55,658 bases of DNA from a virus (lineage: Duplodnaviria > Caudoviricetes): the IMG/VR virus record IMGVR_UViG_3300009304_000001, positions 1 to 55,658 of that record; one strand, written 5' to 3'. The notes beneath the pieces are model-generated. The model was not told the origin of the DNA and did no database searches. It was given only the letters and a program-made list of their open reading frames with translations. Numbering within the stretch: the first letter of the stretch is position 1; each line of letters starts with the position of its first letter. Positions 1 through 55,658 of the stretch are shown in pieces. A program made the translations under genes and the position numbers.

Positions 1-326
1 CAAAAGCCTTGCAAGAATATACAACCGAAGTCGAAGAGGGACTTGAAGAAGCTAAAGAGAAAGCCGCTAAAAATGGAGCTAAAGCTTTAAAGGCTACGAG
101 TCCTGTTGGACGTACCGGGAAGTATGCGAAGGGATGGCGAGCCAAAAAGGACGGGAAATCATGGGTAATCCACAATCCGACAAGATACCAGATAGCTCAC
201 CTACTTGAAAAAGGACACGCCAAAAAAGGTGGTGGACGGGTCAGCGCCATTGTCCACATAGCCCCTGTGGAGGAATCTACAATCAAAGAGTACGAGAAAG
301 AAGTCGAGAGGGTGATAAAAGGGTGA
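1..326 (+). CDS. HK97 gp10-like tail-completion protein (5' end cut by window)
   Basis: SPVGRTGKYAKGW and HLLEKGH motifs; paralog at 43159-43512. Confidence 0.85.
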   Translation, partial: KALQEYTTEVEEGLEEAKEKAAKNGAKALKATSPVGRTGKYAKGWRAKKDGKSWVIHNPTRYQIAHLLEKGHAKKGGGRVSAIVHIAPVEESTIKEYEKEVERVIKG

Positions 327-637
327 ATCTAGTTGAATTGAAAAGACTACTTGACGCTACAGGATTCCCTGTGGCTTATTCGCATTTTAACGAACAGAAA
401 GCCACACCTTTTATCACCTATCTTGTGACTTATTCATCGAATTTTCACGCAGACAACAAGGTTCATAAGAAAATTCATAATGCGGATATAGAACTTTATA
501 CGAATAAAAAAGACCTATCGGCAGAATCGATTCTTGAAAACATTCTTGATGAAAATTCAATTCCGTACGATACAATCGAAACATTTATCGAATCAGAAAA
601 GCTATTCCAAAAAATATATGAAATGAGGATGATTTAA
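323..637 (+). CDS. Putative tail terminator protein
   Basis: Position between gp10-like gene and major tail gene; PFITY motif. Confidence 0.7.
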   Translation: MNLVELKRLLDATGFPVAYSHFNEQKATPFITYLVTYSSNFHADNKVHKKIHNADIELYTNKKDLSAESILENILDENSIPYDTIETFIESEKLFQKIYEMRMI

Positions 638-638
638 T

Positions 639-1256
639 ATGAATGAAAACAAAAATAAGTTATTGAAATTGGATTTACAACATTTCGGAAACAAGGTCAC
701 GTTTGGTTTACAAGATGTACATTATGCAACGTTTGAAGAGGTAGAAGGAGTGGTTACTTTTGACGCTCCATTACCAATTCCGGGTGGTGTGGAGTTAACA
801 ACGGATCCTCGTGGGGATATGGTTGAATTTTATGCAGACAACATGATCTACTATGCTGCATCAAACAACCAAGGATATGACGGCACGCTGACTATCGCTA
901 ACATTCCCGATCAATATTTGGTTGATGCACTTGGTGAAGAACTAGATGAAGAAGATGGAGTGTTAAACGAAATTGCCAACGCTACAGGAAAACCATTTGC
1001 GCTGTTATTTCAGTTCGAAGGCGATGTAAAGGCTGTGCGACATGTGATGTATAACTGTACCGCGAACCGTCCGACGATTGCGTCTTCCACTAAGACGAAC
1101 GCTACTGAACCAAACACGAACGCACTTACATTTGTATCGAGTCCTATTAAATTAGGCGGGAAACTAATGGTTAAGACAAAAACAACAGTGGCCACAAAAG
1201 AAGAAATTTACAGCGGATGGTATACAGAAGTTTATGAAAAGGTTCCAGGACTGTAA
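639..1256 (+). CDS. Major tail (tube) protein, phi13 family
   Basis: NKVTFGLQDVHYA, FYADN, GYDGTL and FALLFQFEGD motifs. Confidence 0.9.
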   Translation: MNENKNKLLKLDLQHFGNKVTFGLQDVHYATFEEVEGVVTFDAPLPIPGGVELTTDPRGDMVEFYADNMIYYAASNNQGYDGTLTIANIPDQYLVDALGEELDEEDGVLNEIANATGKPFALLFQFEGDVKAVRHVMYNCTANRPTIASSTKTNATEPNTNALTFVSSPIKLGGKLMVKTKTTVATKEEIYSGWYTEVYEKVPGL

Positions 1257-1274
1257 AGCTGAGGGGGAATTAAA

Positions 1275-1652
1275 GTGGAATCAATCATTAAATTAGGTGA
1301 AGAAGAAGTGCGCTTAAAGGCGAACGCGATTACTGCTATGCATTATAAAAATCAATTCAAGTCTGATATTTTAAAAGATACTTTATCTGCCATCGGTGGT
1401 ATAGAAGCGGTTATGCAGTTAAAAGATCTTGAAGATGCGACTGATTATCAAAAGTTGCAAACGATGATAAATAACATCGATACCGTATTGATTTATCAAC
1501 TTGTTTGGAGTTTTGCGAAAACCTCTGATAGAAATTTCATACCGTTTTATAAATGGATTGAAAATGCGTATCTGCCACCAGTTACAGAATTATTGTTAGA
1601 AGAAAACTTTGTGGAATTACTGATTGGGAACGTATATAGAAAAAAGCGGTAA
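1275..1652 (+). CDS. Tail assembly chaperone (G)
   Basis: Lies between MTP and TMP; ends in slippery A AAA AAG. Confidence 0.8.
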   Translation: MESIIKLGEEEVRLKANAITAMHYKNQFKSDILKDTLSAIGGIEAVMQLKDLEDATDYQKLQTMINNIDTVLIYQLVWSFAKTSDRNFIPFYKWIENAYLPPVTELLLEENFVELLIGNVYRKKR

Positions 1653-1867
1653 AGGCTACTGTTGAGAGCGCATCTGATGATGATGACGTGCTCTCAACAG
1701 AGTCTTTTTTTATGACTTGTAAACTTGTAAATCTAACACTTGATGATATGGAGTATATGACAATTGGCGAGTGCTTAGATTATGCCGAAAACTATATTTC
1801 ATTGAAGAGTGGAAAAACAGAATATAAAGCGCGTTCCGCTAAACAGGAAGACTTTAACACCTTTTAA
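1640..1867 (+). CDS. -1 frameshift extension of tail chaperone (GT)
   Basis: AAAAAAG at 1640-1646; -1 frame open to TAA at 1865-1867; conserved in copy B. Confidence 0.8.
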   Translation, partial: KKAVKATVESASDDDDVLSTESFFMTCKLVNLTLDDMEYMTIGECLDYAENYISLKSGKTEYKARSAKQEDFNTF

Positions 1868-1883
1868 ATTGGAGGCGAGGTGA

Positions 1884-4800
1884 TTGTCCAAAAGAATAAA
1901 AGGAATAACAATTGAGTTAGATGGCGATACGAAAGGTCTCGACAAAGCCCTAAAGGATGTAAATAAAGAATCAAGGGATCTGCAAAAAGAATTACGTGAC
2001 GTAGATAAACTACTAAAGTTTAATCCTAAAAATGTTGAATTATTAGCGCAAAAGAAAAAGCTATTAGCTGATCAAGTTGAAAATACAAAAAAGAAGCTAG
2101 ACCAATTAAAGCAGTCGCAAGAACAAGTCACGCAAGCTTTTAAAAATGGAGAAATAAGCGAAGAACAATATCGAGCATTTCAACGTGAAATCGCTGAAAC
2201 AGAATCTAAGTTAAAGCACTATGAAGGTCAGTTAAAAAGCGTAGATACTACCCAAAAGTCATTTGGCGAAAAGATGGCCGCATCAGGAAAATCTGTAAAA
2301 GAATTTGGTCAGAAAATGACGTCGGTCGGAAAAGAACTTTCGATGAAAGTCACTGCACCATTGGCGGCTATCGGTGGAGTAGCGGCTAAAATCGGCATGG
2401 ACTTTAAGGCGGGATTATCAGAAGTACAGGCGATTAGCGGTGCAACAGCGGAAGAGATTGGACAACTAGAAACGAAGTCAAGAGATTTAGGGTCAACCAC
2501 TAAATTTAGTGCCAAGCAAGTTACTGAAGGATTCAAGTATATGGCTTTAGCGGGTTGGGATGTCCAGCAATCTATGGATGGTATTGATGGCGTGCTCAAT
2601 CTTGCAGCTGCATCTGGTGAGGATTTGGCTGTAGTATCCGACATTTTAACTGATGCTATATCTGCATTTGGAGACGAGGCAGGAGATGCCGGGAGATATG
2701 CGGACGTTATGGCTGCAGCTGCATCAAATGCTAACACTGATGTCGCCGGACTCGGTCAAGCGTTTAAGATGGTTGGACCCGTTGCTGGTGCATTAGGTTA
2801 TAGCTTGGAAGATACATCAGTCGCGTTAGGTTTAATGGCGAATGCTGGTGTCAAAGGATCAAGCGCAGGTACCGCTTTACGTAGTGCGTTAACTAACTTA
2901 GTTAAACCGACAGCGGCAATGGAAAAAGAAATGAAGAACTTGGGTATAAACATCAAGGACTCTAACGGGGAAATGAAACCATTAGACGTGTTGCTTGGTG
3001 ATTTAAGAGGTTCTTTTGGAAAGTTGACTGATGATCAAAAAGCTTCATCAGCAGCAACGATATTCGGTAAGGAAGCAATGGCCGGTATGCTCGCAGTTAT
3101 TAATACTGGTGATGCTGATTTCAATAAGTTGTCAAAAGCTATTGAAAATAGTGATGGGGTCGCACAAGAGATGGCTGACACCATGCAGAATAATTTACAA
3201 GGAAAATTAACTAACCTTAAATCAGCATTAGAAGAGTTGGCCATTAAAATATTTGATGCGTTAGAACCTGCATTAGCTTGGCTTGTTGGTGCTTTCCAAT
3301 CCCTTGTGAATTGGCTTAACGGGTTGGATAAATCTACACAAACGGCAGTGGTGGCAATAGCCGCATTAGCTGCTGGAATAGGACCTCTCGCCGTGGTGCT
3401 AGGTACGATACTTACTATGGTTGGGGGATTTATGACTGTACTACCAACACTAATACCTCTGATCGTCGGATTGGCCGGACCCATAGCTATTGTTGTTGGA
3501 AGTTTGGTTGCGCTCGGAGTTGCGTTTGCGTTATTTAAAACAGATGCAGACGAAGCCTATAAATCGCAATTAGATTTAGCAGAGGGGAATTTAGAGTTAT
3601 CCGAATCGTACAAAGGTGTGCTGGAAGAACAATTGGAACAAATCGACAAAACGTCTGATTTAATCGAGAAAACCCAAGAGCAAATGGAGGCAACTGACAA
3701 ACTAGTAAATTCTTTCGAAGGTTTAATTGAGAAGTCCAAACTAACAACAGATGAATTCGGTGAATTTTTAACAGCGCAATCTGAATTGGAGAATACCAAA
3801 TCACCACAACGAATTGCAGAACTTGAAGAACGAATGGAAGGTCTTCGTAAAAAGTCAGGTTTATCTAAGGAGGAATTTGACAAGCTCCTGGTATCAAATA
3901 ACTTGCTGACAGAACAATTTCCAGAAGCTGGAACAGTCGTTGACGATTATGGAAATAAAATAGCGGATACAACTGGTAAATTACGTGAGATGACAAATGC
4001 GGAGCTTGAACGTATGGAACTCCAAGTTTACAATCAAATGGTTGAAGATTTACAGTCCGTTAATGGCGAGATAGATAACTATCAAAACTTACTTGGCGAG
4101 GTTGTTACGCTCGAAGATAGTATTCTTGCTAAGAAAAAAGAAATAGCTGGAATACAAGAGCAGGTTACCGCAAACGAACAAACCCAAAACGAAAACAACA
4201 CAAAGCTTTTAGAACTAAAAGAACTACAAAAAGATGCAGGCTTGAAAGAATGGTACAACTTAGAAAATCAAAAAGATCAGTTGAAGCTACAAAATTTTGA
4301 ATTAGATGGTAAGAATAAAAAGAACAGCAAAAACTTAGAAACCCTAGAATCTGCACTTTCCACAGAAGAGAAGGATCTAAAGGTGAAGCAGGAAAGTCGA
4401 GACATGATTGGCCAACAAATAGATAAAAATATGCAGAACCATGATGCATATACAAATATCCTTGGAACCCAATTCGATATAAATATCGAAAAAGGGAAAG
4501 AGAACCAGTCGATTGATAAAGCTATTGCTAAACGCAAAGAAGAAATCAAGCAATTACAAGATAAAATCGATAAAGAAGGTGACTCCAACGGAAAACTTAA
4601 AGAGGCGATTGGACACCTTACAACAGAAAATAGTCAACTAGAAGAAGCTAAAGGTAAGCTAGGAAATATTAACGGTACGCTCGACACACAAGTATCAAAA
4701 TATGACACAGCAAATAACAAGCTAGCAAAAGTAAATGCGAAGTTTACAGAAGCTGGTGGATTGACTGATGGCAACATCAAGAAAGCGGATGTTTGGAACG

Positions 4801-5393
4801 GGAAGTTAGATAAGAGTCACACAAAAGATGTCACTGTTAAAACCAACAAAGATCCCGACGAAGAAAATAAAAAGTGGAGTAGCCCAATAACTAAGATTAT
4901 TAGTTTCTTCACAAAAGGAAAGAAGCCGGATGCTTATGCGGAAGGAACAAATTATCACGGTGGCGGTCCCGCATTCGTTGGAGAAGAGGGTCCGGAGTTA
5001 GTGAAAATGGGTGGTAAAACACAGCTGATGAACTTTGGTTTGTATGATTTACCCGTAGGTGCAAAAGTATTTACTCATGAAGAATCTATGGGTATGCTAC
5101 GAAACGGATTAGTTGATGGCATTAGTCGTGGAGTTAACTTACAACGTAACTCGTCACAAGTTACAAAGGAAGATAGTAGAGGAAGTGCATCAGTATCAAA
5201 CCAAAATTCAAATATTGTTGGTGTTTTAACAGAACAAAATCGATTGCTGACCGAATTGGTATTATCTAACCGCAATATTGAAGCTAAGCCAGTTTTGTCA
5301 GAAGGAGACATCAGACGGTCCTACGATAAAATGGATGCTAAACAATCTAGTAAACATGAAGTATTCACGGGAAGACCAGGAGGGGCTACTTAA
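1884..5393 (+). CDS. Tape measure protein (TP901-type core)
   Basis: IKGITIELDGDT N-terminus, TP901-like core, hydrophobic segment, coiled coils, AYAEGT...VGEEGPELV. Confidence 0.95.
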   Translation: MSKRIKGITIELDGDTKGLDKALKDVNKESRDLQKELRDVDKLLKFNPKNVELLAQKKKLLADQVENTKKKLDQLKQSQEQVTQAFKNGEISEEQYRAFQREIAETESKLKHYEGQLKSVDTTQKSFGEKMAASGKSVKEFGQKMTSVGKELSMKVTAPLAAIGGVAAKIGMDFKAGLSEVQAISGATAEEIGQLETKSRDLGSTTKFSAKQVTEGFKYMALAGWDVQQSMDGIDGVLNLAAASGEDLAVVSDILTDAISAFGDEAGDAGRYADVMAAAASNANTDVAGLGQAFKMVGPVAGALGYSLEDTSVALGLMANAGVKGSSAGTALRSALTNLVKPTAAMEKEMKNLGINIKDSNGEMKPLDVLLGDLRGSFGKLTDDQKASSAATIFGKEAMAGMLAVINTGDADFNKLSKAIENSDGVAQEMADTMQNNLQGKLTNLKSALEELAIKIFDALEPALAWLVGAFQSLVNWLNGLDKSTQTAVVAIAALAAGIGPLAVVLGTILTMVGGFMTVLPTLIPLIVGLAGPIAIVVGSLVALGVAFALFKTDADEAYKSQLDLAEGNLELSESYKGVLEEQLEQIDKTSDLIEKTQEQMEATDKLVNSFEGLIEKSKLTTDEFGEFLTAQSELENTKSPQRIAELEERMEGLRKKSGLSKEEFDKLLVSNNLLTEQFPEAGTVVDDYGNKIADTTGKLREMTNAELERMELQVYNQMVEDLQSVNGEIDNYQNLLGEVVTLEDSILAKKKEIAGIQEQVTANEQTQNENNTKLLELKELQKDAGLKEWYNLENQKDQLKLQNFELDGKNKKNSKNLETLESALSTEEKDLKVKQESRDMIGQQIDKNMQNHDAYTNILGTQFDINIEKGKENQSIDKAIAKRKEEIKQLQDKIDKEGDSNGKLKEAIGHLTTENSQLEEAKGKLGNINGTLDTQVSKYDTANNKLAKVNAKFTEAGGLTDGNIKKADVWNGKLDKSHTKDVTVKTNKDPDEENKKWSSPITKIISFFTKGKKPDAYAEGTNYHGGGPAFVGEEGPELVKMGGKTQLMNFGLYDLPVGAKVFTHEESMGMLRNGLVDGISRGVNLQRNSSQVTKEDSRGSASVSNQNSNIVGVLTEQNRLLTELVLSNRNIEAKPVLSEGDIRRSYDKMDAKQSSKHEVFTGRPGGAT

Positions 5394-6277
5394 TGAATGA
5401 TTACTTTAAAATATACGACATTAACTTTAATCTAGTTCCTCTGCCTGTAGATGATTTAGGATACGGTCTGGTTGGACTGGACCTATTTGTATCTTCAATC
5501 GGTCAAGAAATCACCGAACATAGTATACCAGGACTACCCGGAAACATTATTACAGGCGTTCGGGATGATGAACGGGATATAAGTATTAGCGCCATGATAC
5601 AAGCTATGAACCCCACAGACTATCGGTTGAAACGTGACCGGGTATTTTCTTTTTTTAGATCCTTGGGCTCTTTTTACGTTACGGAATCGCAACAAGGAAA
5701 TAAATTAATGAAAGTTAGGGTTATCGATAAATACAGAGCCGACCGACCATTGGGTTTTGGTACAGTCGCGGAAGTTGATATCCCATTAAAAATAGACGGT
5801 CAGCCTTACTGGGTGAGCCGTTTTAAAACATTGGATTTACACAACAACAATGGCATACCCGCAAACGGAAATTGGTCTTTCGGCATGGGAATCGAAGTAT
5901 CCCCCGATGAATTAATTTACGAATATGAAAATGTAAGTGAGTTCAATATTTTTAATGCAGGTATTCTTTTAAAGACAATACAAGAAAAGGACAATTGCCA
6001 AATAAAGATTAAAATAAAACAAAGCGTTACTAGTTTTATGCTATACGATGCCACAGGCTCTAAGTGGGAATATAATGCGGTAAAAGAAAGTGGCTGGGCT
6101 TTAAAGACTGGCGACGTAATAATATTTAATGGCCACGATATCCGGTTAAATAAAACTACGATAATGGAGAGAACAAATCGTTACTATCCTCTCATAAAAG
6201 AAGGCAGCAATAATTTTGAAATCGAGGGACTAACTCAATTTAAAGTAATTTTTGATTTCAGATTTAAGTATTACTAA
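5393..6277 (+). CDS. Distal tail protein (Dit), type A
   Basis: Directly after TMP; C-terminal LIKEGSNNFEI...FDFRFKYY typical of Dit. Confidence 0.75.
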   Translation: MNDYFKIYDINFNLVPLPVDDLGYGLVGLDLFVSSIGQEITEHSIPGLPGNIITGVRDDERDISISAMIQAMNPTDYRLKRDRVFSFFRSLGSFYVTESQQGNKLMKVRVIDKYRADRPLGFGTVAEVDIPLKIDGQPYWVSRFKTLDLHNNNGIPANGNWSFGMGIEVSPDELIYEYENVSEFNIFNAGILLKTIQEKDNCQIKIKIKQSVTSFMLYDATGSKWEYNAVKESGWALKTGDVIIFNGHDIRLNKTTIMERTNRYYPLIKEGSNNFEIEGLTQFKVIFDFRFKYY

Positions 6278-6290
6278 AGGGAGCGATGAT

Positions 6291-8858
6291 GTGAAGAGGC
6301 ATTTAATAGAAGGACCTGTAAATGATGAGATGTTGAACAAGCAAAATAGTAATTTCAAGGTGTTGTTTGATGAAGGGATTAGATCAGGATTAGATTCTAA
6401 AGATGCAAGAGAGAAAGCATTGCAGGCCCTTGTAGAATCAACGCTTGCAAAAGAAAACGCATTAGTAGCCAAGGGATTGGTTCAACAAATTATAGACGGG
6501 TCAATTGACACTAGCGCATTGAACACGAATATAGAACAAAGAATGAACGATTTAGAGGGGGAATATGCGCCGAAGTTAACGGAAGTTACTCAACGGTTGG
6601 AGGAAACTGCGAAAAAACTATTTTATTTTGAAGCACCAAAACAGCCAAGTTTTAACGCATTGGATGAAGGGCATATTTGGGACGGTATAAACAGAACGCA
6701 AGACGATTTCAGAAAAGAAATGATTGATCCTTTAGTTGCGACAGCGCCAGATTATGTTACGAAAACATTATTGGGTAAGGATACAAGCGGAACTTATGAT
6801 ATACACGAATATATTTTCGAGCCAGAAGAATATGAGCAGACTATCCTTCTAACAAGTGGGGTGCATGGCAGGGAAACCGTCCCAGTTTATTCTATATATC
6901 GTCTTATGCACTACCTAATCAATGAACCAGAAGTACACCCAGACATTCAGTATCTTAGAGAAAAGGTAAGGATATGTATTATTCCTGTTGTGAATCCGTG
7001 GGGTGGTTCTAATATAGTACCAGGAACAATATACAAAGTTTATGGAAACGTAAACGGTTCTAGTATAACAAGAAATGTACCGTTTGAGTGGGAACTTGCA
7101 GGAACGGCGAGGGGTACAGTTCCTTTTTCGGAAAATGAAGCTAAAATCATGTGGGATTGGATAACTAAATACAAGAATGTAGCTAGTTTTTATATGGATT
7201 TTCACACGAATTGGAGTTATTACGGCAGTCTGCCAGAGAAAGATGTGTGGGTTAACTTAACATGGCAAGACGAGTATGCAGCACCGGTCATTAAGCAAGT
7301 TAATTCCTATCTAAATAGCCGAGTTACAGAAAAGTACGGTAGAAGTTCCGTAGATGATACAGGAGTTACTACGGGAGTGGGTATGCGGTATTATGCCCAA
7401 TTTGGATGCAACATACCCGCCGCAACGATGGAGTATTGCGAAACCCGATTCGGGGGCAGGTTTGGCGGTTCGGTTGATATAACCGAACACCTAACACAAG
7501 CAGTTAACTTTATTTCATCGTTGTCCAAAGCGAATTTGTTAGAGTTAAGGAAGGAACGGGACAGTAATTTCAAGGCATTAAAATACATTAGTACTGAGAT
7601 CATGAACTTCCATTCCTTGAATGAGGATATAAACGCAGCTGATTTTAGCGATGAAGTACATGAAAAATACGATAGGTATGTAAGCACTCCTCCTAAAGGT
7701 ATTGAGGTCACGGAAAGTGTTTTGAGCAAAGATACATCCAACACATATGATATAAAATCATATACGTTCATGCCAGAAAGATATGAGAAGACACTGTTTT
7801 TGTATGCAGGACTATATAGTAGGTATGGTTTTAAAGAGGTCTTTGTTTTACAAAATTTGATTAAATACATTTACACATCAAAAGATTACGTCGCAGAACA
7901 GTTGAGGAATTATTATAGAATTATTGTGATTCCCGTAGTGGACGTAAGTAGGTTCAACAAGAGTATATCCAGCTATGATAATAACGGGATTCCAGATAGG
8001 GATGTTATTGCTTCGGATATAAGGATATTGACGAACGACTTTGATGCATTCACATTAAGCGAATCACGTGCGATAAAGAAGATAGTTGAAGCCAACGTGA
8101 TAGATACAAGTATTGATATAGGTTCACATTTTGGTTTAGCTGCTGCTTATGCGATAGATGAGTTAAATAACATTTATACCACTTTGTATAATGCTTCTAA
8201 GTATGCAGAAAAAATATTCAACCCTAGTGTTACAATTGGGGAATTCGGACTGATTTCAGACTTCACAGGTTACACCTCAAATATTCATTTGAAATACATG
8301 AGCAAGCACGTTATAGAGCCCGTATCTTTCCGAGTAGGAAGAGTACCTTTTGATAGGGGTACGCCGATATATAACGAAAACTTGGTTGAAATGCGAAGGT
8401 TTGCAGAGATTTTAATTAACTCATTATACCAGTACATGACCACTAATTTCAAAAAGACTTACAGTATCGAACCCGTAAACTTGGCAAAGCCTTTTTATAA
8501 CGATGATTGGGACTTGCATGCAAACGCCATTCTTTTAGAAGACAAGGAAACCCTAAAATTCACGCCTACTGCGTCATACCAAGAAAACGATCTGATCATC
8601 GACGTGGAAGAAGGCATGGAGTATTATGCTAGTTTTGACAAGATCATCCCTAACTCACCACAAGTTGCGTTGTTTGCTTTCAGGGTAACAGCGGATGGGA
8701 TTGTGGGTTCAAGCGTTGGGAATACAACAGGTAAAGAAATGATGTTTACTATACCAATCGGATACCCAAAAATAAAGTTGTCAGTTAGAAGTGTAGCTGC
8801 ACCATACGGAGAATCGTTCATTATAAAGGACATTAAATTATATAAAGTTAATAAGTAA
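6291..8858 (+). CDS. Putative virion adsorption protein with M14 zinc-carboxypeptidase-like domain plus a degenerate second copy
   Basis: N-terminal coiled coil; TSGVHGRE (HxxE), IIPVVNPWG, SENEAK, MDFHT, ATMEY; second domain lacks HxxE; GTG start after AAGGGAG. Confidence 0.7.
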   Translation: MKRHLIEGPVNDEMLNKQNSNFKVLFDEGIRSGLDSKDAREKALQALVESTLAKENALVAKGLVQQIIDGSIDTSALNTNIEQRMNDLEGEYAPKLTEVTQRLEETAKKLFYFEAPKQPSFNALDEGHIWDGINRTQDDFRKEMIDPLVATAPDYVTKTLLGKDTSGTYDIHEYIFEPEEYEQTILLTSGVHGRETVPVYSIYRLMHYLINEPEVHPDIQYLREKVRICIIPVVNPWGGSNIVPGTIYKVYGNVNGSSITRNVPFEWELAGTARGTVPFSENEAKIMWDWITKYKNVASFYMDFHTNWSYYGSLPEKDVWVNLTWQDEYAAPVIKQVNSYLNSRVTEKYGRSSVDDTGVTTGVGMRYYAQFGCNIPAATMEYCETRFGGRFGGSVDITEHLTQAVNFISSLSKANLLELRKERDSNFKALKYISTEIMNFHSLNEDINAADFSDEVHEKYDRYVSTPPKGIEVTESVLSKDTSNTYDIKSYTFMPERYEKTLFLYAGLYSRYGFKEVFVLQNLIKYIYTSKDYVAEQLRNYYRIIVIPVVDVSRFNKSISSYDNNGIPDRDVIASDIRILTNDFDAFTLSESRAIKKIVEANVIDTSIDIGSHFGLAAAYAIDELNNIYTTLYNASKYAEKIFNPSVTIGEFGLISDFTGYTSNIHLKYMSKHVIEPVSFRVGRVPFDRGTPIYNENLVEMRRFAEILINSLYQYMTTNFKKTYSIEPVNLAKPFYNDDWDLHANAILLEDKETLKFTPTASYQENDLIIDVEEGMEYYASFDKIIPNSPQVALFAFRVTADGIVGSSVGNTTGKEMMFTIPIGYPKIKLSVRSVAAPYGESFIIKDIKLYKVNK

Positions 8859-9281
8859 TCGGCATAGAAACCGTCCCATTATATTCTCTGTACATGTAGC
8901 TAATTTTAATAAGGATATTGATAACTACGATAAAATTGTAATATCGAATTGTAACATTCCAAGAAAGACGTGCAGTTAAAAATCATACTATTACTTTTAA
9001 AAAGGCTCTTATTAGAAATGAAAGCGTTGGTTTACATGGATGGAAAACAGACTAGATTGATGAAAAAATTGGTGGGTAACCTTTCGTGTTATAATAACTT
9101 CAGATACTATAGTGAAAATACAAGTGTCATTAGAAGTTTTGGGAAACCCTTTGAGAGAGTTCTGGTGAAAGCTTGCAAATAAATTAATTGTTGTCATAAT
9201 ATGGTTGGACGATGAGTTTACTGTAGACTTATAGAAACGACACGATTATTGTTTAGCTTTCACGAAGGGAAAATTAAAATA

Positions 9282-10343
9282 ATGAAAAACTTAATTAAAA
9301 AGCCTTATATTTTCTGGAGAGACAACAAAGCACCACTTCACCATTTTAGAGAAAAAGAAAAAAAGTCGGAAATTAAAATACCATTTGTAATAAAAACCAA
9401 AATGCTAAGAAAGGGCTTTCTTAGCGAATCATTTATCATTTATGACTTGATTAAAAACAATTCAAATGATTATTTACCAGATTTTCATCGATTAAAAACT
9501 TTATCGATAAACAAATCTTATTCATTAATTTTAGATGACAAATTAATTTTCGAATCAACATTTAAACATATATTAAGAATACCTGAAAGTTATTGTGTTA
9601 TAAAAAATGGGCAGTTTATGCCTGTTGGCAATAATAGTATTGTTGATACGAAATCTTTAATTGAATTCTTAAAGAATAAATCCGCCCTGGTACTCAAACC
9701 TGTAGATGGAGGTGGTGGTGTAGGGATTTACATTCTTAGATATTCTGAAAAAGGAATTACTATTAACGGAAAGCTCACTTCTCCTGGTGAAATAAACAAC
9801 CTCATATCGAAATGTAAGTATTTTTACATTAGTGAATTTATTGTACAAGGAGATTATGGTAACAATCTTTATCCTAATTCAATAAATACCTTAAGAGTAA
9901 TAACGATGAAAGATCCAGTAACGAATAAGGTATTCATCCCGATTGCAGTTCAAAGGATGGGAAACAAAACTTCTGAACCTGCAGATAATTGGACACAAGG
10001 CGGCTTAAGTGCTGAAGTTGATATGGAAACAGGTGTACTTAGTCAGGGAATATCCTATCCAGTAGACGGTAAATTAGAATGGCATTCTCATCATCCCTCT
10101 GGCAATCCCATTGAAGGATTGAAGGTGCCTCATTGGGAAGAAATTAAAAATAAGCTTATCTACGCTGCTGAATCTATTCATAATCTTAAATATGTGGGAT
10201 GGGATGTTGTTATCACTAGCGATGGGTTTATGGTTTTAGAGGGAAATAATTATTCAGATGTGAATTTGGTTCAAGTTCATCGTCCTCTATTAAAAGATGA
10301 TAGAACAAGACAGTTTTACAAACATTACAAAATTATTAAATAA
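9282..10343 (+). CDS. ATP-grasp ligase, sugar-transfer-associated / alpha-L-glutamate-ligase-like
   Basis: VLKPVDGGGGVGI, ISEFIVQ, SINTLRVIT, DNWTQGG, YVGWDVVIT, VLEGN; AT-rich. Confidence 0.8.
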   Translation: MKNLIKKPYIFWRDNKAPLHHFREKEKKSEIKIPFVIKTKMLRKGFLSESFIIYDLIKNNSNDYLPDFHRLKTLSINKSYSLILDDKLIFESTFKHILRIPESYCVIKNGQFMPVGNNSIVDTKSLIEFLKNKSALVLKPVDGGGGVGIYILRYSEKGITINGKLTSPGEINNLISKCKYFYISEFIVQGDYGNNLYPNSINTLRVITMKDPVTNKVFIPIAVQRMGNKTSEPADNWTQGGLSAEVDMETGVLSQGISYPVDGKLEWHSHHPSGNPIEGLKVPHWEEIKNKLIYAAESIHNLKYVGWDVVITSDGFMVLEGNNYSDVNLVQVHRPLLKDDRTRQFYKHYKIIK

Positions 10344-10377
10344 GTCATATAGGAACAGACTATTAAGTTAGGAATAA

Positions 10378-10405
10378 AGGAGGTATCTCCATCATCTTGT
10401 CGAAT
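10378..10405 (+). promoter_or_regulatory. Sigma-H-like moron promoter
   Basis: AGGT-N17-GAAT (GTCGAAT); same motif upstream of three other morons. Confidence 0.5.
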
Positions 10406-10429
10406 GGTGATGAGGTGGGGGTGAAATAA

Positions 10430-10684
10430 TTGAAGTTTAATGATGAGAATTTAACTAAAATCGGTAATGCTTTAACCAAAAAAGGTAATGAAAGACCTTG
10501 CTCTTTCTGCGGGTCTAATGATTTGGTAATAGTTGATGAATTGATCCTCATGAAAAAATCTGATGAAGGGAATTTTCCAGTCATCGTTACTGGGTGTGGG
10601 GATTGCGGGAAAATTGAGACCTTTGCTGCAAACAGATTAGTCCCCGGGTTGTTACCTGGTGGAAAAGATGAGGAAGTTTTTTAA
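10430..10684 (+). CDS. Moron, small Zn-ribbon protein
   Basis: CSFC...CGDC; own promoter, RBS and terminator. Confidence 0.65.
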   Translation: MKFNDENLTKIGNALTKKGNERPCSFCGSNDLVIVDELILMKKSDEGNFPVIVTGCGDCGKIETFAANRLVPGLLPGGKDEEVF

Positions 10685-10701
10685 AGAAATAAATACACAC
10701 T

Positions 10702-10728
10702 AGAACGTCCATATCGGGCGTTCTTTTT
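10702..10728 (+). terminator. Intrinsic terminator
   Basis: AGAACGTCC-atatc-GGGCGTTCT followed by T run. Confidence 0.75.
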
Positions 10729-10754
10729 GTATTGAAAGTTTATGCGGAAAGTAG

Positions 10755-12902
10755 GTGAACACAATAAACGGTCAAACATCAGTGTTTTTACTAGATTTAA
10801 AAGGTAAAGAATATCCAGCCATTGCAGAAGTAAACAGAAAGAAACGAGTGAACGGACAGCGTGAAATTACGTTGTCTTTTTTGTTTGATGAAATAAACAA
10901 GGACTTTCTGCACGATATTGAATACGGTTGGAAAATACTGTTCAAAGGTGAATGGTACACGATTATAAACCCGTCTTATGCACTCGATGGAGATAAGTTT
11001 TCCGTCGGTGTGGATGCTGTCCTATCATTTTTTGTTGATATGAACGGATATTATCTACAAGACGACGTAGAGGGGGTGTCGAAAACCCCGGCATCTTATT
11101 TTACAGCTTTATTCCAAGGGACTGGTTATAGCTATATACTAGCCGATAATCTAGCCGCCAACACATTAAGCTATCAAGCCAATCAAAGTAAAACAGAACG
11201 CTTTCTATACGGAGTTGATCGGTTTAAAGGTGAGTATGTAATCAGAGGTAAAGTCGCTTATATGCACGGGTTAATTGGCTCTGATAAGGATGTTATATTG
11301 CATGAGGATTTGAACATACAAGACGTATCGGTTGAAGTGGACGGGAGCGGATTTCATACCTGGGCAAAAGGATTCGGGAATAAAGACGATAGCGAAGAAG
11401 ACTCTGACTACAAGCTAGAAACAGATTATTTCATACCAGCATTAGTCGAAAAGTATGGTTGGATTGAAGGTCCTGCAATTAGGGATGGGTCTTATAAGGA
11501 TGAAACTAATTTAAAGGATGCAATTAAAAAACAAATAGAAAACAGCGCACCGACATCTACCACAGTCACCGCTGTTGATTTAAGCAATAACGGTTATCCA
11601 GAAATGCAGTTTGAAGAGGGCGACCGAGTATGGCTGTACGTCACTCTGCTGAAACAGAATCAACAAGTAAGAGTAGTAGAGATTGACGAGACTTTCGATT
11701 GGGAAGGTAATGTTATTGCTGTCCAATATACCATCGGAAACGAGGGTATTGCCACACGATATAAAACACAGCAGTATGATACGTTAAAAGATTTTCAAGA
11801 TATTTCATCTGGTCGGAAAACGCTAGAATTCAACTGGTTGCCAGAAGCTATAAAACGAGCAGCTGAAATAATAAACGGCAATATTGATAGTCTATTCCGT
11901 TATGGCGCGGGTGAGATCATCGGCATCAACACGGGTAATCCTAATGGCTATATGCGGTTTAATACGGATGGTATAGGGTTTAGTCGTGACGGTGGCAAGA
12001 CTTACCGAACAGCAATCACATATGAGGGTATTGTGGCTGATGCGATAGTTACAGGGACCTTGCGAAGCATACTCATTGAAGCCGTGGAGATATACGGTAG
12101 CTACATAAACGGCGGGACTATTGAAGGTACGAATATTAACGGTTCAACATTTACATCCAAGAAAACCGACAATGACTATATGACGATAAGCGGTTCGAGG
12201 TTGTTATCTTATGGCGTTCATAATCGTCAGTGGATGGGAGAAACCGGAAATAACATAGTTAAAATATTGATTGAACACGGGCAAGTCAGGGCGCGGAACG
12301 ATGATAAAAACTGGTCGCTGTACTTTAATGATTATGGATTATCCACATTCTCAGATGGTGATGGTGCAGGTTTTGATGGCGATGCATCGGGTGCGCTTGA
12401 ATTCCATAGTACAAGATATTCAGGCGGTGCATACCGAGGGCTAACAATTATGTCGGCTGGACGTTTAGCGCTTGAGTCTTCTAATCCAACAGGTAGCAGG
12501 ATCTATATAAACCCTAGGGGTGCGAGTGTTAGAATATCTGACATTGATGATAATTATTACAACATCGCAGCAGCAGGATTTAATCAGTCGAGCCGTACCA
12601 CTCAAAAAAGAAATATTAAAGTTCTAGAAGACGATGCATTAGGGATTATTAACTCTTTAAATATTAAAGAATACAAACGATTAACGAGTGGAGAATCTAC
12701 CGAACTAGATCAGTGGCAAGTAGGTATTTTAGTCGAAGAAGCACCCTATCAACTATTGGCTGATGGCGATAGCGTAGATGTCTACTCATATTTAAACTAT
12801 GTAGCTCGTGGACTACAACAACATTATGGTATAACCGCTATCCACGATGAAAGAATACAGGATTTAGAAATCAGATTAAATAAGTTAGAGGGAGTGGCTT
12901 AA
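10755..12902 (+). CDS. Tal / tail spike with prophage-tail N-terminus and C-terminal S74-like intramolecular chaperone
   Basis: RKKRVNGQREITLSF; GIGFSRDGGKTYRTAIT; QSSRTTQKRNIKVL...VGILVEE. Confidence 0.8.
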   Translation: MNTINGQTSVFLLDLKGKEYPAIAEVNRKKRVNGQREITLSFLFDEINKDFLHDIEYGWKILFKGEWYTIINPSYALDGDKFSVGVDAVLSFFVDMNGYYLQDDVEGVSKTPASYFTALFQGTGYSYILADNLAANTLSYQANQSKTERFLYGVDRFKGEYVIRGKVAYMHGLIGSDKDVILHEDLNIQDVSVEVDGSGFHTWAKGFGNKDDSEEDSDYKLETDYFIPALVEKYGWIEGPAIRDGSYKDETNLKDAIKKQIENSAPTSTTVTAVDLSNNGYPEMQFEEGDRVWLYVTLLKQNQQVRVVEIDETFDWEGNVIAVQYTIGNEGIATRYKTQQYDTLKDFQDISSGRKTLEFNWLPEAIKRAAEIINGNIDSLFRYGAGEIIGINTGNPNGYMRFNTDGIGFSRDGGKTYRTAITYEGIVADAIVTGTLRSILIEAVEIYGSYINGGTIEGTNINGSTFTSKKTDNDYMTISGSRLLSYGVHNRQWMGETGNNIVKILIEHGQVRARNDDKNWSLYFNDYGLSTFSDGDGAGFDGDASGALEFHSTRYSGGAYRGLTIMSAGRLALESSNPTGSRIYINPRGASVRISDIDDNYYNIAAAGFNQSSRTTQKRNIKVLEDDALGIINSLNIKEYKRLTSGESTELDQWQVGILVEEAPYQLLADGDSVDVYSYLNYVARGLQQHYGITAIHDERIQDLEIRLNKLEGVA

Positions 12903-12905
12903 ATA

Positions 12906-13139
12906 ATGAATCCACAAGACGGACAAGGAACGCAATTAAATCCAGAGCATGTAATCAATTCACTATTGAATCAAAACTCAACATTATCACTTACTAGCGC
13001 ACAACTTAACGCGGTTATCATTGGGCAATCGGCGGCAATAGAAGATAAGGATAAACGCATCAAGGAACTAGAAATGGAAAACAAACAATTACACGAGGGC
13101 ACGGAAGGTGTTAAGAAAGAGGTGGAAAAGTATGGGTAA
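12906..13139 (+). CDS. Small coiled-coil phage protein
   Basis: RBS GAGGGAG; follows Tal. Confidence 0.6.
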   Translation: MNPQDGQGTQLNPEHVINSLLNQNSTLSLTSAQLNAVIIGQSAAIEDKDKRIKELEMENKQLHEGTEGVKKEVEKYG

Positions 13140-13413
13140 AAACAAATTAAGTTTTTCTGAAACAGGAATATCCACATTCGAAAAAAGCGAATCGGATTTA
13201 ATTTTTAATGATGCAGGAATTTCGATTGTCGAAGAAGGGGTTTCAAGAAATCTTGTTTCGGCGACTGAGGGTGGTGGCTACGGGATCACATTGGGCACGT
13301 TATACGCACCCAAAGTGTTAGTTAGTGATTCTCTATTGGAACAATGCAGAGTCGCAACTATGGAAGAAGTGGCTAGCTACCATTCGATTAGAGCGAGTGG
13401 TTTCGTAAAGTAA
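13132..13413 (+). CDS. Hypothetical protein
   Basis: ATG overlapping upstream gene with GAGGTG RBS. Confidence 0.5.
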   Translation: MGKNKLSFSETGISTFEKSESDLIFNDAGISIVEEGVSRNLVSATEGGGYGITLGTLYAPKVLVSDSLLEQCRVATMEEVASYHSIRASGFVK

Positions 13414-13419
13414 TAAAGA

Positions 13420-13445
13420 AGGATATTTTCCTCTTTTTGTCGAAT
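13420..13445 (+). promoter_or_regulatory. Sigma-H-like moron promoter
   Basis: AGGA-N18-GAAT matches the B. subtilis SigH consensus. Confidence 0.6.
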
Positions 13446-13466
13446 GGTGATGAAAGGAGGAATCGC

Positions 13467-13883
13467 ATGAATTGGGATTTAATCATCGGTTTAATTGTTG
13501 GTTTGTCTGGATCAATAATGACGTTGATTGGCACTATCGTTGCTAATAAACAAAACCACAAACATGAACTAGAGACAATTAAACAAAATCATGAACTCGA
13601 AAAAGATTTGATTCGACAAAATCATGAGCAAGAAATGCAGTTGTCTATTCAGAAATTCACCTTAGAAAATTCATTTAAAGAGTATGAATTGAGAACTAAA
13701 TTAGGTGAAGAAATTAATGCTCTTGGTGAAGAGTCTGTTAAACTTTACCCTTATGATATGTATCTAGTGTCTTACATGAAAATTGCCGAATATTTATCAA
13801 ATGATGAGAAAGATAGCGAATCATTAAGTATTTTATTATGGGATATGAGTTTAATTAAAGGCAAGTATAATGAATACAATTGA
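13467..13883 (+). CDS. Moron, membrane-anchored protein
   Basis: AAAGGAGG RBS; N-terminal TM helix; QNHE repeats. Confidence 0.65.
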   Translation: MNWDLIIGLIVGLSGSIMTLIGTIVANKQNHKHELETIKQNHELEKDLIRQNHEQEMQLSIQKFTLENSFKEYELRTKLGEEINALGEESVKLYPYDMYLVSYMKIAEYLSNDEKDSESLSILLWDMSLIKGKYNEYN

Positions 13884-13908
13884 ATCGACTAACCAAATAT
13901 TATTATTG

Positions 13909-13935
13909 AGAACGTCCACCCGGGCGTTCTTTTTG
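13909..13935 (+). terminator. Intrinsic terminator (same family as 10702)
   Basis: AGAACGTCC-accc-GGGCGTTCT followed by T run. Confidence 0.75.
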
Positions 13936-13992
13936 TGTTTAACAAGAACTACCTTCATAATATTTAAATAAGGATATTATGGAGGGATTAAT

Positions 13993-14418
13993 ATGTTTGC
14001 AACAAGCTGTCAATTGGCAGGAACAGTATTGCTAGGGTATATGATAGCTTTTAGGAAAAGGGAAAAGATTATTGGTGATAGTTCAATTCAAGTTTGGGTA
14101 AGTCATGAAAAGCCAATGTTAGCTAAAGATAAGTGGATAGAAACCTACGGTTACAGAATCGGTTTTTTCTATATAATAGTAGGTTACTTACTAACCGTTA
14201 TCGAAAAGGAAATTAAAATACCTGTTTCTGGTGAGATTTTTTTAATTTGCTTTGTAGCTATTGTACTTTCAATTATCGGGATAGGCATTAGTGAAGGTTT
14301 AGGTAGTTGGAGGTTTAATAAAATGACTGTCGTAGAGTTTGCGGATAATGCTCCTGACGGAACTGTGATGATTGAATTTACCGAAGAAGAACTCGAGGAG
14401 AATAATAAAACATTGTAA
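13993..14418 (+). CDS. Moron, multi-TM membrane protein
   Basis: Three hydrophobic segments; GGAGGG RBS inside a hairpin; terminator at ~14418-14446. Confidence 0.65.
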   Translation: MFATSCQLAGTVLLGYMIAFRKREKIIGDSSIQVWVSHEKPMLAKDKWIETYGYRIGFFYIIVGYLLTVIEKEIKIPVSGEIFLICFVAIVLSIIGIGISEGLGSWRFNKMTVVEFADNAPDGTVMIEFTEEELEENNKTL

Positions 14419-14471
14419 AGGGCGCCTATATTCGGCGTTCTTTTTGTTTTCAATAAATAAGGAGGTGCGGG

Positions 14472-14732
14472 ATGCCGGATGAAAAGCAATGGTACACAAA
14501 CAAAGATTTATTTGAGCAAATCACGGCATTGCAAAGTGAGATGCTTATTACACGTACTACCATAAAAAAATACAACGGGCTTTACACTAAGTTAGCGGAT
14601 GTAAAAGAGGTTGTTGACGAAATGCAAGCGAAGCAAGAGGGCAGAAACTCCGTTGGTACTGCCATTAGGAATTGGGGCGGTTGGATATTTGGCTTAGCTT
14701 CGTTTTTAGTTTTACTATCAAAAATATTGTAA
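14472..14732 (+). CDS. XhlA-like lysis-associated protein
   Basis: Coiled coil plus C-terminal TM helix, upstream of holin. Confidence 0.55.
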   Translation: MPDEKQWYTNKDLFEQITALQSEMLITRTTIKKYNGLYTKLADVKEVVDEMQAKQEGRNSVGTAIRNWGGWIFGLASFLVLLSKIL

Positions 14733-14742
14733 GGAGTGTTGA

Positions 14743-15012
14743 ATGATGGGTGAATTATTAAACGAATATATCGTACAGCAAGCACTGATTGTCATTCCAG
14801 TGCTTTTAATTTTGGGTAAAATCATTAAGGAGACGCCGAACATTAAGGATTGGCTGATACCTTATGTCTTGCTAGTTTTAGGAGTGGTTTTTGCGGTTGC
14901 ATTGATGGGTTTCCACGTGGATTCTTTCATTCAAGGGGTTTTGGTGAGTGGAGCGGCGGTCTTTGGAAATCAGTTGTATAAGCAAGCTACGGAGCAGGAG
15001 AGTGACGAGTAA
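14743..15012 (+). CDS. Holin
   Basis: Three TM segments, KDWLIPYVL and QGVLVSGAAVFGNQLYKQ; upstream of endolysin. Confidence 0.85.
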   Translation: MMGELLNEYIVQQALIVIPVLLILGKIIKETPNIKDWLIPYVLLVLGVVFAVALMGFHVDSFIQGVLVSGAAVFGNQLYKQATEQESDE

Positions 15013-15059
15013 ATTGTTGCTCTTTTTTAATATGAAAAAATAGAGGGAGATTGATAGAT

Positions 15060-16091
15060 ATGGTTAAAATAGCATTAGACGCAGGACACGGTATTCATAC
15101 AGCAGGAAAAAGAACGCCTGCAGGTGAACGAGAGTGGACATTTAACAATAAAGTAGTCTTGGCCGCAATTGCGAAATTAAAAACATACGATAACGTTCAG
15201 ATTCTGCGCCTTGACGATCCGACAGGTAATAACGACGTACCATTAATTACGCGAACCAACAAGGCTAATTCTTGGGGTGCCGATGTATTGGTGTCTGCCC
15301 ATCATAACGCTCATATGGGTGTCTGGGGTGACCATGGTGGAGCAGAAACATATGTGCACCCAACAGGCAGACGAGCATCGTATGATTTAGCGAACATCGT
15401 ACAACCATTGATTACTAAGGCAATGGGATTGCGTAATCGAGGGGTTAAGCAGTTAAATCTCCACATGGTTCGGGAATCAAACATGGCGGCTATATTGACC
15501 GAGGGTGGCTTTATGGATAGCACAATGGACATTGATGCATTACGTTCGGATACTAAATTAAAAGCGCAAGGCGTGGCGATTGCAGAGGGGTTGGCAGTTT
15601 ATTATAAATTAAAACCTAAGACTGGATCAGCGGCAAAACCTAAACCTTCTACTCCTGCACCAAAGCCAACTCCAAAACCGTCAACTGGCAATCTTGGACT
15701 AGTCGATTGGATGAAAGATAACAAAATGGATTCTAGTTTTTCGAGTCGAGCAAAGTTATACGGTGCTGGATATAAAGGTACAGCGGCACAAAATACAGCA
15801 TTGTTAAGCAAGTTGCAAAATAATACCGTAAGTAAACCGGCAGCTAAACCTAAGCCAGTCGCAATAAAGAACACAGTCACTTTACCAAGGACTGCCAAAA
15901 CATGGCGTACATACAAACTTAATGTACAGCCTGTTAAAGCTAACAGCGACTGGTCACTCACTCCAAGCGCATTTGGTGGATTAACATATACAATATTAGG
16001 GAGACCCTACGCTAACGTCGTGACAATCTATACGGGCCGTGGTAAACGTAATATCTTTGTTGGACCTGGTACCGGAGCAGTAATTAAATAA
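15060..16091 (+). CDS. Endolysin, N-acetylmuramoyl-L-alanine amidase (Amidase_3) with C-terminal cell-wall-binding domains
   Basis: IALDAGHG, VSAHHNA, ILTEGGFMD; Pro/Lys linker; DUF3597-like and PlyPSA-CBD-like C-terminus. Confidence 0.9.
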   Translation: MVKIALDAGHGIHTAGKRTPAGEREWTFNNKVVLAAIAKLKTYDNVQILRLDDPTGNNDVPLITRTNKANSWGADVLVSAHHNAHMGVWGDHGGAETYVHPTGRRASYDLANIVQPLITKAMGLRNRGVKQLNLHMVRESNMAAILTEGGFMDSTMDIDALRSDTKLKAQGVAIAEGLAVYYKLKPKTGSAAKPKPSTPAPKPTPKPSTGNLGLVDWMKDNKMDSSFSSRAKLYGAGYKGTAAQNTALLSKLQNNTVSKPAAKPKPVAIKNTVTLPRTAKTWRTYKLNVQPVKANSDWSLTPSAFGGLTYTILGRPYANVVTIYTGRGKRNIFVGPGTGAVIK

Positions 16092-16226
16092 GGGTTGATT
16101 TAATTATCTGTTATTGTACAAGAAAAGGCGTCTACTCATTAATTTGAGCGGTTGCCTTTTTTATTTTGAAAATTAAAAGATATTACATCCTCTTGTCGAA
16201 GGGAATTAATACAGGAGGGGGATTAT

Positions 16227-16400
16227 ATGAAAAAATCGGTTTAAATAGAGTTTAAAACCGGGCAAGACACGCAGTTTGAAACTGACACAAATATACTTTT
16301 ACTAGAGCCCGTGAATATTAATGGTGCCAAAATGGTTATGACCAAAGATGAGTATGGCATTAATCTTGGACAAGTTAAAAAGTGGAATCGTTCAAGTTGA
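16227..16400 (+). pseudogene. Decayed small moron (in-frame TAA at codon 6); duplicated at 17693-17866
   Basis: Strong RBS GGAGGGGG; MKKSV*IEFKTGQDTQFETD...; degenerate SigH-like promoter AAGA-N17-GAAG. Confidence 0.55.
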
Positions 16401-16583
16401 TCATGGGAAAATTGCCGAAATCGTTAATCCGTGAATTGTAATTTAAAGGGCGACACTCGTGAGGAATCTCATTGGGGATGCCTTTTTTATTCCAATCAGG
16501 AGAATATAAAACTGACTGATAAGCTTCTCAAATCACCAGTACTATGATACGGTAGTATACATATACTATATTTATAGGAATGA

Positions 16584-17027
16584 ATGCAAATGGAGTTTAT
16601 TGGGTATCATGGTACTGCAGAGTCAGTTCACAGGCTTTTAGATGGAGATAAATTAAGAAGAAAAAAATTTCAATATGGTGCATTGCCTGGCGATTTGGGG
16701 ACAGGAACATACTTCTTCAAAGATGACCCGGCGTTAGCTTATGCCTTCGCCAGTAAGGTTAGTTCTTCTTCGATTAGTGTGATCGAGGGAAATATCGCGG
16801 TAAAGGTTGAAGAAGTACTTGATTTAAATGATCCTGAATCATTGCATTTTTTTAACGAATTTAAATGGAAAATGCTTGACCAAGTTAAGAAAACCTTTGG
16901 AAATCTCAGGGGGCGTAGGGATTGTATTGATGGAATAGTTATTAATCAAATGGTAAGATTAGCAAAGAGTAAAGATAATCAGACACTGAAATTGGTTATC
17001 AGAGACACATATACACAGACAGATTAA
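16584..17027 (+). pseudogene. C-terminally truncated copy of the ART toxin gene
   Basis: Identical to the 18050 ORF for 146 aa, cut at the duplication junction; lacks TELCV. Confidence 0.8.
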
Positions 17028-17038
17028 AAGCGCAAGGC

Positions 17039-17557
17039 GTGGCGATTGCAGAGGGGTTGGCAGTTTATTATAAATTAAAACCTAAGACTGGATCAGCGGC
17101 AAAACCTAAACCTTCTACTCCTGCACCAAAGCCAACTCCAAAACCGTCAACTGGCAATCTTGGACTAGTCGATTGGATGAAAGATAACAAAATGGATTCT
17201 AGTTTTTCGAGTCGAGCAAAGTTATACGGTGCTGGATATAAAGGTACAGCGGCACAAAATACAGCATTGTTAAGCAAGTTGCAAAATAATACCGTAAGTA
17301 AACCGGCAGCTAAACCTAAGCCAGTCGCAATAAAGAACACAGTCACTTTACCAAGGACTGCCAAAACATGGCGTACATACAAACTTAATGTACAGCCTGT
17401 TAAAGCTAACAGCGACTGGTCACTCACTCCAAGCGCATTTGGTGGATTAACATATACAATATTAGGGAGACCCTACGCTAACGTCGTGACAATCTATACG
17501 GGCCGTGGTAAACGTAATATCTTTGTTGGACCTGGTACCGGAGCAGTAATTAAATAA
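17039..17557 (+). pseudogene. Endolysin C-terminal fragment (binding domains only) created by the duplication
   Basis: Identical to endolysin 3' half; weak RBS. Confidence 0.75.
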
Positions 17558-18049
17558 GGGTTGATTTAATTATCTGTTATTGTACAAGAAAAGGCGTCTA
17601 CTCATTAATTTGAGCGGTTGCCTTTTTTATTTTGAAAATTAAAAGATATTACATCCTCTTGTCGAAGGGAATTAATACAGGAGGGGGATTATATGAAAAA
17701 ATCGGTTTAAATAGAGTTTAAAACCGGGCAAGACACGCAGTTTGAAACTGACACAAATATACTTTTACTAGAGCCCGTGAATATTAATGGTGCCAAAATG
17801 GTTATGACCAAAGATGAGTATGGCATTAATCTTGGACAAGTTAAAAAGTGGAATCGTTCAAGTTGATCATGGGAAAATTGCCGAAATCGTTAATCCGTGA
17901 ATTGTAATTTAAAGGGCGACACTCGTGAGGAATCTCATTGGGGATGCCTTTTTTATTCCAATCAGGAGAATATAAAACTGACTGATAAGCTTCTCAAATC
18001 ACCAGTACTATGATACGGTAGTATACATATACTATATTTATAGGAATGA

Positions 18050-18613
18050 ATGCAAATGGAGTTTATTGGGTATCATGGTACTGCAGAGTCAGTTCACAGG
18101 CTTTTAGATGGAGATAAATTAAGAAGAAAAAAATTTCAATATGGTGCATTGCCTGGCGATTTGGGGACAGGAACATACTTCTTCAAAGATGACCCGGCGT
18201 TAGCTTATGCCTTCGCCAGTAAGGTTAGTTCTTCTTCGATTAGTGTGATCGAGGGAAATATCGCGGTAAAGGTTGAAGAAGTACTTGATTTAAATGATCC
18301 TGAATCATTGCATTTTTTTAACGAATTTAAATGGAAAATGCTTGACCAAGTTAAGAAAACCTTTGGAAATCTCAGGGGGCGTAGGGATTGTATTGATGGA
18401 ATAGTTATTAATCAAATGGTAAGATTAGCAAAGAGTAAAGATAATCAGACACTGAAATTGGTTATCAGAGACACATATACACAGACAGAGGATTATTCAT
18501 ACGAAAAGAACGGAAGGGAAAGATACTTTATTTCGAACTTTCCTAACGGAACTGAATTATGTGTGATTGACGAATCGATTGTGCAGAGAGGTGTGAGTTA
18601 TAATGGGGTTTAA
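18050..18613 (+). CDS. ADP-ribosyltransferase-fold toxin, CmdT-like
   Basis: GYHGT, GDLGTGTYFF and C-terminal TELCV (H-Y-E pattern); first gene of an operon ending in a SecB-like gene. Confidence 0.65.
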   Translation: MQMEFIGYHGTAESVHRLLDGDKLRRKKFQYGALPGDLGTGTYFFKDDPALAYAFASKVSSSSISVIEGNIAVKVEEVLDLNDPESLHFFNEFKWKMLDQVKKTFGNLRGRRDCIDGIVINQMVRLAKSKDNQTLKLVIRDTYTQTEDYSYEKNGRERYFISNFPNGTELCVIDESIVQRGVSYNGV

Positions 18614-18953
18614 ATTTAAAAATGATGTAAATTTTTATATCGATTCATTAACGCCGGAGATGTTAAAGGAAACTTTTGAAGAATATGGGTTTACACTAGA
18701 GGATGAGGAAAAGTCTGTTAAGGTGAAACATGGATTTATTCGTCAAATCAGTCCAATTCCAGCCATAAAAGATTTAATTTATTCAGGGTCTAATGTGATA
18801 ATGAATACGTCGCCCTATACAGTAGTTGTTGGGGGACTCGACATTTCTGAAACTGTCAGTTTTTCTAAAATGACAGAGGTTGAAAGTCATCCATTGTCAG
18901 CTAGATTCGAGCGGATGAATATTGGTCAAATTAATTTAACAGGGGTTAGTTAA
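18603..18953 (+). CDS. Putative antitoxin, CmdA-like
   Basis: Overlaps toxin stop; middle gene of TAC-like triad; inferred from position. Confidence 0.5.
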   Translation: MGFKFKNDVNFYIDSLTPEMLKETFEEYGFTLEDEEKSVKVKHGFIRQISPIPAIKDLIYSGSNVIMNTSPYTVVVGGLDISETVSFSKMTEVESHPLSARFERMNIGQINLTGVS

Positions 18954-18955
18954 CT

Positions 18956-19375
18956 ATGAAGCAGAAAGATATAATAGAATTTTTAGAAGTTAAAATTGTT
19001 AGTACTATTTTTGAGATTAACGATAATTATGAAAGTCCAAAAGGTCATAAAATCAATTACGAAATGAATTTCGTGCCAGAATTTTTTATTAATAAGGATG
19101 ATGAAAAAGATGGTTTGGTTAGTTTGAAAGCTACCTTTTTCGATGAGAATTTTGAAGAGAATAATGAACCTTTTTTCTTGAAACTAGAAGTAAGAGGCCA
19201 TTTCGTATCTAAAGATGATAAGCCACTTAGAGAGTATTCGATTAACTGTCTGAATATAATGGTTCCTTATGTAAGAAGCTATGTTACTACTTTTACTGCC
19301 TTGGCAGGAATGGAACCCGTGAACTTTCCACCAATAAACATTTATGATATGTTGATGGAAACAGAAAATGATTAA
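18956..19375 (+). CDS. SecB-like chaperone, CmdC-like
   Basis: PFFLKLEVRGHF, NCLNIMVPYVRSYVTTFT, PVNFPPIN (SecB signature). Confidence 0.85.
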   Translation: MKQKDIIEFLEVKIVSTIFEINDNYESPKGHKINYEMNFVPEFFINKDDEKDGLVSLKATFFDENFEENNEPFFLKLEVRGHFVSKDDKPLREYSINCLNIMVPYVRSYVTTFTALAGMEPVNFPPINIYDMLMETEND

Positions 19376-19387
19376 ATATAAATTTTG

Positions 19388-19412
19388 AAGCATCTCACCC
19401 GAGGTGCTTTTT
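19388..19412 (+). terminator. Intrinsic terminator of the TAC operon
   Basis: AAGCATCTC-accc-GAGGTGCTT followed by T run. Confidence 0.75.
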
Positions 19413-19429
19413 ATTTGTCCAATTATAAA

Positions 19430-19454
19430 AGGATATTTAGTCCGCGTGTCGAAT
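19430..19454 (+). promoter_or_regulatory. Sigma-H-like moron promoter
   Basis: AGGA-N17-GAAT. Confidence 0.6.
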
Positions 19455-19477
19455 CTTGTTGGCGGGGGGGATAAATA

Positions 19478-19744
19478 TTGAATTGCCTAAAATGCGGAAT
19501 ACCATTTGGTGAAGATGAAGTATTCATGATTAAAGAGGATGAAGTTGAACCAATCTGCGACGGCTGTGATGTATCAGGTGACATATATTTAATTACATAT
19601 AACAAAGAAGAGTTTGCGGTCCAAGCACAAAGTCAAGAAGAATCTCTGAAGAAGTGGGAAGCTTATGTACGATGGATGGAACTTGCTGTGCCGAATGAAA
19701 AACCAACCGTAAAGAAGGTAAAGTATTTCTTGCAATCTGACTAA
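19478..19744 (+). CDS. Moron, small Zn-finger protein
   Basis: CLKC...CDGC; own promoter and terminator. Confidence 0.6.
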   Translation: MNCLKCGIPFGEDEVFMIKEDEVEPICDGCDVSGDIYLITYNKEEFAVQAQSQEESLKKWEAYVRWMELAVPNEKPTVKKVKYFLQSD

Positions 19745-19749
19745 TAAAC

Positions 19750-19798
19750 AAAAGGCGTCACTCGTGAGGATTTAATCTCACTGAGTGGCGCCTTTTTT
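19750..19798 (+). terminator. Intrinsic (possibly bidirectional) terminator at the end of prophage A
   Basis: AAAAGGCGTCACTC...GAGTGGCGCCTTTTTT. Confidence 0.8.
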
Positions 19799-19810
19799 AT
19801 TTGTATTTCC

Positions 19811-20017
19811 GTGGCATGATTATCGGCATGATTTAACTTAATTTATACGCTAAATAAGGTTTTCTGTATTAGTGTAAAACGTGCATAACATGCGTATAAG
19901 TTAACTTGTTAATGCGGTCATGATACTCTTAATAGACTCCCACCGTCTCCATTATATGCCGCTAACCGTTGACTCAACAGCGGTTGTAAAACAGTGGCAT
20001 AGTAATGGCATGATTTT
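19811..20017. other. attP-like junction: core GACTCCCACCGTCTCCAT (19935-19952, tmRNA 3' end) flanked by arm-type repeats
   Basis: Core matches the Bacillus ssrA 3' end as recalled; GGCATGATT at 19813, 19825 and 20007, variant at 19996; adjacent to integrase stop. Confidence 0.8.
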
Positions 20018-20021
20018 AGCT

Positions 20022-21101
20022 TTATTTCGTTTCAAACTGTATAATTTGAGTAGGCTTGAAGTCGTCCTCCATCCGGAGCACGGCTTCTTTTTCTGTTGTC
20101 GGATATAAATGGCTGTACGTGTTTAATGTAGTTGCAACATCGCTGTGCCCAAGTCTCGCGGCAACGACTGAAATAATGGTATCCCTATTTATTAAATACG
20201 ATGCGTGCGAATGTCTGAAATCATGCAGCCGTATTCGCTTCACTCCAGACGCCTTGATATATTTATCATAGGCTCTATCAAGCGTTGACGTGGGAATGCT
20301 TTCAGTAAATTCACCGAAGACAACATATGTCATTTTAGGCTTAGCATTTGTTTTCAAACGGTCCAACAATCGCATTACGTGATTCGGCATATATAACTTA
20401 CGCCTTGATGCCGGGGTTTTTGGAGTTGTCACTATTCGATTGTATTCGGTTTTATCCACATTGATTGTATTGCTTTCGAAATCAACATCTCCCCAAGTGA
20501 GCGCGAGCAATTCACCCTTCCGCATACCACTATAGTAGAGTGTCATAAACAATGCGTAATATAACGGATCATCAACATGCTTGATAAACTCTTTAAATTC
20601 ATCTAATATCCAGTAATTCATATGCTTATCCTCTTCCATATCCACATTACCGGCAATAGTTGCTGGATTATCTTTCGCATATTCCTGTCTGATCGCAAAT
20701 TTAAACGTTTGGCCCAACACCGTGTGAAGCTTTTTAACGTGAGAAGCGGCGTAAAGATCTATTATATCGTCTTGATAACGTGTCACATCACGGGATCTTA
20801 TAGCTGTTATGGCCTTATCTCCAAATTCGGGAATAAGGTGGACCCGAAGTATGCTTTCTATTTTGTTATAAGATGATTTCTTCCGCCTTTTTTCATACCA
20901 CCTTAAATATTCTTTCGCTACATACTCAAATGAAACCCCGTCATGCATCGCTACGTTTTCAATCGCTATAGCCTCTGCTTTTAATGCTTGTCCTTCCGTT
21001 TTGAATCCACGTCCTTTAATCTGTCTGGTGTCGCCATTGGGTAACGTGACTGTTTTAGCGTAAAACCATGTGCCTTGTTTTTCGTCTTTATATGCTGGCA
21101 C
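20022..21101 (-). CDS. int: Tyrosine integrase
   Basis: SGMRKGELLAL, TPKT, RLHDFRHSHAS, RLGHSD...YSH; N-terminal arm-binding domain. Confidence 0.95.
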   Translation of the reverse strand: MPAYKDEKQGTWFYAKTVTLPNGDTRQIKGRGFKTEGQALKAEAIAIENVAMHDGVSFEYVAKEYLRWYEKRRKKSSYNKIESILRVHLIPEFGDKAITAIRSRDVTRYQDDIIDLYAASHVKKLHTVLGQTFKFAIRQEYAKDNPATIAGNVDMEEDKHMNYWILDEFKEFIKHVDDPLYYALFMTLYYSGMRKGELLALTWGDVDFESNTINVDKTEYNRIVTTPKTPASRRKLYMPNHVMRLLDRLKTNAKPKMTYVVFGEFTESIPTSTLDRAYDKYIKASGVKRIRLHDFRHSHASYLINRDTIISVVAARLGHSDVATTLNTYSHLYPTTEKEAVLRMEDDFKPTQIIQFETK

Positions 21102-21184
21102 TCACAATCATTCCTTTCTTATTATAGTAAAGAGCAGACAATCCGTATGAGGATGCTGCTCTTTTTTTAATTGCTAGCTAGGAA

Positions 21185-21826
21185 TTAAAGTTCTTGCGTA
21201 AAACGGATTGCTTTTCCAATAATTCGTGCGGGATTATCTTCAGTAATAATGATTGGTTCGTGTGCTCTATTTATTGGCATTAATAAAACTGTATCGCCTT
21301 GACGTGTTACTTTCTTCAACGTAACTTCTGTATCTCCATTTACTAATACCGCCGCTATCTCTCCGTACTCAACTTCACTCTGCTCTCTTATAAGTACGTG
21401 GGAGCCGTTCGGTATTGTTGGTTCCATGCTATCGCCTTTCGCTTCAAGGTAGTAAACTGTGCCGCTTGGTAGCAGGTCTGACGATTCATCACGATAACCG
21501 CTTATGTTTTCTTCAGCTAGTATCGGATCTCCACAGGCGATTATGCCAAGGATTGGAACTCTAACCATTTTCGAAGATGCTTCAATTAGATTTGTTGGCC
21601 TGTGTTCTGTTAAAGCAGAACGCCCAACGTTGAAGTAGTCAGCCATGAGCTGTAGGTTTTTTAATCCTGGATACCTTTTTCCGTTAAGCCAGCTTGAAAC
21701 TGTGGTTTCTGCTATACCTAAATCCCTTGCCATATCCGCTTGCTTAATCCTTTTAAGGTCCAATAAACCTTGAATGTTTTCGGATAAAACTTCTCGTTGG
21801 CGTGTAACTGTTATGTCTTCCTTCAT
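21185..21826 (-). CDS. CI-like repressor (XRE HTH plus LexA/S24 autoprotease)
   Basis: HTH; VPILGIIACG, GDSMEP, VTLKK. Confidence 0.9.
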   Translation of the reverse strand: MKEDITVTRQREVLSENIQGLLDLKRIKQADMARDLGIAETTVSSWLNGKRYPGLKNLQLMADYFNVGRSALTEHRPTNLIEASSKMVRVPILGIIACGDPILAEENISGYRDESSDLLPSGTVYYLEAKGDSMEPTIPNGSHVLIREQSEVEYGEIAAVLVNGDTEVTLKKVTRQGDTVLLMPINRAHEPIIITEDNPARIIGKAIRFTQEL

Positions 21827-21853
21827 TAACAACCCTCCTCTCAACTCTTATAT

Positions 21854-21938
21854 TACACATATAGTGCAGAAATTGCAACACTTATTTAAAGAAATGTGCA
21901 CTTTATGTGTTGACTCTGCACTTAAAGTGTAGTATTGT
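21854..21938. promoter_or_regulatory. Genetic switch: three operators TGCACTWWAWGTGTW and rightward sigma-A promoter
   Basis: Operators at 21854-21868 (reverse), 21897-21911 and 21917-21931; TTGACT-N17-TATTGT at 21910-21938. Confidence 0.75.
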
Positions 21939-21970
21939 TTATATATCGACAAAGAAAGGAGGTTTACTAC

Positions 21971-22180
21971 ATGCAACAACATATGGATTTAAGTTTAAAG
22001 GCGGCTAGAGTCGAAAAAGGTTTTACTCAAGACGCATTAGCTGAAAAGTTAGGCGTATCAAAGAGAACTATAGTTAGCTGGGAAAATGGTGAGGTGGAAA
22101 TTAAGCCTTACGTGATTTACTCCCTAGCTTATGTATTCCAAATGGATTCTGACTTTCTTAGGGTCCCTGATCAAAAGTAA
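21971..22180 (+). CDS. Cro-like XRE regulator
   Basis: LKAARVEKGFTQDALAEKLGVSKRTIVSWENG; AAGGAGG RBS. Confidence 0.85.
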   Translation: MQQHMDLSLKAARVEKGFTQDALAEKLGVSKRTIVSWENGEVEIKPYVIYSLAYVFQMDSDFLRVPDQK

Positions 22181-22195
22181 TTTTTTGTTCTGTAC

Positions 22196-22210
22196 TGCAC
22201 TTTAAGTGTA
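22196..22210. promoter_or_regulatory. Fourth operator downstream of cro
   Basis: TGCACTTTAAGTGTA. Confidence 0.7.
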
Positions 22211-22311
22211 GTTTAGAACTTTAATATACAACCATCAAAGGTTGGCTAGGGAATGGACAAGAAATACCTAACAAAAATCGAATGGCATTCCAATAATTGG
22301 AGGCGTAAATC

Positions 22312-22512
22312 ATGCATCATCATCTATTTATCGCTCGCCGTGAGCGACGACTAAAGCAAAAAGATGTTGCGGCGTTGCTGGACATACACCCAGTCACGTA
22401 TAACAAAAAAGAAAACGGTAAATCAGAATTTGAATTAAAGGAAGCGTTCTTTTTAGCGGAATACTTCGAAACCACTGTCGATAATTTATTTTCCAAGGAT
22501 GTGACGATGTGA
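22312..22512 (+). CDS. XRE HTH regulator
   Basis: LKQKDVAALLDIHPVTYNKKENG. Confidence 0.85.
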   Translation: MHHHLFIARRERRLKQKDVAALLDIHPVTYNKKENGKSEFELKEAFFLAEYFETTVDNLFSKDVTM

Positions 22513-22625
22513 AAGCGGTGAATGAATTCTTTTTCGGTGAAGAACGCATCCATATATCAGATGCAATTTGGTTTTACGGAACGATAGTAACAATTACCGT
22601 CGTTGGATTGATCGTGGTGTTGTGA
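22509..22625 (+). CDS. 38-aa single-TM peptide
   Basis: Overlapping GTG start; AIWFYGTIVTITVVGLIVVL. Confidence 0.45.
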   Translation: MKAVNEFFFGEERIHISDAIWFYGTIVTITVVGLIVVL

Positions 22626-22647
22626 AATTAAGGATTGAGGTGTACTC

Positions 22648-22740
22648 GTGGTTACGAAACAATACAGTATTTTAATGGGAAGTTTGATAGGTGCGTGTTA
22701 TGTCGCTTTAATTGTTATCGCATTTATTGAAAAAATGTGA
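22648..22740 (+). CDS. 30-aa single-TM peptide
   Basis: GAGGTG RBS; SILMGSLIGACYVALIVIAFI. Confidence 0.5.
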   Translation: MVTKQYSILMGSLIGACYVALIVIAFIEKM

Positions 22741-22755
22741 GGGGAGGTTTCATAG

Positions 22756-22971
22756 GTGAATGAAGATCACTATCAAAGAGTACTTGCACACTTACCAACA
22801 TGGCGACCGACGCGGATCAATCCGAAGTTTGTCACATCGAACATCATGGATATAACGGATGTGGAAGCGATTAAAAGCGGCAAGCGGAACATTGTTGGAT
22901 TCAAAGAAGCGTATGAGATTTATGAACGGTTGAAGAAGGAAAATAAATTACCGGAAGGCGGGAGGAAATGA
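22756..22971 (+). CDS. Hypothetical early protein
   Basis: GGGGAGG RBS; coupled to next gene. Confidence 0.6.
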   Translation: MNEDHYQRVLAHLPTWRPTRINPKFVTSNIMDITDVEAIKSGKRNIVGFKEAYEIYERLKKENKLPEGGRK

Positions 22972-23243
22972 CAAGAAAATTACCTGTTGGTGTGCATGAT
23001 TCAAAAGGTGGTGGATTTCGATCGATTATCACAGTTAACGGAAAACAGTTTCATCTTGGTGTGTTCGATGATGTCGAAACGGCTGCCATGGTCCGGAAAC
23101 AATCTAAAAAAATGACTGACGAGTTAATAAGCAGGTTGGGTAAAACCGAATTTATTGAGGTTCCAGTACCCGAATATATTATTGTGGCGCGTCCATCGAT
23201 TTGGAGTCGATTCAAGAAATGGTGGGGGAAAGAGCGTGAGTAA
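22968..23243 (+). CDS. AP2-domain DNA-binding protein
   Basis: GVH...FRSIITVNGKQFHLGVFDDVETAA. Confidence 0.7.
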   Translation: MTRKLPVGVHDSKGGGFRSIITVNGKQFHLGVFDDVETAAMVRKQSKKMTDELISRLGKTEFIEVPVPEYIIVARPSIWSRFKKWWGKERE

Positions 23244-23439
23244 AGAACCTGGAAGCATTCTAAAAATCAAGCTTTCAAACGGCAAGGAAGAAATACACCA
23301 TAAAAACATTGCGGATCAACTCTATGAATCTTTCATGAACGGACTAGATGAATACTACTTTAGCTTTCATGATGAAAACTTGTCTATCCATTACCAACGC
23401 GGATATGTAAGTAAAATAATTTACCTTCGGGAAAGATGA
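23236..23439 (+). CDS. Hypothetical protein
   Basis: Overlapping GTG start with G-rich RBS. Confidence 0.5.
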   Translation: MSKEPGSILKIKLSNGKEEIHHKNIADQLYESFMNGLDEYYFSFHDENLSIHYQRGYVSKIIYLRER

Positions 23440-23522
23440 AAAGCCACTCTGCAAAGTGGCTAATCTAAAATACTAACATCGTCATTATAACACGAATGAC
23501 ACAACGGTAAGGAGGAAAAAGT

Positions 23523-24374
23523 ATGTCAAACAACATTATAAGAGTCGAAAAGAACTCTAATTACGTTGTGATGAATCGGACAGCTCTACAGGATAAAAAC
23601 TTGAGTTGGAAAGCGAAAGGTATTATGGCTCACATGCTATCGATGCCAGATGATTGGGTGTTCTACATGAGCGAGATATTAAAGTATTCGACCGATGGAG
23701 AAGCGTCGTTTAGATCTGGATTCAAAGAATTAACTGATAGAGGCTATGTAAAACGGTTTCCAGTAAGGGAAGGTAGCCGAATAGTTAGTTGGAAAACGGT
23801 TGTTTATGAAAGTCCTCTACTTAGCGGTTTTCAACAAGTAGAGAACCTAGATGTAGGAAGTCAAGAAGTAGAAAGTCTAGATGTAGATAATCGCAAGCTA
23901 CTAAGTACTGATCTTGAACTAAGTACTGAAAGTGAACTAAGTAATGATAAAACTAATTCTTTTCGTGGTCTGTACGACCACTACTTAACCAAAGGTATTG
24001 TAATTCACAATAAAGTTACAGGGCCTATGAAATCAGCAGCTAATGCAAGAATGAAAGATTACTCGTACGAACAATTAGTACAAGCCATTGATAACTACGC
24101 AGTAATCTATAACGGTGATAAATATTGGTTTAACACTAAATATGGATTTGCAGACTTAATGAGAGATAAAGATATTCGAAAATTCATTGACGATGCAGAT
24201 CCCTTTACTAACTTCGCACAAAATGACATATGGAAACGAGGCGGAAGCAATGGAATCGATAGGCGAGGTAATCCAAAAGATGATGCAGTCAAATCCAAAG
24301 TTGAGACAACGAATGAAAGACGCAAAAGAATCGCTGGAATCGAACCCTATAGAAATCCTGACGACCCCATCTGA
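23523..24374 (+). CDS. Replication initiator / replisome organizer
   Basis: NLSWKAKGIMAHMLSMPDDW winged-HTH N-terminus; internal iterons; upstream of loader. Confidence 0.85.
   Translation: MSNNIIRVEKNSNYVVMNRTALQDKNLSWKAKGIMAHMLSMPDDWVFYMSEILKYSTDGEASFRSGFKELTDRGYVKRFPVREGSRIVSWKTVVYESPLLSGFQQVENLDVGSQEVESLDVDNRKLLSTDLELSTESELSNDKTNSFRGLYDHYLTKGIVIHNKVTGPMKSAANARMKDYSYEQLVQAIDNYAVIYNGDKYWFNTKYGFADLMRDKDIRKFIDDADPFTNFAQNDIWKRGGSNGIDRRGNPKDDAVKSKVETTNERRKRIAGIEPYRNPDDPI
23831..23947. repeat. Iteron-like repeats, putative replication origin
   Basis: 30-bp period TCAASAAGTAGA..CTAGATGTAG x2; 18-bp period ACTAAGTAMTGA x3 (23900, 23918, 23936). Confidence 0.65.
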
Positions 24375-25185
24375 CAAGTGTCCGTATCATAAGTGCGACG
24401 GGAAAGGCTGGATTTGGATTAAGGATTGGTCGTTGAGAGGGAACAAAGACAAGTTCGATGATAGTGGCTCGCTATTAAAAGATGAATGGCTGGAGCAATG
24501 CGATTGTCTTGAGCAACTAGTAAAACAGCGAGAGATAGACAGGATACTAGACTTGTCGAATGTGCCGCCGGTCTTTCATAACTCAACTGTAGCCTCGTAT
24601 CGTGTCGAGAAATACAAAACAGAAGAAAGTCGTCAGATAGCCCAAATAGCTAAACTAGCTGCAGGTAACTATGTAACTAATTTTGAAGCGATAAAAGAGA
24701 GTGGAAAAGGATTATATCTTTACAGCGATATTAAAGGTTCAGGAAAGACCAGGTTAGCTTCCAGTATTGCTAACGCACTGGTAAAGGTTCACGGTGCGGA
24801 TCTAGCGTTCATAAAATCAGCTGACATAATCGCACAAGTTCAAAACACGTTCAACAAGGATGCAACAACAACTAGACGTGACGTTATCGCAACATTTAGA
24901 GAAGTAGAGTTGCTGATTATAGATGATTTGGCAATAAAAGATGCAACTGTATTTGAAGAAGGCATACTTTACGACATTCTAGATTATCGAATGGAAAACA
25001 ATAAACTAACAATCTTCACGTCTAACGTAACTATAGAAGAGTTAGAGAAAACCTATCCCGGCGGCCGTGTAAATAAGCGTGTCAACAAAATGGCCATACA
25101 GATAAATCTTCCAGAAGAGTCAATAAGGGACGATGAGGCGGAGTCGGAAAACGAAGAGCTCGAAAAGATTCTGTTTAAAAAATAA
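24250..25185 (+). CDS. DnaC/IstB-like helicase loader ATPase
   Basis: Walker A GSGKT, Walker B LLIIDD, TIFTSN; Cys-rich N-terminus. Confidence 0.85.
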   Translation: MESIGEVIQKMMQSNPKLRQRMKDAKESLESNPIEILTTPSDKCPYHKCDGKGWIWIKDWSLRGNKDKFDDSGSLLKDEWLEQCDCLEQLVKQREIDRILDLSNVPPVFHNSTVASYRVEKYKTEESRQIAQIAKLAAGNYVTNFEAIKESGKGLYLYSDIKGSGKTRLASSIANALVKVHGADLAFIKSADIIAQVQNTFNKDATTTRRDVIATFREVELLIIDDLAIKDATVFEEGILYDILDYRMENNKLTIFTSNVTIEELEKTYPGGRVNKRVNKMAIQINLPEESIRDDEAESENEELEKILFKK

Positions 25186-25191
25186 GAAGGG

Positions 25192-25635
25192 GTGATGGCC
25201 ATCACTATCGGCTACAGTAAGGCGCAACAAATTGGAAAACGTTTTATACCAAAACAAAAAGACCGTACCAAAATCACGAAAAAGGAATATGACAAGGCTA
25301 TTGAAGAATTTGGCTCACGTTGTCATTGTGGCGCAACAAATATCGAAATGCATCACATTAAATTACGTTCCGACAGCGGAAAAGGTACATACAGAAACCT
25401 AATACCGTTATGCGGAGCTCACCACAGGCTAACTCATACCAGCAACCAACTGTTACAAGGTTATCAAAACATGCGTATAACAGCATACGGAGAATATTAC
25501 TGGTGCGACAAATACGATTTATTCAAATTAGGACTGATTGAAGATCCTAACGAAGAAGAATTTGAAGCCTTTATGAAGTGTCAAGAATATGGCGAAGTAG
25601 AAATAATTGAACCGACACACAAATTCCCATTTTGA
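25192..25635 (+). CDS. HNH endonuclease
   Basis: CHCG...EMHHI...NLIPLCGAHH. Confidence 0.75.
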   Translation: MMAITIGYSKAQQIGKRFIPKQKDRTKITKKEYDKAIEEFGSRCHCGATNIEMHHIKLRSDSGKGTYRNLIPLCGAHHRLTHTSNQLLQGYQNMRITAYGEYYWCDKYDLFKLGLIEDPNEEEFEAFMKCQEYGEVEIIEPTHKFPF

Positions 25636-25654
25636 GAAAGGTTGAGGACAAGCA

Positions 25655-26095
25655 ATGGCAATAAATAATGTAGTACTGGTAGGTCGAATGACAAAGGATC
25701 CTGAACTTAAATACACGCAAGGCGGTGTAGCGGTCACTCGTTTCACGCTTGCAGTAAATAGGCCATTCACTAACCAACAAGGTCAACGAGAAGCTGACTT
25801 CGTGAATTGTGTAACTTGGAGGAAACAGGCGGAGAATACAGCGAACTTTTTAAGGAAAGGCAGTCTTGCTGGAATTGAAGGCCGAATACAAACGAGTAAC
25901 TTCGAAGGTAAGGACGGGAATCGTGTATTCATGACTGAGGTTGTTGTGGAATCAGTGCAATTCCTTGAACCTAAAAAAGATAATCAGTCGCCATCGCCTA
26001 ATGTGCCACCGCAAAATGACCAACAGTACAGCAATCAAAATAATCAGCAGCCAAACGAGCCAATGACAGTAAGCGATGATGATCTGCCATTTTAG
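25655..26095 (+). CDS. ssb: Single-stranded DNA-binding protein
   Basis: [16 protein letters not shown]...DDDLPF. Confidence 0.95.
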
Positions 26096-26138
26096 CTCCT
26101 GATATTAAAGACATAAATTAAGAAAGCGAGCGGTCAGA

Positions 26139-26813
26139 ATGGAGAAGTTAATAAATGGCGTACTTCTTACGAGGGAAACTGTCCTCGTTGAGCACGAAGG
26201 CTTGGTTCATGTGCAGTGTCGAAAATTAAAACACTGGGCAAAATCACTTGGTCACGATTACGAAGATATTGAATCGGTTGGAAACATTGGGTTGATTAAC
26301 GCATTTGATCGATTCGACAGCGTTGGGTATGATAATCGGTTTTCAACATTCGCAACACCGCAGATATGGGGAGAAATTCAAAAGTATCTATCGCATAGCG
26401 ACGATGGCATCCGTTATACAAGAAACATTAAGGAAACGGCTCACAAAATCAAAAGGTTGGAACTAGAAGACTTATCCGTTGATGAAATTGCGAAGGAACT
26501 GAAAGTAACGGTGGGCAGAGTTGGTTGGGCGTTAGATTACCTCAAAAATGGTAGTCCGGCACGTTTAGATAAATTAATAGGTGACGAGGAAAACGAGTTT
26601 TCAGGATTGTTTGGTGCACCAGACGACAAAACAGGGATATACGTAAGTGAATTTTTGAACACGCTTTCTACCCTAGAGAGGGATATAACAATTCAGTTAA
26701 TGGCAGGTGTTAGCGGTAGTGACATTGCTAGAATGCGTGGGTGTGGAGCTAACCATGTGGGAAATGTACGTAAGAGAGTAAGAGAGAAATACGGTGTTTA
26801 CTCTAATCTATGA
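26139..26813 (+). CDS. Phage-encoded sigma-70 family factor (SigF/G/B-like)
   Basis: EDIESVGNIGLINAFDRFD...FSTFATPQIWGEIQKY; region-4 HTH. Confidence 0.8.
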   Translation: MEKLINGVLLTRETVLVEHEGLVHVQCRKLKHWAKSLGHDYEDIESVGNIGLINAFDRFDSVGYDNRFSTFATPQIWGEIQKYLSHSDDGIRYTRNIKETAHKIKRLELEDLSVDEIAKELKVTVGRVGWALDYLKNGSPARLDKLIGDEENEFSGLFGAPDDKTGIYVSEFLNTLSTLERDITIQLMAGVSGSDIARMRGCGANHVGNVRKRVREKYGVYSNL

Positions 26814-26835
26814 AACTTTGAAAGAGGGATGACAA

Positions 26836-27006
26836 ATGGAAAGACATCTTATTAATCAGTTGGTGCTTGCCGCCCGTCAGTGTCAACAATTCGGCGGTAA
26901 AAAATACGAATTACAGTTTGAATCGTTTTTGAATCAATTACAGATGCTCACTAGAACAAGCCGTGAAGAAGCGGTGGATCTTGTAGTTGCAGATTTAGGA
27001 GGGTGA
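26836..27006 (+). CDS. Small hypothetical protein
   Basis: GAGGG RBS; MERHLINQLVLAARQ... Confidence 0.5.
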   Translation: MERHLINQLVLAARQCQQFGGKKYELQFESFLNQLQMLTRTSREEAVDLVVADLGG

Positions 27007-27010
27007 GCGA

Positions 27011-27226
27011 TTGAGTTTTTACATCTATGAAACTCAATTCAATTCGAAACCGGAACGTCAATGTATCGAATGTGAAGCGGTCATGTTTGAAGGATACATC
27101 GAAGAAGAATCAGGACGTACCTGGTGCGATGATTCTTGCTTGCGAAAGGTATTCACGAAACAAGAACAGGAAGAAGCCTATAACGAAGAGGGCGGCGGTC
27201 TTTATTGGACTGTATGGGACGACTGA
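27011..27226 (+). CDS. Small Cys-rich protein
   Basis: CIEC...CDDSC; GGAGGG RBS. Confidence 0.55.
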   Translation: MSFYIYETQFNSKPERQCIECEAVMFEGYIEEESGRTWCDDSCLRKVFTKQEQEEAYNEEGGGLYWTVWDD

Positions 27227-27378
27227 AGGGAGGGACAAGCGATGAAAATTAAAACTGTAGGCATTTGCGCTAATCCAACATGCGAAAAGTCTATATTCAA
27301 AGGCAATCGAATTTGGAGAAAAGGGTCTGATCAGTATTGTCATAGCAAATGTCTAATTACTTCATTCGGAAAAGTTAA

Positions 27379-27798
27379 GTGAGTAAAGAAATTGAAAACT
27401 ATGAAAATGCACATGCCAAATACATTCGAGAAATACAAGAACTGGACAATCGAATGGATAGCCTATCACCCTATGAAATCGCAAAACTAGAATATGTCTA
27501 CACCAAAGCGGAGCGGCAAGCCTGGGTGATTACCGCCTATCATAAAAAGAATCAAAAATACTATGAAGGCATGGCAGAGATTAAGCAGGGACAAGCCTAT
27601 CAACAAGCTAGAAACGCAGGTAAATCCGGAACTGATGCTCAATACCTAAGCCGCATTACAAAAGGTGAAATGTTATGTAAGGCATCAATTCATGAAGGCG
27701 ATTATGTTTCATGGCGAGGGATTGCTCAAACATACGAAAGGGCTGCACATGCGCTGAAAGATGTCATGAAAGCCATTGAAGCGCAAGGTGGCCATTAA
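27379..27798 (+). CDS. Helical hypothetical protein
   Basis: ORF in early operon. Confidence 0.6.
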   Translation: MSKEIENYENAHAKYIREIQELDNRMDSLSPYEIAKLEYVYTKAERQAWVITAYHKKNQKYYEGMAEIKQGQAYQQARNAGKSGTDAQYLSRITKGEMLCKASIHEGDYVSWRGIAQTYERAAHALKDVMKAIEAQGGH

Positions 27799-27806
27799 AA
27801 AGAAGG

Positions 27807-28217
27807 GTGGAAAATCAGATGAACATGATTAAATTATCGGAATTTGCAGGGGGAGCAGTTGATGAACGTTTCAACATCGAACTAAAAGAGGTGTTGGAAA
27901 ACATGCAGGACCTAAACACTGATCCACTCAAAAACAGGTCGATAACGTTGAAAATAACACTCAAAGGGAACGCAGACAGAAACTTATCAAGTGTACTCGT
28001 AGATGCGAAAAGCACCATTGTTCCAGCAGACGGGATTTCAGCTACTTTAATATTAGATCGTGACGAAAAAGGAAGTCCAGTGGCGGCAGAGTTGAAGAGC
28101 GGTATACCTGGTCAATCGTTCATTAGTGATAGCGGAGAAATACTAGACGACAAAGGCCAGACAGTAATGACGGAAGAGGAAATAAGGCAAGCAACAAAAT
28201 TGGTTAACTTTAAATAA
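27807..28217 (+). CDS. Conserved phage protein (often annotated replication terminator; YfdP-like)
   Basis: AGGAVDERF...VLENMQDLNTD...RSITLKITL. Confidence 0.6.
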   Translation: MENQMNMIKLSEFAGGAVDERFNIELKEVLENMQDLNTDPLKNRSITLKITLKGNADRNLSSVLVDAKSTIVPADGISATLILDRDEKGSPVAAELKSGIPGQSFISDSGEILDDKGQTVMTEEEIRQATKLVNFK

Positions 28218-28243
28218 ACTAAAAACAGAAATGGGGAAATTAC

Positions 28244-28954
28244 ATGTTAAAAGAATTAATCGATTACCTAATCAATCTATCACGTCCTGAAATTGTAGAG
28301 CAAGGTGGAAAAACATATTCAACGCACAACTTGAACCAGCTAGACCGGGAGCAACCAGTTGATGCAATCAATATCCGAAGCCTTTCGGGTCTAGTGGATT
28401 ATATCAAGTCCAACTTTGACCATGAACGCGAGGTAATGATTCATGTCGAATCGCCTACTAAAGTAAGAGTTTTTGATCCGCTGAATGATGTGAACGACCG
28501 CAGAACATACGTAAAGGCGGAGGCAATGCTTCCAAGTATCACATTTGAACGACATATGAATCGTGAGGAATTTAATATCATGCTGCAGGCTTGTTTCGTT
28601 AATAACGATCATAAGGAAAAAGTCTTGAAGTTCATTGGCTCACTTGTCGAAGATAACTCAGTTATTCAAGATGATGATGGGATTTCACAAAAGGTTACAG
28701 CGAAAACAGGAATCGCAAGTTTGGGATTATCAGAAGTTCCGAATCCAGTAGGGTTGAAGCCTTTCCGTACATTCGTAGAAGTTGCCCAACCGGAATCAGA
28801 ATTTGTGCTTAGGTTACGTGAGGGTGGTAAGGCCGGATTGTTTGAAGCGGACGGCGGCGCTTGGGAATTAAACGCAATGCAAAACATTAAAGAATATTTC
28901 AAAGAAGAATTAAAAGATCTAATCGAAAGCGGCAAAGTAATCATCGTCGCTTAA
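28244..28954 (+). CDS. Conserved phage protein (YfdQ/DUF2303-like partner of upstream gene)
   Basis: SLSGLVDYI, DDGISQKV, LKPFRTFVEVAQPES, LFEADGGAW. Confidence 0.6.
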   Translation: MLKELIDYLINLSRPEIVEQGGKTYSTHNLNQLDREQPVDAINIRSLSGLVDYIKSNFDHEREVMIHVESPTKVRVFDPLNDVNDRRTYVKAEAMLPSITFERHMNREEFNIMLQACFVNNDHKEKVLKFIGSLVEDNSVIQDDDGISQKVTAKTGIASLGLSEVPNPVGLKPFRTFVEVAQPESEFVLRLREGGKAGLFEADGGAWELNAMQNIKEYFKEELKDLIESGKVIIVA

Positions 28955-29130
28955 ATAAAAGGGTCGGGGTAACACTCGGCCCATCTTTTTAAACGGAGGG
29001 ATGGCGTGGACAACAATAAACCGTGGTGGTTCTTGTATAGGCGAGAAGGATTTCAAAAGGTTTATCTCTATGAGCAATGTTGGGGGAAAGAGCTAACTAG
29101 AAGGTTAAAAGCAGGTTGGAGGGTTATTGA

Positions 29131-32100
29131 GTGACAGACTACGAATTAAAACTAGCGAATGCATTAAGCGAAGAAATAAGGGAAATGGAATTATTCTTGC
29201 GTGCTGCCGAAAGAGTGTGGACGGGAAAGATAGTGAAGGAAACAACCAAGTATATACTCAAATCCCATCCGTACGGCGCGTTAAAGGAAAGGGAATTTGA
29301 GTTAGATACAGATTTGAAAAATAAGGTGTTGGAATTATTAAGGGATGAATTGTTGGAGAAGAAATACCAGTTAAAGAATATATAGGGTGGGTGAAATAAT
29401 GACTGACCAAATGACATTGGATGAACTAATGATGCCAGAGTTGATACTTTGCTCATTGAGCGAGGGGTATCACTGGATAAGGATCACTCAGGGATGTACA
29501 CCAGTTGAATTTATAGAGTGTGTCCAATTTAAAATGGATGGATACGATTACATTTATGAAAACACGCCATTGAAAGATGAAATCATTTCAGCGTTTGAAG
29601 GAACGGTTAGATCCATACCGTTTGCTTTCGGACAACAGTAAATATGTGCAGCATTACTTAAAAATATTTAAGGAGTGAGGAGTATGTCATATTTTACGAT
29701 TCCAATCAATGCAGGGTCAGAAGAAGAGCGTGCCAGTAGAATCGCTGAAAATGAATCGAGGGGTTTCGAATTAGTAAAGACTTTTGAGCGCGAAAAAGAA
29801 CATAAGAGTTGGGGGAATCACGGATATCGAGTCGGTAATGAAGCGGTCTTCAAATATGCAGGAAGTGATCTGTCTAAACAATATTGTGCAATCATGCGGC
29901 GTTGCAATATCCAGTACTTGAAACAGAAGGCGGCGCAATCAGTCGAGACTGTAAGTAGTTGACACAAAAGGTTGAATAGAAAAGGGAGGACGATCAAGTG
30001 AAGGACGACATACAGTTTCTGAAAGATTTGCAGGACGAATTAAAAACACAGGACACAGACCACCAAGCCGCTCCCCGATACTGGGGGATTATGAATTACA
30101 GAATTGTACCCGGCAATGAGGATTACGATGATTGCCATATATCTTATTTCTATAACGATGGCGACCATACGGAATTTGTTAGTGTCGAAAACTTGAAGGA
30201 ATTTATAGCGGATTACTTCTTAGATGAAATCCAAGAATATTTGGATGTTGAAGGTATTGCCGACCTAAAATGGCTATTGAACGAAGATGGAACAACTCTA
30301 GTAGATTTGTGGGAATTCGTCACCGATAACATGAACGAAAGCGGACACTTCAATGAATGTCCAGTTACGGAAGAAAGTTTTATCGTGACTAGTGCTATGT
30401 TTCTTACAAAGGCAGAAGCTAAAAAACACCTTGAATTAAATCACTACCACTATTCGTCAAAGGCTCACACCTATGCAATGACAGCGTGGAGAGCGCCAAA
30501 GGTCGAGAGGTTGTTGGGGTTATTAGAATCGTTTGATTGGGTTGCGGTCGAAAAACTAATGAACGACTGTTAAACAGTACGAAGAAGGGGTGGGAGCGAT
30601 TAACAAGAAAGAATTTAAAGTCACATTAAAGTGGTTATGGTATTGGCCAGTAATTCGATACCATATGAAGAAAACCCTTAAAATCAATCCTAAGCATCAA
30701 GCTATCCTTAATTACCACTACGAAAAAGTTCAACATTATCACGAAAAAGTAACTAAGCACTAATTCAACAGTACGAAGATAAGGTTGACCAATCAGACGA
30801 ATTAATTACAAGTTCGATTATAAGAACGAAGTCCTTTAAAAGAAGGGTGTGAAGAGTATTGAAGAAAGGCGATCAATTAATCTATCAACCCGGCATATGG
30901 CAGCAACTAGTCACCGTGGAGCACATCGGGAAGGAATCCGGAGCAACTTATATTCAGACGAGCGGTAACTCCGGATACTCTTCGGAATTTAAGGTGCCGA
31001 CAGCAGAAGACTTAATCAGGCATCAAGAGATAGAGGTTACACGCTCGGTTATTGCAGAAATAAAAGTTTGTTACCGTTGCCAAATAGAAATCGATCAAGG
31101 TTGGATTATAGAAAGGTCGATAGAAGATGTTAATGGTTATTGCTCATATGGATGTGGAACTAAAGCAGGAATATCTTCAACAGCCTTTATCAGAAATGCC
31201 TATTATTCGACCATAAGGCGGAACGTATTATAAAAAGACTTAATAAATCAATAACTTAACACTAATCAACAAGTATTTAGTCTATTAAAATACTTACTTA
31301 TGAAAGGGTTGGTATAGAGTGCCGGATGAAAAGGGCTTTGGTATTGAATATTACACGCATAAAGAAAAACAACGGGCATTGGACGAAGCCGCAATGACGG
31401 ATGCAGAAAGAATTGCAACGATTAAGCAATATGTAGAAGTATCACTAATGAACAATATACACCCAATATTAAATCAGGAAGAACTAATATATCTACTCGA
31501 TCAAGCAGGCGACACTAAGTTGAGAACAGATGTAGATATAGCCTTACGGAACTTTAGGAAGGGTCGTACTAACCAAGGAATAACCATACTAAGCAAAGCG
31601 ATTGAGTAGTCATTGGAATATCAAGGGGGCGAAGTTTGGTGGAAAGTAAACTTGGACAACTAGATCGGATAAAGGTGAACGCTTCTGTAGGTACTCAAGA
31701 ATTTAAGTGGGCAACTATAGAAAGCGTAGATGGATTAAGGGAAGGTGACTTTCTCTGGTTAATCGAACAAGCGGAACGCAAGCGATCCCTAGAAATAGAA
31801 AGGCAGGATAAACGATTGGCAAGTAAAGTTAAATCGACGTTATCGAAAGAGACGGAAGAAAAAAACACGCAACTAGAAGACAAGTTGAATTACGTTAAAA
31901 AACTAGTTGAATCGAATAGGACCGGTCACGCAATCAAGTTCGATTTAAAAATGAGTTTAAGGGGGATGCAGAATGACAACTGATTTATTGAAATCCATGA
32001 TAGCGCACTACAAAGAAACAGGGTCCAGAGTCGACGAAGTCCTTTTTCAAGAGGTAATGAAAGTCGTTGGGCAGGTGAAGGAACTGGATGATGCGGCATA

Positions 32101-32654
32101 CGGATTGAGTGAAACGTTGCGACAGGAGCTAGGTCACAGCGTGAAATTAAGTGGGCGGATTGAATCGGCGGAAGCTGTAATAAACTTCTATGCGAACCCA
32201 ACGATTTATGACCTACAGAGTGGCAAAGGCGGAACGTTGTTCGTTGAAATTGAAAGAGACAAAGGACGTAGAGCACGTACTTATCTAGGGAGGGAGAACA
32301 GTGAAGACAAAAAGACTAAAGGTGCTGCTCGAAATAGATGAACTGAACAAAGAGCGGTGTGAAGCGTGTATCGAATCAGATGCTAAGGGCTCTGATTGTG
32401 AATGTGATGCCGCCGAATCGATACGTAAATTAGGCGATAAGCTATTGAGTTATACAAAGCCAAGAAACGAACAGGAATGGAAGCTGTTAAATGAATTAAA
32501 GTTTGAAGATATGACAACGGATCACTATGTGAAGATAAGAGAAGCAGGAATAAAAGATGTGGCTATGCGTGAGAAGTTAGGTGTAACTGTAGCAATGCTT
32601 TATAACTGGAAAAAAGATAACGGTCTAATAGCGAAAAGGAGTGTCGGTGTATGA
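29131..32654 (+). other. Cluster of small hypothetical early/middle genes (29131, 29387, 29675, 29998, 30859, 31319, 31636, 31973, 32301)
   Basis: Co-oriented ORFs with RBSs and coupled stops/starts; no family recognised confidently. Confidence 0.6.
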
Positions 32655-33259
32655 ATATAGCAAAAATGGTTTTACTGCAGAAGGATCTTGACGAAGTGAT
32701 AAACAAGAATCACCCGATTGGATTAAACGAAAATAGAACGGCCAATAAGATTACAGCATTAGTAGTGGAGTTGGCGGAGTTTGCAAATGAAGCTAGGTTC
32801 TTTAAGTACTGGAGCGAAGACACGGAGCCAAGAACGGAAGTCAGACATTACGCTAGAAATTCAGGAAAGTACCTACCAAACTATATAACTACAAATCCGA
32901 TGCTTGAAGAATACGTTGATAGTGTTCATTTCTTTTTATCAGTTGCAATTGATAAGGGATGGGAGAAAGCGTTGTATGTACCAGAAGAGAATTTGATTAA
33001 GTTAGATGAAAAGGGCTTTCCGGGCGGAATTACAGAAGCGTATAACGGTGTAATTTACAACTTGATGAAATCTCAATACGAAGGCAATGCAAAATACAAA
33101 GGTGAACACTACAGATCATCAGAAAACTTCTTTAACGAGGCATGGTTCCTGTTTATGGCCATAGGTCAAGTAGGTTACGGATTTACGGAAGAGGACATTG
33201 AGGCGGCGTACATCCTTAAAAATGAAGAGAATCATTCTAGACAAAATAACAACTACTAG
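32651..33259 (+). CDS. Dimeric (all-alpha) dUTPase
   Basis: ALVVELAEFANE..FFKYWS, EEYVDSVHFFLS, KNEENHSRQ. Confidence 0.85.
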   Translation: MNIAKMVLLQKDLDEVINKNHPIGLNENRTANKITALVVELAEFANEARFFKYWSEDTEPRTEVRHYARNSGKYLPNYITTNPMLEEYVDSVHFFLSVAIDKGWEKALYVPEENLIKLDEKGFPGGITEAYNGVIYNLMKSQYEGNAKYKGEHYRSSENFFNEAWFLFMAIGQVGYGFTEEDIEAAYILKNEENHSRQNNNY

Positions 33260-33567
33260 GGGGATTGGATATGGTGACTATAAAAGAAGAAAAGGTGTGT
33301 ATCGAATGCAAGAAAGATCTAAATAGATATTGGGGCCGTAACTTCTGTAAGAACTGTCTTGGTGAACTATTAAATGCACAACGGCGTGAGGACGATGCAC
33401 GCGAGTTGCTGAAAAAGGAGAAACTATGAACAAAGAAGAACGGGACGAATTGATAGCAGTGCTGCTTATGTGGAGTAACTGGAATAAAGCGGCACTGGAA
33501 AGCTTGAGCAATCGAAAGTTACTGGAAGAATACGACCGATACAACAGAATGACTAAGGGGTGAAAGC

Positions 33568-33999
33568 GTGACGATCAATTCAAAGCCGGAGAAACTACGC
33601 AGAGGTACTGTTCAACACATAGAAGCAGAACTATATGATTATCACGATACGCTTAAAAGAATCAAAGAACGCCGTGACGAGTTACTACATGGATCACCTT
33701 CGGAGGAATTGGTAGGTGGCAGAAGTAATATACCATCTGACCCAACAGGTAGTGTCGTGTCCCAGCTAATGGCTGATAAGCAACTACAAGAATTAGAGCG
33801 TATAGCAGCAGCTGTTGAACATGTTTATAATATGTGCGATGAACAGCGTAGAAAGTTAATCCGCCTCAAGTATTGGACAAGGCCACAAACTAGATCATGG
33901 GAAGGCATAGCACAAGAGATTCCAACGAGTCGAGCAACTTCATTCCGATGGCGTGATGAAATCATTCAAGCGATTGGGGAAGTGTTGGGGTGGCGGTAA
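33568..33999 (+). CDS. rinA: RinA-family late transcriptional activator
   Basis: HIEAELYDY, SDPTGSVV, LIRLKYW...WEGIAQEI...FRWRDEII. Confidence 0.8.
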   Translation: MTINSKPEKLRRGTVQHIEAELYDYHDTLKRIKERRDELLHGSPSEELVGGRSNIPSDPTGSVVSQLMADKQLQELERIAAAVEHVYNMCDEQRRKLIRLKYWTRPQTRSWEGIAQEIPTSRATSFRWRDEIIQAIGEVLGWR

Positions 34000-34032
34000 G
34001 TAGTTGACACAAAATGTGAAGGAGGAAGTAAT

Positions 34033-34338
34033 TTGAAGCTAAATAATAGTTACACAAATAGAGGTTTCGGTCTTATCGAATTTGTAGATAGGTATGGCGA
34101 CAAGTGTAGTATTCAAAAGTCCTCGCTTGCAACAGAAGATGCAATTTGGTTCGGAATTGATGATGCAAGCCCGAAGATTATGGCATCTAAAACAAAGGAA
34201 GGTGGAAATGGATGGGTTCCATATGTAATACCTAAAGATGTTTTATTTTCGACAAGAATGCATCTGACGCAAGAGCAGGTAAAAGAATTGTTGCCGATAC
34301 TTCAAGAGTTCGCAAAAACAGGGGAGCTGCCAGATTAA
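34033..34338 (+). CDS. Conserved phage hypothetical protein
   Basis: RGFGLIEFVDRYGDKCSIQKSSLATEDAIWFG...RMHLTQEQV. Confidence 0.65.
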   Translation: MKLNNSYTNRGFGLIEFVDRYGDKCSIQKSSLATEDAIWFGIDDASPKIMASKTKEGGNGWVPYVIPKDVLFSTRMHLTQEQVKELLPILQEFAKTGELPD

Positions 34339-34400
34339 CGTTAATCAGCAGTACGATCAAGTAGCGTACTCAACATACAGGGAGAAGGGAGGTAGAAAAT

Positions 34401-34502
34401 ATGTTCAAGTGCTTCTTTAAAGGTCACAATTGGTTCATAACAAGTAAGTGGTTAAGCGGTAATAGTTACATGTGTACCCGCTGCGGTAAAGAAAAGATTT
34501 GA
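34401..34502 (+). CDS. 33-aa Cys/His peptide (DUF1660-like)
   Basis: GGGAGG RBS; CFFKGHNW...CTRCGK. Confidence 0.55.
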   Translation: MFKCFFKGHNWFITSKWLSGNSYMCTRCGKEKI

Positions 34503-34535
34503 TCGAATATCCAGTTCTAATATAATAAGACTATT

Positions 34536-34570
34536 ATGAGACTTTCGACGTGCCTAAATGGGTTATGGTG
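34536..34570 (+). promoter_or_regulatory. Putative RinA-activated late promoter
   Basis: TGAGACTTT element followed by TATGGT -10-like box, the pattern usually seen downstream of rinA. Confidence 0.5.
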
Positions 34571-34613
34571 ATAACGTGGTAGTAAATCAACAGAGCGTTA
34601 CCACAAGAGGCGG

Positions 34614-35180
34614 CGTAGATACGTTGCAAAGGTTGCGGTACATACCGATTGACAACCGACAAAGCAAGGATGCACATAAAAAGCGGCGTAGGTTAGCCGG
34701 CATCAAAAATACAAAGTAAGTTTATGACTAGAAGACGGTGGCCCGTTGTACAGGCGTGGGAGTTTGTGCAACGAACTGTCTTGTTCACAAGGCATACGCA
34801 GTCGCATCGGTTAATCACAGTTAAGATTGACTACATTACTATGGTAGCGGCGCGATAGTCTCGATACGAAGGAGCCGATTACAACGGGTGTGGAAGCCCA
34901 GCGTGAAAGACCTCTTAATCTAAACGACATCACTGATCTGATGCGGTAAAAATCGGAAAGTAGTAATGCTATTACGGGTAGGGCCTGTGGATACGCGGAT
35001 AATACTTTCCGGTTATTGTTTATGTAAGAAGTCAGCCTGTAAAGTCTAGGAGTAATCGAGGTTATGGGCTGAGTTGTTATATAAAATACAGGTACATAAA
35101 GGTGGTGGGTCATTCTTGAAGTCTCGTGTAAACGTCAATAGGCGATATGCCGGAGGGGAAAGGTGATCCATACATCTACG
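34614..35180 (+). ncRNA. Large structured ncRNA (~570 nt), ROOL/GOLLD-like candidate
   Basis: No credible ORF; nested long-range helices 34614-20/35174-80, 34697-703/35147-153, 34742-50/34880-88, 34954-62/35003-11, 35019-26/35093-100. Confidence 0.75.
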
Positions 35181-35236
35181 AACTATCGTTTAAATAGTGA
35201 GCCGAATCCTGTATCATTGAATCAAATGGTATAGGA

Positions 35237-35749
35237 GTGATTTTTATTAAACGGTTAATGATTATTTTATTAGGTGTTATGTTGTTGTCGGCATGCGGGG
35301 ATAACGAATACGAAAAAGAATTAAAGGAAGCAGAAAAAGGATTAGAGGAATCTAAAGCGGAGTCAGAAAGAATCTCAGAACAAATAGGAGTAACAGAGGA
35401 TGATCCCGTGGATGAATCGATTAGCATATCAGCGGAAGAAGTTGCTGAACTTATAGCACATGAAGCTCTAGGCGAAGGTGATACCATAACAGATGTAATT
35501 ATTTACGATGGAGAAATCAAAGCGGTTATAGAAATATCAGATGATGCTATCATTAGCGATAAAAGTCTTCTTGCTGAATCAATATACTCTCGTGCAGGGG
35601 ACGCTCTTCTTGAACATGAAGGTTGGGATGTGCTGACGGTAGAGTTTGTGGATGTCGGTGAAGTATCTATGCAGCGCAACGAAAAGGAATCAAACGAATA
35701 TGGAATGGATTATTTCCCGCTTGAAAAGATAATAGGTCAACTGGAATAA
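35237..35749 (+). CDS. Acidic lipoprotein moron
   Basis: Signal peptide with lipobox LLSAC; terminator at ~35759-35788. Confidence 0.75.
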   Translation: MIFIKRLMIILLGVMLLSACGDNEYEKELKEAEKGLEESKAESERISEQIGVTEDDPVDESISISAEEVAELIAHEALGEGDTITDVIIYDGEIKAVIEISDDAIISDKSLLAESIYSRAGDALLEHEGWDVLTVEFVDVGEVSMQRNEKESNEYGMDYFPLEKIIGQLE

Positions 35750-35792
35750 TAATCTATTAGACACTTACTTAATTGTAGGTGTCTTTTTATTA

Positions 35793-36197
35793 TTGGAAAA
35801 GGAGATGAACGATATGGAAATCAACCGCATTGAGCATAGTTGTATGAGGTGCCAAGCAAGATTTACTTTAGATGAACAAAACTGCGTGGATGGAATGAAC
35901 TGTCCAATATGTGGAGGTCCCATAAGAATTACAGGTTTTGAAACTGAAACGTTAATCGTTGACGGTGAACCGATTAAGGAACCAGCATTGCTTACGATCG
36001 AATTAGAAAGTGAAACATCGGTACCAAAAGTATTCTATAAAGGCGAAGAGATAACTGATAAGGTAAGTGTTAGCTTTGATTGGGAAACTGATACAGATGT
36101 TATGGGTGGATTATCTTATGCCATTGAGCATCGCGAGAAAGGTTCATACCCAGTATCGAACAGGATAGAGCGCAGAGTTAAAGGGCATTCGTTTTAA
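35793..36197 (+). CDS. Hypothetical protein with Zn ribbon
   Basis: CMRC...CPICGG; VPKVFYKGEEI. Confidence 0.6.
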   Translation: MEKEMNDMEINRIEHSCMRCQARFTLDEQNCVDGMNCPICGGPIRITGFETETLIVDGEPIKEPALLTIELESETSVPKVFYKGEEITDKVSVSFDWETDTDVMGGLSYAIEHREKGSYPVSNRIERRVKGHSF

Positions 36198-36218
36198 TTA
36201 AGGTAGGGGGTATACACA

Positions 36219-36611
36219 TTGGATAACTTCACATGCAACATATGTGCAACAGACTTAACAACCGAATCGATTCAAATAGAAAAAGTAAATGAGATTGATG
36301 TTGCTTATGTTGTTTGTCATGAGTGCGATAACCGTTTCAACTTAATGTTTGATAGTCGTGAAACTTTAAGAATCAAAAAGAAAATCAAAAAGGTAAAAGA
36401 AATTGAAAACTATCTGCAATTGGTTTTGTATCGAGAGATGATGATTGTAGAGGATGACTACTACAAGCAAGAGTATGACAGCCTATCACGAGAAGAGAAG
36501 GACTTAATCGGTGGCTATCAAAGTAATGTTGATAAGCAAAAGATTAAAGAGTACAACAAGATAATTAAAGAGCGGCGATATAATTTTAAAGATCTAACGG
36601 AATTATTGTAA
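36219..36611 (+). CDS. Hypothetical Zn-ribbon protein
   Basis: CNIC...CHEC. Confidence 0.6.
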   Translation: MDNFTCNICATDLTTESIQIEKVNEIDVAYVVCHECDNRFNLMFDSRETLRIKKKIKKVKEIENYLQLVLYREMMIVEDDYYKQEYDSLSREEKDLIGGYQSNVDKQKIKEYNKIIKERRYNFKDLTELL

Positions 36612-36926
36612 ATGTTTTATAAAACAAAACGATGGACCAGCAAACGATTAGTTATCCTACGGCGTGATGAGTACCTATGCAGAGAGTGCAAGCGGTTCGG
36701 CAAGACGACGCAAGCCAACACAGTTCATCATGTGCTACCGCTTGAACAGCACCCAGAGTACAGGTTGACCAACGCTAACCTACTGAGCCTGTGCGGTACG
36801 TGTCACAACAAGATGCACGATAGATTGACCAATGAATTAACAGATACAGGTACGGCATGGGTGGAGCGTGTGGGATTACAGAAGGTATCCCCCCCTCCTA
36901 AAAACGATTTTTTTATAAAAACATAG
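36612..36926 (+). CDS. Terminase-associated HNH endonuclease
   Basis: RRDEYLCREC...VHHV...NLLSLCGTCHNKMH directly upstream of terS. Confidence 0.9.
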   Translation: MFYKTKRWTSKRLVILRRDEYLCRECKRFGKTTQANTVHHVLPLEQHPEYRLTNANLLSLCGTCHNKMHDRLTNELTDTGTAWVERVGLQKVSPPPKNDFFIKT

Positions 36927-36970
36927 ACCGGAGAGTGGAGACTCTTCCAATAGTGCGGGTCTCCGGAAAA
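36885..36970. other. Probable cos packaging region
   Basis: C-run plus CCGGAGA...TCTCCGG inverted repeat between HNH and terS in an HK97-like cos-type phage; exact cut site not determined. Confidence 0.4.
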
Positions 36971-36991
36971 CTTTTTTGAGGTGGTGAAAAC

Positions 36992-37342
36992 ATGACAAGA
37001 CGAATAACGTCGCAAGAAACTATTAAGCGAAGAACGATTAGAGACATGAAAGATTTAGGGGTTCATAAGCCACAGTACAATAGACTTATTGATATTTATG
37101 CAGGCTTGATTCATCAGTATTTAATTGCCGTTGCCGACTTCGAAGATAGTGATTTTGCATACGAAACCGAAACGGCTGCAGGCAATCCAAAGAAGTCGGG
37201 AATCGTCAGCACGATGGAAAACTTGCGAAAAGACATACTCCAGTATTCTGATCGTTTATGTTTGAACCCGAAGAGTTTTGGAGACCGAAAAAGTGAAGAC
37301 GGGAATACATCCTCTCTTGCGGATATATTGAGGAATTCTTGA
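36992..37342 (+). CDS. terS: Terminase small subunit (P27 family)
   Basis: LRKDILQYSDRLCLNPKS; upstream of terL. Confidence 0.85.
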   Translation: MTRRITSQETIKRRTIRDMKDLGVHKPQYNRLIDIYAGLIHQYLIAVADFEDSDFAYETETAAGNPKKSGIVSTMENLRKDILQYSDRLCLNPKSFGDRKSEDGNTSSLADILRNS

Positions 37343-39093
37343 CTAAAGCTTTTAAAAACTATGACGCAGTAATGGAGTATGCAAATAGCGTTGTGGAAAA
37401 ACGTAAGTTAGCAAACAGGGAAACTATTCAGATGTGCCAAAGATTTTTGGACGACTTGAAGAATCCCATTTATGAATTCAAACCAAAAGATGCGGAGTTC
37501 GTTATTCGCATTATCGAAAAAACATTTGTTCATGATAAAGGAGAACGGCTTGATGGAACGCCATTGCTAGGACAACCTTTCATATTAGAACCTTGGCAGA
37601 AATTTATTATCTATAATTTGCTAGGTTTTTTTCATAAAGATACAATCATGCGGCGCTTCAAAGAGGCGTTTATTTTTTTGCCAAGAAAGAACGGTAAAAC
37701 AAGATTTGTCGCTGCTCTTTCGTGGGCCTTAGCATTGTTGGAAAGGCGTTCCGGTTCAACTATATATATTGTTGGTGCAGCACTTAGACAAGCCAGGCAA
37801 TCATTTGAGTTTATTAATTTTAATTTGAAGAAGATGGGCGAAGCGGATAATTTTAGAGTTAGGGACAACAACCAAGAATCTTCCATTGTGGGCGACTTGG
37901 GCGATGGTTCATTACACATTGAAGCACTAGCAGCTAACCCCGATAAACAAGATAGTTTGAACTGTAACATTGCCATAGCCGATGAATTGCACTCATATAA
38001 ACGTGCCACTCAGTACAACGTAATTAAAGAAGCCATGAAAGCTTATACAAATAAGTTAATGATTGGCATAACGACAGCTGGAGATAATCAAAACAGCTTT
38101 TGTTATCATCGTTTGGTTTATTGCCAAAAGATATTAGACCGAACAGTAACGGATGAACAGTACTTTGTGTTTATTGCAAAGGCGGACCAAGATCAAGAGG
38201 GAAATGTAGATTATACTTGTGCGAAAGAACACGAAAAGGCGAATCCTAACTATGGAATAACGATAAGACCGGATGACATTATGAACGATGCACTACAGGC
38301 ACAAAATGATCCGCAACAACGAAAAGACTTCCTTGCTAAATCATTAGATATTTATACAAGCGCAATGAACGCCTACTTTAATATAGACGAGTTCAGAATG
38401 TCTGATATAGCTGTTGAAAATGAATTAGGTTTAGCAGGGTTAAAGCTGAATGAAAAATTAAAGAAATTAGCTAGATTGAAAATTGATTGGTATGGCGGTG
38501 CGGATTTATCAAAGCGGCATGATTTGACTGCCACTGCTTTATACGGCACTTATAAAGACATTGATATAGTTATCAGTCATGCATTTTTCCCAATCGTTGC
38601 AGCTACTGAAAAAGCAGATGATGACAACATTCCATTATTCGGTTGGAAGGATGACGGGTTTTTAACTATGGCTAACAATCCCGTAATTAGTTATCAAGAC
38701 GTTGTGAAATGGTTTATTAATATGCGGAAAGTCGGATTTAAAATCCATAGTACTGGCTTTGATAAGAAGTTTGGTCGTGAGTTCATCCTGGAAATGAAGA
38801 AGAACAACTTTAAGATTGAGGATGCGCCGCAATACTTCCACTTGAAATCAGAAGGTTTCAGACGTATTGAAACTAAGGCGAAAGAAAAGCGGTTTTACTA
38901 TCTAGGTTCAGAAGCATTTGAGTACTGTACGCAGAACGTAAGAGCGATTGAGCAGACAGACGATGCAATCAAGTATGAAAAAATATTAGATACGCAAAGA
39001 ATCGATGTATTTGATGCATCGGTTTTTTCTGCTATGCAAATGTTGAAAACGTTGGAAAAATCGAAGACTGCTAGGCAATGGTTGGATAGTTAG
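37339..39093 (+). CDS. terL: Terminase large subunit
   Basis: LEPWQKF, PRKNGKT, IADELH, ITTAG, GADLS. Confidence 0.95.
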   Translation: MTKAFKNYDAVMEYANSVVEKRKLANRETIQMCQRFLDDLKNPIYEFKPKDAEFVIRIIEKTFVHDKGERLDGTPLLGQPFILEPWQKFIIYNLLGFFHKDTIMRRFKEAFIFLPRKNGKTRFVAALSWALALLERRSGSTIYIVGAALRQARQSFEFINFNLKKMGEADNFRVRDNNQESSIVGDLGDGSLHIEALAANPDKQDSLNCNIAIADELHSYKRATQYNVIKEAMKAYTNKLMIGITTAGDNQNSFCYHRLVYCQKILDRTVTDEQYFVFIAKADQDQEGNVDYTCAKEHEKANPNYGITIRPDDIMNDALQAQNDPQQRKDFLAKSLDIYTSAMNAYFNIDEFRMSDIAVENELGLAGLKLNEKLKKLARLKIDWYGGADLSKRHDLTATALYGTYKDIDIVISHAFFPIVAATEKADDDNIPLFGWKDDGFLTMANNPVISYQDVVKWFINMRKVGFKIHSTGFDKKFGREFILEMKKNNFKIEDAPQYFHLKSEGFRRIETKAKEKRFYYLGSEAFEYCTQNVRAIEQTDDAIKYEKILDTQRIDVFDASVFSAMQMLKTLEKSKTARQWLDS

Positions 39094-39095
39094 GG

Positions 39096-39308
39096 GTGAG
39101 TGAATTGTGGAAGATTAGAAGATACCTAATTAAGAAGTTAGTAGGTAGGCAAACGATCGTCATGAATCTAACTTTGCTATCGAGAACAGAAGCATTCAAA
39201 ACAACGGATTTAGATTTATTGATTAGAGGTCACCATAAAAAGCATGTAATAGAAAATGTAACTATTAGAAATTCGGACAGAAGCGAGATGGAAGAGTTGA
39301 GCAGTTGA
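39096..39308 (+). CDS. Hypothetical protein between terL and portal
   Basis: 70-aa ORF filling the gap. Confidence 0.45.
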   Translation: MSELWKIRRYLIKKLVGRQTIVMNLTLLSRTEAFKTTDLDLLIRGHHKKHVIENVTIRNSDRSEMEELSS

Positions 39309-39322
39309 AGGGCGGTGAATAA

Positions 39323-40498
39323 ATGAAGTTTTTCGATAGATTTAGAAGGCGGTCAAAGAGCGTTACACAAATACCATTTGCTTTCGGCAATGTGGACACG
39401 CCGGGCTACACAAGATTATCAGACAATCCAGACGTCAGAATAGCGGTCGATAAGATTGCTGATTTAGTTTCCAATATGACCATTCATCTTATGGAGAATA
39501 CAGACGAGGGCGACAAGCGACTAAAAAATGAGTTGTCTCGAAAGATTGATATTGAGCCGCATCGTCACATGACCCGAAAAGGTTGGGTGCATAAAATCGT
39601 TACGGATATGCTGTTGCATGGCGATGGTAACTCCATTGTCCACATCGGGGTTGATTCCGACACTGGACTGGTTGATGATCTAAAACCATTCCCAATGTCG
39701 GCGGTGAATTATGAAGATGTGGATGGAGATTATCGTATCAATTACAACGGTGATATATTCCATCCGGACGAGGTTATACATTTCGTTATCAATCCTAACC
39801 CGAATCAACCATATCGCGGTACAGGCTATCGTGTGTTGCTGAGGGATATCATCAAGAATCTATCACAAGCAGACAAGACAAAGAATAGTTTCATGAGTGG
39901 TGAGTATATGCCGTCATTAATTTTGTCAGTTGATGCGATGAACGATGAACTAGCAAGCGAAGAAGGTCGGGAAAAGATACTCGATAAATATGTTTCTGAA
40001 TCGGGTAGTGGTCGGAAGCCTTGGGTGTTACCTGCAGACTTGATTAAAGTTGAACAAGTTAAACCGCTATCCCTCAAAGACATTGCGATTATCGAGGGTG
40101 TGGAATTGGATAAGAAGACGGTAGCTGGGCTCATTGGAGTGCCGGCCTTTTTCTTGGGCGTTGGTGAGTTTGATAAAGAAGAATATAACAACTTTATTAA
40201 TACGAGGATATTTTCAATCGGTCAAATTATATCCCAAACATTGACGCGTGACTTGTTGTATTCTCCGAATTGGTTTTTCCGCCTGAATCCTCGAAGTCTC
40301 TTTAGTTACGATTTAACCGAAATGGTGACAGCGGGAACAATGATGGTTGACCGTAACTCTATGCGGCGAAATGAATTAAGGGATTGGATAGGTCTTGATC
40401 CCGATGCAGAGATGAATGAGCTGATTATATTAGAAAACTATATCCCTGCTCAAATGCTAGGCAAGCAAGGCAAATTGAATGGTGGTGACGATGATTGA
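39323..40498 (+). CDS. Portal protein, HK97 family
   Basis: AVDKIADLVS, LLHGDGNS, VAGLIGVPAFFLG, NELRDWIGL. Confidence 0.95.
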   Translation: MKFFDRFRRRSKSVTQIPFAFGNVDTPGYTRLSDNPDVRIAVDKIADLVSNMTIHLMENTDEGDKRLKNELSRKIDIEPHRHMTRKGWVHKIVTDMLLHGDGNSIVHIGVDSDTGLVDDLKPFPMSAVNYEDVDGDYRINYNGDIFHPDEVIHFVINPNPNQPYRGTGYRVLLRDIIKNLSQADKTKNSFMSGEYMPSLILSVDAMNDELASEEGREKILDKYVSESGSGRKPWVLPADLIKVEQVKPLSLKDIAIIEGVELDKKTVAGLIGVPAFFLGVGEFDKEEYNNFINTRIFSIGQIISQTLTRDLLYSPNWFFRLNPRSLFSYDLTEMVTAGTMMVDRNSMRRNELRDWIGLDPDAEMNELIILENYIPAQMLGKQGKLNGGDDD

Positions 40499-40620
40499 TG
40501 TTTGTATTTATGATTGTTGTGTTTTCACTGCTTTTGATTTGTTCAAACGTAGGAAATAGTTCTGATTGGATGTATAGGAAATCTAAAGGTGCACAGAGAG
40601 GTGGTGAAAACGATGAATAA
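40498..40620 (+). CDS. 40-aa hydrophobic peptide
   Basis: TGATG coupling to portal stop; stop overlaps protease start; MFVFMIVVFSLLLIC. Confidence 0.45.
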   Translation: MFVFMIVVFSLLLICSNVGNSSDWMYRKSKGAQRGGENDE

Positions 40621-41185
40621 GAAACGCCGTATGCACTTCACGTCTGATTTAAAGACGCGTGATAGTGACAACGAAAACGAAGCGGTTATTGAAGGTTACT
40701 TTGTTGTCTATGATGAGGAAACTGAATTGTGGCCAGGAGCATTTGAAGAAATAGCGCCAGGTGCATTGCTTAATAGCTTGCGAGATAACGATGTAATTTG
40801 TTTGGACAACCATGATTCTCGAATGGTTTTAGGTAGTGTTGCAAGCGACACGCTCGAATTGAAATCAGACAGCGCTGGATTGTGGGGGAAAGTCGTAATC
40901 GACCTTGAAGATCCTAACGCAAAGTCAGCATACAGAAAAGTTCAGACAGGTAAAGTTCGCGGTTGTTCGTTCGGCTTTATTCCTACTAAAGAAGAGCTGG
41001 AAGAACGAGAAGACGGAACACTTAAATGGCGAGTTACAGAAGCCGAATTGGTGGAGGTTTCAATTACAGCTTTTCCCGCCTATCCACAGACGGACATTGC
41101 GGCGCGTGAAAAAGACGTTGAAGCAATCAAGAAACAAAAGTTAGACCAAAGAAAAAAACAACTAAAGGAGCGGATGAAGAAATGA
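40613..41185 (+). CDS. Prohead protease, HK97 family
   Basis: IEGYFVVY, LDNHD, GCSFGF, EVSITAFPAYPQT. Confidence 0.9.
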   Translation: MNKKRRMHFTSDLKTRDSDNENEAVIEGYFVVYDEETELWPGAFEEIAPGALLNSLRDNDVICLDNHDSRMVLGSVASDTLELKSDSAGLWGKVVIDLEDPNAKSAYRKVQTGKVRGCSFGFIPTKEELEEREDGTLKWRVTEAELVEVSITAFPAYPQTDIAAREKDVEAIKKQKLDQRKKQLKERMKK

Positions 41186-42354
41186 ATCCAGTATTAATTG
41201 GTGCAAAACTAAATTTAAAGCGTAAAGCTCTATCAACATTGGAGGAACGTATCGCAGAACTACTTATTAAGCGCGAAGAACTAGAAACATCTATTGAAGG
41301 TATCGAAACAGAGGACGACTTAACCGCTGTTGAAGCAAGCGTTACAGAAAACGATGATGCAATCAAAGAGGTGGAAGGTGAAAAGTCTACACTCGAAGAG
41401 GAAATCGTTGAGCTAGAGGGAGAACTTGAAGCATCGAACCGAAAAAAACCAAAAGCAGGGGGCAAACGAAATATGGCGAACCAAGTAGAAACGCGCGAAG
41501 CGATTAACGATTTTGTACGATCTAAAGGAAATATGCATGAACGAGCAGGATTCACGTCTGTTGAGGGTGGCGCACTGATTCCTGAGGAATTGCTACCGGC
41601 TAAAAACGAACTAGTTGATACGCTCGACTTAACTCAGTACGTTCGCAAAGTTCCAGTAAATAGCGGTTCCGGAAAGTATCCAGTAATCAGCAAGTCTAAT
41701 GGCAAGTTCGTATCTGTTGAAGAGTTAGCAGCTAACCCGGAGCTAGCACACCCAACATTTACAGAAGTTAACTATGACATTACAACTTACCGTGGTTATG
41801 TGCCTGTATCACAGGAAGTTATTGACGATGCAGACTATGACGTTACTGGAATGATCGCAGAAGATATTAAAGATCAAGAGCAAAATACGAAGAACGAACA
41901 GATTGCAGCTATCTTCAAGACAGCTACAGCTAAGGCAGTTACTGGACTAGACGGAATCATCACTATGTTTAACAAGGACTTCAAGCGTGTGTACAACACC
42001 CGTGCGTTTGTATCATCATCACTTTATAACGTGCTAGACCTAATGAAAGACAGAAATGGTCGCTACTTGCTACAGGACGACATCACAGTCGCATCGGGTA
42101 AACGTATCAAGGGTAAAGAAGTTGTGGTCCTTGATGATGAGGTTATCGGAACTAGTGAGGGTGAATTGGTTGGATTCTTTGGTGATGCTCATGAGTTTAT
42201 TACACTATTTGACCGCAAGCAAGCATCTGTTAAGTGGATTGATAACAATATTTATGGTCAATTACTAGCAGGATTTGTACGCTTTGACGTTAAATCAGTC
42301 GATAGCGCAGCAGGATTCTATGTCACGTTCACGGCAGATGTACCAGAACTTTAA
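41182..42354 (+). CDS. Major capsid protein, HK97 fold with delta domain
   Basis: Coiled-coil N-terminus; GGALIPEE, VSQEVIDDA, MKDRNGRYLLQ. Confidence 0.95.
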   Translation: MNPVLIGAKLNLKRKALSTLEERIAELLIKREELETSIEGIETEDDLTAVEASVTENDDAIKEVEGEKSTLEEEIVELEGELEASNRKKPKAGGKRNMANQVETREAINDFVRSKGNMHERAGFTSVEGGALIPEELLPAKNELVDTLDLTQYVRKVPVNSGSGKYPVISKSNGKFVSVEELAANPELAHPTFTEVNYDITTYRGYVPVSQEVIDDADYDVTGMIAEDIKDQEQNTKNEQIAAIFKTATAKAVTGLDGIITMFNKDFKRVYNTRAFVSSSLYNVLDLMKDRNGRYLLQDDITVASGKRIKGKEVVVLDDEVIGTSEGELVGFFGDAHEFITLFDRKQASVKWIDNNIYGQLLAGFVRFDVKSVDSAAGFYVTFTADVPEL

Positions 42355-42378
42355 TATAAACAGAAAGGAATGATAGTC

Positions 42379-42561
42379 ATGAAATACGAAGTCATTGAAA
42401 AATTCCGCGACACGCAGGATAAGAATCATATTTACGAAGTGGGAAAAAAGTATCCCCATAAAGGTAAGGTGAACAAGGAGCGTGCTGAAGAATTAGCGGG
42501 CACGTCCAATAAATATGGTCGTGCATTCATCAAAGAAGTTGATAGCGGTGGAGAAGAGTGA
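42379..42561 (+). CDS. Small head-associated protein
   Basis: YEVIEKFRD...YEVGKKYP; typical post-capsid gene. Confidence 0.6.
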   Translation: MKYEVIEKFRDTQDKNHIYEVGKKYPHKGKVNKERAEELAGTSNKYGRAFIKEVDSGGEE

Positions 42562-42871
42562 ATTTATTGCAACGGCATTAGAATTAACTAAAGCGCGTCT
42601 CGGAATTAGTACAACTATCCGGGATGCGCTTTTAAGTAATGCGGTTGAATCCGTTGTGGAAGAGTTGGAGGTCGAAAAGGGAATTGTCGTTAATTACGAT
42701 AGTTCTTTGCACCTCGATTTCGTTAAGGATTACGCAACGTGGCGTTATCAATCTGTTAATTCTACAGAAGTAATTCTTACTAATCACACGCTACCTATGC
42801 CACGTCACCTGCAATACAGGTTGCATAATTTGGTGATTAAAGAACACGTAAAGAGTGATGTCGATGTATAA
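42557..42871 (+). CDS. Head-tail connector (gp6-like)
   Basis: LELTKARLGIS...MPRHLQYRLHN. Confidence 0.75.
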   Translation, partial: SEFIATALELTKARLGISTTIRDALLSNAVESVVEELEVEKGIVVNYDSSLHLDFVKDYATWRYQSVNSTEVILTNHTLPMPRHLQYRLHNLVIKEHVKSDVDV

Positions 42872-43169
42872 CAATGAACTAGAATTACTCAGAGAAGGTT
42901 ATACCGAAGATGAACTCGGTAATCAAATTCCTTCCAATGTTAAAAGGTCTATTCTATGTAAAGTTAACTCGATTGGAAGAAGTGAGTTCTACTCTGCTGC
43001 ATCTTCAAATTTAAGGCCCGAAATCGTATTTACTATCCACAAATATGAATATGAGAACGAAAGGAAAGTTATTTTCGAAGAGCAACAATATTCCGTGTTA
43101 CGTACCTATGCAACAGGAATTGAAGAGTTGGAGCTGACTTGTGAAAGGGTTGGTGCCGATGTCCATTAA
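42855..43169 (+). CDS. Head closure protein (SPP1 gp16-like)
   Basis: DELGNQI, SIGRSEFYSA, YSVLRTY. Confidence 0.8.
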   Translation: MMSMYNNELELLREGYTEDELGNQIPSNVKRSILCKVNSIGRSEFYSAASSNLRPEIVFTIHKYEYENERKVIFEEQQYSVLRTYATGIEELELTCERVGADVH

Positions 43170-43512
43170 TTTTGCTGACGAAATCACAAAAGCCTTGCAA
43201 GAATATACAACCGAAGTCGAAGAGGGACTTGAAGAAGCTAAAGAGAAAGCCGCTAAAAATGGAGCTAAAGCTTTAAAGGCTACGAGTCCTGTTGGACGTA
43301 CCGGGAAGTATGCAAAGGGATGGCGAGCCAAAAAGGACGGTAAATCATGGGTGATCCATAATGCGACAAGATACCAGATAGCTCACCTACTTGAAAAAGG
43401 ACACGCCAAAAAAGGTGGTGGACGTGTCAGTGGTACTGTCCATATAGCCCCTGTGGAGGAATCAACAATCAAAGAGTACGAGAAAGAAGTCGAGAGGGTG
43501 ATAAAAGGGTGA
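43159..43512 (+). CDS. HK97 gp10-like tail-completion protein
   Basis: Near-identical to ORF at window start. Confidence 0.85.
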   Translation: MSINFADEITKALQEYTTEVEEGLEEAKEKAAKNGAKALKATSPVGRTGKYAKGWRAKKDGKSWVIHNATRYQIAHLLEKGHAKKGGGRVSGTVHIAPVEESTIKEYEKEVERVIKG

Positions 43513-43823
43513 ATCTAGTTGAATTGAAAAGACTACTTGACGCTACAGGATTCCCTGTGGCTTATTCGCATTTTAGCGAACAGAAAGCAGCACCTTTTAT
43601 CACCTATCTTGTGACTTATTCATCGAACTTTCACGCAGATAACAAGGTTCATAAGAAAATTCAAAATGCGGATATAGAACTTTATACGAATAAAAAAGAC
43701 CTTTCGGCTGAATTGATTCTTGAAAACCTTCTTGATGAAAATTCAATTCCGTACGATACAATCGAAACATTTATCGAATCAGAAAAGCTATTCCAAAAAA
43801 TATATGAAATGAGGATGATTTAA
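43509..43823 (+). CDS. Putative tail terminator protein
   Basis: Paralog of 323-637. Confidence 0.7.
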   Translation: MNLVELKRLLDATGFPVAYSHFSEQKAAPFITYLVTYSSNFHADNKVHKKIQNADIELYTNKKDLSAELILENLLDENSIPYDTIETFIESEKLFQKIYEMRMI

Positions 43824-43824
43824 T

Positions 43825-44442
43825 ATGAATGAAAATAAAAATAAGTTATTGAAATTAGATTTACAACACTTCGGAAACAAAGTTACTTTTGGTTTACAAG
43901 ATGTACATTATGCAACGTTTGAAGAGGTAGAAGGTGTGGTTACTTTTGACGCTCCAATACCAATTCCCGGTGGTGTGGAGTTAACAACGGATCCGCGTGG
44001 GGATATGGTCGAATTTTATGCAGACAACATGATCTACTACGCTGCATCAAACAACCAAGGATATGACGGTACACTGACTATCGCTAACATTCCTGACCAG
44101 TATTTGGTTGATGCACTAGGCGAAGAGTTAGATGAAGAAGACGGAGTGTTAAACGAAATTGCGAACGCTACAGGAAAACCATTTGCACTATTATTTCAGT
44201 TCGAAGGTGATGTAAAAGCTGTGCGACACGTGATGTATAACTGTACTGCGAACCGTCCGACGATTGCTTCTACCACTAAAACAAGTGCGGCTGAACCAAA
44301 CACGAACGCACTTACGTTTGTATCGAGTCCGATTAAATTAGGTGGGAAACTAATGGTTAAGACAAAAACGACAGCGGCGACAAAAGAAGAAGTTTACGAA
44401 GCCTGGTATGCAGCAGTTTATGAAAAGGTTCCAGGACTTTAA
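43825..44442 (+). CDS. Major tail protein, phi13 family
   Basis: Paralog of 639-1256. Confidence 0.9.
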   Translation: MNENKNKLLKLDLQHFGNKVTFGLQDVHYATFEEVEGVVTFDAPIPIPGGVELTTDPRGDMVEFYADNMIYYAASNNQGYDGTLTIANIPDQYLVDALGEELDEEDGVLNEIANATGKPFALLFQFEGDVKAVRHVMYNCTANRPTIASTTKTSAAEPNTNALTFVSSPIKLGGKLMVKTKTTAATKEEVYEAWYAAVYEKVPGL

Positions 44443-44461
44443 AAGTTGAGGGGGAATTAAA

Positions 44462-44839
44462 GTGGAATCAATCATTAAACTAGGCGATGAAGAAGTGCGC
44501 TTGAAGGCGAACGCAATTACCGCTATGCATTATAAAAACCAATTTAAGTCTGATATTTTAAAAGATACTTTGGAAGCTATCGGTGGTATCGAAGCGATTA
44601 TGCAATTGAGAGATCTTGAAGAAGCGACTGATTATCAAAAGTTACAAACGATGATAAACACCATAGATACCGTATTGATTTATCAACTTGTTTGGAGTTT
44701 CGCGAAAACCTGTGATAGAAATTTCGTTCCGTTTTATCAATGGATTGAAAATGCAGATTTACCACCAGTAACAGAATTATTGTTAGAAGAAAATTTTGTA
44801 GAATTACTGATCGGGAACGTATATAGAAAAAAGCGATAA
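44462..44839 (+). CDS. Tail assembly chaperone (G)
   Basis: Paralog of 1275-1652. Confidence 0.8.
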   Translation: MESIIKLGDEEVRLKANAITAMHYKNQFKSDILKDTLEAIGGIEAIMQLRDLEEATDYQKLQTMINTIDTVLIYQLVWSFAKTCDRNFVPFYQWIENADLPPVTELLLEENFVELLIGNVYRKKR

Positions 44840-45054
44840 AGGCTACTGTTGAGGGCACATCTGATGATGAAGATGTGCTTACAACAGAGTCTTTTTTTAT
44901 GACTTGTAAACTTGTAAATCTCACGCTTGGAGATATGGAGTTTATGACAATTGGCGAGTGCTTAGATTACGCCGATAACTACATATCTTTGAAAAATGGA
45001 AAAACAGAAGATAAAGCACGTACTGCTAAACAGGAAGACTTTAACACCTTTTAA
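44827..45054 (+). CDS. -1 frameshift extension (GT)
   Basis: AAAAAAG at 44827-44833; -1 frame open to 45054. Confidence 0.8.
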   Translation, partial: KKAIKATVEGTSDDEDVLTTESFFMTCKLVNLTLGDMEFMTIGECLDYADNYISLKNGKTEDKARTAKQEDFNTF

Positions 45055-45070
45055 ATTGGAGGCGAGGTGA

Positions 45071-48000
45071 TTGTCCAAAAGAATAAAAGGAATAACAATT
45101 GAATTAGATGGTGATACGAAAGGTCTTGACAAGGCGTTAAAGGATGTAAATAAAGAGTCAAGGGATCTACAGAAAGAACTTCGCGATGTGGACAAGTTAC
45201 TTAAATTTAACCCTAAAAACGTTGAGTTGCTTGCCCAAAAGAAGAAGTTACTAGCTGATCAAGTTGAAAACACTAAAAAGAAATTAGATCAATTAAAGCA
45301 ATCACAAGAACAAGTGACACAAGCCTTTAAAAATGGAGAAATAAGTGAAGAACAGTATCGAGCATTTCAACGTGAAATTGCTGAAACCGAATCTAAGTTA
45401 AAACATTATGAAGGTCAGTTGAAAAGCGTTGATTCTACACAAAAGTCATTTGGCGATAAGATGGCCGCATCGGGGAAATCTGTAAAAGAGTTTGGTCAAG
45501 GTATGACCTCGGTTGGTAAAGAATTATCAATGAAGGTTACCGCACCACTGGTAGCGATTGCTGGTGTAGCGAGTAAAATAGGCATGGACTTTAAGGCGGG
45601 AATGTCAGAAGTTCAAGCTATATCAGGTGCTACTGGAGAAGAGTTAGCACAGTTAGAAACAAAAGCTCGGGAGTTAGGTTCATCCACAAAGTTTAGCGCA
45701 AAAGAAGTTTCTGAGGGATTCAAGTATATGGCTTTAGCGGGTTGGGATGTCAAACAATCTATGGATGGTATTGATGGCGTGCTCAATCTTGCTGCCGCAT
45801 CCGGTGAGGATTTGGCTTTAGTATCCGACATTTTAACTGATGCTATATCTGCATTTGGAGATGAAGCAAGCGACGCGGGAAGGTATGCCGATGTTATGGC
45901 TGCTGCTGCATCAAATGCTAACACTGATGTCGCCGGACTTGGAGAAGCCTTTAAAATGGTCGCTCCTGTTGCTGGGGCACTTGGTTATAGCCTGGAAGAT
46001 ACATCAGTCGCGTTAGGTTTAATGGCGAACGCTGGTGTCAAAGGATCAAGCGCGGGTACCGCTTTACGTAGCTCATTAACCAACATGGTTAAACCAACAA
46101 AGGCTATGAATAAAGAAATGAAAAAGCTAGGTATCGAAATCAAAGACAGTAACGGCGAGATGAAGCCGCTAGACGTGTTACTTGGAGATTTGCGTTCATC
46201 ATTCAGCACATTAACAGCTGATCAAAAAGCTTCTTCTGCTGCTACTATTTTCGGTAAGGAAGCAATGGCGGGGATGCTTGCAGTTATTAACGCAAGTGAT
46301 GCCGACTTCAATAAGCTGTCAAATGCTATTGAAAATAGTGACGGGGTCGCACAAGAGATGGCTGACACCATGCAGAATAACTTACAAGGTAAATTAACTA
46401 ACCTTAAATCAGCATTAGAAGAGTTGGCCATTAAAATATTTGATGCGTTAGAACCTGCATTGTCTTGGCTTGTTGGTGCTTTCCAAACTCTCGTGAATTG
46501 GCTTAACGGGTTGGATAAGTCTACACAAACGGCAGTGGTGGCAATAGCGGCATTAGCTGCTGGAATAGGCCCCCTTGCCGTGGTGCTAGGTACGATACTT
46601 ACTATGGTTGGAGGATTTATGACTGTGCTACCCACGTTAATACCATTAATCGTAGGCTTGGCCGGTCCTATCGCTATTGTTGTTGGCGGTTTGGTTGCAC
46701 TAGGTGTAGCTTATGCGTTACTGAAAACAGATGCGGATAAAGCGTATAAATCGCAACAAAAAATGGCTGAACAGAATTTGGAATTAGCGGAATCCCATAC
46801 AGAAGTACTGGAAGAGCAATTGGAACAATCCGACGCAACAGCCGATTTAATCGCAAAAACTCAAGAACAGATGGAAGCTACAGACGAATTAGTTACGTCC
46901 TTTGAAAAATTAATCGAAAAATCAAAGTTGACAACAGATGAATTCGGTGAGTTTTTAACGTTGCAGTCAGAGTTAGAAAACACAAAATCACCACAGCGGA
47001 TTGCTGAACTCGAAGAACGTATGGAAGGATTGCGTAAGAAGTCCGGGCTGTCAAAAGAAGAGTTTAATAAACTTCTTGAATCGAATAGCTTGCTGATAGA
47101 ACAATTTCCAGAGGCCGGGTCAGTCGTTGACGATTATGGAAATAAGATTGCCGATACGACAGGCAAGTTACGTGATATGACACAAGCGGAACTTGAGCGT
47201 ATGGAGTTACAAATATACAACCAAATGATTGAAGATTTACAAGCGGTAAACGGTGAAATAGACAATTATCAAAACCTACTAGGCGAAGTTGTTGAGTTGG
47301 AAGATAGTGTCCTAAGTAAGAAGAAGGAAATTGCAGGAATACAGGAACAAGTTACTGCGAATGAGCAGGTACAAAATGAAAATAACGCCAAACTTTTAGA
47401 GTTAAAAGAACTACAGAAAGATGCAAGTTTAAAAGAATGGTACAACTTAGAAAATCAAAAAGACCAGTTGAAATTACAAAACTTCGAATTAGATGGCAAG
47501 AACACAAAGCATGGTAAAAACTTAGAGGTCTTGGACGCAACGCTTTCCACAGAAGAAAAGACGCTAGTTGAAAAACAAAAGCAACGAGATATGATAGGCG
47601 AATTGATTGATAAAAACAGCACGAATTTTGATAGTTACTCAAAAATCCTTGGTACTCAATTCGATATCAACATTGAAAAAGGAAAAGAGAATGAGTCGAT
47701 TGATAAAGCAATCGCCAAACGCAATGAAGAAATTAAACAGCTAGAAACCAAAATCAGCAAAGAAGGCGACTCTAACGGAAAAATAAAAGAGGCAATTGGT
47801 CACTTGAAAACCGAAAACGGTCAACTTGAAGATGCAAAGGGTAAGTTGGGTGATATTAACGGTTCGCTCGATACGCAAGTTGGAAAATACGACATAGCAA
47901 ATAATAAGTTAGCTAAAGTTAACGGTAAATTCCAAGAATCAGGCGGATTGACTGATACTAATATCAAAAAAGCTGACATCTGGAATGGGAAACTAGACAA

Positions 48001-48511
48001 AAACCACAAAAAAGATGTCACTGTCAAAACCAACAAAGATCCCGACGAAGAAAACAAAAAGTGGAGTAGCCCAATAACTAAAATTATTAGTTTCTTTACA
48101 AAGGGTAAAAAACCAGACGCTTACGCAGAAGGGACAAACTATCATGGTGGTGGTTCGGCCTTTATTGGTGAAGAAGGTCCAGAGCTAGTCAAAATAGGAA
48201 GCAAAATGCAATTGATGGACTACGGTCTGTACGATTTGCCGGTTGGAACTAAAGTTTATACGCATGAAGAGTCTATGGGAATGTTACGCAACGGGTTAGT
48301 TGACGGCATTAGTCGTGGAGTGAATTTGCAACGTAATTCTACAAAAAACTCAAGTGTGGATGATATGAATAATCAACAATCGCAGGTAGTCAATCGACCG
48401 GCTCCGATTAATGTAGCCACAATGATTGTGCGAGAAGAAGCGGACATCAAGAAGGTTGCCCGTGAGTTGCACAGATTACAAAAAGGAAATCAAAGGGTGG
48501 TGCTCGGATGA
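45071..48511 (+). CDS. Tape measure protein
   Basis: Paralog of 1884-5393 with a different C-terminus. Confidence 0.95.
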   Translation: MSKRIKGITIELDGDTKGLDKALKDVNKESRDLQKELRDVDKLLKFNPKNVELLAQKKKLLADQVENTKKKLDQLKQSQEQVTQAFKNGEISEEQYRAFQREIAETESKLKHYEGQLKSVDSTQKSFGDKMAASGKSVKEFGQGMTSVGKELSMKVTAPLVAIAGVASKIGMDFKAGMSEVQAISGATGEELAQLETKARELGSSTKFSAKEVSEGFKYMALAGWDVKQSMDGIDGVLNLAAASGEDLALVSDILTDAISAFGDEASDAGRYADVMAAAASNANTDVAGLGEAFKMVAPVAGALGYSLEDTSVALGLMANAGVKGSSAGTALRSSLTNMVKPTKAMNKEMKKLGIEIKDSNGEMKPLDVLLGDLRSSFSTLTADQKASSAATIFGKEAMAGMLAVINASDADFNKLSNAIENSDGVAQEMADTMQNNLQGKLTNLKSALEELAIKIFDALEPALSWLVGAFQTLVNWLNGLDKSTQTAVVAIAALAAGIGPLAVVLGTILTMVGGFMTVLPTLIPLIVGLAGPIAIVVGGLVALGVAYALLKTDADKAYKSQQKMAEQNLELAESHTEVLEEQLEQSDATADLIAKTQEQMEATDELVTSFEKLIEKSKLTTDEFGEFLTLQSELENTKSPQRIAELEERMEGLRKKSGLSKEEFNKLLESNSLLIEQFPEAGSVVDDYGNKIADTTGKLRDMTQAELERMELQIYNQMIEDLQAVNGEIDNYQNLLGEVVELEDSVLSKKKEIAGIQEQVTANEQVQNENNAKLLELKELQKDASLKEWYNLENQKDQLKLQNFELDGKNTKHGKNLEVLDATLSTEEKTLVEKQKQRDMIGELIDKNSTNFDSYSKILGTQFDINIEKGKENESIDKAIAKRNEEIKQLETKISKEGDSNGKIKEAIGHLKTENGQLEDAKGKLGDINGSLDTQVGKYDIANNKLAKVNGKFQESGGLTDTNIKKADIWNGKLDKNHKKDVTVKTNKDPDEENKKWSSPITKIISFFTKGKKPDAYAEGTNYHGGGSAFIGEEGPELVKIGSKMQLMDYGLYDLPVGTKVYTHEESMGMLRNGLVDGISRGVNLQRNSTKNSSVDDMNNQQSQVVNRPAPINVATMIVREEADIKKVARELHRLQKGNQRVVLG

Positions 48512-49329
48512 TGAATGAAACTGATGTTTATTTCGATAATGTGGAAGTCGGGGATTTAAACGTTTCTCTATTGGAGAATCATGAGCACCCTCTACTTTCA
48601 GGTACACGAGATAACATCATAACGATACCAGAGGTGGCGGGCGCGATTGATTACGGCGGCACATTAGAGCCGATTGCGTTCAATCTACCAATGGGATTTT
48701 TGAGAAAGAATCGAATGGAATTACAGTGGACGGTTAGGCAAGTTAAAGCATTATTGATTGATGGTAATGGTAAGCCGAAAACTTTTAAATTGAAATTCGG
48801 TTATGAACCCGATAAATATTATAATGTTCGGTACTCGGGCGGTATACCGATTGATAGGTTAATAGCTAAAATTGGTCAGTTTAATTTACCGCTCATTTGC
48901 TACGATGGACACGCCTTATCAGTCGCCATGAATGACGAGGTCACTTGGGGCAGTACGGTGATACCTTTTGCTTCTGATTTCACTATGGGTCATATGGGTG
49001 ACGGTGCAAAGACATTTACGGGTAACGGCTCGACAATCATTAATGTAACGGGCGACAACTTACGCCCAGTTCTTCACGTAACAGGAAGTGGAACCAACGT
49101 AAGTATTAAGTGGGGCGGAAAAACACTCACTTTAGGAACGCTTGCGAACGCGACCTGGGCGATTGATTTAAAAGAGTTTGAGGTCACAAAAGACGGATCA
49201 AACGCGATGCATCTTATTAAAGGGGATTGGCTCAACATGGATTTAATGCAAGGAGATAACACGGTCACGGTAAATGGTAGCGGGTTAAATTTAACCGTCA
49301 GCTTCCAGTTCCGTGACCTATTTTATTAA
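48508..49329 (+). CDS. Distal tail protein (Dit), type B
   Basis: TRDNIITIPEVAGAIDYG, LKFGYEPDKYYNVRYSG, LMQGDNTV. Confidence 0.8.
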   Translation: MMNETDVYFDNVEVGDLNVSLLENHEHPLLSGTRDNIITIPEVAGAIDYGGTLEPIAFNLPMGFLRKNRMELQWTVRQVKALLIDGNGKPKTFKLKFGYEPDKYYNVRYSGGIPIDRLIAKIGQFNLPLICYDGHALSVAMNDEVTWGSTVIPFASDFTMGHMGDGAKTFTGNGSTIINVTGDNLRPVLHVTGSGTNVSIKWGGKTLTLGTLANATWAIDLKEFEVTKDGSNAMHLIKGDWLNMDLMQGDNTVTVNGSGLNLTVSFQFRDLFY

Positions 49330-49343
49330 ATGAAGGATGGTGG

Positions 49344-51854
49344 GTGATAATGCCGACAGAAAAGATAAATTACACAGACCCGCTACGTGTGGGTACTGAT
49401 AAAATAAATAAAGCCATTGAAGATGTTAATACGTTTCAGAAACAAATTGACGATATCGACGTCGAAGTCGGTGAGGATGCAGTTGGCAACGAAAACTTGA
49501 AAAAGAAAGCAGTCAAGCCTGTAAACACTACCTTTTTTACGCAAACTAAAAATTTGTTTAACGGGGAGTATGACAATGTAAAATTGAGTGGCGGGGCTGA
49601 CTATCTATTCGCGTCTAAACCGGATGCATCTGCACCAGAGAGAACCGGCATAATCCCAATAAACTCCGGCACCACTTATACAGTTACAGTATTCGATGAA
49701 GAGTTATCTGATGCGCTTCGGATTGCGGGGTCATCTAATCTGCCGAGCGAAGAGGACTATAACGCTAACGGTCAGTATCTCCTTGACACTTTCGTAACAG
49801 CACAAGGCTCCACTGGTTTAAAGACACACACTTTCACGAGTTCAGCAACTGATAACTTTCTTTTTGTTTTAGTGTCAACCGAAGGAAAAGCGCCCCGTTT
49901 ACAAGTTGAAGAAGGGGGAGCCTCCTCAGAGTATAGTGATCCGTACTACTTTGACTCCAAGTACATCAAAGGTATTGGAAATTTAGAGGACGCAAACGTA
50001 TCCGATGTAAAAAACAAAGCTTTTGAAACAGTAAAAGAAAGACTTGACGACAGCGAAGAGGAGTTTGCAGATTTCGCAGATTTTAAAATAACTAATTTAA
50101 TCAAGAACGGTGACTTTAATAAAGGTGTAAACGAGTGGGTAAATTTAATGGGAGTGACGGTAGAGGACAGTAAAGCGAAAATATCTATTGCATCAGGGAT
50201 TTCTCTACAGCAACCCGTTAATTTAGTAGTTGGGCACAAATATTACGTCAGCTTGCTGCATCAAGCGGTTGCTGTCGAGCGTGGAATACACCTAACTTTA
50301 CGAAATGCATCAACGCTTATAAACCCCGCATTGCTATCTTTACCTAGCGGCTCAACGGGTGAGTCAAAGCACAGCATCATATTTGATGTTAGTGCAACCG
50401 CAACCTCTATAGGATTTTCAAGAGAGGGTACATCAACAACGGGACATCACACCGTGGATAATGTAATATTGATTGACTTAACAGAAGCTTTCGGTGCGGG
50501 TAACGAACCTAAGACTCTTGGCGTCATTGAAGACCTAGTCAATATCTACAACGGTTATTTTAACGATACTAAGACGTTGGGGAATAAGGGGTTTTCGAAT
50601 TACCTTTTAAACAGGACGCAAGATATTCAAGTTGATTCACACAAGAGTATTTATGAAGAGTTGCGAGGAAACATATATCAACGTGACTTTCGTGTGGAAA
50701 AGTTATTTAAAAGAAGTGACGCGACGGTTGCTATAGGTGATGCAACTTTAACTGACGTAACAAGTACGGAATACCTAAAAAACAACACAAGCGCTTTAAA
50801 AATGACTGTGAATAGTCCGGTTAATATAAGGTTGGATTTCCCTTTGGCGAAGCCTATTAACTTGTATAGACGGACGTTTGGTTTAAATTTCTATCTCCCG
50901 ACGGAATCAGGACTAACTCCAAGAACAGCTAAATTCAACATGTTAGCGGTTTATTTAACTACACCGGGCGGAGAGTATATCATTTATCCGGAGCAGGGAG
51001 CGCGTAGATACCCCGGGTGGAACGTAATTACTGGAAGTCCTTTTGCATCCAACTCGTCCAGTACGGCAACCGAAGAAGATTTGAAGACGGTAACTAAAAT
51101 ACGCATAAGCTTAAACGCCAACCCCGCCGTCACGGAACCCTATGATATATACTTTGACTCTTTGACGTCGTGGGACGAGATACGCACACCGACAGTCCGT
51201 TTAGAGTTTGATGATGCTTTAACTTCTGTATATCAAAATGCTTTTCCTTTAATGGCGGAAAGAGGGATGCGCGGTGCAACGCATGTAATAACAAAGAGCG
51301 TTGCGAATCCAGAGCCTCTTGTGTATGCATTGCCTAATCAACTTATGAGAATGCACGATGTCGGATGGGATATATGTTCGCATACAGTCAATCACCCCTA
51401 CCTTTCAGAAATAACGTTAGAAGAAGCTAAGTTTGAACTAGAACAATCTCAAAAGGATTTACTTAATATGGGGGTCAGAAACGGCGCTCAATTCTTTATC
51501 TCGCCTTACGGTGATAACACGATAGAGGTAGTAGAACACGCTAAAAAGTTTTACGCCAATTATCGCATGACAGGATACAGGCACGCAGGTACAGGCGTTA
51601 TGCCAGAAGACCCTTACGGAATGGATGCTATAAATGCCGGGAGTAGAGGCTTGGATGGCGTCATCTCATTAATTGATAAGGCGGTGGAGTTTGGCGGACA
51701 CTTACCTTTGATGTGGCATGGTGAAATCGGAGAAACATGGGGTGGTATCCGTTGGGAAACTGGAGAATACAAGGATATGCTCGATTATTTAATTGAGCAA
51801 AATGTAAAAGTCGTAACGTATAGTGATCAGTTTCCGGGAACGCAGATTAGGTGA
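49344..51854 (+). CDS. Putative virion adsorption protein with carbohydrate-binding-like modules and C-terminal CE4/NodB polysaccharide deacetylase
   Basis: NLIKNGDF; VRLEFDDA, DICSHTVNH, FISPYG, LMWHG. Confidence 0.75.
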   Translation: MIMPTEKINYTDPLRVGTDKINKAIEDVNTFQKQIDDIDVEVGEDAVGNENLKKKAVKPVNTTFFTQTKNLFNGEYDNVKLSGGADYLFASKPDASAPERTGIIPINSGTTYTVTVFDEELSDALRIAGSSNLPSEEDYNANGQYLLDTFVTAQGSTGLKTHTFTSSATDNFLFVLVSTEGKAPRLQVEEGGASSEYSDPYYFDSKYIKGIGNLEDANVSDVKNKAFETVKERLDDSEEEFADFADFKITNLIKNGDFNKGVNEWVNLMGVTVEDSKAKISIASGISLQQPVNLVVGHKYYVSLLHQAVAVERGIHLTLRNASTLINPALLSLPSGSTGESKHSIIFDVSATATSIGFSREGTSTTGHHTVDNVILIDLTEAFGAGNEPKTLGVIEDLVNIYNGYFNDTKTLGNKGFSNYLLNRTQDIQVDSHKSIYEELRGNIYQRDFRVEKLFKRSDATVAIGDATLTDVTSTEYLKNNTSALKMTVNSPVNIRLDFPLAKPINLYRRTFGLNFYLPTESGLTPRTAKFNMLAVYLTTPGGEYIIYPEQGARRYPGWNVITGSPFASNSSSTATEEDLKTVTKIRISLNANPAVTEPYDIYFDSLTSWDEIRTPTVRLEFDDALTSVYQNAFPLMAERGMRGATHVITKSVANPEPLVYALPNQLMRMHDVGWDICSHTVNHPYLSEITLEEAKFELEQSQKDLLNMGVRNGAQFFISPYGDNTIEVVEHAKKFYANYRMTGYRHAGTGVMPEDPYGMDAINAGSRGLDGVISLIDKAVEFGGHLPLMWHGEIGETWGGIRWETGEYKDMLDYLIEQNVKVVTYSDQFPGTQIR

Positions 51855-51933
51855 AATCAAATCGAGTTGAAAGTCGAGACCAATTGAGGTCTATTTTTTA
51901 TGACTTAAATAAGTATTATTAGGAGGGTTGCTA

Positions 51934-52086
51934 ATGAACAAGAAACCAAACGCAGTGTCGGAAAAAGTGCTGTCTTATAAAGATCTTACGGATATGGCGA
52001 GAATCAGCATACCTATTTTCTCCATCACACACACCCATAGATGGTCTGATGGTCAAGTTATTAAGAAGGTTCATAACGTGAATTGA
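51934..52086 (+). CDS. 50-aa hypothetical protein
   Basis: AGGAGG RBS; MNKKPNAVSEKVLSYKD... Confidence 0.5.
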   Translation: MNKKPNAVSEKVLSYKDLTDMARISIPIFSITHTHRWSDGQVIKKVHNVN

Positions 52087-52135
52087 TTATCAGTAGGGGA
52101 AGTGGAGGGATAACGCAAAAAAAGAAAGCGAATGA

Positions 52136-53368
52136 TTAAACTACATTCGCTTTCTTTCTGTGTTTGTAAAATAAGCCGACCGCCATAATCAAAATCAAGA
52201 AAATGAAAACTCCTGCTCTTTGTCTTGTGGAGTCGCCACCGTATTCGTACCCTAAAACAGTAGCATGCACAAGTATCGGAATGATGAACACCCACATTTT
52301 CGACCTGAGTTCTTTGTCTTTAAAAAACTTAATTAAAAATAAGAGAATTGAGAAAGAAAGTAGTAAAAAGACTACTGAGTCAAAAAGCAAGATGGTGTAT
52401 GTGCTGTAATCCAAGATTACGTTCCAAGGCAACGGGGCGAAGAAGAATTTAGATAGAGTTTTACCTAGCGTTACTAATACTCCAAACTCTAGCATGCCTT
52501 TCCCGTATGCCATAGATTTATCGAAATATATGGAAACAGAAGGCATGGCGAGGATTGCAATAAAGAATAAACTAACACCGGCTATGCTTAAAAACTTAAA
52601 CAACTTGCTTGTTTTTTTACGACTGATAAAAACCATTTCAAAAAGGACGGCTAATAAGAATGCGAAACCTGCATAGATTCGAACAGTAAATAACGCGAGA
52701 CTTAGTAGTATTGCTATGTATGGCCGCTGTTTAACTCTTAAAAAGTAAATAATCAATGCGCCTAAAAAGATAACAGTAGAATCTTTTAATATGAAACTAC
52801 CAAAAAGAGTTAGATTCAAACTCAGGGAACTGAAAACCAAAGTGAAAAGTGCTATCCTTTTGCCAAAGTCCATAAGGAAGACCTTATATAAAAGCACTAT
52901 GGATATGGAAATCAAAAGGGTATTAAAAAATAATATCGATTCGGGAGTTCCGACAAGAAAATAAGGAATTAACATGGAATAATAATGCCCGACATGAAGA
53001 GTACTGGCAACGACTTGGATATTTGATATGCTGAAATCTCCAGCAGATATCAAATTATTCAAATGTAATAAGTAGTTATGGCTATCAGGAAAAATGATAA
53101 TGTCGTTTCCTAACGAATAGGCGTACAAAATAACCAGTTTCGACAAAAAAACAACAAAAGAAAAAACTTTCACCTTAACGTCTATCTTAAAATTATAAAT
53201 GAACATTAAAAATATAAGAGTCAGTGTTATTAAGAAAGTAGTTTCTCTGATCCCTGTAGTCGTGGAGGTAAAGAGAATCCACATCAAAATAGTTAAAGTA
53301 AGTACGTAAAAAAAGATAACTGCTAGGTTTAGATTTATTTTATTATTACCGCGTATGGCTTGTTGCAT
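52136..53368 (-). CDS. Polytopic membrane protein, Wzy polymerase / GT-C-like (~410 aa)
   Basis: About 10-11 hydrophobic segments; PDSHNY loop, ILKDS, VRIY, FFAPLPW, TRQR; own sigma-A promoter TTGCTA-N16-TATAAT (53415-53388). Confidence 0.6.
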   Translation of the reverse strand: MQQAIRGNNKINLNLAVIFFYVLTLTILMWILFTSTTTGIRETTFLITLTLIFLMFIYNFKIDVKVKVFSFVVFLSKLVILYAYSLGNDIIIFPDSHNYLLHLNNLISAGDFSISNIQVVASTLHVGHYYSMLIPYFLVGTPESILFFNTLLISISIVLLYKVFLMDFGKRIALFTLVFSSLSLNLTLFGSFILKDSTVIFLGALIIYFLRVKQRPYIAILLSLALFTVRIYAGFAFLLAVLFEMVFISRKKTSKLFKFLSIAGVSLFFIAILAMPSVSIYFDKSMAYGKGMLEFGVLVTLGKTLSKFFFAPLPWNVILDYSTYTILLFDSVVFLLLSFSILLFLIKFFKDKELRSKMWVFIIPILVHATVLGYEYGGDSTRQRAGVFIFLILIMAVGLFYKHRKKANVV

Positions 53369-53507
53369 ACCGCACCCCCTTTCAACGATTATACCCGAAG
53401 GGGAAATATTAGCAATGGAGCAAAACATTTTTTGGTGGTGATTCGTCGCAGTTGGAACATAATGTTGATTAGTACAATATGCAAGTAATTTAATAATATC
53501 TAACCAA

Positions 53508-53533
53508 GAACATCCATAATGGGTGCTCTTTTT
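53508..53533 (+). terminator. Intrinsic terminator (same family as 10702)
   Basis: GAACATCC-ataat-GGGTGCTC followed by T run. Confidence 0.65.
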
Positions 53534-53554
53534 GTATTGAAAGGAGTTGATAGT

Positions 53555-55658
53555 TTGCATCCTCAAGTACTAGACCTAAACAACAACTTAATTGCAATTC
53601 TAGATAAAGCACATAAAATCGGCTACACGAAAATTAAAAACAACCTGTGGACCTGTCAATTTACAATGCCGATAAACGACAAGAAAAACGAACACATTAA
53701 TCCAAAGTTTCACATTGATTTATACGACCACGACAGAAGAATTGGAAGGTTTATTGTCAATCCGAAACGCACGTTTAAAACAGAATCCACAAATGAAATC
53801 ACCTACCATTGCGAGCACGTTTTGAGTTTATTACACTCAGACGTGCTTTTTGGTTACCATCAATGGTCGAATTTTACAACAGTACGGGTGCTTACGGATT
53901 TATTTAAAGAGCAAGAAATCAAACATTGGAAACTTGGCGAGGTAGCGTTCACTCGTTATTTCCATTACGGCTGGGAAAACGATGACAGTCTTCTAAACGC
54001 TATCATGAGCGTGCCTAATTATTTCGACGTTCCATTTATGTGGACTTGGGATGATTCTTCATATCCATTTACACTTAATCTAGTTGAACCATCTAACGTG
54101 CCAGTGGATGTTATAGCAAGCGGTAAAAATCTAAAGGGAATCGAAGTAGAAGAGGACCCAACAAATATCGTGACACGAATTTATCCACTCGGGTTTGGCG
54201 AGGGAGTTAACCAGTTAAACATTAAGAAGATTAACGGCGGTAAACCCTACCTACAAGATAATGCAGCGGTTGCCGCATATGGCATTCACAAGCGTATTTG
54301 GGTGGATTTGAGATTCGAAGATGTTGAGTCTCTTAAAGCAAGTGGACAAGCGATACTCGACAAGTATAAACAACCCTTAAAATCGATTGCGATTGATTGT
54401 CGAGATTATACGTTGTTCGAGCGTAAAAGAAAACGGGAGCTTATGGCCGAGTATGATGTGGGTGACGTTTTACTCGTTCACGATCAAGACTTGAATATAA
54501 ATGAAGAAATCCGACTGGAGAAAATAGTCAAGAGTGATATTTACGGCGCACCACAAGATATTCAGTTGGAGTTAGGTCATGTATTCGATGATATTTCTAC
54601 AACGTTCACGGATATGCAAAAGAAACAATTGGTGAATGATACTTATTCGCAAGGTGCAACAAATATCGATAGCCATAGTTTTGCTGACAACTGTGATGCA
54701 AATTACCCGGCAATCATACGCTTCCCGATTCCAGACGATGTGGTCAATATTAATGAAATGTCATTAACGTTTGAGACTACCAATTATCGTGCTTATTCCA
54801 AGGCGATTGAGGGCGGTGGTGCCATTGTTAGTTCAACAGCAAGCGGTGGATCAACAACGCAAACATCTAGTGCAGGTGGAGCGACAACTCAAACATCAAG
54901 CGCAGGTGGAGCGACAACACGCACATCAAGTAGTGGAGGGGGCACTACGGCAACTAGTACAAGCGGTGGGGGTGTGGCTAAGTCTACAGCTTCTGGTGGA
55001 GGTAGTTCACAAACTTCCAGCAGTGGGGGCAGTAGTTCACCGACATCTTCGGCGGGTGGCGATCATCGTCACGTCATGTTTATGCCTTTCGGTACAGGGG
55101 AACTGGCGGCACCTGAAAGGATTCTCCAAGCGGTCGGCGGTAATATAGGTGTTAAAACAGACGCCACTTCATTGTCAACGTATGGTTCTAGTGGGAATCA
55201 CTCGCATAACGTATCAGTCCCAAGTCATACGCACAGCGTAACTATCCCGGCACATTCACATAGCTTCGATGTTCCGAATCATAGCCACGGGGTCACTATC
55301 CCGAATCATACACACGATACGGTTATACCGTCACATACACACGATACGGTCATACCATCTCACACGCATGAAACGGTCATACCTGCACATACGCACGAAA
55401 TAACGCTACCCGATCATATTCACGAAATTAAACATGGGATTTACGAATTTGGCACATTACCATCATCAGTACAAATAACAGTGGACGGTGTAGTTGTCCC
55501 ATTGACGGCTTTAAGTGGTGATCGTATTGATTTGATACCTTATCTTCAAAAGGATTCAAGCGGTAAAATTCAACGCGGAAGGTACGCTGAAATCATCGTC
55601 AAGCCTAATAATCTTGCGCGAATCAATGCGACAGTGTCCAGTAGGCTATTCATCCAGT
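53555..55658 (+). CDS. Tal / tail spike type B with Gly/Ser/Thr and His-x-His repeat insertion (3' end cut by window; absent from ORF track)
   Basis: AAGGAG RBS, TTG start MHPQVLDLNN...; GKNLKGIE, IVTRIYPLGFGEGVNQL; in frame at all points translated. Confidence 0.85.
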   Translation, partial: MHPQVLDLNNNLIAILDKAHKIGYTKIKNNLWTCQFTMPINDKKNEHINPKFHIDLYDHDRRIGRFIVNPKRTFKTESTNEITYHCEHVLSLLHSDVLFGYHQWSNFTTVRVLTDLFKEQEIKHWKLGEVAFTRYFHYGWENDDSLLNAIMSVPNYFDVPFMWTWDDSSYPFTLNLVEPSNVPVDVIASGKNLKGIEVEEDPTNIVTRIYPLGFGEGVNQLNIKKINGGKPYLQDNAAVAAYGIHKRIWVDLRFEDVESLKASGQAILDKYKQPLKSIAIDCRDYTLFERKRKRELMAEYDVGDVLLVHDQDLNINEEIRLEKIVKSDIYGAPQDIQLELGHVFDDISTTFTDMQKKQLVNDTYSQGATNIDSHSFADNCDANYPAIIRFPIPDDVVNINEMSLTFETTNYRAYSKAIEGGGAIVSSTASGGSTTQTSSAGGATTQTSSAGGATTRTSSSGGGTTATSTSGGGVAKSTASGGGSSQTSSSGGSSSPTSSAGGDHRHVMFMPFGTGELAAPERILQAVGGNIGVKTDATSLSTYGSSGNHSHNVSVPSHTHSVTIPAHSHSFDVPNHSHGVTIPNHTHDTVIPSHTHDTVIPSHTHETVIPAHTHEITLPDHIHEIKHGIYEFGTLPSSVQITVDGVVVPLTALSGDRIDLIPYLQKDSSGKIQRGRYAEIIVKPNNLARINATVSSRLFIQ

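Follow-up and report, generated by a model that had tools for sequence, protein, structure and literature searches.

Genomic setting and relatives of the stretch

The stretch analyzed here lies between a late regulator gene and the packaging genes of a 55,658-nt Caudoviricetes DNA (IMG/VR record IMGVR_UViG_3300009304_000001), which as a whole is called the window. The upstream gene (33568..33999, + strand) encodes a RinA-family late transcriptional regulator, assigned by TIGR01636 (77.8 bits, cutoff 31.9) and phrog_36 and displaying 59% identity to the RinA of the metagenome contig L162. HNH, terS and terL are located downstream, with three further ORFs between the stretch and HNH, and these profile matches confirmed the context given in the original prediction. 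In L085 and similar relatives the regulator directly precedes HNH. The terL product is 80% identical to that of an Oceanobacillus arenosus prophage and 78% identical to that of an Amphibacillus MAG, suggesting a temperate phage whose closest terminase relatives are Oceanobacillus and Amphibacillus prophages. The GC content of the stretch is raised (0.46-0.47, against 0.38-0.41 in the flanks), and the window encodes no tRNA genes.

A sigma-70-like promoter, TTGATC-16-TATAAT (34499..34526, +, 10/12 matches), was located by consensus scan only. At the other end of the stretch lies H4 (35207..35236, +), a 12-bp terminator-like hairpin recovered by both folding and scanning, the 3′ arm of which includes the AGGAG of the next gene; a second promoter-like site from the scan, TTTAAA-17-TATCAT (35189-35217, +), overlaps it. 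That gene (35237..35749, +) is lipoprotein-like, with a signal ending ...LLSAC and weak lipoprotein-family matches over its N-terminus, and its likely start, judged from the sequence, is ATT 35246 (MKRL...), 8 nt past AGGAG. An intrinsic-terminator-like hairpin followed by a T run was found by scan 3′ of it (35759..35784, +). When the downstream 170-aa protein was used as a query, 28 candidates were returned and none was confirmed.

The region had been described as ORF-free. Seventeen ORFs of at least 20 aa overlap it, among them one of 100 aa on the - strand, so that the description does not hold literally; none of the 17 is gene-like, and no Pfam match was obtained for them, including the 100-aa (-) and 53-aa (+) frames. 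A protein-coding reading was rejected on these grounds. Searches with two of the ORFs as proxies returned candidate stretches (20 viral, 594 metagenome and a further 61 viral), none of which was confirmed.

Homologues of the stretch are few and modular, as judged by sequence similarity. L162 carries, in order, the RinA gene, a small ORF, 345 non-coding nt (folding z -4.69; 0/100 shuffles as good), an 83-aa gene and HNH, and has in common with the window a 5′ box and a 3′ module. In the viral contig L129, a regulator of the ArpU family (126 bits) is followed by ~450 non-coding nt (z -3.9) and a lipoprotein gene; this contig has in common with the window the 3′ module, the next hairpin and the lipoprotein signal peptide, the resemblance between the two lipoproteins being limited to the first 25 residues. 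H4 and TTTAAA-17-TATCAT are both kept in L129, as is an equivalent of the terminator 3′ of the gene (L129 positions 2468-2495). H4 is absent from L162, the leader of which runs straight into a gene's ribosome-binding site, and a promoter scan of L162 found no promoter-like site, hence no counterpart of TTGATC-16-TATAAT.

The stretch had been proposed to be a ROOL-like RNA, on the basis of size and context, or a new class. ROOL has a mean length of 581 nt and occurs in prophages (PMC5737381), and the stretch resembles ROOL and GOLLD in being several hundred nucleotides long, non-coding and in a Firmicutes-type prophage setting (PMC5737381; bioRxiv 10.1101/2024.12.08.627333). The proposed cmscan was run with all 4227 families of Rfam 15, at the gathering score over the window and at E<=10 over 34300-35400, and returned no match to ROOL, GOLLD or any other family. 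Since nothing was matched even at E<=10, the stretch is not ROOL or GOLLD as modeled there. A divergent member of either class is almost certainly not the answer: size and prophage setting speak for it, and set against them are the lack of a covariance-model match or a conserved multistem core, the unsupported multistem junctions, relatives of 345 and 450 nt whose common parts are only the ends, and the zero tRNA genes in the window, although adjacency to tRNA genes is frequent rather than obligatory in ROOL and GOLLD. Size and prophage context are insufficient to call an RNA ROOL-like. The L162, L129 and L194 leaders likewise matched no Rfam family, two sub-threshold chance matches falling elsewhere in these loci; neither the 5′ box nor the 3′ structure is represented in Rfam.

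Long-range complementarity, folding and the central insert

The original prediction pictured a single, ornate ~570-nt molecule closed by nested long-range helices. Every complementary pair on which that picture drew is present in the sequence: CGTAGAT/ATCTACG (34614-34620/35174-35180), CCGGCAT/ATGCCGG (34697-34703/35147-35153), CCCGTTGTA/TACAACGGG (34742-34750/34880-34888), CGGAAAGTA/TACTTTCCG (34954-34962/35003-35011), TTTATGTA/TACATAAA (35019-35026/35093-35100) and TCAGCCTGTAA/TTATGGGCTGA (35032-35042/35062-35072). Their number is at chance level. Counting maximal perfect helices of 7 nt or longer, region 34560-35190 has 11, where 300 dinucleotide shuffles average 7.85±2.77 (55/300 reach 11). 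For helices spanning >100 nt the count is 9, the shuffles averaging 5.97±2.53 (50/300 reach 9); chance is expected to produce perfect long-range complements of 7-9 nt in 600 nt of sequence. Several of the listed helices are mutually exclusive, and the 3′ half of the "closing" helix is taken by two conserved local structures, 35174-35177 lying in the base of hairpin H3 and 35178-35180 in the mini-hairpin that follows. Because the helices are at chance level, the closing arm is used by local hairpins and the relatives keep only the two ends, the picture of one ornate molecule is unsupported.

The 661 nt as a whole fold better than shuffled sequence on the + strand (z -7.0, against -0.9 on the - strand; 20 shuffles each). 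This excess is restricted to 34945-35240, and the 5′ 420 nt are shuffle-like: z was -0.94 for 34530-34705 (34/200 shuffles fold as well) and -1.19 for 34700-34950 (25/200), against -6.64 for 34945-35095 and -4.03 for 35090-35240 (0/200 in each case). When the phage was tiled into 156 windows of 350 nt (15 shuffles each), the lowest value fell at 35001-35350 (z -6.07), and 34651-35000 (z -0.69) and 34301-34650 (z -0.12) were both ordinary.

Much of the middle is a lineage-specific insert of ~420 nt (34661..35083, +) for which searches detected no relatives, and which ends in two very stable predicted hairpins, H1 (34951-35014, +) and H2 (35020-35084, +); H1 and H2 together gave z -6.64 on the + strand and -3.11 on the - strand. 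The counterpart in L162 is 49 nt long and consists of an intrinsic terminator, with 13 pairs followed by TTCCTTT. No relative of the central or 5′ part was recovered by a 'distant' blastn search of 50,697 phage records, in 10 loci reached via the neighbouring phrog_3849 protein or in 80 terL-found viral loci together with these 10 (blastn E<=0.1, nhmmer E<=1), and tblastx of 30000-39100 against the same terL and phrog_3849 loci gave no match inside 34400-35800. A 20-mer scan of viral contigs returned two matches, both in unrelated coding DNA. Among 246 genomes of the family of G001 there were four matches, the only real one being 51 nt of the 3′ arm in G049, and the nine matches in 401 genomes of the order (21-41 nt, E 0.002-0.007) were read as chance. 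No RNA run was among the sequencing runs listed as containing the stretch. Four runs (X5, X9, X11 and X12) yielded only short contigs, 151-249 nt long and differing in 1-3 letters apiece, and thus no useful natural variation; gaps in their coverage carry no meaning.

Conserved 5′ and 3′ blocks

The 5′ box, GACTATTATGAGACTTTCGA ... GTTATGGTGATA (34529..34573, +), lies in a region that is 76% identical to L162 over 68 nt. It occurs once in the window at 0 mismatches and recurs in genome G014, in a prophage where it follows a RinA-like gene by ~930 nt (L178/L194); a scan of viral contigs for the box gave no match. The box is common to three RinA-family loci (the window, L162 and L194), whereas L129, with its ArpU-family regulator, is without it. 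Its position downstream of a RinA-family gene and upstream of packaging genes is that of a RinA-dependent late promoter region, and by sequence it is a putative RinA-dependent late promoter or operator, or a transcript 5′ end. Two predicted hairpins follow. P2 (34576..34604, +; GUGGUAG/UUACCAC, pair probability 0.88) has a hairpin at the equivalent place in L162, but since the best fold there differs, the correspondence is ambiguous. P3 (34631..34657, +) carries the 10-mer CCGAUUGACA (34645-34654), which is also present in L162 inside a different helix (CAACUG/CAGUUG vs GGUUG/CAACC, by hand reading); conservation of P3 is only suggestive, because in a crude control shuffled flanks did as well in 353/2000 trials. 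A MAFFT/RNAalifold analysis of the window and L162 for P2 and P3 was discarded, as P3 was misaligned.

The conserved 3′ module (35086..35204, +) is supported by homology to L129 and L162, a consensus fold and the covariance model R1, and comprises H3 (35100-35177, +), the mini-hairpin ACGA/UCGU (35178-35189, +) and then UUAAAUAG. It is 73.6% identical to L129 over 227 nt and 74.6% identical to L162 over 114 nt. The lower stem of H3 has 11 pairs, nine of which are kept in all three sequences and two of which are broken in one of the three; seven of the nine are invariant and two show one-sided changes that retain pairing (G-U to A-U, U-G to C-G). In the mini-hairpin, two of the four pairs change on both sides with pairing kept (A-U to C-G, G-C to C-G), and the change in L124 is that of L162. 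Covariation among homologs, which had been named as a check on the RNA, is present as two compensatory changes in a 4-bp helix, and it rests on very few events because only three full and three partial relatives are known. Folding of the module is strand-specific: z was -4.03 on the + strand against +0.60 on the - strand for 35090-35240, -4.60 against -0.84 for L162 and -3.30 against -1.56 for L129. Searching 99 sources (1,048,059 bases) with R1 recovered only the training sequences (the window, L129 and L162) and part of L124. The 3′ 157 nt gave one chance match against phages (E 0.1), and the L162 leader gave none.

Alternatively, what is conserved may be signals in the DNA, with the 5′ box as an operator and TTTAAA-17-TATCAT as a promoter-like site. 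Extended to the whole stretch, such a reading would take the box as a RinA operator or late promoter, TTTAAA-17-TATCAT as the own promoter of the lipoprotein moron and the rest as spacer and mosaic recombination filler, with hairpins that lack any function in themselves. It would account for the restriction of the box to RinA-family loci and its absence from ArpU-type L129, for the second promoter-like site kept in the window and L129, and for a centre without relatives. It also agrees with the short pieces of the 3′ arm that turn up at gene boundaries of unrelated late regions (L124, L128/L142 and L197), a pattern that mosaic joints would produce. Neither H3 pairing that survives G-U to A-U and U-G to C-G changes, with folding confined to the + strand, nor the two compensatory changes in the mini-hairpin are predicted by DNA sites, and the z of -6.64 for H1 and H2 also counts against them, so that we consider this reading unlikely.

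The 3′ arm of H3 carries the SD-like sequence AAGGUGAUCC (35160-35169), within which AGGUGAUCC (35161-35169) is an exact 9-nt complement of GGAUCACCU at the 3′ end of 16S rRNA and is paired within H3. The 16S tail was checked in the three well-assembled genomes of the candidate host family: the 16-nt tail motif GGATCACCTCCTTTCT, to which AGGUGAUCC is exactly complementary over 9 nt, is present in 6, 2 and 1 copies in these Oceanobacillus-family genomes, with 0 control matches, and in L200 it stands at the 3′ end of an SSU rRNA match. Inspection of the window, L129, L162, L124 and L128 revealed no ATG, GTG or TTG within 12 nt after the SD-like motif, which in all five precedes the start of the following gene by 45-85 nt and is covered by no family-supported ORF. 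In L124 and L128 the motif is unpaired (z +0.16 and -0.09) and lies between late genes, not in a leader. A motif scan of metagenome contigs gave 26 stretches, two of which (L162 and L142) align beyond the seed; a pattern search of 401 genomes of the class gave four matches against two in the control, with the extended motif only in L197.

A trans-acting RNA of an undescribed class would use the same hairpin differently. It would run for ~700 nt from the promoter at 34499-34526 to H4, with L162 (~345 nt) and L129 (~450 nt) as smaller members, and the hairpin would present or hide the 16S complement, for example as a 30S decoy. The near-consensus promoter and terminator-like H4 do bracket the stretch, no Rfam family matches the window, L162 or L129 version, folding exceeds that of shuffled sequence in each of the three, the 3′ module is both conserved and specific to the + strand, and the GC content is raised. 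A stand-alone molecule is nonetheless distinctly unlikely given the shuffle-like 5′ 420 nt, the chance-level long-range helices and a middle that is unconserved and varies from 49 to ~420 nt; moreover, L162 has neither promoter-like site nor H4 and runs into a ribosome-binding site, and H4 itself holds the next gene's ribosome-binding site, as in a leader.

In all three leaders an open frame begins at a conserved TTG (35116 in the window) and ends at the TGA within AGGTGATCC; it is 16, 15 and 15 codons long, the SD-like AAAGGUGG lies 10 nt before the TTG, and the aligned gap between the three small frames is 3 nt. A frame of 15-16 codons in every leader is more in keeping with a translated leader peptide than with an element acting purely as RNA, and would suit attenuation or antitermination, in which a short RNA would end within the leader except when the late regulator or a ribosome lets polymerase continue, as in the lambda late leader, or the peptide would control downstream structures. 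The strong L162 terminator between the 5′ part and the 3′ module and the terminator-like H4 of the window and L129 point the same way. Such control is improbable all the same: a terminator scan of the window leader found none before H4, the three peptides are unalike, the chance probability of three open frames is only ~0.02 (hand estimate), and RinA is described as a DNA-binding activator whose site lies upstream of terS (PMC3152322).

A candidate cis-acting leader and its known counterparts

From the conservation, strand-specific folding, 16S complementarity and context observed, we infer that 34529-35236 has about an even chance of being a composite, hairpin-rich non-coding 5′ leader that belongs to a RinA-dependent late or moron transcript and contains an SD-like element for stability or translation. 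The transcript would start just downstream of the RinA gene and precede the lipoprotein moron and HNH/terS/terL. Its first module would be the 5′ box that accompanies RinA-family regulators, acting as late promoter or operator, and its second the lineage-specific ~420-nt hairpin insert without relatives. The third would be H3, pairing AGGUGAUCC with no start codon behind it, together with the covarying 4-bp hairpin, and the fourth H4, which would hide the ribosome-binding site of the lipoprotein gene. The 3′ module would act in cis and post-transcriptionally on the downstream message: once H3 is opened or cut, a 30S subunit would dock on the SD-like sequence and protect the message from 5′-to-3′ decay, as STAB-SD does in cry3A mRNA, and H4 would limit translation of, or terminate read-through into, the lipoprotein gene. 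Counting against such a leader, the central ~420 nt, which include the two most stable hairpins, are unexplained and unconserved.

A bolder and improbable extension is that the stretch and its two shorter relatives form an undescribed phage RNA family of Bacillales phages, encoded after a RinA or ArpU late regulator and before the packaging genes. Its invariant hairpin would alternately hide and show the perfect 9-nt 16S complement, so that late in infection the RNA would act as a 30S decoy or switchable stabiliser, with ribosomes or RNA decay as its target, and its variable body (49 to ~420 nt) would tune the effect.

The 5′ part of the proposed leader resembles the RinA-dependent promoter regions of the staphylococcal phages phi11 and 80alpha in having a RinA-family gene directly upstream and a conserved non-coding region before the packaging genes (PMC3152322). 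In phi11 the mapped start lies 23 bp before terS, leaving almost no leader (PMC3152322), whereas here 660-700 non-coding nt and three extra ORFs separate the box from HNH/terS. Taken as a whole, the locus (34499-35784) resembles the phage morons in that promoter-like sites, a single lipoprotein gene and a terminator are inserted after the late regulator and before HNH. These are promoter-gene-terminator cassettes inside late regions; unlike them, the locus has an unusually long and structured leader, part of which is conserved independently of the mature protein that it precedes.

The SD-like element invites comparison with STAB-SD, the sequence of which is GAAAGGAGG. The phage motif AGGUGAUCC matches a more 3′-terminal part of the 16S tail than STAB-SD does. 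STAB-SD of the Bacillus thuringiensis cry3A mRNA is described as an SD-like sequence in a 558-nt leader that does not initiate translation, binds 30S and stops RNase J1 (PMC4113751). The phage stretch likewise has an SD-like complement of the 16S 3′ end inside a long, putatively 5′ untranslated region, with no start codon behind it and tens of nucleotides before the real ribosome-binding site, and is likewise from Bacillales. Unlike STAB-SD, the phage motif forms part of a conserved hairpin, in which it is paired, and a covarying mini-hairpin comes next; as a STAB-SD site must be free, this pairing in all three leaders argues against constitutive access. Should the proposed mechanism hold, the 3′ module would represent a phage-borne and structurally gated form of the Bacillus SD-like mRNA stabilisers, and it would provide an easy way into the question of how the levels of the first late or moron transcripts are set in temperate phages of Firmicutes.

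Setting and rarity of the non-coding stretch

This IMG/VR virus record is complete, at 55,658 nt. Ahead of the non-coding stretch (about 34529-35236), its plus strand encodes a nucleotide pyrophosphohydrolase (32651-33259) and then a regulator of the RinA family (33568-33999), which scores 77.8 bits with TIGR01636, where the cutoff is 31.9. Next come a phrog_3849 protein whose function is unknown (34033-34338) and, at 34401-34502, an ORF of 33 aa that resembles a zinc ribbon. The stretch is followed by a lipoprotein-like gene (35237-35749), two small ORFs, HNH (36612-36926), terS (36992-37342) and terL (37339-39093). The nearest terL relatives among species-representative genomes were prophages of Oceanobacillus arenosus (80%), an Amphibacillus MAG (78%) and Halolactibacillus (72%). 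Several terL relatives, L085 and L036 among them, have a RinA-like gene immediately 5′ of HNH, which marks the 2.6-kb RinA-HNH interval of the window as an insertion-prone slot. Many terL-related viral contigs (L012, L013, L014, L018, L021, L022, L023, L027, L028 and L031) start 380-420 nt 5′ of terL, as expected were the cohesive ends of this phage group to lie immediately 5′ of terS.

The original observation is confirmed in part, but ORF-free holds only loosely. The stretch overlaps 17 ORFs of 20 aa or more, including one of 100 aa on the minus strand; none of them has a Pfam family, and searches with two of these ORFs as proxies returned no relatives. A cmscan against all 4227 families of Rfam 15, ROOL and GOLLD included, returned no match at gathering thresholds over the window and none at E≤10 over 34300-35400, nor did the leaders of the relatives described below match Rfam; ARAGORN detected no tRNA gene in the window. 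Identity with ROOL is thus not supported, the features in common being size and prophage setting only.

The stretch is rare among the sequences searched. A blastn search of 50,697 phage records found no match to it, and the 90 loci retrieved by way of terL and the adjacent phrog_3849 protein contained none either. Among 246 genomes of the Oceanobacillus family there was one real match (G049; 51 nt of the 3′ arm of hairpin H3, E 1.5e-8), and 401 genomes of the order yielded nothing beyond 21-41-nt matches at E 0.002-0.007. True relatives were recovered by seeding with a conserved 18-mer of the 3′ arm, which led to the viral contig L129, to short pieces in the partial relatives L124, L128/L142 and L197, and to 26 stretches of metagenome contigs, two of which, L162 being one, align past the seed. 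Public sequencing runs, none of them an RNA run, also contain near-identical fragments, so the phage or its host is widespread; in the four runs examined (labelled soil, freshwater, bovine and air metagenomes) the contigs were 151-249 nt long with 1-3 differing letters each, and added no variation.

Long-range helices and local folding

All the complementary segments from which a single ornate RNA had been proposed are present in place, but their number lies within chance. Compared with 300 dinucleotide-preserving shuffles, 34560-35190 contains 11 maximal perfect helices of at least 7 nt (7.85 ± 2.77 in shuffles; 55/300 reach 11), nine spanning more than 100 nt (5.97 ± 2.53; 50/300 reach nine) and two of at least 9 nt (0.56; 32/300 reach two). 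Competing helices absent from the proposal, such as CGTTGCA/TGCAACG and ACATAAA/TTTATGT, also occur. The proposed closing helix is discounted because its 3′ half (35174-35180) is divided between the base of H3 (35100-35177) and a covarying mini-hairpin (35178-35189).

The whole 661-nt stretch folds with z -7.0 on the plus strand and -0.9 on the minus strand (20 shuffles each), and analysis in pieces (200 shuffles each) revealed that the excess is local, in the 3′ part: 34530-34705 (z -0.94) and 34700-34950 (z -1.19) are equalled by 34 and 25 shuffles, respectively, while none folds as well as 34945-35095 (z -6.64) or 35090-35240 (z -4.03). Among 156 tiled 350-nt windows (15 shuffles each), 35001-35350 has the lowest score of the whole phage (z -6.07), and 34651-35000 (z -0.69) and 34301-34650 (z -0.12) are ordinary. 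Low scores elsewhere in the phage, from equally many shuffles, were found at 42351-42700 (-5.74), 1401-1750 (-4.89), 7351-7700 (-4.23) and 10851-11200 (-3.74). Rather than as one ornate RNA, the stretch is best read as a composite, largely lineage-specific leader.

Modular build and the conserved 3′ module

In L162, a RinA gene (59% identical) and a small ORF precede 345 non-coding nt (fold z -4.69), after which come an 83-aa gene and HNH. L162 shares with the window a 5′ box (34512-34578 in the window; 76% identity), the 10-mer CCGAUUGACA within a hairpin, and a 3′ module (35084-35197; 74.6% identity). Between the shared parts lie about 420 nt in the window and 49 nt in L162, the latter being a strong intrinsic terminator (13542-13571; 13 pairs, then TTCCTTT), which suggests attenuation within the leader. 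In L129, an ArpU-family regulator (126 bits), a tyrosine-recombinase-like ORF (828-1376; a short 182 aa, just before the leader) and a terminator are followed by about 450 non-coding nt (z -3.9) and a lipoprotein gene. Window 35093-35317, comprising the 3′ module, hairpin H4 (35207-35236) and the signal peptide, is shared with L129 at 73.6% over 227 nt, and conservation of the two lipoproteins is limited to the signal peptide, the mature protein not being shared. Both lipoprotein genes apparently start at ATT (MKRL...LSAC), 8 nt past AGGAG (window 35232-35260; L129 1873-1900); the GTG that the ORF finder chose leaves no gap between start and SD. The prophage of genome G014 (L194) has the 5′ box only, about 930 nt past its RinA-like gene; two opposite-strand ORFs (5727-6453, plus strand) lie between them, and a triple direct repeat, CACATTAAAT x3, is found just 5′ of the box (about 5631-5665, minus strand). 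The 5′ box thus accompanies RinA-family regulators in three loci, the 3′ module occurs in three, and H4 with the lipoprotein signal sequence in two, with a variable body; this separate sharing indicates a modular unit.

The 3′ module (35086-35204) is a small, conserved, strand-specific RNA module that is not in Rfam. In a consensus fold of three sequences, the lower H3 stem has 11 pairs, nine kept in all three and seven invariant; two show a change in just one partner (G-U to A-U, U-G to C-G), two are broken in one sequence each, and the sequences differ at the apex, in length as well as in sequence. The 4-bp mini-hairpin is ACGA/UCGU in the window; L162 and L124 have CCGA/UCGG and L129 has ACCA/UGGU, giving two compensatory changes across the three leaders and L124. 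Folding specific to the plus strand in the window, L162 and L129 (z -4.03, -4.60 and -3.30 versus +0.60, -0.84 and -1.56 on the minus strand) points to RNA, not DNA. A TTTAAA-17-TATCAT site that both the window and L129 keep overlaps the module and may be a DNA promoter.

The 3′ arm of H3 reads AAGGUGAUCC then AYACAUCU, and AGGUGAUCC within it is the exact complement of GGAUCACCU in the 16S rRNA tail. The 16-nt tail motif GGATCACCTCCTTTCT has 6, 2 and 1 copies in three candidate-host-family genomes with no control matches, and in locus L200 it sits at the 3′ terminus of the SSU rRNA match. A canonical start codon within 12 nt past the SD-like motif is absent in all five loci. A frame that runs from a conserved TTG to the TGA within AGGTGATCC, with 16, 15 and 15 open codons in the three respective leaders and AAAGGUGG 10 nt before TTG (35116-35166 in the window, with L129 and L162 equivalents), hints at a leader peptide, or at coincidence, the three peptides being dissimilar.

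The 3′ arm stands alone, with no H3-like hairpin, in L124 and L128 (z +0.16 and -0.09). An extended motif, GAGAAAGG-NN-AAGGTGATCCAYA, occurs at ORF ends in other prophages' late regions (L124 1496-1551; L128 7158-7197, minus strand, identical in L142; L197 near 1480-1520), with the upstream ORF's stop codon inside or just before it; the L124 copy precedes a likely tape-measure gene. It may serve in itself as a signal between cistrons.

Proposed function and comparison with known leaders

In five loci the SD-like motif precedes the start of the following gene by 45-85 nt, and we therefore favour, by analogy, a role in cis on stability or translation. H3 would control whether the motif is accessible, and H4 would mask the lipoprotein gene's AGGAG or end read-through. 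Against this cis-acting role, the SD-like sequence takes part in base pairing in the leaders, the sequences are a handful, and the most stable hairpins, H1 (34951-35014) and H2 (35020-35084), are unique to this phage and left unexplained. The possible TTTAAA-17-TATCAT promoter, the TTG-to-TGA frame and the terminator inside the L162 leader also speak for other readings. The 5′ box (34529-34573) is most simply a putative RinA-dependent promoter or operator; a near-consensus sigma-70-like promoter lies just 5′ of it in the window only. RinA, according to PMC3152322, binds upstream of terS and requires sequences that lie over 155 bp before the mapped start. We infer this mechanism as a whole, from gating through the stability or translation role to the 5′ box.

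Structured leaders with SD-like elements are a known kind, of which the stretch would be a rare variant. The closest documented working analogy for the 3′ motif is STAB-SD of Bacillus thuringiensis cry3A, an SD-like sequence in a 558-nt leader that, as passages of PMC4113751 describe it, serves as no translation start, binds the 30S subunit and stops RNase J1.
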